A stretch of 64,000 nt of DNA from Lingula anatina. Lineage: Eukaryota; Animalia; Brachiopoda. Shown here one piece after another: positions 1 through 64,000 of this stretch; within the stretch, counting starts at the first letter, position 1; each line of letters opens with the position of its first letter. Below the pieces are notes generated by a model. It saw nothing but the letters and a program-made list of their open reading frames with translations. It was not told the DNA's origin and made no database searches. Where the stretch lies: the NCBI GenBank assembly GCA_051362555.1, contig CM120641.1:124001-188000 (forward strand). The letters run 5' to 3'. The translations under genes were made by a program, and so were the position numbers.

Positions 1-133
1 AAGTGATTTTTTTAATTAAGTTGATTATGTCAAAATGACAGTCTCGGTATGAAAAATTATGGTTGATATCAACTAGGACATTTACATTGAAGTTCTTTTC
101 TTCAAATAATGATTTATCAGTTTTTCTACCTAA
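1..133 (+). repeat. Near-identical copy of the STING 3' flank/UTR (6913-7046); suggests a tandem STING paralog just upstream of the window
   Basis: aagtgattttt..gtcaaaatgacagtctcggtatgaaaaattatggttga..gatttatcagtttttctacctaa matches 6913-7046 with few mismatches. Confidence 0.8.
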
Positions 134-689
134 AGCCACACTTTTTTATTTTTATGGATGACATCCTCTGGGTACCCCAAAATCGGTGCGAGAGGGCGAA
201 AAAAAAACAGTCCAATAAAAAAAACTGCATAAGTAAAATAATGCTGTCAGTACACAGCTGGAAACACAAATTTTACCACAGAAACACGAATTAAACTAAC
301 AATATATCTTTATCCATGCTCTCAAAATATTAAAGCATTGCGAATACTTCGTAGAAATGTATTTAAAGTCACAAATAGATATACTTCATATTACCAAATC
401 TATTCAAGGTTATTTCATGCATTTTGTTGGTAAAGCAATTAATAAAACAAATATCAAACAAACAGTGTGTCTTTATTTGTATTCTCAGAATATTAAAGCA
501 CTTTGAACACTTCACAGAAATGTTTAAAAAATGATGCAAAGATATGCTTAATACTACCAAATCTATTAAAGGTCATTTCGGACGATGCCATTTTGTCTAT
601 TTCGACTCACACGCAGCAGCCAAACTGTCAGGTGGCCTGTCCGACCTTCAGCCCACCACCCTTGTCGACCCTTTTTTCGCTACAGAAAA

Positions 690-1103
690 CTTCGCTTATG
701 GCGAGCGGGCGCAAGCATGGCGATTCCTCGCTATCCCATATCTCGAAAGGCTCGCAAATCGCGACCGTGCGCTAATAGCGAAATCACCATTAGTTTCTAG
801 GCTATTATTTGCGTATTATCATTATTTGGCCTCTGCGTATGCATAATTCGTCATTTTAATGTGTCTTTCATGTAATTAAACATAGCGGCAAGTTTGGGTT
901 GCCAGTCACACAAGTAATAGCATATAACAAAACATATAGATTGAATCACTCGGTGCCTCTGATAGAAAAACTTGCGGTAAATATTCACGTGAAGAATGCT
1001 AAAGTTATATTTTATTATGCATAAAAATTTCAAAATTTAAAGTTTCATGCATCATTATGTACAGACACAGATGTGTCTGTACATATAGCCATCATCTGCG
1101 TCT

Positions 1104-1144
<41 letters not shown>

Positions 1145-2459
1145 GCACTTTTACCGATAACACGATAAGTGGAAAACTATTTTACCTTTTGACTTGAAAC
1201 TTGCAGAACTGATGAATATTCATAATACGCAGGTCAAGTTCGAAAATCAGCATGATCGGGTCACTTTTAGGGAATTTATGCAGTTTTTTCACTTTTTTCA
1301 GCATATATGCAGCACCGATAACACGATAAGTGGAAAACCATTTTACCTTTTGACTTGAAACTTACAGAACTGATGAATATTCATAATACACAGGTCAAGT
1401 TCGAAAATCAGCATGATCGGGTCACTTTTAGGTAATTTATGCTGTTTTTTATCTTTTTTCAGCATATATGCAGCACCGATAACACGATAAGTGGAAAACC
1501 ATTTTACCTTTTGACTTGAAACTTACAGAACTGATGAATATTCATAATACGCAGGTCAAGTTCGAAAATCAGCATGATTGGGCTGTTTTGAGGGAATTTA
1601 TGCTGTTTTTTCACTATTTTCAATATAAATGCAACACTGATAACACAATATAAGAAAAACGGATTGGCCAATTGTAATTATACTCACAGGAGTGGTCAAT
1701 CTTACTAAAACGCAGGTTGAGTTCGAAAATCAGCATAATCGGGCCATTATTTTAGAAGTTATACTGTTTTTTTCACATTTCCTCAGATTCAATTCTTAAG
1801 CATGTTAACAGTCTCATTATTTAACTAATAAGATGCCTAAAAGTGTTTGTTTGATATTTCCTGCATCTTTACAACATTGTTAGTTGATTATGTAAAAAAC
1901 ATGGTAAACTTGTTATCATGTATTGTGTAATAAAGTGTCAAAAATGGAAATAAACTCATATCATTGCAGTTTGTCAGATTCAATCATCCACTATGTTCAG
2001 AATCTCAGAATGGAGGAAATTGGACATTTAACACTGTTCTATTGATACTTTTCCCATCTCATCAATTTTTTTAGTTGGTCATATAAAAATGGCAGTAAAA
2101 TGTTTATTTTGTTTTATGTTAAAAAAAGTGTTAAAAATGGAAATAAACTCATTTCAGAACAGTGCTGTCTTGTTTACATTTTGGCATTTTCAAGGCGTGA
2201 CTTTGAAGTTCCATGGGCCTGAAGACCTTTGCTAGTCACATTTTCTGAATATCTGTGATACAAATATTTTATAATTAAAAATTGATGGTCATTAAGCTGT
2301 TAAACATTATGTAATATTGCATCAAAATTTGAAGAAACCCCTATTTTGGGCACTGCTTCCATGACCATTTAAGGAAAATCATGTCACTTACTGTTCTCAA
2401 ACTTACAGGAAAGAAACATGGGACTAAAATACAGCTTCAGTAGGCAATGCAGTCTGTTT

Positions 2460-2508
<49 letters not shown>

Positions 2509-3423
2509 GCAGTTAAACAGTTTTTTGTGAAAATTTAATTTTTCACATATTGGCATTTTCAAGGTGTGACTTTAAAGTTCCATGATCTTGAAGACTTTTG
2601 CTTGTCACATTTTCTGAATGTCCATGTTACTAATATTTTATTAATAACATTTGATTGTCATTATGCTGTTAAACATTATTTAATGTTGTATCAAAATCTG
2701 AAGAAACCCCTATTTTGGGCACTGCTTCTATGATGACCATTTAAGGGAAATCATGTCACTTACTGTTCTCAAACTTATAGGAAAGAAACATGGCACTAAA
2801 ATACAGCTTCAATAGGCAACGCAGTCTGTTTGGTAAATTTTTCTGGCAATTTAACAGTTTTTTGTGAAAATTTAATTTTTCACTTATTTGCATCTTTATT
2901 TTCTGTTCTTTGTCTGTACATTTGACAGCTTTGCTGCCTTGTTTTATATTTTCTGATGAATATAATTCATCTGTGTTGCCTGTTGATAATAATCATACAC
3001 AAAATGAAAAAGCAGAAACAAAGCATTCGGTCGCACCGTGACCTTCCTCAATGTCTATTATTGTGAGACTGAACACTTCCCACCAATGTGTCAGTAATTG
3101 TGTCAGTCCAAGCTTCGCTTGTTTTTTGACATTTTATTGGTATCAAACACTTCAAATATCAGTATTTGTAATTATGATATTCCTATAAATAAATACAACT
3201 TCTTGATTAGCGTCATGGTGAAAAAAATACATTTTGTGTAATTGTATAATGACGTCTTCGCTTTATGCGGCAATCGAATTTTAGTAGAGTTTGAGGTTAT
3301 AATTGCGTTGCGTTTGCTAAGGCTTCAAGATAACAGGTGGGTGCAATCGCACTCGCAAATAGCGAAGTAGCCATCCTCGTGCCCGCTCGCAACATAGCGA
3401 AGCTTACGAGATACGGGGCCCTG
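690..3423. mobile_element. Degenerate inverted-repeat (MITE-like, possibly PIF/Harbinger) element interrupted by a younger insertion
   Basis: cttcgcttatggcgagcgggcgcaagcatggcg (~690-735) is an imperfect reverse complement of ..gccatcctcgtgcccgctcgcaacatagcgaag..ggggccctg (~3360-3423). Confidence 0.4.
1042..3045. mobile_element. Non-autonomous Helentron/HINE (DINE-1)-like element with internal tandem repeats
   Basis: Subterminal hairpin tgtacagacac-a-gatgtgtctgtaca (~1057-1083); (GTC/GCC)n microsatellite 1105-1145; ~161-bp tandem units at ~1153, 1314, 1475, 1636; ~370-bp direct duplication (~2180-2550 vs ~2550-2885). Boundaries approximate. Confidence 0.5.
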
Positions 3424-4180
3424 ATAACCTATATTTCAGCAGGTGCTGACACTCCTGTCCTCCGCCCTGATATCTTATCACTCCCTGTCCTGAGCCTCGT
3501 CACTTATGATATATTACCACGCTCTGTCCTGAGCCTCGTCACTGGCCAGCAATATTGATAAAGTGTAATCTAGGCGACATGATCAAGTGAAAAGTAGGCA
3601 TGCGTGTCCATTAGTCTAAAGCCAGTATAATACTATCTTACAAGATTTACCATTATTATACGGATATATTCACCTTGTTTAAATAGCTAATAGAAAAGTT
3701 TTTTTAATTAAGTTTTTCTATAACTTCTTAAACATCCATTTATAACTGCTTCATTTACTCTTCATATGTAAACATATATCGAACAGGATTTTTTTTTTTT
3801 TTCAAATAAAAAGTGAGATTCCATTACAGCAAAAACCATTTGAATAATAAAACTTTTTAAAAAATATTTCTACAACGTCCATTTATACTTGCTTTACCCA
3901 TATATCAAAGAGAATAAAAATACCTCAAATGAAAATCCTGAAATTTCTGTACCAAAATAACGTTTGCTCTCTAAATATATTTTTTAACAGAACAAAGTTT
4001 CCCAAACGGATTTATCACTTTCAATTACTTAAATTACGGCCTTTTCGTAAAATAGAATTAATCTTATCGAAATCACGATACTTAGCACAATAACAAATTT
4101 CCCAAGAGGAATTTTAAGTAAAAAGTTACTGAATCTCTTTTGAAATTGTGGTTTACGGGAATATTTTTAAAAAATGTCGC

Positions 4181-4371
4181 TGTGGAAATTTCACTTGCAC
4201 ACCCCTTCCGTAAAAAGTTTGCACCAAAATGCCTTCAATAATACCACGGCCATGTCTATGCCTGTCTTTTTATGTAATCAGCGTCATGCAGAGGGGAATT
4301 CCCTTCTGCTAAAACTAGGCCATGATTCAAATCTGGAAAACTGTAATTTGGCGATTGGTAACCGTATAAAA
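4181..4371 (+). promoter_or_regulatory. Putative STING promoter: NF-kB site, CCAAT box and TATA box
   Basis: GGGGAATTCCC at 4293-4303 (canonical kB palindrome), gtggaaatttcac 4181-4193, ATTGG ~4354, TATAAAA ~4365; followed by a probable non-coding exon ending AAG|gtaag at 4468. Confidence 0.6.
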
Positions 4372-4899
4372 TGGACAAAGCAAGCCATATTTCCACATTG
4401 TGAACAGGAGTACAGATATATCCGGACGAAGAGAACAACAAATAATACAGGCAGCTCCATTTAATAAGGTAAGAACTTGTATTCAGGTACAGTGCCTTCC
4501 AAAAAATGACAGTTGTAATAGGGGCTTGATACTTTTACATTCCTTTTGATCTGGATAATGAGATTGTCCCTACACTGTATACATCTAAGGAGCAACATAA
4601 CATGTAATATATAGCCTAAGGTGAGGGTATTGTTCGAACAAATCTTTTAACTTGATAGTTTATCCTGTTTTGTTAAAGTCACCCCTTTTCAATTCCGATT
4701 TTTTATAAGCCGTCAATCATATTTTATTATTATTATTCTTATCATCATTATTATTATTATTATTTCTCGTGAAATGTGTCAGCGCTAAGCTGCCTTTTTT
4801 TCAATGTTTAAATTAATTTATTTCGATGGTTTATTTGTTTTTGTCCTCATATTTGAATGATTTAGAATAACTCACGATGTCTATTAATTTCAGTTCACG

Positions 4900-6742
<1,843 letters not shown>

Positions 6743-7409
6743 GCAGACTAAAACATCGATATCTGAGGTGCTGATATTTGAGAAATCTGTGCTCAAGATT
6801 TGACACCTTTACAACATATATCATTTACATCAAGTTTTATTGATATATGTTGAAATATATTGACACTTGTGTTACTATAGTAAGTAGGCCAGTAAGGGAA
6901 TGGAAATTAATTAAAGTGATTTTTTAAATTAAGTTAATTATGTCAAAATGACAGTCTCGGTATGAAAAATTATGGTTGAGATCAACTAGGACATTTACAT
7001 TGAAGTTCTTTTCTTCAAATAATGATTTATCAGTTTTTCTACCTAAGTGCTCGAAAAATAAAAACAGAAATCATTAAAGACACGATAGTCCATAGTCCAC
7101 TAAATAAGACAGTTTTAGTTGCAAAGAACATACGCAAGGCCAGTATTTTTATATTTTCATTTTCTGTATTTCACTACATTGCTGTAAGCGTTTTCCAGTG
7201 TTGACTTTCGATCTGTGTCGATGTAGATGATAACAATGTTCTTATCACGCTATATGAAACTTGGAATATCTTATATATCTGCATGATCATTTTCGATGTA
7301 AAAGCAAATAATGATTCACTTGGATCAATTAGTTTGTTCTTTTCGGTTTTATATTTGTCTTTAATTATAAAACCAAAAGTTTATTCTGTAATATTTATAT
7401 ATATATATA

Positions 7410-7788
7410 GTAATCTGAAAGCAACCGCTAATTACGGATAATATATATATATATTTATATATATTTATATATATATATATGAAATTTTCAGTGGGCTAAG
7501 GAACAGGTGATTAGTTTTTGGTGGTGATCAGGATCAATAATCAATCAATAATCAAAAACAAAAAAACTAAGTTATGGACCGATTTTGATGAAATTTTCTG
7601 GAACTGTCACAAGTGGGCCAAGGAACAGATGATTAGTTTTTGGTGGTGATCCGGATCAGTAATCAATCAATAATCAAAAATCAAAAAACTAAATCATTAT
7701 AGAATGAGAATTTAGGGGTGAAACGGCATTGGATGGAGACTTTGCTGCCTTGGCGGAGGTCTGAGCTCTTGGAGTGCTTTTCTAGTTT
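7410..7788. mobile_element. Short non-autonomous HINE/Helentron-like element fragment
   Basis: (TA)n tract, two ~120-bp tandem units (gaaatttt..ggaacag.tgattagtttttggtggtgatc.ggatca), end ccttggcggaggtctgagctcttggagtgcttttctagtt; marks the left limit of the segmental duplication. Confidence 0.5.
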
Positions 7789-9201
7789 TTAAATGTACTT
7801 GGCTGTTTACTTCCCAATTTGCATTGGCGCTCTGAGACACCTATTGGTGAAAAAGGTTGCCCCACCTCCAATCCTTTTTTTTTTTTTCTTTTTTATCATG
7901 ATCATATGATCACCTCGCATCAGTGCTTCTTATTTCAGACACCATACAGTGTTTCTTATTTCAGATATCATATTTATCATGACTCACGGTACAGAACATA
8001 AAAAATACCCGTGAAGATACCCCTAATTTATACCATTTTCCGAATTTAGACCATGCATCCCCTCAAATCTCGGAAATCTGATGTTCTACAGTGAATCTCA
8101 CAGTCCATAGAATTAAAACAGTAGCACCAAATGACACCAAATTTACACAGAATTAGCACGAGCATGTGTTCGTTCAAGGCGTGTGTCTACCGAACTACCT
8201 TGGGCAAGAATTCTGTTTTGTGGAAAATTACATCATTCATCCAGAAAAGCTTTTTAGAATTGGTCCAGATTGTTAGGGGGCTGAAGTTCCACTGCATTGC
8301 AATTCGGATATCAGCTGCTCAGTAAAGTTAGTATCAGAGCTCGAAGAAGGTTGATCCATCCTCCCCTCCTCAGAACATTGTGTTTCTGCAACAATTCACT
8401 CGCCAGACGAGAAATGTGAGCAAATGTGTTCTCGAGTTGAAGCCTGTAGTTACCCAGAGTCACCTCTTGTAAATGGAGTGAGATTTATGTTTTAAATTTT
8501 ACATTTATTATTTTTCCGGCATCTTTTGCGTGATCTAAAATCTCCAATTCTGATTTTGACGATCACGCACGCACATACTTTCCTTATTGTGCAGCCTCTT
8601 TAATCAATATCAAACTAAATATTCGGTAAATATATTTTCCAAGGCGTCAAATTTGAAAAGTTAACGAGGTCCGTTATCAATCATAACCTCACATGGCGTG
8701 GGCATTTTCCATTTTGCCTAATTAGACTCTTGACAAAACTTTTATTTACTTTTGTTCATTCTGCTAATTAGATATCAAAAATCGTAAATCTTTTTTTTTT
8801 TTACATTACTGTTCTTATTAATAGCAAATTAGGAGGGTGCACATTAGTAATGAGATAAAATCTAGAAGCTTATATTAATTAGTCCTATGACCCGTACTTA
8901 CTAGTACGCTCATACTTACGTATAATAATTGAGGATGTTTTTTCTTTAAAATTTGAAGTGGAAATGGCAATGGCAATGGAAAAAGGATGTTGTTCTTCAA
9001 ATTTTGAAGTGTGTCAATGGCAACAGGATGTTTTTCTTCAAATTGTGAACTATGTCAATGGAACTTTGAAGTCATGGAAATGTTCCAGATGGGATACGAA
9101 GAGGGACTCTCAGCTAAATCTACTTCCTTCTTGTGTTCCTTAAAAGTAAGACGCCGAGAGTCCGAAGTAGCTATCAAAGTTAAACGATAGGACTACGAAA
9201 A

Positions 9202-10792
9202 ATGTGGAATACCATTCAGGTACGTAAGTCTTATACAAACAGCCTATGTCGTTTTTACTTATTTTCATATGAATTACCTTGAAATTTTCAAAAGATGCTC
9301 AGAGAATCGCATCTATAATGATCACTGAGTTAGAACACTGAAAAAAAAGCATGTGTTCGGAACATAAATACCCATTCTCTTATTTTTTTATTTTCATTTA
9401 TTTATTTATTTTTCGAGTCCATACACGATTTCTTAGAAATGGAAAAAACCAACTGTATTTGATTCTTGGAGTTTTATATTATGCTTTAATGAAATCCTTT
9501 TTGTAGGTCGTTGGTTTCATACTCTGCGTGAACAGTCTTATACAGCAGATACCAACTGTACGATCGGAGGAAGTAACCTTCCAAGGTATGGTAAATAAAA
9601 TAGTGCCGGTGTAACGAGAATGGTAGTCCGCTAGTAACCGTAGTCCACTTCCCATTACTTTGTACATGTGACACTCGTCCCATATACTAACCCAAATATT
9701 ACAACTAAACCTAACCTGTACTAATCATACGGGAGCCCGGACTTCCATTCCTAGGACTTCCATATCCTGTTACACATATCCTATTATATGTATTGGTCAG
9801 TTTGTATGTCCTTGCCAACCAAGAAGTGCATGTAAACAGAGTGTCGCATTTTTGTCGATCAGTATAAAATGCAAACATAAATAATAATAATAAAGATAAT
9901 AATAACGATGGTATTTACTCTAAGTTTAAAATGTTAAATGGATTATACGCGTTATTTAAAATACAAAAATAAGAGGAAGGTTTAAATACATGAAAGAAGT
10001 TTTTCGTGGTCTCCAGTTACGATGATAAAATACAAATATCCTTACTAAAGAGACTGAACAATGTCCCGTTTCCTGAGCATTGAATTCCTGCGCGAAATCA
10101 CCATTCACGTGACCAAAGCCCACAGGTGGTGGACAGAAACGTCTTGTTTGACTGATGTTATTTAATTCTTAGAGTTTTCATCAAGATTAATCATGATCTC
10201 TGAATGTTTGAAATAATTTCTCAGCAAAATTTTCGAACCGATCCTTACATGGTATGTTCCTGTCGTCACGTCGATGTAATACAAGTAGACTGAATATTTT
10301 ACCGAATATCTTTTACAACTGGTCATGCTAACCACGTTGAATTAATAGTATAACATGACAGCTTTAGAAAAAATGTTCCGTTAATTTTTTAAATTAATCT
10401 TGGTAATAATAAAGTATTTTTCCAAAGATTCATATATCGCCAATGTTAAAACATACAAGTTACCGCTCTTTAAAACTTGACACAATACTGCAAACTATTA
10501 GATGGTTATAATTAATCTTTGAAAAATTGGATCAAATATGAACTGCGAAATATGTGTAATAAATATTTCTGCAGTGATCATATGAACAAATCACAGAATT
10601 ACGAAGTTTGATTTCCTTCGATACATACATTACTGCTATATTTTAATGATTATTATATGTGTATTACAACTTCTTGTGCGCCAACATCTAATTCTTACTG
10701 AAAATAGATTGCAAATGAAGAGAAACGTAACGGAAAAAGTAGTTATCTTCAAACGTTCAGTAAAAAGTTGTTCTATCGCGCATAGAACACTT

Positions 10793-10848
<56 letters not shown>

Positions 10849-11476
10849 TTAATAATAACGTTACCAATAGCTACAATGTCACATAAGAAGGATCTCTGAA
10901 AAGTTATTTACCTTCCCTCCAAAATCAGCCTGCCACATTTGTTTCACTGTTTGCCCATTACCAAACATAGTTTAATCCATGCATCGTGTATTAATTTATT
11001 TTTGCTATCATTATTTCTAATTGGTAATATTACACACGCACTAATCAATTACAAGGCGATTATTTTATTTATTTATTTATTATTATTATTATTTTTTTTT
11101 TTTAGAATGCCCAGCCGGATTCTGGTTTGGAACTCAAAACTTGGATTGTGTCAAAGGAAATAAGGGCAAACGCTCCGTATCTCGATTTGACTTACTCTAT
11201 GCGCATCGCCTGATTTACTATCGTGGACGAATCTTCGAGTGGGGAGTTGATAAGAACGGCGGGAAAGGGTATTCTATTGGCACATCCCCTTTCGCTCCAC
11301 ACTGTGAAGTCAGCTGGGAGACGTGGCCAGCAGCGACGAGTACCTGTGGTATTGAAGCCGCCAAAGCGTTTACACGATCCTACAAATCGAGATTTGGAAA
11401 CTACGACCCGTTTTCCAACAACTGCCACATGTTTGCCAACCGTCTAGCGGAAATGTTGCAAAACGGCGATTGTTAA
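9202..11476 (+). CDS. Small secreted PPPDE/DeSI-like (permuted papain, NlpC/P60 superfamily) protein, copy A, ~156 aa; exons 9202-9219, 9507-9585, 11106-11476
   Basis: MWNTIQ|VVGFILCVNSLIQQIPTVRSEEVTFQ|ECPAGFWFG..YAHRLIYYRGRIFEWG..NYDPFSNNCHMFANRL; hydrophobic N-terminus, His then NC motif in PPPDE order; phase-compatible GT-AG introns. Confidence 0.75.
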
Positions 11477-13611
11477 CCTCGTTTCGGGGCTGCGGAAACA
11501 GATGATGAAGATTGAATGGTGAAGTTGGCAAAATATGGCAAATATTGTACTATATTAAAGTTGTAACAGGAGAGACATTCACAATCATTTTAAATAACAA
11601 ACTCAACTTAATAAGTGCCTGATGTCGTATGTTTTGAAAATACAAAAAGCCTATGAATCACTAACGTACCCATTTGAGAGTAAGTAATGTAGTATTTCTT
11701 TTTTGTGTTCATACTGCGAGAAAAAATAATTTGAACTTGAAAACACGCATTTGCGAGATCTGAACTAGTATAATTTAGACGACAAGTTTTCAGCGTGCAA
11801 CCAGTTTTATGAATGACCGCCTTGTTTTATACTACCCCATTACAATTATTCAGATCCATTTATATTCTAAAGAGGTTTATGAATAAAACTTTGCTGAACA
11901 ACTAAAATTGGCTGCTTTTCATTTTCGTTAATCATTTTTATTCTAAAGAGGTTTATAAATAAAAAAACTTTGCCGAACAAACTCAAAATTTGCTGCTTTT
12001 GATTTTTGTTGATCACCATTTCGGCATACTTAAGCACGTTGGCATGACACATGAATGCTGGAGATAAAATCTTCCTTTGTTGAGTACAATCATTTTTATC
12101 GAGCAATCATAAAATACTTGTATCTTTCAAAAGGCAGAGAGATAATTCGCAAAGCACAAGTTTTAAATGCACCAGTGAAACTGTTTTAGTTATTTTTCAT
12201 CCATGCCACTGGGTTTATATATCATAATGAAGTCATTGGACAGTTAAAAGTTTGTTTTTCGGTTATAAACCCCCAATTTTTCATTTTTTGAATGTGGCCA
12301 GAATGTTAATATCAAACATAACCAAATTTGTAAAAAGGTAACTGCACACATTAAAGAACGGTTTCATATTTTGGCAAAATATTCCACCCAAAATTCAACC
12401 GTTCAAAGGCCGCTCTTCTATAGATACATTTACTTGATACCTTTTGCAAATATTTATAAAGAAACTGATACCGTGTCTCCTACTACTGCATGCGACACAA
12501 TAATAAAATTTATAACAAAGATTGAAAGATCGATAAGAATCTATCAAAAGTAAGATTTTGGAAAAACTACAGTGCAAAGCGTACCGAGAAAATTTTATTT
12601 TATGTTTACCTAGACATCTCACCATTGGTATTTTAGACAAAAAAAAACAACTGTTTCACTTATTTCTCCCTTAATCCATTTTTGTTGCGATTTTAAAAAG
12701 TCAACAGTCAAACGATACATACACAAATTGCGCAAGCACACACAAGAATAGTGGCGCTACTGTATCCATCCCCAGATATATGTACTTAAAACTTTTGGAG
12801 TCTTCTCGTGTCGAAAAGAAAATTATTTAAAATATCAATTGCCATATAAAATTTTTAAAATACAAAGTTAAAAACAATCATTGGTATTGACTGAATTGAT
12901 TAATACATCCTATTAAATTTACATCCTATTAAATTACATCCTATTACATCCTATTAAATTTCTGAGCACTGAATTCCGGCGCGAAATCACCATTCACGTG
13001 ACCAAAGCCCATAGGTGGTGGACAGAAACGTCGTGTTTGACTGATGTTATTGAGTTCTTAGAATTTTTATCAAGATTAAAATTGTCATTGTGAAAAGTAG
13101 TTAAAAACGAGCCTTTTGGTTAGCAAGGAAGTGCACTATATACACTAGCTTTCACTTATTCTGCTTATTTGGGATGTTGCACAGACGGTAGAATTACGAA
13201 GTTTGATTTCCTTCGATACATACGTTACTGATATATTTTAATGATTATGATATGTTTATTACAACTTCTTGTGCGCCCACATCTAATTCTTACCGAAAAT
13301 AGATTGCAAATGAAGAGAAACGTAACAGAAAAAAGTAGTTATCTACAAACGTTCAGTAAAAAGTTGTTCTATCGTGCATACAATACGTTACCAATAATAA
13401 CGTTACCAGTAGCTACGATGTCACAGAAGAAGGATCTCTGAAAAGTTACTTGCCTTCCCCCAAAATCAGCCTGCCACATTTTTGATCGCTGATTGCCCAT
13501 TACCAAACATAGTTTCATGCATGCATCGTGTGTTAATTTATTTTTGCTATCATTATTTCTAATTGGTAATATTACACACATACTAATCAATTACACGGCG
13601 ATTATTTTTAG

Positions 13612-13985
13612 AACACCCAGACGGATTCTGGTTTGGAACTCAAAACATGGATTGTCTCAAAGGAAAGAAGGGCAAACGCTCCGTATCTCGAAATACCTTA
13701 CTCTATGCGCATCGCCTGATTTACTATCGTGGACTAATCTTCGAGTGGGGAGTTCGTTGGGGAAACGGCGAGTTAGGGTATTCTATTTGCGCGTCCCCTT
13801 TCGGTCCACACTGTGAAGTCAGCTGGGAGGCTCGGCCAGCAGCGACGAGTACCTGTGGTATTGAAGCCGCCAAACAGTTTGCACGATCCTACAAATCGAG
13901 ATTTGGAAACTACAACCTGATTTTCAACAACTGCCACACGTTTGCCAACCGTCTAGCGGGCATGTTGCAAAACGGCGATTGTTAA
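13612..13985 (+). CDS. PPPDE-like family copy B: isolated intact terminal exon without its own exons 1-2
   Basis: Identical to 20209-20582; upstream homology breaks at 12961 inside intron 2; acceptor ttttag retained. Confidence 0.65.
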
Positions 13986-16251
13986 CCTCGCTTCAGGGCT
14001 ACAGCTGATGAAGATTGAATGGTGAAGTTGGCAAAATATGGCAAATATTGTATTATATTTAAGTTGTAACAGGAGAAACATTCACAATCATTTTAACAAA
14101 CCCAAATTAATAAGTGCCTGATGTCGAGGAATAACAAAGCTGTATGTTTTTAAAATACACGAAGCCTATGAATCACTAACGTACCCATTTGAGAATAAGT
14201 AATGTAGTATTTCTTTTTTGTGTTCATACTGCGAGAAAAAATAATTTGAACTTGAAAACGCGCATTTGCGAGATATGACCTAGTATAATTAAGACGACAA
14301 GTTTTCAGCGTGCAACCAGTTTTATGAATGACCGCCTTGTTTTATACTACCCCATTACAATTATTCAGATTCATTTATATTCTAAAGAGGTTTATGAATA
14401 AAACTTTGCTGAACAACTAAAATTACCTGCTTTTGATTTTCGTTAATCATTTATATTCTAAAGAGGTTTATAAATAAAAACTTTGCCAAACAAACTCAAA
14501 ATTTGCTCCTTTTGATTTTTGTTGATCACCATTTCGGCATACTTAAGCACTTTGGCATGACACATGAATGCTGGGGATAAAATCCTCCTTTGTCGACCAC
14601 AATCATTTTTTATCGAGCAATCATAAGATACTAGTATCTTTCAAAAGGTAGGGAGATAATTCGCAAGTCACAAGTTTTCAAAGCACCAGTGTAACTGTTT
14701 TAGTTATTTGTCATCTATTCTACTGGGTTTACATCTCATAATGAAGACATTGGACAGTTAAAGCTCTAAGTCTTTTTAGACTTGTGAAGATTCTTTTGTC
14801 TATAGCTACTTATATATGCCTGATCTTACCATCCAATATTTCATCTGCTTGCAGTCAGACTTCATCAGGGAATGAGGTTGTAACAGGTGTGACAACCTAT
14901 CACCCCCTCTGGTGTGCTAATGAAACTGTTCTACACTATAGGTCTTTTTGTTTTTCGCTTAATCAACCCCAAATTTTTCATTTTTTGAATGTGGCCAGAA
15001 TGTAAACATCAAGCATAACCAAATTTCTTAAAAAGGTAACTACACACATTAAAGAACGGTTTCATATTTTGGCAAAACATTCCACCCAAAATTCAACAGT
15101 TCAAAGGCCGCTCTTCTATAGATACATATCTTAGATAAGTTTTGCAAATATTTACAAAGAAACTGATACCGTGTCTCCTACTACTGCATGCGACACAAAA
15201 ATAAAAATTATAACAAAGGTTGAAAGATCGACAAGAATCTATCAAAAGTAAGATTTTGGAAAAAGTACAGTGCAAAGCGTACCGAGAAAAGTATTACTTT
15301 ATATTTACCTAGACATCTCACTATTGGTATTTTGGACGGAAAACAAGTGTTTCATTTATTTCTCCCTTAATCCATTTTTGTGACGACAATTTGAAAAAAG
15401 TCAGCAGTCCAACGATACACACACAAATGCACAAGCGCACACAAAAATAGTGGCGATGCTGTATCCAGATATGTATGTTCTTAAAACTTATGGAGTCTTC
15501 TCGTGTCGAAAAGAAAATTATTTAAAATATCAATTGCCATATAAAATTTTTAAAATACAAAGTTAAAAACAATCATTGGTATTGACTGAATTGATTAATA
15601 CATCCTATTAAATTTACATCTAAAGCTAGTTTATTTGAATGAATTGGGGATATATTGGGTCTGAGGTAGCCAGAAAGTTTTTTGTCACCGATAGTTATTC
15701 CCCTTTATCATGTCCTTCTTACAGTTCTTCAGTTCTACTCCTGGCTCCTCACCCTTCTCCAGTAGTGTGGAAATAGTACACTTTTCCCGGGCCAGATTAG
15801 AATAGCAATGTGAAATGAAAAGCGAAGATTTATGTAGATAAAACTGCGGCTAACCTTGAACGTAGTACCAAATAGAACGATAAAAGCTTCAATTAAGCCG
15901 TGGGTGCTACGTGTCGTCAGTGCAGATTTATTCTGTGGAAACCAGTGGTATTAGAAATATAAGAAATTGTTTAAAATAGTTCTATTTTTATAGAAAATAA
16001 ACTTTTTTATTTACCTTAATTTATAGAACATTTTAATCACAGTGAGTTTTTTTATGTGTTAATTTTGTTGTATTGAATATAAAAAAGGACGCTTTAGAAA
16101 CAGAAGAATACACAATAGAATTGTACAATGCCTCCCCGTGCATCTTTCTTTTCATGGCTGTTATTAAGTAACAGTCACTGAAAACATTGCTATTACTCTA
16201 CCTCACAAAAGTCTTCATATACAACTGAATGTACAAAAGGAACTGAATATT

Positions 16252-17140
16252 TCACTGTGGAGGCTGTGCATAGAGGCAGTCTTTTCCTTGGTATGTGATC
16301 AACGGTTCGTTTAACCATTCCGTAAATCCAGCATCTTTCACAAATTGCTTGACCTCCTGATCGTACTTCAGCTTGAAACCTTCCGGATCCCGTGCCAACA
16401 CGAACAGCGTGACCCGGAAGTTATCTGTGACCACTGCATACTCGTACTGACCACTGGTGGAAAACGTCTGGGGACCCAGCTTAACAATCCAATCTGTAAA
16501 AGAACATTACAGCGGGCTCAAAAAGTTACGCAATACGCAATACATTCCTGTCTTATACACTGACTAAGGAAAAATTTACTGACCTGCAGAGGAATTTAGC
16601 ATTCTATTATATTATCCCGTAATTTGTAGTTGCTATCAGATTACTATTTATATAACTGGGAAATATTGAATAAAAAAAAATAAATAATAAAGATTTATGC
16701 TGAAGGTATCCTGTAGGAAACTATGGGTTATGTATAACATGATAGAATAACATAGTGTATAATGTAGGCCCTATTCATCCTAAAAATTCTTATTTTTTCC
16801 CTTATCTTACTCTCTATCAAAGAAAAAAGGGAGGTGCCCCCCCCCCCCCCCCCCAACACATTCTCACTGCACAGAGCAGAAAAGTGTAAAGAAATAGCTA
16901 TAGAAATATCTGTAAATATCTAGAGAAAAATTGTTCCAAAACCCTGGTCGAGGGCAGGATTACCCGGTACTAAAGGATACTAACATGGAGCTTTCACAGG
17001 TACTCCGTCCAGTTTCACTGCCAGTTTCCCCGGCTCCTCCGTGGTGTAAGCAAATCCTCGGATGGTGTGAGCCTCTCCTGTCGGCGTCTTGGTTCTCTGG
17101 GCATTAAACACACTGACCGTGGTATTACTGACAGCGCCAT
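16252..17140 (-). CDS. Duplicated exons 3-4 of the minus-strand ApoD-like lipocalin (16985-17140, 16252-16493); alternative 3' end or orphan half-gene
   Basis: YGAVSNTTVSVFNAQRTKTPTGEAHTIRGFAYTTEEPGKLAVKLDGVPVKAP|YWIVKLGPQ..YEYAVVTDNFRVTLFVLARDPEGF..KDCLY; ORF and splice sites intact, near-identical to 22874-23761. Confidence 0.8.
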
Positions 17141-18675
17141 CTGGGGGTGAGAAGGTTTTGACAGTTTAACTGAACTCTGTTGTAAAGCAAATGGCTTATA
17201 CTTTTACTAATTGCAGATACTAATTAAAACGGAATCAAATGTGCAAAATCGTAGGGAGTTGTTGAGAGTAAATTAAGTTTCATCAAGAGTCAACAAGTGT
17301 ATACATGTTTTAGTGTCAGAAAAGATTGAAAAGGTCAAAGTCACTAACAGTGTATGCGATTGGTTAATTTCTTACACGTGTAAAACACATGCAAATTTAG
17401 GATGAGTAAGGTTCAAGCATAAGTAATTCAAATAATATTTTAGATATTTTAAATTGTAAACAAGTCTCTTAGAAATTACCTAATAAGGAAATGTTGAATG
17501 GAGGTTTGCGTCATGACAATGGAAAGTAAACAAGTAAATGCATGACCAGTACAGAGAAATAGATTATAAATACTTGTAAAATTGTATGAACAAAGGGTCG
17601 GTGAATAAACGTTAGAAAGCTCCAATTCGTCGTAAGTCTTCATTATAACATCTTCATACCTTTAGAATGTCAACTGGTTTGCATTTGTACATAAATCCCA
17701 AAGAGTTTTATCAAATACGAACTGACTGGCGCAAACTTTTTTTAATGTACTTGGCTGTTAACTTCCCAAATTTCAGTGACACTCTGAGACACCTGTTTTA
17801 ACATAAACACTCTTGGTCAAAAAGTTTTCCCCACCTCCAATCCTTTTTTTTTTTTCTTTTTTATCATGATCATATGATCACCTCGCATCAGTGCTTCTTA
17901 TTTCAGATACCATACAATGTTTCTTATTTCAGATATCATATTTATCATGACTCACGGTACAGAACATACAAAAATACCCGTGAAGATACCCCTAATTTAT
18001 ACCATTTTCCGAATTTAGAACATGCATCCCCTCAAATCTCGTCCAGAAAATTATTTTTGGAATATTCGTTAAATATATTTTCCAAGGCGCCATCTTTGAA
18101 GAGTTAACGAGGTCCGGTATCAATCATAACCTCACGTGGCGTGGGCATTTTCCATTTTTGCGTAATTAGACTCTCGACAAAACTTTACTTACATCTGGTG
18201 ACTTTATAGCTTTTATTTACTTTTGTTCATTCTGCTAATTTGACATTAAAAATCGTAAATCTTTCTTTACATTACTGTTTTTATTAAAAGCAAATTAGGA
18301 GGGTGCACATTAGTAATGAGATAAAATCTAGAAGCTGATATTAATTAGTCGTATGACACGTACGTACTCCCATACTTACGTATAAAAATTGAGGATGTTT
18401 TTCTTTAAATTTTGCAGTGTGCCAATGGAAAAGGGATGTGTTTTTCTTCAAATTTTGAAGTGTGTCAATGGAAACAGGATGTTTTTCTTCACATTTTGAA
18501 GTGTGTCAATGGAAACGGGATGTTTTTCTTCAAATTGTGAACTATGCCAATGGAACTTTGAAGTCATGGAAATGTTCCAAAGGGAAAAAGAAGAGGGACT
18601 CTCAGCTAAGCTATATAAAGTAAGACGACGAGCGTCCCAAGTAGTTATCAAGGCTAAACGATAGGACTACGAAAA

Positions 18676-20582
18676 ATGTGGAATACCATTCAGGTACCGT
18701 AAATCTTATACAAATAGCCTATGTCGTTTTACTCATTTTCATATGAATTATCTTGAAATTTCAAAAGATGCTCAGAGAATCACATCCCTAGTGATCACTT
18801 AGTTAGAACACAGAAAAAAACAGGTGTTCGGAACATTGTAACGTGTTCTGATCACGCAGGTCTAAATACCCATTCTCTTAGATTTTTTATTATTTCACGC
18901 ACTATTTCTTAGAAATGGAAAAAATCAATTAATTTGGATTCTTGGAGTTTTATATTAAGCTTAAATGAAATCTTTTTTGTAGGTCGTTGGTTTCCTACTC
19001 TGCGTGAACATCATGTGCAGCTTTGCACAGTGGATACCAACTGTACTATCAGAGCCAGTAAACGCCCAAGGTATGGTAAATAAAATAGTGTCGGTTTAAC
19101 AGGGATGGAAGTTCGCTAGGATTCGTAATCCGTTCCCCATTACTTTGTACAGGTGATATTCGTCCCATAAACTAACCCAAATACTCCAACTAACCCTAAC
19201 TTGTACTAGTCATACTGGAGCCCGGACTTCCATTCCTAGGACTTCCATATCCTGTTACACATATCCTATTATATGTAGCAGTCACTTTGTATTTCCTTGC
19301 CAACCAAGAAGTGCATGTAAACGGAGAGTGTCGCAATTTTGTCGATCAGTATAAAATGCAGACATAAATAATAATAATAAAGATAATAATAACGATGGTA
19401 TTTACTCAAAGTTTAAAATGTTAAATCGATTATACGCGTTATTTAAAGTACAAAATAAGAGGAAGGTTTAAATACATGAAAGAAGTTTTTTCGTGGTCTA
19501 CAGATACGATGATAAAATACAAATATCCTTACTAAAGAGATTGAACAATGTCCCGTTTCTGAGCACTGAATTCCGGCGCGAAATCACCATTCACGTGACC
19601 AAAGCCCATAGGTGGTGGACAGAAACGTCGTGTTTGACTGATGTTATTGAGTTCTTAGAATTTTTATCAAGATTAAAATTGTCATTGTGAAAAGTAGTTA
19701 AAAACGAGCCTTTTGGTTAGCAAGGAAGTGCACTATATACACTAGCTTTCACTTATTCTGCTTATTTGGGATGTTGCACAGACGGTAGAATTACGAAGTT
19801 TGATTTCCTTCGATACATACGTTACTGATATATTTTAATGATTATGATATGTTTATTACAACTTCTTGTGCGCCCACATCTAATTCTTACCGAAAATAGA
19901 TTGCAAATGAAGAGAAACGTAACAGAAAAAAGTAGTTATCTACAAACGTTCAGTAAAAAGTTGTTCTATCGTGCATACAATACGTTACCAATAATAACGT
20001 TACCAGTAGCTACGATGTCACAGAAGAAGGATCTCTGAAAAGTTACTTGCCTTCCCCCAAAATCAGCCTGCCACATTTTTGATCGCTGATTGCCCATTAC
20101 CAAACATAGTTTCATGCATGCATCGTGTGTTAATTTATTTTTGCTATCATTATTTCTAATTGGTAATATTACACACATACTAATCAATTACACGGCGATT
20201 ATTTTTAGAACACCCAGACGGATTCTGGTTTGGAACTCAAAACATGGATTGTCTCAAAGGAAAGAAGGGCAAACGCTCCGTATCTCGAAATACCTTACTC
20301 TATGCGCATCGCCTGATTTACTATCGTGGACTAATCTTCGAGTGGGGAGTTCGTTGGGGAAACGGCGAGTTAGGGTATTCTATTTGCGCGTCCCCTTTCG
20401 GTCCACACTGTGAAGTCAGCTGGGAGGCTCGGCCAGCAGCGACGAGTACCTGTGGTATTGAAGCCGCCAAACAGTTTGCACGATCCTACAAATCGAGATT
20501 TGGAAACTACAACCTGATTTTCAACAACTGCCACACGTTTGCCAACCGTCTAGCGGGCATGTTGCAAAACGGCGATTGTTAA
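18676..20582 (+). CDS. Secreted PPPDE-like protein copy C (complete, ~159 aa); exons 18676-18693, 18983-19070, 20209-20582
   Basis: TATATAAA at ~18612; MWNTIQ|VVGFLLCVNIMCSFAQWIPTVLSEPVNAQ|EHPDGFWFG..YAHRLIYY..YNLIFNNCHTFANRL. Confidence 0.8.
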
Positions 20583-22873
20583 CCTCGCTTCAGGGCTACA
20601 GCTGATGAAGATTGAATGGTGAAGTTGGCAAAATATGGCAAATATTGTATTATATTTAAGTTGTAACAGGAGAAACATTCACAATCATTTTAACAAACCC
20701 AAATTAATAAGTGCCTGATGTCGAGGAATAACAAAGCTGTATGTTTTTAAAATACACGAAGCCTATGAATCACTAACGTACCCATTTGAGAATAAGTAAT
20801 GTAGTATTTCTTTTTTGTGTTCATACTGCGAGAAAAAATAATTTGAACTTGAAAACGCGCATTTGCGAGATATGACCTAGTATAATTAAGACGACAAGTT
20901 TTCAGCGTGCAACCAGTTTTATGAATGACCGCCTTGTTTTATACTACCCCATTACAATTATTCAGATTCATTTATATTCTAAAGAGGTTTATGAATAAAA
21001 CTTTGCTGAACAACTAAAATTACCTGCTTTTGATTTTCGTTAATCATTTATATTCTAAAGAGGTTTATAAATAAAAACTTTGCCAAACAAACTCAAAATT
21101 TGCTCCTTTTGATTTTTGTTGATCACCATTTCGGCATACTTAAGCACTTTGGCATGACACATGAATGCTGGGGATAAAATCCTCCTTTGTCGACCACAAT
21201 CATTTTTTATCGAGCAATCATAAGATACTAGTATCTTTCAAAAGGTAGGGAGATAATTCGCAAGTCACAAGTTTTCAAAGCACCAGTGTAACTGTTTTAG
21301 TTATTTGTCATCTATTCTACTGGGTTTACATCTCATAATGAAGACATTGGACAGTTAAAGCTCTAAGTCTTTTTAGACTTGTGAAGATTCTTTTGTCTAT
21401 AGCTACTTATATATGCCTGATCTTACCATCCAATATTTCATCTGCTTGCAGTCAGACTTCATCAGGGAATGAGGTTGTAACAGGTGTGACAACCTATCAC
21501 CCCCTCTGGTGTGCTAATGAAACTGTTCTACACTATAGGTCTTTTTGTTTTTCGCTTAATCAACCCCAAATTTTTCATTTTTTGAATGTGGCCAGAATGT
21601 AAACATCAAGCATAACCAAATTTCTTAAAAAGGTAACTACACACATTAAAGAACGGTTTCATATTTTGGCAAAACATTCCACCCAAAATTCAACAGTTCA
21701 AAGGCCGCTCTTCTATAGATACATATCTTAGATAAGTTTTGCAAATATTTACAAAGAAACTGATACCGTGTCTCCTACTACTGCATGCGACACAAAAATA
21801 AAAATTATAACAAAGGTTGAAAGATCGACAAGAATCTATCAAAAGTAAGATTTTGGAAAAAGTACAGTGCAAAGCGTACCGAGAAAAGTATTACTTTATA
21901 TTTACCTAGACATCTCACTATTGGTATTTTGGACGGAAAACAAGTGTTTCATTTATTTCTCCCTTAATCCATTTTTGTGACGACAATTTGAAAAAAGTCA
22001 GCAGTCCAACGATACACACACAAATGCACAAGCGCACACAAAAATAGTGGCGATGCTGTATCCAGATATGTATGTTCTTAAAACTTATGGAGTCTTCTCG
22101 TGTTGAAAAAAAAATTATTTAAAATATCAATTGCCATAGTAAAGTTTTTTAAATACAAAGTTAAAAACAATTTATGGTATTGACTGAATTGATTAATACA
22201 TCCTATTAAATTTACATCAACAGCTAGTTAATTTGAATGAATTGGGGATATATTGGGTCTTAAGTAGCCAGAACGTTTTTTGTCACCGATAGTTATTCCC
22301 CTTCATCGTGTCCTTCATACAGTACTTCAGTTCTACTCCTGGCTCCTCAGCCTTCTCAGGTAGTGTGGAAATAGTACACTTTTCCCGGGCCAGATTAGAA
22401 TAGCAATGAGAAAAGAAACACAAAGAGTTTATTTAAATAAAACTGCGGATAACCTTGAACGTAGTACCAAATAGAACAATAAAAGCTTTAATTAAGCCGT
22501 GGGTGCTACGTGTCGTCAGTGCAAGTTAGACTTTGGTGAGATTTATTCTATGGAAACAAGTGGTATCAGAAATATAGGAAATTGTTTAAAATAGTTCCAT
22601 TTTAATAGAAAAGAAACTTTTTATTTACCTTAATTTATAGAACACTTTAATCACAGTTAGTTTCTTATGTATTCATTTTGTTATACTGAATATAAAAATG
22701 GACGCTTTAGAAACAGAAGAATACACAATAGAATTATACAATGCCTCTCCGTGCATCTTTCATTTCTTGGCTGTTATTAAATAACAGTCACTGAAAACAT
22801 TGTCCTTCCGTGAATTACTCTACCTCACAAAAGTCTTCATATACAACTGAATCAACAAAAGGAACAGAATATT

Positions 22874-25800
22874 TCACTGTGGAGGCTGTGCATAGAGGCA
22901 GTCTTTTCCTTGGTATGTGACCAACGGTTCATTTAACCATTCTGTAAATCCAGCATCTTTCACAAATTGCTTGACCTCCTGATCGTACTTCAGCTTGAAA
23001 CCTTCCGGATCCCGTGCCAACACGAACAGCGTGACCCGGAAGTTATCTGTGACCACTGCATACTCGTACTGACCACTGGTGGAAAACGTCTGGGGACCCA
23101 GTTTAACAATCCAATCTGTAAAATAACATTACAGCGGGCTCAAAAAGTAACGCAATACGCAATACATTCCTGTCTTATCCACTGACTAAGGAAAAATTTA
23201 CTGACCTGCAGAGGAATTTAGCATTCTATTATATTATCCCGTAATTTGTAGTTGCTATCAGATTACTATTTATATAACTGGGAAATATTGAATAAAAAAA
23301 ATAAATAATAAAGATTTATGCTGAAGGTATCCTGTAGGAAACTATGGGTAATGTATAACATGATAGAATAACATAGTGTATAATGTAGGCCCTATTCATC
23401 CTAAAAATTCTTATTACTCCCTTATCTTACTCTCTATCAAAGAAAAAAGGGAGGTGCCCCCCCCCCCCCCCCCCCAACACATTCTCACTGCACAGAGCAG
23501 AAAAGTGTAAAGAAATAGCTATAGAAATATCTGTAAATATCTAGAGAAAAATTGTTCCAAAAACCTGGTAGAGGGTAGAATTACCCGGTACTAAAGGATA
23601 CTAACATGGAGCTTTCACAGGTACTCCGTCCAGTTTCACTGCCAGTTTCCCCGGCTCCTCCGTGGTGTAAGCAAATCCTCGGATGGTGTGAGCCTCTCCT
23701 GTCGGCGCCTTGGTTCTCTGGGCATTAAACACACTGACAGTGGTATTACTGACAGCGCCATCTGGGGGTGAGAGGGTTTTGACAGTTTAACTGTTGTAAA
23801 GCAAATGACTTATACTTTTACTAATTGCAGATACTAATTAAAACGGAATCAAATGTGCAAAATCATAGGGAGTTGATGAGAGTAAATTAAGTTTCATCAA
23901 GAGTCCACAAGTGTAGAACATGTTTTTAGTGTCAGAAAAAAATGGAAAAGTTCAAAGTCGGTAACAGTGTATGTGATTGGTTAATTTCTCAATAGATTTA
24001 CAAGTTTCTTTAACGTATAAAACACATGCAAACTTAGGATGAGTAAGGTTCAAGCATGAGTAACTCAAATAATATTTTAGATATTTTAAATTGAAAACAA
24101 GTCTCTTAGAAATTACCTTATAAGGAAATGTTGAATGGAGGTTTGCAACATGACAATGGAAAGTAAACAAGTAAATGCATGACCAATACAGAGGAATATA
24201 GTTTAAATACTTGTAAAATTGTATGAACAGAGGGTCAGTGAATAAACGTTAGAAAGCTCCAATTTGTCGTTATTCTTCATTATAACATCTTCATACCTTA
24301 AGTATGTCACAGGTTTGCATTTGTTCATAAATCCCAAAGAGCTTTATCAGATACGAACTGACTGGCGCAAACTTTTTTAATATACTTGGCTGTTAACTTC
24401 CCAAATTTCAGTGACACTCTGAGACACCTGTTTTAACATAAACACTCTTGGTCAAAAAGGTTTCCCCACCTCCAATCCTTTTTTTTTTCTTTTTTATCAT
24501 GATCATATGATCACCTCGCATCAGTGCTTCTTATTTCAGATACCATACAGTGTTTCTTATTTCAGATATCATATTTATCATGACTCACGGTACAGAACAT
24601 ACAAAAATACCCGTGAAGATACCCCTACTTTATACCATTTTCCGAATTTAGAACATGCATCTCCTCAAATCTCGGAAATCTGATGTTCTACAGTGAATCT
24701 CACAGTCCATAAAATTTAAACAGTAGAACCAAAATGACACCAAATTTACACAGAATTAGCACGAGCATGTGCTCGTTAAAGGCCACATGTTTAATAGCAT
24801 CAGTGTCCACCGTACTGCCTTCAACTAGGGCAAGAATTCTGCTTTGTGGAAAATTACATCGTTCGTCCAGAAAAGCTTTTTGGAATTGCTCAAGATTGTA
24901 AGGGGGCTGAAGTTCCACTGCATTGCTACATGTAACTCCAATTCGGAAAGCAGCTGCTCAGTTAAGTTAGTATCAGGGCTCGAAGAAGGTTGATCCATCC
25001 TCGCATCCCTAGAACTTTGCGTTTCTGCAACAATTCACTCGCCAGACGAGAAATGTGAGCAAATGTGTTCTCGTGGTGAAGCCTGTAGTTACCCAGGAGT
25101 CACCTCTTGTAAATTGAGTGAGATTTATGTTTTAAATTTTACATTCATTATTTTTCCGGCATCTTTTGCGTGATCTAAAAATCTTCAATTCTGATTTTGA
25201 CGACCACGCAGGCACGCAACCTTTCCTTATTGTGCAGTCTCTTTAGTCAGTCTCAAATTACATATTCGGTAAATATATTTTCCAAGGCGTCAACTTTGAA
25301 AAGTTAACGAGGTCCAGTTTGCAGGCGTGACAACATAATGGGAAATTATCTTTGATCGTGAAATTAAAATATCAATCCTAACCTCACGTGGCGTGGGCAT
25401 TTTCCATTTTTACGTAATTAGACTTTCGACAAAACTTCACTTACATCTGGTGACTTTATAGCTTTTATTTACTTTTGTTCATTCTGCTTATTAGAAATTA
25501 AAAATCGTAAATCTTTTTTTTTTTTTACATTACTGTTCTTCTTTATAGCAAATTGGGAGGGTGCACATTAGTAATGAGATATAATCTAGAAGCTTATATT
25601 AATTAGTCCTATGACACGCACTTACGCCCATACTTACGTATATAAATTGAGGATGTTTTTCTTTAAATTTTGCAGTGTGCCAATGGAAAAGGGATGTATT
25701 TCTTCAAATTTTGAAGTGTGTCAATGGAAACAGGATGATTTTCTTCAAAATTTGAAGTGTGTCAATGAAAACGGGATGTTTTTCTTCAAATTGTGAACTA

Positions 25801-28800
25801 TGCCAATGGAACTTTGAAGTCATGGAAGTGTTCCAAAGGGAAAACAAAGAGGGACACTCAGCTAAATCTACTTCCTTCTTGTGTTCGTTTGTGGTGCTAT
25901 ATAAAGTAAGCAGCCAAGCGTCCCAAGAAGTTATCAAAGTTAAACGATAGGACTACGAAAAATGTGGAATACCATTCAGGTTCCGTAAATCTTATACAAA
26001 TAGCCTATGTCGTTTTACTTATTTTCATATGAATTACCTTGAAATTTCAAAAGATGCTCAAAGAATCGCATCCATAGTGATTACTGAGTTAGAACACTGA
26101 AAAAAACAGGTGTTCGGAACATAAATACCCATTCTCTTAGGTTTTTTTTTTTCTCGAACGATTTCTTAGAAATGGAAAAATAATTAATTTGGATTCTTGG
26201 AGTTTTATATTATGCTTAAATGAAATCCTTTTTGTAGGTCGTTGTATTCCTACTCTGCGTGAACGTCATGTACAGCCATGCACTGTGGACACCTCCTAGA
26301 CGAACGGAGGAAATGGACCTCCAAGGTATGGTAAATAAAATAGTGACGGTGTAACAGGAATGGAAGTCCGCTAGGAACCGTAGTCCGCCACCCATTACTT
26401 TGTACAGTTGATATTCGTCCATATACTAACCCCAATACTCAAACTAACCCGCACCTGTACTAATCATATGGGAGCCCGGACTTCCATTCCTAGGACTTCC
26501 ATTCCTGTTCCGGTATTATATGTATCGGTCAGTTTGTATGTCCTTGTCAGCCAAGAAGTGCATGTAAACGGAGAGTGTCGCAATTTTGTCGATCAGTATA
26601 AAAAGCAAACATAAATAATAATTATAATAAAAAAGGTAATAATAACGATGGTATTTATTCAAAGTTAAAAATATTAAATCGATTATACGCGTTATTTAAA
26701 GTACAAAATAAGAGGAAGGTTTTAATACATGAAAGAAGTTTTTCGTGGTCTCCTTATACGATGATAAAATATACTAAAGAGACTGAACAATGTCCCGTTT
26801 CTTAAGCACTGAATTCCGGCACGAAATCACCATTCACGTGACCAAAGTCCATAGGTGGTGGAAAGAAACGTCGTGTTTGACTGATGTTATTTAGTTCTTA
26901 GAGTTTTTATCAAGATTAAAATTGTCATTGTGAAAAGTAGGTAAAAACGAGCCTTTTGGTTAACAAGGAAATATACACTAACTTTCACTAATTCTGCTGT
27001 AAAGTTTTAAACTTTAGGCTCGACGTGTGCCATTGGGATGTTGCACTGCCAGTAAAAAATACTGTTGTTGAAACTCCATTTGCAAAGTTTTCAGCGTAAA
27101 ACGACTATCAACGCTTTCTTATTAATTAGAGTCAATTGATGTTGCCGATCGCTCAGCCATGGTCGGGAATGAATATGAACTATCCGAATATGTTTTAATA
27201 AAGGTTACATGTCTATCTCAAATGTACACTTAAAACATCATTATGATCTCTGAATGTTTGAAATAATTTCTCAGCAAAATTTCCGAACCGGTCCTTACAT
27301 GGTATGTTCCTGTCGTCACGTCGATGTAAGACAAATAGACTGAATATTTTACCGAATATCTTTTACAACTGGTCATGTCAACCACGTTAAATTAATAGTA
27401 TGCCATGATAGCTTTGGAAAAAACGTTCCGTTGATTTTTGAAATTAATCTTCGTAGTAATAAAGTATTCTTCCAAAGATTCATATATCGCCAATGTTAAA
27501 AAATACAAGTTACCGCTCTTTAAAACTTGACACAATACTGCAAAAAAATGGATTGTCATAGTTAATCTTTGAAAAATTGGACCAAATATGAATTGCCAAA
27601 TATGTGTAATAAATATTTCTGCAGTGATCATATGAACAAATCACGGAATTGCGAAGGTTGATTTCCTTCGATACATACATTACTGATATATTTTAATTAT
27701 TATTATATGTTTATTACAACTTCTTGTGCGCCCTCATCTAATTCTTATTGAAAATAGATTGCAAAAAGAGGAACGTAACAGAAAATGTTCAGTGAAAAGT
27801 TGTTCTATCGTGCATACAACAATTTACCAATAATAACGTTACCAATAGCTACGATATCACAGAAGAAGGATCTCTGAAAAGTTACTTGCCTTCCTTCCAA
27901 AATCAGCCTGGCACATTTGTTTCACTGTTTGCCCATTACCAAACATAGTTTAATGCATACATTGTGTATTTATTTATTTTTGCCATCATTATTTCTAATT
28001 GGTAATATTACACACACACTAATCAATTACACAACGATTATTTTTAGAACACCCAGCCGGATTCTGGTTTGGAACTCAAAACTTGGGTTGTGTCAAAGGA
28101 AAGAAGGGCAAACGCTCTGTATCTCGATTTCCCTTACGCATTGCACATCGCCTGATTTACTATCGTGGGCTAATCTTCGAGTGGGGAATTCGTGATGGAA
28201 ACGGCGAGTAAGGGTATTCTATTGGCACGTCCCCTGCCGTTCCACACTGTGAAGTCAGCTGGGAGGCTCGGCCAGCAGCGACGAGTACCTGTGGTATTGA
28301 AGCCGCCAAAGAGTTTACACGATCCTACAAATCGAGATTTGGAAGGTACCGCTTTTTATTCAACAACTGCCACACGTTTGCCAACCGTCTAGCGGGCATG
28401 TTGCAAAACGGCGATTGTTAACCTCGCTTCAGGGCTACAGCTGATGAAGATTGAATGGTGAAGTTGGCAAAATATGGCAAATATTGTATTATATTTAAGT
28501 TGTAACAGGAGAAACATTCACAATCATTTTAACAAACTCAAATTAATAATGCCTGATGTCGAGGAATAACAAAGCTGTATGTTATGAAAATACAAGCCTA
28601 TGAATCACTAACGTACCCATTTGAGAATAAGTAATGTAGTATTTCTTTTTTGTGTTCATACTGCGAGAAAAAATAATTTGAACTTGAAAACACGCATTTG
28701 CGAGATCTGAACTAGTATGATTTAGACGACAAGTTTTCAGTGTGCAACCAGTTTTATGCATGACTGCCTTGTTTTATACTACCCCATTACAATTATTCAG

Positions 28801-30397
28801 ATTCATTTATATTCTAAAGAGGTTTATGAATAAAACTTTGCTGAACAACTAAAATTGGCTGCTTTTGATTTTCATTAATCATTTATATTCTAAAGAGGTT
28901 TGTAAATAAGAACTTTGCCAAACAAACTCAAAATTTGCTCCTTTTGATTTTTGTTGATCACCATTTCGGCATACTTAAGCACTTTGGCATGACACATGAA
29001 TGCTGGGGATAAAATCCTCCTTTGTCGAGTACAATCATTTTTTATCGAGCAATCATAAGATACTAGTATCTTTCAAAAGGTAGGGAGATAATTCGCAAGT
29101 CAGGAGTTTTAAATGCACCAGTGAAACTGTTTTAGTTATTTTTCATCTATTCTGCTGGGTTTACATCTCATAATGAAGTCATTGGACAGTTAAAGCTATA
29201 ATTCTTTTTGTTTTTCGGTTATCAACCTCCAATTTTTCATTTTTTGAATGTGGCCAGAATGTAAACATCAAGCATAACCAAATTTCTTACACATTAAAGA
29301 ACGCTTTCATATTTTGGCAAAATATTCCACCCAAAATTCAACAGTTCAAAGGCCGCTCTTTTATAGATACATATCTTTGATATGTTTTGCAAATATTTAC
29401 AAAGAAACTGATACCGTGTCTACTACTGCATGCGACACAAAAATAAAAAGTATAACAAAGGTTGAAAGATCGATAAGAATCTATCAAATGTAAGATTTTG
29501 GAAAGTACCGAGAAATTATTATTTTATGTTTACCTAGACATCTCACCATTGGTATTTTGGACAAAAAACAACTGTTTCATTTATTTCTCCCTTAATCCAT
29601 TTTTGTGACGACAATTTCAAAAAGGTCAGCAGTCCAACGATACACACACTTATGCGCGAGCGCACAAAAGCATAGTGGCGCTTCTGTATCCATCCCCAGA
29701 TATATGTTCTTAAAATTTATGGTGTCTTCTCGTGTTGAAAAGAAAATTATACATAATCAAATTATTTCCTATATGACGTAGTTTTCAAGACAAAAGCTTA
29801 CACTTACAGTCAGCGGTAACGCACACAGCATCCTTTTCAAACAAAGACGTAGCTCGGTTGCCATACATCTGTTAAAAAATGTTTTAGCAATTGTCAAGTA
29901 TATAAAATAAAAGTATGGCATCTTCATCATGAAATATTATATCTAAATGAATATGCACTTTGATACGATGCATATGTTTCATGAATTATTTTAACAAAAG
30001 ATTTTAAACCACTGCAACAATTTCTATTACCTCACTTAATTATTTTATTCACTGACTTAAAGCCAGATTTATCTTCATCCTTTCCTGTAACATGTTACAT
30101 GGTTAACCTCCGATATTAGATCTGTACGACGGTATCGCCAGTAAAACAATTTTGCAAATCAAAATCTTTTCAATGACCATTTTAAACGATGTATTAATAA
30201 CTTTGTATATGATCAATGATATCTGAAATATTAAATTAGTTAAATCCAGTAGTATACAGTACCTGATACCAACGTCCTAAATATTTTCCTACTTCTACCT
30301 CCACGGTTGGCAGCGGCTTTTTGAATATGCCAGCAAGGAGGGCATTACTGCAACCAAGAACAGAGATGAGTGCGATAGACATTGTAAAAAGAATCAT
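22874..30397 (-). CDS. Apolipoprotein D-like lipocalin; exons 30263-30397, 29808-29868, 23606-23761, 22874-23115
   Basis: Signal peptide, lipocalin SCR1 KYLGRWYQ, CVTADY, YWIVKLGP..YEYAVV, LFVLARDP, C-terminal Cys; TATA (ctataaaa) at ~30481-30488; exon sizes 135/61/156 match the + strand paralog. Confidence 0.9.
25962..28421 (+). pseudogene. PPPDE-like family copy D with premature stop; exons 25962-25979, 26238-26325, 28048-28421; nested antisense in ApoD-like intron 2
   Basis: GAG-TAA-GGG at 28209-28211 where copy C has GAG-TTA-GGG; first donor weakened (gttccg); reading frame otherwise intact. Confidence 0.75.
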
Positions 30398-31949
30398 CTT
30401 TCTGCCGTTAATGCTTTCTTCTCCCTTCTGTAGAGCAACGTATGAGAGTGTGGAGTTGTGTTCCCTGTACACTGCCGCTGTTTTATAGCCAGACCAAGAC
30501 ACTCCCAGTGGTGACATGACCGGTCAAAGTCAAGGCCATAGAATACAGTTACGTCATATTTCTTGGTTTCTGTCCTAGGTTTTGATATTGGCATATGGTG
30601 GCAAGTCGTGGTTTCTCAATTATCCAAATTTTGGGGAAATAAGGAATAAGAAAATATTGGCATTTCTGAAATGTACCACTGTGTTTGGTAACCATTCGAA
30701 GCAGCGGGCATATAGTTTTGTAGAATATCTTTGTAAAATATACTCACGGAAATAAGGCCATAAACAGAACCTCCCACCTTTTTACCTTTACAAGCCTTAA
30801 TTTGTAATTAATTTTCTAATTAAAAATCTTATGTAAGGAATGAAAACAAAAACTTTGTTTCACAATTGCTCTTTGGTCATAAAAACCTAATAATATTAAT
30901 TTTTTATCTCAATTTTTTAATTAAGGAAGACAAAATGTACTTTTCCTTTATACTTAAATAGTGTGCACTGTCAAATTCCACTTTGTTAAGTTTTAAACAT
31001 TTTTGTTCCTTCCTAGAAACTTTAAACAAACATTACACAGAAATGGGTTCCGTGGAGCCTTATACACTAAATATGGAATTCATTTTCAGTGTCTATTGAT
31101 GAGTATTTCAAAAGTACAGAGTTAAAAGATAACGCTTTAATAGAAAACTTATAACCTGGTTTTATAATAAACCTTAAATGCCGTGAAGGATGAAATACAT
31201 TAACAAAATTATTATGAATTTAATTTTCTCTGTAAGACCTTATTGCCAGCCCCACCGTCAAAAGTGAACACTGTTAACAGGCGGTTCACCGTCATGTCGG
31301 CGTTACCTATCAGAATTAACAGCTGTGTCTATATAGCACGTGGACTTCCACGTTACGTATGGTCAAGCACGTTGTCCACAACGTGTATCATCGGTACAGT
31401 GTCCACGTCTTGTGCAACGTGCACCGTGGTTGCCATGGAAACATCACATCTTGAAATCATTTGATTATCTTTTATATCACATTTTCTCTAGGTAAATTTT
31501 ATGTTTTATTTCATTTTTCGAAATCTACCTCCGATATTTGTAACGAAATATTTAATTAATATTTAGTCTAAATTTTACTTTGATCGTTGCTTTATGATTT
31601 TAATCTTTAAAATAAAGGTTTTAGAGGAGGTGCTTTATACGCTGCGCGGAAGCTTTTCTAAACTTTAATACAGTATAAAATCAATTTGAAGTATTTCAAT
31701 CCAATAAACTGCTGTTTCCCTGCTGTCACGTCGCTGGTCAGTTCCAGATGTCCCAATCCCCACTGACGGCTAATCCCGTGTGGAGGAGCCAGCTGTCAGG
31801 ACCACATGGTTGTCCACGTGCTGTGACCTGCCACACCCTCGGGATAGTTATAAAACCAAGTTTATGTAAAGAGGAGCCTATATAAACCGGCACTGGCACC
31901 ATCATAGAGCACAAACCGAGCCAGCAACAGACTCATCTTCGTCTTCATC

Positions 31950-33574
31950 ATGCAGATTCTCAACGTTCTCCTCGCTCTGGCCTTGGTGGCCTCCAGCAGC
32001 GCGTTCTTGGCGGGCCTTTTTAAGGAGTCCATCGCCACTGTTTCTCAGATTGATGTGAACAAATATACTGGAAGATGGTATCAGGTAAGCTATGCAGTTC
32101 ACACCGAGATTGTTCAGAAGATTGTCCAGGTACAGATAAAAGATATAACTGTCATTTTCTTGATACGTTAACGTTTAGCTGAAAATATCCTAGTAATTTT
32201 CTTCACTTTTATTTTGCTTTACTTATTTCTGATAACACATTATGAAGGGAAGCTTTAATGTTCGATTTTTGTTTAAAACTTTCGTCGGAGATGGGAGGGA
32301 GGAACAGAATGACATGAATCAAAATCTAACAAACCTTTCGTTACCCGGGATTCCAGGTATACTTGAGCCGCTGGAGCTCCATCTTCGCTCCCAAAGGCTA
32401 CTGTGTGACAGCCACGTGTAAGTTGACCACAGCCCTATTGTCCTCATATCTGTGACCATTTCGAATACCACATTTTATAAACACACTTCTGCCACTCGTC
32501 TTTGCTTAGAATGACCAAGTGACATGTTTTAGGCAAATGTAAGAGTGAAATAACCATTTCAACTGAGAACACGTCAAATGCCAGTCAGATAATGATTTAT
32601 GTAAATGATTTAAATCTACTTTCAAATCCATGTTATTGAAACCCCGAAATTTAGTGCAAGCTTGGGTGCATCATAAAACTATCTGCAAACGGAAGTCATA
32701 TATTGGTATTTTTGTCCACAGACGGCAAATTCAACGACACCACCATCACCGTGTTTAACTCGGGGAGGAAAGGAGGGCCAACTGGCGAAGAACAGGCCAT
32801 CAGAGGACACGCTTACGCCACAGAGGAGTCCGGCAAGTTCAAGCTGAATTTGGCTGGGGTGCCCTTCACTGGAAACTGTAAGTCAAAGCCTGAACATAGG
32901 CCATAGATCATTTGAATACCCTTTATTACCTTGCAACAATTTTCATGTTTTTTCATTAAATAAAGTTGTTTAAAGCTTTCGTTCTTAGTGTTATTTTTGT
33001 TGGTTTTCTGAATAGTTCATTTACCTTGCTTTTCAGAATTATTGATCATGAGGTTTATAGCCATGTCCAAATTTAGAGAATTCAGCATTTTTCGTTACGG
33101 TACTTGTTGACCCTTGCAATCATTATTCATGCCCCCCCCCCCATAAAAAGGTAATTTTGCTTTAAGAAGATACATGTATTACAGCTGTTCCAATATCTCC
33201 AATAACCATCTTACATTTGTAAATTATTTTCAGTGTTAAGCACCATCTTATCATATCATATAATATCGGTACTAAGCATCATCTTATCATATCATATCTC
33301 TGTCTCGGTGTTAAAATGAATGTATTTGACATGTGTTCTAGACTGGGTCATCAAGTTGGGACCGGTCATCAATGGTCAGTACCAGTATTCTGTGGTCAGT
33401 GACACTAACAGACTCGGGCTGTATGTCCTCGCTAGAGACCCAGAGACATTCAAGAAGTACGACGCCGAGGTGAAGGAGTTTCTTAATAAGAACCATTACA
33501 ACGAGTGGCTGAACGAGCCATTGCCTTCCTACCACGACAAGGACTGCATCTACCCTCCCATGCCTACTAATTGA
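31950..33574 (+). CDS. Apolipoprotein D-like lipocalin; exons 31950-32084, 32357-32417, 32722-32877, 33342-33574
   Basis: Signal peptide, DVNKYTGRWYQ, YCVTATY, YWVIKLGP..YQYSVVSD..LYVLARDP..DCIY; TATATAAA at ~31879; AATAAA at ~33633. Confidence 0.93.
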
Positions 33575-34286
33575 CTCAGAACTTTTTAAACTTATTTTTG
33601 TGACTTGTTGTGTTTTGTCTGTTATTTTGTGCAATAAATTTCATTTATTTAACATATGTATTGTTATTGTGTATACTGTCAGCAGGGCAACACACAGTAT
33701 GGAGTCTGCCTTGTTCTTACCACCCGCTCAAAGTGTAAAAAGTTAATCTTGTTTTAATTGAACCCTTGTCGTAATTGCGTATCTCACGATTAGCTTGTCC
33801 GGAATTGTAACATTTATTTGATCCCAATCTAAGAACAAAGCAAAATAATTTGTTACGCTGTTAGAGCCCTGGCCTTTGAGAACCTTAACTGTGAGGCTGA
33901 CCTAATTAGTTGCTGCTTTGGGGGAGCTCTTCAAAAATCAGAAAAAGGTAACTACAAATGTAGAATTCACACAAGGAATTTATTGCTAACAGTTTGACAA
34001 ACATCCCAGGGATCTACAGGAAAAAAAGTAGACTTTTTCTCATCAAATTAGACAGAAAATTTGACTCTCATTTCTTGGACAGAATATTCCTTTGTTTGAA
34101 ACTACTCACAATATGGCTGCCGCTATGGCCCTGTAACAGAAATAGGATACTTCCTCCACTCGGCTACATAAATCTCCAAAACAGTGTTGGAATCCTTACT
34201 TATTTCAACGAAGACTGCTACATCCTGCTGTACATCAAACTTCTGTGATAAACTTTTTGGAAGTTTTAGAAGAAAACTCACTAAAC

Positions 34287-36014
34287 ATGGCACTGTCCAG
34301 ACCAAAAAGGTCTGTAAAAACTGTGAAGAATCCTGACTTTCTATATGACTCTGAGCTATCACCACTAAAATCTCCCTCACAAAATAGTCAAGACACAGCA
34401 AAGGAAATGTTTCTAAACCCTGAGAAGCTGTACTTTGATCATCAAACAAGGTTCCAAGCAGGGATAGAAGAAAAGGTCATTTGCAATGCTAAATTTCACT
34501 CAAAAAGACTGCACGACTGGAAAACGACATCAAAAGAGTACTTTCAAAGGAAATATGAAAACATGGAACTCTCATCTCCACCAATTCTTCAGGAGACAGA
34601 TGGAGGTTTTCACCTGAAAATGACCACAAGAGATGATGATGGAGTTGACAGTACATATGCCGTCATGAGTTTCTATGTCAGCAGGGGCATAATTGTTATA
34701 AATGGAGCTCAATGTATGAACTGGGTCTCAAATGATTTTCCACGCCTGAGACTACTTATGGAAGAAGAGGCTAAACAAACCAGAAAAAAGAGCATGACAG
34801 CAGATGCAGATAACCCCTGTATTCCCACCTGTAGTATTCCTTTTGAAACACCGGTGAGAAGCGATGAAACTACGACCTCTGAGACTGAGCTTTCATTTCA
34901 TACCAAATCTGAAACTGACCAGCTTCTTCAAGACCTGGATGACTTTGATGACATTAAGTACAATGAAATAGAAAATGTCACCCTGGTTACAAACAGTCCC
35001 CATTTGGCAGTAAGGAAAATAAATGAAAATAGCCAGCAAAGGGAAGAAATAAAACGGTTGAATCTACTGCTTGCAAAACTACAAGAAGAAAGGGAGGCTG
35101 AAACATTAAAATTGCAAAAGGAAAATGAGACACTCCACAAACGAATCCATGAAATGCAGAGCAAACTGGATACAGTAACTGAAGAAAGGGACATCTTCCG
35201 CGCTAGAATTGAAAGCATGGAGACTGAAGTCGAGAATGAAACATGGAAAAAGAGTGAAATAGAAAACCTACAGACTGCTATAGATAACAGGGGAATGGTT
35301 CCCATACAGACCTCCAACAGATTTGCCCCCCTCCAACACCAGCAAATGACCTGGAGCTCAATTGCACGTGGAAACCGTCAGCAGCCACAGCAGCCACAAG
35401 CCCCTGAACAAGCCCCTGGACCAACCCCACCACAAGGAGCACCCAGCAATGTAAGGACACACTCAAAAATGTTAATTATAGGAGACTCAATGATGCGCAA
35501 TGTAAGCAACAAAATTCAGGCAGAAAATACTCAGATCCATGCCACAACATATCTCCACTCAGGTGCTACCTTAGAAAAAATTACAAACAGAGTATCTAAA
35601 TACAAAAAAACCAACGAAATACCGGATCATGTTGTCCTCCATGCAGGAACAAACAATATTGAATTGGACAATATTCAATACATGGTGAACCAAACTTCAA
35701 ACCTTATACAGGTAACAAAAGAAAAGTATCCTCAATCTCAAATTATTGTCTCTGGAATGTTCCAGAGGGATGACAAGCCCCACCTAAACGGAAAAATCTC
35801 TATCATCAACAACATTACCAAAAGCAAATGTGAGGAGGAAGGCATACTATTCATTAACAATACTACCTGGCCACGAACCCGGATTACAAACTATGGTGGC
35901 CTTCATTTATCTCGACATGGAGAAACACAATTTGTAAAGCATCTGATTACCTCACTGCGTACCCAAGGAAAACACCAAAATTTTCACACAGCTCAGCAGA
36001 GGAGAATTCCATAG
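34287..36014 (+). CDS. LINE ORF1: coiled coil plus SGNH/GDSL esterase-like domain
   Basis: Heptad-rich EEIKRLNLLLAKLQEE.., SNRFAPL, IIGDSMMR, VVLHAGTNNI, GLHLS. Confidence 0.88.
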   Translation: MALSRPKRSVKTVKNPDFLYDSELSPLKSPSQNSQDTAKEMFLNPEKLYFDHQTRFQAGIEEKVICNAKFHSKRLHDWKTTSKEYFQRKYENMELSSPPILQETDGGFHLKMTTRDDDGVDSTYAVMSFYVSRGIIVINGAQCMNWVSNDFPRLRLLMEEEAKQTRKKSMTADADNPCIPTCSIPFETPVRSDETTTSETELSFHTKSETDQLLQDLDDFDDIKYNEIENVTLVTNSPHLAVRKINENSQQREEIKRLNLLLAKLQEEREAETLKLQKENETLHKRIHEMQSKLDTVTEERDIFRARIESMETEVENETWKKSEIENLQTAIDNRGMVPIQTSNRFAPLQHQQMTWSSIARGNRQQPQQPQAPEQAPGPTPPQGAPSNVRTHSKMLIIGDSMMRNVSNKIQAENTQIHATTYLHSGATLEKITNRVSKYKKTNEIPDHVVLHAGTNNIELDNIQYMVNQTSNLIQVTKEKYPQSQIIVSGMFQRDDKPHLNGKISIINNITKSKCEEEGILFINNTTWPRTRITNYGGLHLSRHGETQFVKHLITSLRTQGKHQNFHTAQQRRIP

Positions 36015-36022
36015 CCCCATGT

Positions 36023-39013
36023 ATGTCTCATAAATCTCATGAAAAACAGTTATCTGGAGCGCCCAAGGATAGAGACTCTCACGAAGAAACAAACTCACCT
36101 TTCGAAGAAATAATCAAAATAAGGAAGAAACACTCCCAAAATTTTCTCATATGTCATATAAACATAAATAGCCTACAACACAAATTCTGGGACCTCAGAG
36201 ACATATTACAAAGAAATGTGATTGACTGTCTAATAGTCAGTGAAACAAAACTTGATTCATCCTTCCCAGACTCTCAGTTTAAAGTGGAAAACTATAACAT
36301 GTTCAGAAAGGACAGAAATGCAAATGGAGGTGGACTAATGGTTTATGTACGGTCATCCATTCCAACTCAAAGAGCAACAAATCTAGAATCGAACACCGTG
36401 GAACTTATACCTTTAACTGTAAACCTGAAAAATAGCAAATGGTGCTTCCTTGCCACTTATAGACCTCCAAACTCAAATGTTGACTTTTTTCTCCAAATTC
36501 TGGGAAAAACTATTGACATGGCTTTATGCAAATATGAAAACATTGAAGTTATTGGTGACCTAAACTGTAATTTAAACACTGAATGTGGAAATGGGAGATT
36601 GCTAAAAGAGTTTTGTGACGTATATGACTTACAAAATATCATCAAGGTACCCACTTGTTACAAGTCAGCAAATCCAACTTTGATAGATGTTATCCTCAGT
36701 AATCAGCCAAACAAACATCTAAAATCAGGAGCCTTCGACTGTGGCCTTAGTGATTTCCACCATATGATATATTCAGTTCTCCGGTCTCATGCACCGAAAG
36801 AGCAAGTACGAACTATTAAATATAGAAGCTATAAAAACTTTGATGCCAGTCATTTCCAAAGAGATCTTGAAAATGCTCCTTTTGAGCTGGGCGAAATCTT
36901 TGATGACGCTGAGGATGCTTTCAACACTTTCAACAACCTCTTTAGTGACATAGTAGATAAACACTTGCCAATGAAAACCAAAAGGATCAAAAGGAGAAAT
37001 GCTCCCTTTATGAACAGTGAATACAGAAAATGTGTCAGTAGAAAACAACAGCTAAGAAATAGGTTTTATAAAAGTAGAACATCACAAAATTGGGAGGACT
37101 TCAGACAAATGCGAAACAAATGTGCAAAACTCCGGAGGAACAGTATTAAAAACTATTTTATGGAGAGATGTACAGGAGGTGCAAAAAACCCAAATTTCTG
37201 GAAAACAATTAAACCGTTTGTGAGCAAAAAATCAAACTCTGGCTGCAATGACATTGTTCTCATAGAAAATGACACAGTAGTAAATTCACGGACAGAGATT
37301 GCCAGCATATTCAATAATCACTTTACTAATGTAGCCTCCCACATTGGGAGAAACAGCTCCTCGGATCCAGTGGAAATCAGCCATTATGAGAATCACTCCA
37401 GTATTCGCTACATAAAAGAAAATCAGGCTGAAGAAAAAGATTTTCATTTCATGCCCGTGTCGGAACAAAATGTCTACAATCGATTGACTAAAATTGATAC
37501 AAAGAAAAGCACAGGACACGACAACATTTCTCCAAAAATTGTGAAAATAGCAGCTGCCTCAATTGCGGGTCCCCTTACCAAATGTATCAATAGAGGCATG
37601 ACAGAAAACTGCTTCTTTTCTGACCTGAAAAAGGCCGATGTTACACCCATCCATAAGAAAAAGGACACTTCTGACAAGGAAAATTATAGGCCAGTAAGTG
37701 TGCTCCCAGTATTTTCAAAAATATATGAAGGGATTATGGCAGAACAACTGAACTCTTTTTTCTCAGACATTTTTTCTCCGTACCTTTCGGCATTCAGGCA
37801 TGGACATAGCTGCCAGACACTCTTGATCAAGATGGTAGAGGACTGGAAACAAAGTTTAGACAAAAACAAATATGTTGGCGCAGTTCTAATGGACCTATCG
37901 AAGGCATTTGACAGTATACCACACACTTTACTACTTGCCAAATTAGAGGCATATGGTCTCGACAAAAATGCCTTAGACTTAATGCACAGCTACTTGAGTA
38001 AAAGAAAACAGCGAGTGAAAGTCGGCGATACTCTAAGCTGTTGGGAAAATCTACATAAAGGTGTTCCTCAAGGTTCCATCATTGGTCCCCTGCTGTTCAA
38101 CATTTTCATAAATGACATCTTTCATTCTATTGAAAATTGTAACCTCTACAACTACGCAGATGATAACACCTTAAGTGCTGCACACCCAGACTTTGATACC
38201 TTAAAAAGGGAGCTCGAATATGATGCACAAAATGCTATAAACTGGTTCTCTTTAAACGAGATGGAAGCTAACCCTGAAAAATTCCAAGCTATTTTTATTG
38301 GCAAAACAGGAGTCAACCATAGTGATGAGCAATTATCTTTCAATGGAAAATTGGTGAAACCAGAACCTTGGGTCAAGCTCCTTGGGGTTTACTTTGACTC
38401 AAGACTGACTTTCAACAAACACATTTCAGAATTATGTTCAAAAACAGCATGTCAATTAAACACACTGAAAAGGCTTTCAGCTCATCTAGATGTCCCAAGT
38501 CGGCTTGCCATTTTCAGGCACTTTACATTATCAAACTTTAATTATTGTCCGTTAGTGTGGCACTTTTGTGGTGAGGGAAATATGAAAAAATTAGAAAAGA
38601 TACAGGAAAGGGGTCTAAGATTTGTCTACGACAACCACACAAGCAGTTACGACGAGCTTTTAAATATGTCAGGCCTCAGCACTCTGCACTTGAACAGGCT
38701 ACGTATGCTTGCACTTGAGGTTTACAAAGCAATACATGGACTTGCACCTTCCTACATCTCCGACCTTTTCCAAGAAAGAACAACAAGTTACAACCTTAGA
38801 GGAGAAAAGACTCTAAATATTCCCAGATTTAACACAGTGACATATGGCAAAAAATCCTTATCATATCTTGGGCCAAAAATATGGAATGATCTCTCAAATG
38901 ACTTAAAGCAAAGCATCAATTCAAATGAGTTTAAATCACTTTTAAGGCTTTGGGAAGGACCCAAATGCAGATGTAGCCTGTGTAACCTATATGCTTTTAG
39001 TGAAAATGTGTAA
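36023..39013 (+). CDS. LINE ORF2: AP endonuclease plus reverse transcriptase (996 aa)
   Basis: HININSL, SETKL, YRPP, GDLN, SDFH; RT motifs NYRPVS, DLSKAFD, GVPQGS.IGPLLF, YADD; C-terminal WEGPKCRCSLC. Confidence 0.97.
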   Translation: MSHKSHEKQLSGAPKDRDSHEETNSPFEEIIKIRKKHSQNFLICHININSLQHKFWDLRDILQRNVIDCLIVSETKLDSSFPDSQFKVENYNMFRKDRNANGGGLMVYVRSSIPTQRATNLESNTVELIPLTVNLKNSKWCFLATYRPPNSNVDFFLQILGKTIDMALCKYENIEVIGDLNCNLNTECGNGRLLKEFCDVYDLQNIIKVPTCYKSANPTLIDVILSNQPNKHLKSGAFDCGLSDFHHMIYSVLRSHAPKEQVRTIKYRSYKNFDASHFQRDLENAPFELGEIFDDAEDAFNTFNNLFSDIVDKHLPMKTKRIKRRNAPFMNSEYRKCVSRKQQLRNRFYKSRTSQNWEDFRQMRNKCAKLRRNSIKNYFMERCTGGAKNPNFWKTIKPFVSKKSNSGCNDIVLIENDTVVNSRTEIASIFNNHFTNVASHIGRNSSSDPVEISHYENHSSIRYIKENQAEEKDFHFMPVSEQNVYNRLTKIDTKKSTGHDNISPKIVKIAAASIAGPLTKCINRGMTENCFFSDLKKADVTPIHKKKDTSDKENYRPVSVLPVFSKIYEGIMAEQLNSFFSDIFSPYLSAFRHGHSCQTLLIKMVEDWKQSLDKNKYVGAVLMDLSKAFDSIPHTLLLAKLEAYGLDKNALDLMHSYLSKRKQRVKVGDTLSCWENLHKGVPQGSIIGPLLFNIFINDIFHSIENCNLYNYADDNTLSAAHPDFDTLKRELEYDAQNAINWFSLNEMEANPEKFQAIFIGKTGVNHSDEQLSFNGKLVKPEPWVKLLGVYFDSRLTFNKHISELCSKTACQLNTLKRLSAHLDVPSRLAIFRHFTLSNFNYCPLVWHFCGEGNMKKLEKIQERGLRFVYDNHTSSYDELLNMSGLSTLHLNRLRMLALEVYKAIHGLAPSYISDLFQERTTSYNLRGEKTLNIPRFNTVTYGKKSLSYLGPKIWNDLSNDLKQSINSNEFKSLLRLWEGPKCRCSLCNLYAFSENV

Positions 39014-39191
39014 TAATACGTCATGTTTACATTGTTTATATAACTGTATCATTGAGCATTGTATGTAAAATTGCCTGTTTTTCACAGTTGATTTAGGTAT
39101 AGCATTCTGCACATTTCCCATAAAAAAAACTTTTTTCTCTTTTTTCTAAATTGTTATCTTAATAGATTTCGTGTTTTTGTTTACTCTTTGT

Positions 39192-39226
<35 letters not shown>

Positions 39227-41644
39227 AGACTTCAAGTGTAATATTGCATTATCGTAGATATGTTTTTGTCCTTATACAGTCGGAGAATAGCTGTAAAGCT
39301 AATGTTTCCATTCAATTTGTAACCGACATGAAATAAAATTTATTGTATTGTATTGTATTGTAACCACTGTTGCTTTGCAAACACACAAAAAAAATCTTCC
39401 AACAGTTGCCGTATACTCTATTCTTACGGTTACCATATTGCCAACATTGCAAAGATGAAATAGGAATTGAGGTGGAAACAATGGTTTCTTATCAAGAAAT
39501 CTAAACAAGAGAAGGTTCGTAGTATGATATGCGTCTTAGTCATCAGTTAATCATCTTAATTATCTTACAAATAATATTACTACTACCTGATTCAATTACT
39601 CGCAAAGAGAACGTTATAAGTACACAACGTCGGATACACACTGAAGTTGCTATGGCGACTGTAGTCAACGTCACTTAGCATTGTTACGTACAAGACACGA
39701 CATCCCCCATAAGTGACTCGCATCTATAGGATGTTATCTATTTCATTTGATAAAACAAAACTTTGAAAAAGAAAATTTACAACAATTTCGTATTTAACGC
39801 AAATAATTTTACTTATTATTTCAAAAATCGTTCTTTTTTTGCGTTTTGATAATTTTTCATTGTTATACAGTTTCGCGGTATGGTGTTCGTCTGTGAAGTA
39901 ATAAAAAGCCTGCTTCCCTTGCAGTTGCACCAACACCCTCGTCTAATTTTCTGTGGATCTATGGCCATCATTTGAACAATTCAATCAATTCTAGTCGACA
40001 ATATAAGAAAGGATAAAGGGAGAATCCTTACAAACTAGCGAGAATCCGATAAATGCTACTTTGCCAGTTTAAAACAGCATAACATATGGCGTATATGTAT
40101 AACATTTTTATTCGATACAAAAAGACCAGTACGAATGAAACTGGTCACCTGGTGATGTACAATTAACTGACACTTGTTAAATTTATCTATAAGCAACAGT
40201 TTGCAGGGACGCATACTACATGAGCAGGCAGAATTTAGTGCACTTTTCTGAACCTGGAGGTAGGGTTAATCAAACATGGCTAATCTCAAAACTGTTCCCA
40301 ACTTTAAAGTACAAGTGGACTCGTATTTTGATGCGGTCTCGTGTTGAGCAGTCTTTTTTTTTCTGACGCCTTTATAACAACGTTGTCAGCCATGGAGATA
40401 AACCCAGCCTAAACACTCTATCAGCCAACATAACATGAATCAGAACTGAAAATCGTAAGTGATCAAAGAAAGAATGCCAAAGATTTTGCTACATAACGAT
40501 GACACATTCAGCTGATATGTAATCAAACGTTTACCAAGGCATTAAGGCGGGTGTCTAGGTCGATAGGAAGTTTTATTTTTCTGTGAGGACAACACTGACA
40601 CTGCACCTCCAGATTAACTAGTAGAAGCATAGACTGTGCAGAAACAACTGAAATATTTTAAAAAGAACTTTGGAACTCTGATATAAAATCTGCCCATAAC
40701 ATTCCTACAAAAATACTTCATTTTGTGCCAGAATATGGAGACAATGTCAGCCAGCAAGTCTTTCTTGGCACATAGTTGACTTTATTCCTCTTGAGTGACA
40801 CATCCAGTATTTAGGGGCGAGCAGCTCCAGACCAAGGCAGGCACTGACTACAATCCACGTAGTTCTCTTAGTTATAGATTAAATAAATAGTGTTTCAAAT
40901 CATATTTATGGTTTACTATCTACAGCTACTACTGGAATGGCTAAATTAACAAGGTGCAGTCTATTCATCTTAATTATAAATTAATCTATAAACAAATAAA
41001 TAAATTCAAATGTAATAAAAAAGAATTCTATTAGATTCTCCAGTAGCTGAGTTGGGACATACAATGCCAATATCACAGCCATCCAAGTCCTTTCTGATGA
41101 ACGTATCTCAATATGATATACTCCTAGCATTTCAGTATCATGGATGTCCAAGTTGTACATATATCCTTCCTAACTAAGCTTTTATCAGTGATATTATGTT
41201 GAATGTTTTTGTACAAGATTGCAATAATTACCACTGTTCAAAGTCCCAACACACCATCAGATATATTAAATATTGTAACAGTACAGCTTGGTAACAATGC
41301 TCTTAGTGCATTTAAACCCTTTTTTGTTAATTCTACCATAATAAATCTTTGCCTTTGTACTGGTACAGGCTGTTCAGGTTTCCTTACATTATTTCATCCT
41401 GTATTTCACGTTAAAAAAAAATCTCCATTGCTGTGTTCAGTTTACATAGCAGTTGTAAATGTTGCCCCATCATATTTTCTATTTCCTATGGGCAATAAGT
41501 ATTTTTCCTTCCAATCAGAGCCTTCTTTTTGCAGTGAACACTCTGCAATAGGCCTGACCTGAAAGAGAACCCCCCCCCCCCCCCAAATGTCTTCAGTTAC
41601 AATGTCTTAGTCATTTGTCCAGTGCTAATGCTTAATGTGATGAC

Positions 41645-43783
41645 CTAATTGATGTACTGTGCTAACCAGCGGAAACCCTCTCCGTACCCCTGTCTCTTTA
41701 GCACACTGCACATGAACAGTTCCATGGGACGCCCTGGTAACTCACTTCTTGCCACCTGACGCTGAAACAAGTACAGATCCCATTAAGTTCACAGTATAAA
41801 ACTGCCACGCAACTTCTGGCAAGTTCTCACAATAAGACTGCCAACCTGTACCATTTTTACTGATTATCTCAACTAGATTTTAAACAATGCTTGTTAAAGC
41901 CTTGTCATAAAAACATTTACAAATGATTTCTACTACTAGTTTCTTCTTGAATTGTTGCTTTCAGTTTTAAATATATCAACCTCCAATGCAAGGGACAAAT
42001 CAACAGTTATCAAAACATGATATAAAACAAGCAAAATGTTTACATTTCTATGGACTGACTTATCTACAATACCAAGAGCATACTAAAGAGTTGGGCATAC
42101 CTTTCCTGTAGTCATACCATGTAGTCCAAACCAGGCCCTAATATCATCCTCACTAGCAGCACCAGGGCGGTCTATTTTGTTGCCTAGAATTAACACTGGC
42201 GCATTGGCCACTTGTTCATCTGTCAACAGACTCTGGAACCAAAGTCATTGCTATCATTTTACCTCTGAGTCAGTCAAATTAAAGGTGCAGAGGTTTCAAT
42301 GTGAATTTTTTTCCAAACTGCACTTGAGTTTTATACACTCCTAAAACACATTTTTATTTATTGAAACTGATTGCAAAGAAAATTTGACATAAAATTTACT
42401 TACTTATTTACAATAAATGAAAAATTTAATTCCTTTTACCCACTTCTAATTCTGCTTTGGCTTCAGGAAATCTCTCTCTGTCAAAAGCATCTATCAAAAA
42501 CACTATTCCATCTACAGCTGGAAAGTATGTCTTCCAAACTCTTCTTGCTATAAGAGGAAAGTAAATATATATTTCACAACTATATGAGGAGATGAGAGTA
42601 AAACCACAGCAACTAGATCACCTTTAAAATGCATAAAGCATGTGTTACCCATACATATGTGCCATGTGTTATCCAAACATATGTGCCATGTGTAACCCAT
42701 ACATATATACCATGTGTTATCCATACATATATACCATGTGTTACCCATACATATGTGCCATGTGTTATCCATACATATGTGCCATATGTAACCCATACAT
42801 ATATACCATGTGTTATCCATACATATATACCATGTGTTATCCATACATATATACCATGTGTTACCCATACATATGTGCCATGTGTTATCCATACATGTGT
42901 GCCATGTGTTATCCATATACATATACCATGTGTTACCCATACATATATACCATGTGTAACCATTTCATTTAAAACCGCAGCAACTAGATCACCTTTAAAA
43001 TGCATAAAGCATGTGTTACCCATACATATGTGCCATGTGTTATCCAAACATATGTGCCATGTGTAACCCATACATATATACCATGTGTTATCCATACATA
43101 TATACCATGTGTTACCCATACATATGTGCCATGTGTTATCCATACATATATACCATGTGTTATCCATACATATATACCATGTGTTACCCATACATATGTG
43201 CCATGTGTTATCCATACATGTGTCATGTGTAACCCATACATATGTGCCATGTGTTATCCATACATATGTGCCATGTGTTTTCCATACATATATACCATGT
43301 GTTACCCATACATATGTGCCATGTGTTACCCATACATATGTGCCATGTGTTACCCATACATATGTGCCATGTGTTACCCATACATATGTGCCATGTGTAA
43401 CCCATACATATATACCATGTGTTATCCATACATATGTGCCATGTGTTATCCATACATATGTGCCATGTGTTATCCATATACATATACCATGCGTTACCCA
43501 TACATATATACCATGTGTAACCATTTCATTTACCATGTGTTACCCACACATATAGCATATGTTACAGAAAAGGCAAGTTGAAAGTACAAGTACCTTGTTT
43601 GTGTCCACCAAGGTCAAATGTTGTAAATTTCATTCCTCCCATAGACAGCTCCTCAGATGCTGCAATATAAATTTAGAAAGCATTTTAATTCATTGAAATG
43701 TATGTATCAATGTTAACTAATGACCTCTGCCCTTATTAAAATACATACTTAAATTACATAATCAATATTTTAGTTATGTATGA

Positions 43784-43831
<48 letters not shown>

Positions 43832-46368
43832 GAGGGAGAGAGAGAAAAACAGAGAGAGAGAGAGATTTTACATCAATATTATTTTATTTAGAGAGTAAAT
43901 ATGCATGTCAGTAAATATACAAAATCAAAACTTTGCAAGGCTAATAAGCAAATGTGCTTGTCTGCAGTTTGGTAACAATCTTTTAACTTCACTCCAAAAT
44001 CAAGCCAATCCACAACTGGCAACAAGCAAGCTTTACTACAGGACTTGGATATAATGTGGTGACAGGACTTACTTGGATATAATGTGGTGACAGGACTTAC
44101 TTGGATATAATGTGGTGTCTAGACTTGGATATAATGTGGTGTCAGAACTTACTTGGATATAATGTGGTGTCAGGACTTACTTGGACATAATGTGCTTACT
44201 TGGTTATAATGTGGTGTCTAGACTTGGATATAATGTGGTGACAGGACTTACTTGGATATAATGTGGTGTCAGGACTTACTTGGATATAATGTGGTATCTA
44301 GACTTACTTGGATATAATGTGGTGACAGGACTTACTTGGATATAATGTGGTGTCAGACTTACTTGGATATAATGTGGTGTCAGGACTTACTTGGATATAA
44401 TGTGGTGACAGGACTTACTTGGATATAATGTGGTGTCAGGACTTACTTGGATATAATGTGGTGTCAGGACTTACTTCCAAGGATATAATGTGGTATCTAG
44501 ACTTACTTGGATATAATGTGGTGACAGGACTTACTTGGATATAATGTGGTGTCAGACTTACTTGGATATAATGTGGTGACAGGACTTACTTGGATATAAT
44601 GTGGTGTCAGACTTACTTGGATATAATGTGGTGACAGGACTTACTTGGATATAATGTGGTGTCAGGACTTACTTGGATATAATGTGGTGTCAGGACTTAC
44701 TTGGATATAATGTGGTGTCAGGACTTACTTGGATATAATGTGGTGTCAGGACTTACTTGGATATAATGTGCTTACTTGGATATAATGTGGTATCTAGACT
44801 TACTTGGATATAATGTGGTGACAGGACTTACTTGGACATAATGTGGTGTCAGAACTTACTTGGATATAATGTGGTGTCAGGACTTACTTGGACATAATGT
44901 GCTTACTTGGATATAATGTGGTATCTAGACTTACTTGGATATAATGTGGTGTCAGACTTACTTGGATGTAATGTGGTGACAGGACTTACTTGGATATAAT
45001 GTGGTGTCAGGACTTACTTGGATATAATGTGGTGTCAGGACTTACTTGGATATAATGTGGTGTCAGGACTTACTTCCAAGGATATAATGTGGTGTCAGAA
45101 CTTACTTGGATATAATGTGGGTACATGCTGTGCAAGCCTGTCATCTTTCAACATGTGAAGCAGTGTGGTCTTGCCTGCATTGTCCAAGCCAAGGAACACT
45201 AGCTTTCCAGATTTCTTATACAAACCTGAAACAATAAAACAACACAAACTTGGTAGAGTAGCATGCAGGTTATGTGCAGTGTTAACAGGCAAGGCAGGGA
45301 TAACATCCACACTGCTGGGATAACATCCACACTGCTCTGCCATCAAACAGGAAATACTGCTGTGCAGATGTCTTTGAAAATCACCAATTTGTAACCAAAA
45401 CATTTTTTTTCAATATAATATAATATTAACATGTCATATGTCATTATTTTCAAAAATTCATCTTTTTTATCTTCTTTTTAAGGGAAGAGGGGCACGTTTG
45501 TTTTTAAACATCTGAACAGTACTGAATTTCATGTTGCATTCAGTATTTCTCCATACTGTTCTTCTACAACTATGCATACAACTATGCAATAATCTACATA
45601 TATATACACCTATGCACAGAAGCAAAAATGCCTCGCATATAATTTTCAATTTTGTTTCCCTTGAACACACCCACAGATATCTTTATATATAAAACTAACA
45701 CAGGTGAGGGGATGTTTTATCTGAATGCATGGTGTATGCAAGATGCAAAATGGAAATAATCTGCAAACCAGCAAGACAACCACACCCAGGACATGCCTCA
45801 TATAAGGTCACTGTAATCTCATGACATGCCACACAAGGTCACTGTGACCTCATGACGTACCACATACTTACTTGGGTGCAGAGTTGGCACTGGCTGGGAT
45901 AAATGACCAGCTTTAAGCATACTTAATAAGGTGGTTTTACCAGCATTGTCCAGACCCAAAAATATCAACTTGCCCGATTTCCTTCTCAAACCTATTGTAC
46001 CAATGTCTGTGTTAAAATCAGAGTAATTTCTGTGGCTGCTTACCAATCTTCTCTATATCAACAGAATGGCTGGACCACCCCATTCATTATTATTGATGAC
46101 ACTTGTCTAAATCTTTTCTTATTCTGTGAATGTTTCTTAATTAAAAGAAACAATGAAAAACTGAGATAAAAAATATGAGATAAACAAATGAGAGAGTTCA
46201 CAAAATCAAAACCAAACAGAAATAAATTACCAAAAGAGAAATGTCAGCAATATTTCATCCTATTCCATAATTTCAGATATATTTACTGACAAGTTTTTTA
46301 CAATAATATATAAGGTATCACTTACCTAAAAAGTTGAGCATACCGGTAAGCCAGTCCCATAAAAACAT
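41645..46368 (-). CDS. SAR1: SAR1 COPII small GTPase; exons 46326-46368, [45872-45991 or 45106-45225], 43594-43659, 42444-42547, 42101-42232, 41645-41761
   Basis: [74 protein letters not shown]; all junctions GT-AG and in phase. Confidence 0.97.
42640..43545. repeat. 22-bp minisatellite with a higher-order ~370-bp duplication in SAR1 intron
   Basis: Unit ccatacatat(at/gt)(a/g)ccatgtgtta(c/t); spacer cagcaactagatcacctttaaaatgcataaagc repeated at ~42607 and ~42978. Confidence 0.95.
44043..45120 (-). repeat. ~28-bp tandem repeat (~38 units) of SAR1 exon-2B end plus donor
   Basis: Minus-strand unit CCACATTATATCCAA|GTAAGTCCTG(T/A)CA is the last 15 nt of exon 2B plus the first intron bases. Confidence 0.93.
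45872..45991 (-). CDS. SAR1: SAR1 alternative (duplicated) P-loop/switch-I exon 2A
   Basis: 120 nt, same length and phase as 45106-45225; [40 protein letters not shown]; flanked by AG and GTAAGT. Confidence 0.85.
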
Positions 46369-46629
46369 TTTGGTGGATTTGTGTGAACTCAACTAGAATA
46401 TAATAACACATGTAGTGACACTCTCAGCAAAGAAAAAAGAACTTCCAAATGGTTCATATCATTGAAATAACTATGTTTTTAACATTTTTCTACAAGAGAT
46501 GTTAGGTTGTTAGGTTACTTACTGTAGGTTATAACTTATAATATAATAGTAGTGAAGGGGTAAAATTCTTAAATTAATAGGAATTTCCTGTTCAGAAACA
46601 TTTCATACAAAATATAAAACTGCTTTCAA

Positions 46630-48035
46630 AACTAGAGGATCAGAGAGGCGATACCGCCTCCGGATATTGTACCACCAGCTGGAGTAAGCGCATTCGGATG
46701 GGTAGTGATTTTCTAGACAATAGGCCTATTGGTTTTCCTTGAAATGTGTTATCAGTGTTGCATATATGCTGACAAAAGAGGAAACCTATGGGCAACACTG
46801 GGCATATCTCTGCTAGTTTTGAAGATATGAGGGGCAAGAAAATATTCAAAGTTCAGTTCATGGTGAACAGTAGGTCAAAGGTCAATTTCAAGGTCACAGT
46901 TTATGACTGCCTATTCAAGTTCAAAAGTAACTATGGGCATTTCTTTGCCAAGTTTGGAGATATATAGGCCAGAAAACATGCAAAGTACAGTTCATCATAA
47001 AAAGTAGGTCAAAGGCCAATTTCAGGATCACAGTTAGATAGCCAGTATATGACTTCCTATTGAAGTTCAATAGTAACTATCTTTGCCAGTTTAAGAGATA
47101 TAAGGGCTGGAAATTTTAGTCCATGGTGAAAAGTAGGTCAGAGGCCAATTTCAAGGTCACAGTTAAATTACAAGTATATGTCTTCCCATTCAAGTTCAAT
47201 AGTAACTATGGGCGTATCTCTGCTAAATTTGTAGTATTTCACATTTTATTTTCACCACTAAATATTGGATGTTGAACTTTTATATATAGTGCAATGCCTA
47301 AGCTGTATCGAAAACAAAACACAGACACCACCTCCAGTGTTGCGCTTGACAAGCTCTCCAAAATGCAAAAAACAAGAGGTCTCTATCATTAACAGTTCCA
47401 GAATTGGAGACAGTTTTCAGTGTCGGCATCTAATGGCCGCTACTCCCGTGAAAATGCACCAATTGACCTCAAACTCACGAAGATGAAAGAAGACCCTTAG
47501 GGTAACACCTGTCCATAATATTATAAGTTAGATCTGTAAAATTTCTGAAAATCGGCATAAAATATTAAATTTTTTGCAAAAAATTCCCATTTTTAGAAAA
47601 TTTTGGCCCGTTTGACCTTGAAATAAAGGTCAAAGGTCAAATCCAAGGCCATATTTGAAATCTCCACATATGACTTTCGGTCAGCCATCTATAGAAATTT
47701 TTCCCATAATTCCTACGGTATGGGAGATATTTAGCATTGAATTTCCAAAAATTTTGACAAGGGTGCCTTTCGACGAGTGTCATGCCAAGGGCAATGCACC
47801 GACTGAGACAAAAATACCCAGGGGTTCAAGTTGAGATTATACGTGACTTAAATCCAAGAGATGGGCACACAGGCCCATGCAGTCTAGGAGGAGAAGCGGT
47901 AACGGTGACTTGTATCCCACGACACCCTGCGGAGCCAACGGAGCTTACGGAGCCGGCGGAGCCGGCGGAGCCGTACGAGACGGGTCGGGACTAAAACCAT
48001 GAGTACCGCCAGCGTAGACGCTGGTGGTACTAACT
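46630..48035. mobile_element. One or two HINE/Helentron-like non-autonomous elements in the SAR1 5' intron
   Basis: ~135-bp tandem units (aagtaggtcaaagg.caatttcaaggtcacag), terminal hairpin gtaccgccagcgt-a-gacgctggtggtac (48003-48030); related fragment at ~60000-60190. Confidence 0.55.
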
Positions 48036-48269
48036 AGCTTACATGGGCAAAGCTGAAAAACATTTTCATTCATGAATGAGAAAGAATTTCAATTTGCGAC
48101 AAATTTCCTGTGTTTAAACGGAACATCAAAGTTTACAAAGACGAATGACTAAGTCCCACGAACAGAACTTTCATCACAAGTCATAAAAGGCTTAGCCAAC
48201 CACAGTTTTAAAGTGAATACCTAAATAAACACAATAATGAAATCTTATTTCTTCATTTAAATTTACGTA

Positions 48270-48528
48270 CTTAGAAAATTTCGATCGTCAAATAACGAAG
48301 GACTGTTTGACAATATTCCAGTGTGTCACTTACCCAAATGCAAAGTACACTACCACGAAGCAATATGGCTACGTCGCTTGCTATAACCGGAAGTAAAAAT
48401 TATTTGCGACATGGATTCTGATTGGATAAGATGTGACACATCTAGACCATTCTGCCAATTAAAATATATCTGTTATACGACAAAGGAAGTTTACAGTGCA
48501 CATGCGCACGGCTGCTGAAAGGAGGGCA
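48270..48528. promoter_or_regulatory. Probable bidirectional SAR1/MRPS24 promoter
   Basis: ETS motif ACCGGAAGT 48386-48394, CCAAT box (ctgattgg) ~48418, NRF1-like catgcgca ~48501; candidate minus-strand donor near 48270. Confidence 0.55.
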
Positions 48529-50033
48529 ATGTTGGTGAGAGGAAATTACGAGTAGCCTTTTAGTGTGGCTACGGGATGTTAGACATGCGAGGCTCATTAC
48601 TATTTGCTTGACACAATAAAATAATCATCCGTGCCAAAACGTATTAGTCATAATAACATAAATAATAATATATATGGGTAGGGCTGTTTAAAGTTGGCTA
48701 ATGAAGGCATTATAACATTATATGATTATAACATTTTAACAGGGCGATAATAACATGATATATGGAACTTATAAGCTGGCTAATAGGATGTTGGAGTCAA
48801 ATGCATAAATGTAGAGGTCTCCACTTTGTTTTATTCGTAATGCACCAAATTATTCAATTGTCCAGTGAAAGATGTTTTATTTTTTTCGTACATATTTTCC
48901 TTTTACGAATAGAATTAGAATTCATCAGTAGACAAACAGAATATATTTCTCCTGCAAACATTTATTAACATACCATTTCCAATCATTTTCAGACTAACTC
49001 AGTATTGTTAGCAGTGTTACAGCGTACTTGTAACACGTGCCCAGTGCGAGGGATTAAAACCAGTGCTGTGTATCTGAAGAACAGGAGGGCTGCAATCCCC
49101 AAGAGATCGGCAGCGGGGAACTATGGTATTCTGTATGAAAAGGCCACTGCCCCTCACCATCTGGGAGTTAGGAAAGGATGGCTAACATGGAATACTAGTA
49201 AGTTCATGCTGTGGTATTTATGAATCTTGGATTTTATTCTGAAATTGCAGCCGAAATGGAGGTGGAGCAGAACAGGAGCTGGAGCCATGCACAATTCTTG
49301 CAGGGTTCACACAGATTTGAAAAGTGGTTAAAAGGCTGTGTGTCTTTCTTTTAGTTTGTGACCTTGTTAAGAATTTTTATCAGACTTGAAAAAGGTTTAC
49401 ATTCTGTCATTTGGTCCTGGAGTCTAAGAGAATTATTCTTTTATCCCTAAGCACTTTGTTAAAAAATCACAAATCTTGTAGTTTAAACCTGAATGTAAAT
49501 AATTTGCAGAAGGAAAGAATACCCCTTTTTGGACATCATTGTATTTGATTCTTAACATGTTCTACAGTAGTTCATAAATAGTGTTCCTTGCAATTTTTAG
49601 AGTAAGGACAATATTAATGTCATTCCTGTTGATAGGACATCTGTAGTTTTTAATTCTTTGATATTATCACATGATTACATATCCTAATATTTTTTGTGTT
49701 AATTTGTGTTTATTATCTTTAAGTGAGTGTTTTGAATGGTCTTATAATCCAGGTAATCTTTATGGAGAATCCAGATCCTCAGAAACTGCATTGGAAGATG
49801 CTTACATCAGAAAGCTTTTAAGTGAATTGATGGGAGTAAATGACTACATAATAAAAAGGAAATACAATGTGATCACTGTATCAGCTGCAATTCCACCAAG
49901 GAAAGGATACAACCTCCTTTTTTTTCAAATTGGATTTGCTGAAGAATTCTTAACCACAGTCTTACAGTGTCCAGTGAAAGTGGATTTCATTGTTCGAGGA
50001 ACGGAGGACCTTCCAGTATTGCGATATATTTGA
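48529..50033 (+). CDS. MRPS24: Mitochondrial ribosomal protein S24 (uS3m); exons 48529-48534 (tentative), 48993-49197, 49753-50033
   Basis: IKTSAVYLKNRRAA..YEKATAPHHLGVRKGWLTWNTSNLYGE..EDAYIRK..IIKRKYN..FQIGFAEEFL..CPVK..YI parallels the MRPS24 family motifs. Confidence 0.88.
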
Positions 50034-50764
50034 CACATTTGGTGTATGGATAGCCCTTTAAGTTTTCCAATTCCAAATCAGGTTACAGGAGGAAATGGTA
50101 TTAGTTCTGTAATTCTGTTAAAATTGTCCTCACAATTAGTTTGTTGACTCTTTATTTGAGAAAGAACAGTAAGAGAAGAAGAAAAACACAAAACTAAGTT
50201 TTCTTATGACAGACTTTAATGTCCATAAAAATCTTGGTATGAAGTTTCTTCTTTAAAGCACAGGGTCCTCGACTTCAAATTTACAACCATCGGTATAGTT
50301 CAACAACTTTCATGCACCACTGTTTGAATAGGAAATAAATAGAAATGCGCTACATTAAACACACTAGTTTCTCAGAGAGAAACTATTGTTAAAAAGAATT
50401 CCAATTTATATTACAAGTACTTTCTACTGCATGCATTATGATTGCATTATTCTCCTTTGCAAGTTTATATTTAAGTATACCACACAGTGTCAACAATCAA
50501 GAAGGGGAATTTTCACCCTATTTGAAGCTTACTAAATGTCAGTTCTGAAGCAAACAGGCAGGTTCTGGTCAATATTTCATGGTTAATTCATTTTTATGTA
50601 TATATACAAAATGGACATGCATCTCTGTCCATCCATCACAGATACTACTTCAATCAATGTAGCTTATCACACCATCACACTAGATTTCATGCCAGGAACT
50701 TGTTAATCAGATCCTAGGTAGTGATTTTTCTGCAGTATATCATTGGACCATGCATCTTTAACCC

Positions 50765-50800
<36 letters not shown>

Positions 50801-50955
50801 CATTTTGGCAGTTTTAAATGACCAAATCACTGTAGAAACTTTGCCTGCTTTGTAAACAACATGTGGTCACCTGTCCCAGCAGAACTGCTTTAAAATGACA
50901 CTTTTCTTGGGAAATTGTCCCAAGTGGAGTACAGTAAAGTCCTATTGTTGATTGT

Positions 50956-53900
50956 TCATCCTTTCAACTGCTTTTGTATACTCTGAAGGTACTCATAGTA
51001 AGACATACTGGCTTCTGTTTTATCTTCAACCATGTATTTGAAGAATTGCATTCTAGCTTTGCTGTCTTCCCTGCAAATGAACAAAATTAACCTGTGTGAA
51101 CTGCCCTTAGCCCTTTTATACTTTAGAAAACTTTTTATGAACATTCTTTTCTTTTTTTTTCACTAAGATATAAAATTCTAAAAATATCGAAAGGACCATG
51201 TGACCTAATGCCACAGATAACATACCTGACAACTAAGAACTTGGAGTGAAAAGGTCTCTGATCTTGTAAATAATTGATAAAATTCCTAAGCCGCTCAGAT
51301 GTTGGGTTTTCTAGTTCAGGAAGATCAGTCTGAAACGATAATCATTAATTAAATTCAGTAGCAAATGTGACTGAAATCATAAGGATAAAAAAAATTTATT
51401 AAATGAGACGTATCTTTTGTGATCTTTTTCTCTCAGTTTTTGTAAATGAACTTGGTAAAAAGTTGGGTTTCCCTACAATTTCACTGGCATTTAATATTTA
51501 ACTTTACAATATTTAAATAAATGTCCACCCTCACCATTCCGTCTGGCACTGACAAAAAGTTAGGTTTGTCCAAGACCTCCTGACAAAAGAGGTCACTGAC
51601 GGCCCCGCCCACATACAGAAACATTTCGTCCCCAGCGTCCAGCAGGAAAACGCCCTGTCTGTCCAGGTTGGCCGAGGATAACTGAAGATGTGGAGGTTGA
51701 GGAATCATCTGGTCATCCTTACTGATGGAATTCTGGAACCAAAATAAAACAATTATAATGAAAGTAAAGTCTACTGGAGTTTATACCTCAAACAGTTCAC
51801 AAGTTTTTGTACAAGCAATTTAATATCTATTTCATATTTCTAAATGTGGAATTCTAAATTAGTTTTAAATTTCAACTATCTCATTGGCATTTTAAATCTC
51901 TTGACTGTCACTGTGGTTACTATTTTCAATGCTGAAAGGCAGGCATGAAATATGTGAAGATATTTGACATGATAATTAAAACTCAAACATACACTTTTTT
52001 GAAGGGCTAGTCCATGGGATTTTTCCAACCAAATTAAATTTCCTGAGGTAACAAACCGTTTTCTACTCATGGATATAATTAAGAGGTAATGACTGGAACT
52101 AAACCTAATTACCTTATCCTCCAGATTGTGCACAGGGTACATACTGGGATACAGCTTTAACAAGATATAATTAAGAGGTAAAGACTTGCACATCTCCATA
52201 AAGAACACACGGTCATCCAACTTTGTGCTTACTCCAACCCTGAAGGCAGCCTAGAAATAAGTTATTGATATATTATATATACTTGTGTAATGTTATCCCC
52301 TGTGTTATCAGTAAGAATATTATATAAACATGAGTGGTGTATTATATTGTTTCCTGTGTAAGAAGTGATACCATTTATAAATACTGCAAAAATCATTTTT
52401 TTAAATCTGACAAAATATTTTTAAACAGATTTGCAAACAAAAAGCGTGTAATAAAAATGCACTGAACATGAGTGGGCCATACAAATAACAAGAAACCAGG
52501 ACTTCTGTTAAAATTGAATATGTCAACATTCTAAGGAAGAGATTCCACAAACAGATCTTGAAGGTAAAAAAAAAATCAACAACAATCATGTAACACAAGC
52601 CCACTTCTACATTCCAATTCCCTGTAATACTCACAGACTTGAGCAAGGCCAGTGTATACATTGGGAGTAACCTAATAGAGTAACAGCAAGGAAGGGTGCC
52701 TATCCTTTGAGAGGCTGGAATACTGCTGGCATATGCACTGATTGCGTCCATGCAAGCGTTAACCATAGCCTCGCGGGCATCCATCAGACTAGAACTGAGC
52801 GACCTGTCCACAGCTACGAGAAAAAAAGTCATCTGTTAGTGTTACCACTGTCAATTTCAAAGACATGTCCATTAGACTAAACCTGTTGCAGATAGCTTTT
52901 TACTGGAGTCATTACATAACAATCTTGTCATAAAAAGAAATAAGCTCAGCTGTCTCACAGTAGTTACTTGATGTAAATTATGTAGATTGTGTGTGCATAC
53001 CAGCATAAGAGAGCATCTTTATGGAAAGTGACAATGTGGCACATCTAGACCAATTACTTTAGATATCACATAATGCAATATTGCTATGAAGTACCCATGA
53101 AGTACCCACCCATCTTAGGCAGCAATCCTGCTAACAAACCCAAGAAGTACCCACCCATCTTGGCCAGCAATCCTGCCAACAAACCCATGAAGTACCCACC
53201 CATCTTAGCCAGCAATCCAGTTAACAAACCCATGAAGTACCCACCCATCTTAGCCAGCAATCCTGCTAACAAACCCATGAAGTACCCACCCATCTTGGCC
53301 AGCAATTCTGCTAACAAACCCATGAAGTACCCATCCATCTTAGCCAGCAATCCTGCTAACAAACCCATGAAGTACCCCCCATCTTAGCCAGCAATCCTGC
53401 TAACAAACCCATGAAGTACCCACCCATCTTAGCCAGCAATCCTGCTAACAAACCCATGAAGTACCCACCCATCTTAGCCAGCAATCCAGCTAACAAACCC
53501 ATGAAGTACCCACCCATCTTAGCCAGCAATCCTGCTATGGCCTGCTGGTCAGCACCAGAGAAGACATCAGTCAACTGGTTGGTCACTGGCAAACACAAGT
53601 TGTGGACACGGATCCTTCTCTCCCCTTTACTGGACGTATACAAGAGAGCTGCCTGAAAACTCACTGTGGAACTCTCATGCAAATTGTCCTCTATGGAAAC
53701 CTGCATGCCAAAGCCAGCGTCTGGGTTGATGTTGGGTAAGCTAAGGAGATCCGTGGACCTCACAAAGAAATTACCATGAAAGGTATGGATACTTAAACCT
53801 AAAAGCAAAGAGGAATCAATTGTATGCATTGGCCTTGAAGAGACAACGCTTTTTTTTTTCACATTTAATTTAGAAAGTGTTTGTTCAGAAAGATTTGTGT

Positions 53901-56900
53901 TTACCTAGCGAGTGCCCTTTAACTTCACTGGGGCTTTCGCTAAATGTAATCAGATTATCAGACTGACATGCTGCCTCCTGGCATTATCTAGGATACAAAA
54001 ATGTTGGTGAATATCCAAGTTGGAAACAAGAAGAGTCTTACAGCCCGTTATCTGATTGCATTTAGCGAGAGTGCCTGTGGAGTAAGTGCACATAGCTAGG
54101 TCGACATAACTCATTGTGAATGGTCCCTTACCTAGCTGCTGTAATGTAATAACTTAAAGACAAAATACAAGCAATTTAATTTGAGAATGAAAATATAAGA
54201 AATGTTGCTACTACTTATAAGATTAATTAAACACATATAATTTTTTATTATCATTATTTCTTTATTTATAACATAAAAAAAAATAATAAAAATTTACCTT
54301 TTGTGCACCTTACTCTCATCACAGACTCAAACCCTATCTTTCTGGTCAGATACCTCCTCAGGTCGTTCTCAAACCTCTCCACCTCAGCGGGATTCGCCAC
54401 AGAGTGCAGCATGGGGTAGTAGTGGAGGTCACCCCCTGAAAACTTGGATGCACAAGCTGGAACAAGAAAGATAAATGCTTTAACTTGACTGCATTTTAAT
54501 ATGATATCCCCTACTGGAAGTATTTAAAGATGTATTTCATTCAGATATGTACACAGGTATAAGTCTAATGAGTTTCTGCAGTTTTAATGGAAACTCTTCA
54601 TTCTCCCCACCTTTGCACAGACCCCCCCCCCTACTACCCCCTCTCCCCCCCCCCCCCCCCAACCCCCCACGTGCCCCAGATATCTAAATATATATATATC
54701 TAAAGAACAACATGTAAATACTATGTAACTCATCCAGTCATGTTCACATTAAGATATGCCATTAATATTTTTTACTGGACTAACATCTCTCTATTTGATG
54801 TTGCATCTCCTTCTGTAAATGTAACTATACATGAGAGGGCAGAACAGCTGAGCATTAACAAACAAGGGGGGGGGAGGGGTGCATTTCTTCCTATATGGGA
54901 CAAGGTGATCAATTATCTTCTGTGCTATGGGCGGCGGTTTATACAAAAATGCAAAACACGATTAGTCGTCATCGTTATCAGATCAGTCGAAATGAAAACA
55001 CGATTAGTCGTCGTCGTTATCAGATCAGAAGGCAAAATACGACTAGTAGTCGTCAAAACGCAACTAGTCATCAAAACGCAACTAGTCATCATCAAAACGC
55101 AACTTGTTATCATAAAAACGCAACTAGTCATCATCAAAACGCAACTTGTCATCATCAAAACGCAACTAGTCATCATCAAAACGCAACTAGTCATCATCAA
55201 AACGCAACTAGTCATCATCAAAACGCAACTAGTCATCATCAAAACGCAACTTGTCATCATCAAAACGCAACTAGTCATCATCAAAACGCAACTTGTCATC
55301 ATCAAAACGCAACTAGTCATCATCAAAACGCAACTTGTCATCAAAACGCAACTTGTCATCAAAACGCAATTTGACGCCAGATGGCGCCCATTGTACGAAA
55401 ATCTAGGCCAAGTCACATGATCCACAGTGATCAAAATGGCGGACGTTATTGAAGCAGCATTATCATATTCCTCGCTCGAACTCGAGAATTATCTCGAGTT
55501 CGAGATATTATTATATATATAATATCATTATTAGATTGTACGCGTAGAGATAATTCTCAAGTTCGAGCGAGGAATATGATAATGCTGCTTCAATAACGTC
55601 CGCCATTTTGATCACTGTGGATCATGTGACTTGGCCTAGATTTTCGTACAATGGGCGCCATCTGGCGTCAAATTGCGTTTTGATGACAAGTTGCGTTTTG
55701 ATGACAAGTTGCGTTTTGATGATGACTAGTTGCGTTTTGATGATGACAAGTTGCGTTTTGATGATGACTAGTTGCGTTTTGATGATGACAAGTTGCGTTT
55801 TGACGACTACTAGTCGTATTTTGCCTTCTGATCTGATAACGACGACGACTAATCGTGTTTTCATTTCGACTGATCTGATAACGATGACGACTAATCGTGT
55901 TTTGCATTTTTGTATAAACCGCCGCCCATACTGTGCTTATTACATCACAGAACTGGGAGTATTTCACCAGTATTCTCAATGGACCAACCAAGGTCTCTGA
56001 GAGTCCCCAAGAGTGCCCCACAACCTACCTATAGACATTATGTCTGCATACTGCCCATTGAACAGACCCACAACCTACCTATAGACGCTATGTCTGCATA
56101 CTGCCCACTGAACAGACCCACAACCTACCTATAGACGCTATGTCTGCATACTGCCCACTGAACAGACCCACAACCTACCTATAGACGTTATGTCTGCATA
56201 CTGCCCATTGAACAGACCCACAACCTACCTATAGACGTTATGTCTGCATACTGCCCACTGAACAGACCCACAACCTACCTATAGATGCTATGTCTGCATA
56301 CTGCCCACTGAACAGACCCACAACCTACCTATAGATGCTATGTCTGCATACTGCCCACTGAACAGACCCACAACCTACCTATAGACGCTATGTCTGCATA
56401 CTGCCCACTGAACAGACCCACAACCTACCTATAGACGCTATGTCTGCATACTGCCCATTGAGGAAGAAGATATCCACTGCTATCTGCTGAGCAGAGCAGT
56501 CCAGTGCATACTTCTTGTAAAAGTCTGTGGCAGGGCCTAGGTGGGCTACAGCCTAGTAATAAAAAGCACATATTAAATAGTATTATCTTATTCAATAATT
56601 GTAGAAGTCTGTGGCAGGGCCTAGGTGGGCTACAGCCTAGAAATACAATATAAATAATAAATATTATCATATGAAATAAATAAAAAATGCAATCATAATT
56701 TTACTGTCATAACTGCTATTAAATAAACATTTGTAAAATACACCATACACTCTACATTGGCAGCTTATTTGCACTCAACAGTCAAGATTTAATTTTGTAA
56801 CAGTTTTTATTAATAAACACAGAAATGTTGAAAACACACTGCCACGTTCAACTATCAAATCCATAACTTCATCACTGCTATTCTTGCAACACTGTCCACT

Positions 56901-59900
56901 GCCTACCTTGCCAGCCCTAGCGTTGGGATCCTCTCTGGCTTGCAGTGACCCAGGCCCTACTGAAGGCAGACAGGTTTGGAATACTGATATCCTACCCCCA
57001 GTGGCTGTCTGAACAGAGAATTATATCAACAATTAGAATACTGTGGATATATCAAAGATATTACTACAGACAGGTCTGGAATACTGATATCCTACCCCCA
57101 GTGGCTGTCTGAACAGAGAATTATATCAACAATAAGAATACTGTGGATATATCAAAGATATCACTACAGACAGGTCTGGAATACTGATATCCTACCCCCA
57201 GTGGCTGTCTGAACAGAGAATTATATCAACAATAAGAATACTGTGGATATATCAAAGATATTACTACAGACAGGTCTGGAATACTGATATCCTACCCCCA
57301 GTGGCTGTCTGAACAGAGAATTATATCAACAATAAGAATACTGTGGACATATCAAAGATATTACTACAGACAGGTCTGGAATACTGATATCCTACCCCCA
57401 GTGGCTGTCTGAACAGAGAATTATATCAACCATCAGAATACTAAAAACTTAATAATAATGATAAAGATGACAACTGTTATTTCAATTTTTTTTATTATAA
57501 CAAGAAAAGAAACATAATATGTAAAGAATAATAAAAAGTATGTACGCTGATATGCCCTAAAGTACTTCCTTTTCCAACAAAAGAAATTCGATTCTCATGG
57601 CTCTTACCATCATTTTAAGCCCCGCCTGCATAGCTGCCCCCAGGGCACTGTTGGTTTCCTTGTTGCCTTCAAACATCTTGGGTAACTGACTCAACAGATC
57701 TTTGACCAAGTCTTTACAGTCCCTTAAGTTTGTTAGAAGACCATCAGGCATAGGCAGAAATACATCTGAAATATTGACTACCTTAATGAAATTAAAATTT
57801 TCAATAACCAAGTTATGTTGTTGCAAGTTTAGATGTTCAGTACTCATTAGTTGCAGCACATATGAAATATATTTTATGGCACACACTTCACTGAAGGATA
57901 TGAACAAGACAGTTCTCTATAGTCATGACACATGTCAAATATATTTCATGGTACACACTTTACAAAAAAATATGTAAATGCTTTGGTTTTAACCCTTTCG
58001 TCATTAAATGAAGCCTAATTAGACTAACCACATCATGTTTTATGTAAGCAATGCTCTTAGACCAATACCATATCAATAGTCCACCTTTTGTAGCAGGCTA
58101 TCCAATATGAGCAGTCTAACCAATAGCATTCCTTACCTTCAATATCAGACACCACCAGTAGCTGAGGCGCTGAAAGTCCTTCAGATAAGTTGAAGAAGTA
58201 TAAAGAGGAGTCGTAGGTTATAAAGCCCACCAGTGTGCGGGCATCGCCAGGAATACGGTCCAGTTCATCGTCCAGAATTTGGCAAAATGAGGACAAGTAC
58301 CCTGAAATTACAAATTATCGTAAACCATTATGATTTCTCTTCCACATTAAATCTAAGGTTCTGAAAGTTTTGGGAATTGCTTACAGTTCTGACAGAGCCT
58401 AAATTCCAGAATTTGACAAAAAAAAAAGATAAATATCAAAAAACCATAAACTATGATATAATAATATGTTACAGTATCCATCAAAGATCTTTGGCAATTG
58501 TTTTTTGTCATCAAGTTAAGTTCTTGTCTATAGCACTTCCTAATGCATATACTCTAAGGAATGTATGGGACATAAATTCAGAGGTGGGTTTAAGGGCATT
58601 TTAACTTAAAACAAATACAAAATTCTGCAGAAACAACATGGGACAGTTGCTGAACAATTTAAACATATTTAATCCACACCCACCTGTTGATATTGCATTA
58701 AATGATACATCCAACAGAAACAAATATACTGCTGGCTGGGGAGGCCGCAGCTGAAAGTTCAATATCATTTCTTAGATTAATATTTAAGAATGTTTTTATA
58801 TTCACTTATCACAGAGTACAGAGCTTTATATAAAACCTTAAACTGTATATGTAAGAAAATGACAAGTCAGAGACTAATGCATCACATTCTTGTTTTAAAA
58901 CTTTAAGAGGACATGTCAACTTTACTAAATTTTCATCACTTTTTAAATCAATCCTAATTTTAAGGTATTGCACTTCCATTTCAAAATACTTTGCAATTTA
59001 CAAATCTAATTGAAAATCAAGGATAACACCTTCCACCAAACAAACAGAGCAACTAGCTATTAACAATCAATCATTGGCGATCACCACAGGTCACTCACCA
59101 TGTATTCGGAGGAGGCTATAAATTAACAATCAATCATTGGCGATCACCACAGGTCACTCACCATGTATTCTGAGGAGGCTATAAATTCAATCGTTGCTGA
59201 TTTCATTTCTGGCCTTCTCATTGGGTCCCCAAAAGTTTTACTAACTGGGTCATACTGGAACTCTTCAGGGGCTGGAGGAAAGTAATTGGGGAGAATTTGA
59301 ACCAGTGATTTGTGCTGTGTAGAAAGCTGTACATTCACATAAAATAACAGGTGCACGATATGGCTTACCCCATCAGGTTCTGCAACAACAATTTCCATGG
59401 AGGCAAAACACATCTTCAATCTTCTTTGTAAATGAGCGCCATACATTTTGCTCACAGGATCATACATATTCTCAGAGACTAAATTTAGCATATTTAGAAT
59501 TTATAATTACACTTAACTCTCTACTAAATTGGTTACAGCCTGGCAAGGATAGGTTACTAACCTACCAAATTTACCCATTTACTATAATCAAAGCATTAAA
59601 AAATGTGATAATTCACATTAACTATCTCTAGAGATGGCTTTGCAAAGTTTTTTAAACTGAAAAAAATCTTTACACATGCTATAGAACAGGAGCTTAACAA
59701 AGTCTACTGAGGCTGATGAGAGTTTAGTTTCCTCTTATTTCACTTTTACTTTAAGAGTGTTCCAGTGAATGGTTTCAAGGTTTTCCCCACTGTGTTCTAC
59801 TTTACCTTCATTGATCCTATAACACAAGTTGCACTTCCACCTTCTATTGTCTATGAAAGCCACAAATGGATTAATGTACGTCCTACACGACCGACAGCGC

Positions 59901-62900
59901 ACGATGACACTGGACTGGATAACTGGCAGTTGCTGCAATACAAGATAAAAGTAACTAACAAGGGTACATTGCCACAAGCACCACACCTAGACCCAAGCAC
60001 TGATAAAGCCCAAAATTTACGTGGAACGAGTTGAGATTATATGTGACCTAAATCAAAGAGATGGGTCTGGGGCTCTTGTATTTTACGAGAAGCAGTAACG
60101 GTGACAAGGCGGCAGAGCCCGTGGATACAGCAGACGCGATGGGTCAGGACTAAAACTATGCGTACTGCCAACTCTGCACTGGTGGTACAATTTATCTACA
60201 AATCAATATTTTTTATAAACATTTAATCTTAAAGTCAGGAAGTTTTTCTTAAGCACCTTGCGGAAACAAGCAGGTGGTATGCACTTAATTAGTAGATCAA
60301 AACTGTTATCTGATTGGATAATATAAATATTCTTAATAACAAATGCACTTGGGTAGACTTACTGTCAAATCCTTAAATGGGTGAATTAATATACCCAGTG
60401 GTAGCCGTGCTTTATTCAGCAGTGACTGACTCTGTGGTATGGTAGTCAGTGTGCATCTAAATATACTGGAATAGGAAGAGAGAAACATTGGTTCAATATG
60501 AGTTTATTATAGATTACTACACATATCTACATCTAAATATACTGGAATAGGAAGAGAGAAACATTGGTTTAATATGAGTTCATTATAGATTACTACACAT
60601 ATCTACATCTAAATATACTGGAATAGGAAGAGAGAAACATTGGTTCAATATGAGTTCATTATAGATTACTACACATATCTACATCTAAATATACTGGAAT
60701 AGGAAGAGAGAAACATTGGTTCAATATGAGTTCATTATAGATTACTACACATATCTACATCTAAATATGCTGGAATAGGAAGAGAGAAACATTGGTTCAA
60801 TATGAGTTCATTATAGATTACTACACATATCTACATCTAAATATACTGGAATAGGAAGAGAGAAACCTTGGTTTAATATGAGTTCATTATAGATTTCTAT
60901 ATGTTTCAGTTGTTTCAGGATTCTGATATCAGTGAAATAAACAGGAAACTTTTCTCCATTGATGGTGAAAATTTTCATAGTTGTAACATCAATATCCTTT
61001 GTCTAATTGTAATTTTTCCAAAACTGATTTTCTCTTCAAAATTTGAGAGCACAGATTTTAGTTAAAATCCATTTTCTATTTTAGATTACACAGGCTGTAA
61101 AGTGAGTTGTTTTCCATGCTAACACATACACTGGTGGCTGAAGAGACATACTCACTCTGGACTACAGTTGAGCTTTTTAAAATCAGGAGCCAGGTTGGGT
61201 TTTACTGTCTCCACACCATCTGGAGGAATCACATTGCGCTCTTGTAGTAAATTCACAACTCTAGACTCTGGTGACTGGAAAATAACACAAACAATGATTA
61301 AGAAATAATAACACAACTTCAAATTGATAAAATAATACTCACTGTGTAACCTTAACATGTCTATCTTAAAATAATATAGCACATTTAAAACTATTGGTTA
61401 TATAAACAATGAAAAAGACAAATAAGATACAATGTATCTGTGGTGCTATTTGAAACAGCTATTTTAGTTATCTACCCTTTAGGAGCACTTACCTGGAAAT
61501 TTAGTTTGCCAAAACTAGAGTTGAGGCCATCTCCATAGGGCATACTATTGCCCATCTGTCCCGTCTGTCCCTGGGGCTGTGGATACCCTGGTGTACTCCC
61601 TGGGGTAAATCCCCCGTGGGGCTGCTGGGTGTAAGGACCCCCCATTATTCCAGGACCTGTGGGTGGGGGTGGCTGACCAAACCCCTGTCCTGGGGGCTGA
61701 AGGGGAGGCTGTCCATATCCTTGACCTTGCTGAGATGGAGGCTGTCCATATCCTTGACCTTGCTGAGATGGAGGCTGTCCATAACCTTGAACTTGCTGAG
61801 ATGGAGGCTGTCCATATGTTTGAGGCTACAAATGAAAAAAGTTCAGTATCGTCTGAACCAATTAAATAAAATAATGATATGTCAGGAAATAAACAATTTT
61901 TGTATATAAAAACATGATGATTTTGACACAGGGAAATTAGTATGATTATATTCAAGGAAATGGATAGAAATATGGATGTTTAATTAACCTCAAATGAAAA
62001 ATTGGGGTGGTCATAAAAATTGTTTCCTTTTTTCATCATCAGCACAATTACTGAGATAATAGTCCATGGAAATAACTTCTTAAAATGAGCAATCATTAAT
62101 CAATGTTACCAACTAAGCATATAATATATCCTTCTGTTCACCCAGAGGCTCAATACTACATTTTTATAGGATTCATTTCATGTTATTTACAGATACATCT
62201 AGGTCATATTACAAGTCTTCTATTCAATAAGAAACATTTCCCAAAACTAACATACTCCCATAGGAATAAATTCCCATCCCTATAATTCCTCCCCTCCCCC
62301 ACGCCTTTGCCTTACCATCTGAGGGTACTGTCTCCTGCCTGTGATCCCTGCCTTCATCTCCTGGGGAGGGGGCGTGGCTGATGGGGGAACACCTGCATGA
62401 TTAACAGGACATGTATATCAAGATCTCGTTAAAGGGGCATACAAAAAAACAAGGGAGAGTGCTATCAAAGTTGTTGAGATGATATAAGAATTGTGTTTAA
62501 AATTGTTTATCTAAATTAATCATAAGTCACAACACGATTTCAACTTAGTTTTTTGTCCATTCTATGCGTTTGGTTTAACCCTCTGCTGTTTTCGAAAACA
62601 GCTTGCACGTGCACGCCTCACTCACTGTGTGTGCACCTTTTAGATCTAATACTATCAGGGCTACCTAACCAACACAAACCTGGAGTGTTCACAAACTGTC
62701 CTTCTAACACATCATATTGTTGGTTAGGAACAGGAGAAGAATCCCGTGAAGATTTCTCAGATGGTGGTTCTAAGAAGAAAAAGAGAAACATGATTTAATT
62801 AAGATCAGCTAGTTCCATTCCAGTTTTAAATATAAAGGGGCGATTCTGTTAACGATACAAGAATATGTGGGGTTTTGGAAGGTAAACCAGAAATCATAAA

Positions 62901-62963
62901 ATCTACGACAGACATCAAAACATTTTTTCACAAACATACATTACCAATAAAGATAAAATTCCA

Positions 62964-62997
<34 letters not shown>

Positions 62998-63530
62998 ATG
63001 CAACGTTTCAATAATGATCAGCTAAAAACAAAACCCACTAAAAATGTCAATTAGTGCAAATGCCTTCTCCTGAGAGCCAAAGCAGCCACAACCTACACAC
63101 ATTTTCAAATTAAGTTGCACATGCTTTTATGTTTTACCCACCAAGTATTTTATCCTCTTGTTTAAATTAATACACTGGCCTGCCTAACTAATTTTCAGCA
63201 TAACCCATGTTCTACAAGTCTAAAAATTGTTCACACAACCCAGGAACACTCCACACAATACTTACAATATACTTGGTTTTGGTATATAACAGAAAAACTG
63301 ACTGGTAGTTAGGGAGGCCAGATACAGTTCATTTGTTGTTATAAAATGTACCCATGTAAAAAAAGATTTTCTTTCCAAAAATTACAGATAAATGACGTGA
63401 GAGTTAGTAAAGTTGGGAGTACCTGAGCCCAGAGGGGTTGGTGTAGCACTGTTCGGATGATAAGCAATTGTGTGTGAATAAGTCGCCTGACCATGAAACG
63501 GCTTAGGCAGCTCATTAGGTGTAGTACGAC
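50956..63530 (-). CDS. SEC24: SEC24A/B-type COPII cargo adaptor, 5' end probably beyond the window; exons approx. 63423-63530 (tentative), 62317-62392, 61493-61825, 61156-61274, 60363-60465, 59806-59932, 59162-59271, 58684-58750, 58137-58281, 57608-57765, 56907-57008, 56429-56552, 54298-54456, 53514-53798, 52634-52813, 52113-52250, 51535-51732, 51227-51329, 50956-51070
   Basis: Zn finger IVRCRSCRTYINPF..WKCNLCYRIN, SEYMLRPPQPAVYLFLLDVS, HGNFFVRSTDLL, FQAALLYTSSKGERRIRVH, gelsolin-like LQLSSANLDRQGVFLLDAG, EDKTEASMSYYEYL; Pro/Gln-rich N-terminus. Confidence 0.95.
53087..53536 (-). repeat. 45-bp tandem repeat (~10 units) of SEC24 exon end plus donor
   Basis: AGCAGGATTGCTGGCTAAGATGG|GTGGGTACTTCATGGGTTTGTT; true donor after 53514. 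Confidence 0.95.
53895..54110. mobile_element. MITE-like element with imperfect inverted repeats
   Basis: cctagc..tcgctaaatgtaatcagat (~53904-53956) vs atctgattgcatttagcga..gctagg (~54050-54100). Confidence 0.55.
54926..55930. mobile_element. Foldback/palindromic non-autonomous DNA transposon with 6-bp TSD (IS3EU-like termini)
   Basis: Termini TATGGGCGGCGG..CCGCCGCCCATA; direct repeat CTGTGC at 54920-54925 and 55931-55936; arms inverted throughout with 21-bp subrepeats catcaaaacgcaactagtcat; ~50-bp spacer near 55496-55546. Confidence 0.9.
56019..56460 (-). repeat. 50-bp tandem repeat (~9 units) of SEC24 exon end plus donor
   Basis: CAATGGGCAGTATGCAGACATAGCGTCTATAG|GTAGGTTGTGGGTCTGTT; true donor after 56429. 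Confidence 0.95.
56967..57442 (-). repeat. 100-bp tandem repeat (5 units) of SEC24 acceptor plus exon start
   Basis: ..ttctctgttcag|ACAGCCACTGGGGGTAGGATATCAGTATTCCA.ACCTGTCTG; gtggctgtct recurs at 57001, 57101, 57201, 57301, 57401. Confidence 0.95.
59369..59478 (-). CDS. SEC24: SEC24 alternative duplicated exon (110 nt), paralogous to 59162-59271
   Basis: VSENMYDPVSKMYGAHLQRRLKMCFASMEIVVAEPDG vs APEEFQYDPVSKTFGDPMRRPEMKSATIEFIASSEYM; ttag acceptor, gtaagc donor, same length and phases, no stop. Confidence 0.65.
60454..60895 (-). repeat. 76-bp tandem repeat (~6 units) of SEC24 acceptor plus exon start
   Basis: ..tttctctcttcctattccag|TATATTTAGATG; catctaaata recurs at 60454, 60530, 60606, 60682, 60758, 60834. 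Confidence 0.95.
61704..61816 (-). repeat. 33-bp coding repeat (YGQPPSQQGQG)x3 in the SEC24 low-complexity N-terminus
   Basis: ggaggctgtccatatccttgaccttgctgagat repeated within exon 61493-61825. Confidence 0.8.
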
Positions 63531-63668
63531 CTGCAACAACAATGCTTGACATATATATATATGTATACTGATATACTGACTGTTCACACAGTAAGGAGGC
63601 ATGCCAGGAGAGAGGATGAGGAGGACAGTCTTTCATGCTGTCTACATAGATGTAGATATATGTTTGTA

Positions 63669-63880
63669 TCACAAGCAAGATTGAAATCCAGACTAGGTGA
63701 GATTGAAATTTCAACATGCAAGATGATTAATAAAATATGCTCTTAACCATAGATTCTATAACTAAATTGGCTTCATTAGGGATGTGATTAAATTACTAAT
63801 CTAAAATTGTCTGTGACTTGGGATTCCAATCTTGCCTAGTCAGGTTTAAAATCTAGCCTGGATTTCAATCTTGCCTGTGA
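63669..63880. mobile_element. Small MITE-like inverted repeat element
   Basis: tcacaagcaagattgaaatccagactag vs ctagcctggatttcaatcttgcctgtga. Confidence 0.6.
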
Positions 63881-64000
63881 CATATCCATATATTTGAAGA
63901 TACAGGTCTATCATGTATATATATGTATACCAGTGGGGTTACACAAACACATTTTTAAGATTTAGAAAAATAGTAGTCTTTACCAAATCAAAACTACACC

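Follow-up and report, generated by a model that had tools for sequence, protein, structure and literature searches.

SAR1 is the switch protein that initiates export from the endoplasmic reticulum. Does the SAR1 gene in the window (the whole stretch of 64,000 nucleotides analysed here), in which the exon for the P-loop and switch I is present in two copies, encode a second working SAR1 GTPase, and how is one copy chosen over the other? Our overall reading, to which we assign a probability of about 0.6, is that exon 2 was duplicated in tandem and that a likely tissue-restricted, likely RBFOX-driven swap from exon 2B to exon 2A gives a second 193-residue SAR1, predicted to be active, with a retuned helix 1 and switch I. 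That 2A is a real, regulated substitution exon is the part of this reading in which we have high confidence.

Tandem copies of exon 2 in a SAR1 gene

The gene lies on the minus strand and has six coding exons, with exon 2 present twice. Its features are as follows.

48334..48370, minus strand: 5′ untranslated exon (main donor 48334, minor donor 48271; 5′ end approximate)
46326..46392, minus strand: first coding exon, with the ATG at 46368; codes for most of the amphipathic helix
45872..45991, minus strand: exon 2A, the alternative copy; P-loop, helix 1 and switch I
45226..45871, minus strand: 2A-2B intron, 646 nt; GCATG at +43 and +76, TGCATG at -42
45106..45225, minus strand: exon 2B, the canonical copy and the one used most; pyrimidines at 14 of 20 acceptor positions, stronger than in 2A
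44043..45120, minus strand: minisatellite, 28 bp, 39.6 copies; repeats the 2B end and donor
43594..43659, minus strand: exon 3; interswitch and DxxG-His; its start matches the loose-end consensus at 45106
42444..42547, minus strand: exon 4, predicted from reading frame and splice sites; switch II and helix 3
42101..42232, minus strand: exon 5, predicted from reading frame and splice sites; NKID motif and omega loop
41645..41761, minus strand: exon 6, coding part up to the stop, predicted from reading frame and splice sites

The 5′ untranslated exon is defined by joints 46392-48334 and 46392-48271 in RNA reads, with read ends near 48365-48370. Opposite-strand reads begin just upstream of this 5′ end (48493-48600), hinting at a divergent promoter, and the intron of the 5′ untranslated region contains a highly expressed interspersed repeat (46620-48100).

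The first-pass annotation had described two same-phase exons of 120 nt, and both were found in place, with peptides identical to its own letter for letter. Each copy is preceded by AG and followed by GTAAGT, and each matches the Pfam Arf family (E 3e-11 for 2A and 4e-12 for 2B). Either copy between exons 1 and 3 gives an open SAR1 frame of 193 residues, and the frame is also kept when both are placed in one transcript. In isoform A, the amphipathic helix, DxxG-His, NKxD and the omega loop all come from exons common to both isoforms, and 2A itself supplies the GxDxxGK(S/T) P-loop and the switch-I Thr of a SAR1 GTPase. No third copy of exon 2 was found in the 64-kb window; a weak match at 48171-48094 (E 0.023), which contains a stop, was taken as chance. 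The minisatellite holds 35 copies of the 9-mer that spans the exon end and donor of 2B, and its location there is probably incidental.

The two exons are identical at 73 of 120 nucleotides and 29 of 39 residues, and 19 of the 29 codons for identical residues differ synonymously. The synonymous sites are saturated (pS 0.99, against pN 0.22), the differences fall 14/7/26 over the three codon positions, and residues 25-37, which form the P-loop, are unchanged. These values bear out the earlier proposal that diverged synonymous sites around an invariant P-loop reflect purifying selection. Apart from AT-rich noise, no similarity was detected between the introns flanking 2A and those flanking 2B, which argues that the duplication is old. 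Ten residues are changed in 2A: Y17R, K18R, V24I, H38S, D42A, D43G, R44H, A46S, H48P and Y53H. Five of them lie inside switch I and two just ahead of it, taking switch I as residues 48-59 of hamster SAR1, whose numbering equals that of the window plus five (PMC2150902). The change H48P is not peculiar to 2A; Pro48 is common in both 2A-type and canonical-type segments and occurs in 23 of 47 distinct segments of the latter type.

2A-type exons in other animals

A protein search with 2A alone placed 2A-type exons of Patella, Sinanodonta, Liolophura and Pomacea at the top of the best 120 of 2363 matches, together with tandem forms from arachnids, insects and Penaeus. In total, 2A-type exons are represented among gastropods, arachnids, decapods and insects, and in one bivalve and one chiton. 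The closest relative of the window 2A is Patella isoform X2 (92% over 40 columns), an annotated isoform in which 2A replaces 2B, and the closest relative of 2B is from Pomacea (98%); these two likenesses point to a gastropod as the probable host. Four RefSeq isoform pairs, from models that are automatic, differ solely at exon 2: Liolophura X1/X2, Pomacea X3/X2, Stegodyphus X3/X2 and Argiope X3/X2. A profile built from ten pancrustacean 2A stretches retrieved seven further substitution isoforms from insects (five beetles and two sawflies). Annelid, echinoderm and chordate proteins with a clear 2A partner were not seen among the best 120 matches, which is weak evidence of their absence. Against solved SAR1 chains, the Patella 2A isoform scores E 4e-91; its single-sequence fold was uninformative (pLDDT 45).

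Both copies stand in tandem in three of 80 metagenome loci, namely L001, of mollusc type, and L006 and L008, which are of insect type and nearly identical to one another. Between the window and L001, the orthologous 2A pair has pS 0.78 and pN 0.17, and the orthologous 2B pair has pS 0.66 and pN 0.06. Both exon copies are under purifying selection and conserved between species.

Several records carry 2A-like sequence in other settings. An intron-free frame of 191 residues (P0175) joins a mollusc-type 2A to exon 3, with a more divergent remainder, and represents either a spliced 2A transcript or a paralogue in which 2A is fixed. Frog SAR1B proteins and some fungal-like SAR1 exons (P0100, P0116, P0120, P0167-P0170; L015-L017) have lost His38 and carry Gly43, changes that apparently arose by convergence.

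The origin of the duplication was examined with a tree of only 40 columns, in which two fungal-like rows nested within the mollusc 2A exons and were omitted from the topology tests. The mollusc-type, chelicerate and pancrustacean 2A exons each occupy one side of a branch in this 40-column tree, and the window 2A clusters with the other mollusc-type 2A rows (95/91), apart from its own 2B. A recent duplication within the species was rejected (AU p 0.021). On the same 40 columns, neither a union of all 2A exons (AU p 0.478, recovered in 7% of bootstrap trees) nor a duplication confined to molluscs (AU p 0.081) was rejected. A single origin of all 2A exons is tentatively favoured by their common position upstream of the canonical exon and their common intron motif.

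Predicted properties of isoform A

Among 18 distinct mollusc-type 2A segments, S/G38, E/A42, G/N43 and H44 hold throughout and V39 is present in 17, counts that are partly circular since the set was selected by likeness. In comparison, of the 47 canonical-type segments, for which H38 is the defining residue, 44 carry D42, 40 carry D43 and 44 carry R44. The P-loop, Thr51 and Leu52 are invariant, and the P-loop and Thr51 are found in 18/18 mollusc-type segments. With the P-loop, Thr51 and the Sec12-contacting elements held in common, Sec12 should still be able to load isoform A. The mollusc signature (H38S, D42E/A, D43G, R44H and usually M39V) would alter the shape and charge of switch I, and this in turn would most likely change nucleotide handling or the hydrolysis stimulated by Sec23/31, and with it the lifetime of the coat.

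Switch I contacts Sec23. A difference in GEF (Sec12) kinetics had been suggested in the first-pass annotation; this idea is weakened, as all Sec12-contacting elements are common to 2A and 2B, and a direct effect of the swap on Sec12 is unlikely. The effect would more likely fall on switch-I conformation, nucleotide handling and GAP-stimulated turnover. On balance, the substitution pattern suggests an active but retuned GTPase. The frog SAR1B proteins, with their similar changes, indicate that a 2A-type switch I is compatible with an ordinary-looking SAR1. An altered membrane insertion through Y17R was also considered, since the corresponding hamster residue, Tyr22, inserts into the membrane in simulations (PMC9974494), and was rejected as a conserved function; Tyr is kept in 10 of the 18 mollusc-type 2A segments.

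The pancrustacean exons have taken a different course. Of their 12 rows, 11 no longer have the P-loop Asp and nine have a broken GK(S/T), and five beetle RefSeq 2A isoforms lack the switch-I PTLHP. In the insect 2A isoforms (P0159-P0164, P0166 and L006 1260-1374), the P-loop is decayed and the switch-I Thr mostly gone, which makes them candidate splice-made pseudo-GTPases. This decay, located exactly at the nucleotide motifs, raises a rival reading in which isoform A acts as a brake: a SAR1 that cycles poorly or is dominant negative would reduce or divert ER export in the tissues where it is spliced in. Mutants at comparable sites behave in this manner, with T39N being dominant negative via Sec12 and D34G blocking GTP loading (PMC2150902). 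For the insects, such a form would amount to a counterpart, made in nature by splicing, of the dominant-negative mutants known from the laboratory; the reading may apply less so to the window SAR1. Its P-loop and Thr51, invariant here and in all mollusc-type segments, argue that nucleotide binding is selected, and the insect exons are only putative homologues of mollusc 2A. We regard a brake as an unlikely account of isoform A.

It is rather improbable that the two isoforms are interchangeable and that expression of both copies is all that keeps the pair in being. The two isoforms do have every known catalytic and Sec12-contact residue in common, and in mammals Sar1a and Sar1b have been reported to overlap in vivo (PMC11087783). 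However, the 2A signature has been kept in gastropods, a bivalve and a chiton while 2B remains canonical, and a conserved regulatory element would be unexpected for interchangeable exons.

Splicing of exon 2 and related systems

Exon use was read from four raw-read runs of the same species label (four of nine runs, from three studies, about 6-25% of each), with reads aligned to 45100-48600, a stretch that leaves exon 3 outside. The exon 1-2B joint is present in all four runs (152, 28, 60 and 163 reads in runs X1, X4, X7 and X2). The exon 1-2A joint (46326->45991), which the first-pass annotation had singled out as a check, was seen in run X4 with 13 reads at 10 distinct starts, amounting to 13 of 41 junction reads there against 0/152, 0/60 and 0/163 in X1, X7 and X2. 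Depth in X4, computed from depth bins, is about 18-20x over 2A and about 43x over 2B; only trace depth (0.5-1.5x) was found at 2A in X7 and X2. Intronic depth adjoining 2A in X4 is 1.6x and 0.6x, so that part of the 2A signal may be unspliced RNA. Exon 2A is included at about 30% in one of four runs, and 2B in every run. The earlier proposal had been staked on the inclusion of 2A in transcripts and its conservation, and the exon is found both in RNA and in relatives.

On the downstream side, loose ends assign 247 reads in X1 and 236 in X2 to the joint between 2B and exon 3. Despite the minisatellite, the first 2B donor joined to exon 3 explains 247 of 251 (X1) and 236 of 240 (X2) reads overrunning the stretch ends. 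The joint from 2A to exon 3 (45872->43659) was not among the listed loose ends of reads on 45100-48600, and the 2A-2B joint was not among the best 15 of 22 joints, one of which has only six reads.

That the two exons are spliced in a mutually exclusive manner, as first proposed, holds as far as alternative use is concerned, on the evidence of the 46326->45991 joint and the substitution isoforms of relatives. Its strictness is less secure, given the double-inclusion RefSeq models of 232-233 residues in relatives (Pomacea X1 and, among spiders and a scorpion, Argiope X1, Stegodyphus X1, Centruroides X3, Parasteatoda and Nephila), and we consider strict exclusion likely. These annotated models, together with the intact frame on double inclusion, would suit 2A being mainly a cassette alongside 2B; the product would then be a SAR1 of 233 residues in which a spacer of 40 residues separates the membrane helix from an ordinary G domain. 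Such a cassette is quite improbable, because the 2A-2B joint is missing from those best 15 joints although exon 1-2A has its 13 reads, a mere spacer would have no reason to conserve the P-loop as 2A does, and a gap of 56 nt between the copies in L006 is nearly too short for splicing. A dead or recent duplicate caught by splicing noise, for which the three runs without a 2A junction and the weak acceptor might speak, is already contradicted by the X4 junction reads, the saturated synonymous sites, the intact frame and the rejection of a recent duplication, and is very improbable.

Several mechanisms could account for the regulated substitution of 2A for 2B. In the window, steric exclusion is ruled out by the 646-nt intron and frameshift surveillance by the length of both exons, which are multiples of three. 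RNA pairing was not supported: the best intron duplexes are near shuffle levels (only in two of six comparisons was the duplex better than every one of 15 crude shuffles, with margins of 0.2 and 0.9 kcal/mol), and no element recurs in L001. In pancrustaceans, steric exclusion is possible; the copies are separated by 56 nt in L006 (1375-1430) and, as judged from read-through protein frames, by roughly 39 nt in Penaeus and roughly 45 nt in a beetle-like record (P0152, P0008).

The 2A-2B intron of the window contains three (T)GCATG sites against 0.56 expected from the window rate (P 0.019, for a motif picked after the window had been viewed), and the TGCATG at -42 adjoins a branch-point-like stretch upstream of 2B. 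The corresponding intron of L001 has TGCATG at +51, +129 and -34, and the 56-nt intron of L006 has it about 30 nt upstream of 2B. TGCATG accordingly lies 30-42 nt upstream of 2B in the window and in 3/3 two-exon loci; the near identity of L006 and L008 reduces these to two independent tests of the motif beyond the window. The 80 loci contain 21 exon-bounded matches; in these, TGCATG occurs within 62 nt upstream of 3/3 canonical exons with a 2A partner, 0/1 2A exon and 0/17 canonical exons without a partner, most of the last being of non-animal appearance. A decapod read-through frame, judged from protein letters only, gave no sign of the motif. The 2A acceptor is poor in pyrimidines, with nine of 20 against 14 for 2B in the window and 11 against 14 in L001.

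RBFOX represses exons from upstream sites and enhances them from downstream sites; it acts in this manner on FGFR2 IIIb/IIIc and on egl-15, and the tissues concerned are chiefly muscle, heart and brain (PMC2777236). The arrangement of motifs in the window fits the FGFR2/egl-15 type, with (U)GCAUG upstream of the candidate repressed exon and downstream of the candidate activated exon, and points to RBFOX as the probable control of the 2A/2B choice. We propose that 2A is skipped by default owing to its weak acceptor. Where RBFOX is present, which in other animals means muscle or nerve, it would bind GCAUG just 3′ of 2A and activate this exon, and on UGCAUG beside the 2B branch region it would repress 2B. 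Such a switch would ensure the use of one exon or the other without frameshift surveillance or steric exclusion.

In FGFR2 IIIb/IIIc and egl-15 5A/5B, as proposed for SAR1, the exon that is repressed has (U)GCAUG close by in its upstream intron, near the branch region, and the order in FGFR2, an activated upstream exon and a repressed downstream one, is that proposed here. SAR1 differs from both in that RBFOX control is deduced from motifs and in that the target is a trafficking GTPase.

Exon swaps in GTPases are known from human RAB6A, RAB37, RAB28, CDC42, KRAS and GNAO1 (PMC9741552, table S2) and from fly G-alpha-o and G-alpha-q (PMC9741552, list S4; PMC5896119). In these genes, as in SAR1, a single GTPase gene carries two homologous, long-conserved exons that are used alternately. 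Tissue bias is a further point of likeness, tissue restriction being likely in the case of SAR1. In SAR1, by contrast, the unit exchanged comprises the whole P-loop and switch I, and the GTPase is an essential coat component that is usually encoded by a single copy. Sar1 is absent from human list S2 of PMC9741552, which is restricted to proteomically supported events, and from the 154-gene fly list. No paper on a duplicated SAR1 exon was found in searches of the open full-text literature, and passages of PMC8016994, PMC5572378, PMC6681134, PMC3338420, PMC4165533 and the PMC8797185 supplement contain nothing on SAR1 exon 2 or switch-I contacts. The SAR1 exon swap is a new and deep case of a known phenomenon, whose isoforms already exist as unremarked RefSeq models.

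Within the COPII pathway, the vertebrate paralogues SAR1A and SAR1B resemble 2A and 2B in that small sequence changes distinguish two SAR1 proteins; the vertebrate pair differs in exchange rate and in Sec23/Sec31 binding (PMC7307210). Their differences arose by gene duplication and lie at residues 106-117 and 139-146 (PMC7307210), whereas here they arise by splicing and lie in helix 1 and switch I. Alternative splicing of Sec16 and SEC31A is also reported to tune ER export by tissue or state (PMC4980449, PMC12265942); those events involve scaffold or outer-coat exons, whereas that of SAR1 involves the nucleotide site of the GTPase.

Most invertebrates are treated as having a single SAR1 protein. 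The isoforms would form a natural SAR1 pair that differs only in helix 1 and switch I, a region unresolved in the GDP-bound and Sec12-bound structures, so that the role of this region would become directly testable. Tentatively, the duplication may date to the base of the protostomes and have supplied an RBFOX-switched second module for muscle or nerve, which would have remained a retuned GTPase in molluscs and arachnids and decayed in insects into a pseudo-GTPase that is spliced in as a tissue-specific brake on COPII export. The mollusc and arthropod lineages are some 500 million years old; if the swap holds true across both, the first step of secretion would have been tissue-tunable for that long.

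Elsewhere in the window, a LINE-like element on the plus strand (34146-39013) contains two long overlapping frames, ORF1 for a GDSL esterase-like protein of 622 residues and ORF2 for an endonuclease-reverse transcriptase of 1051 residues. A direct duplication of 5.1 kb (12959-18041 and 19556-24674; 96.6% identity) is surrounded by further repeated blocks between 7800 and 29800.
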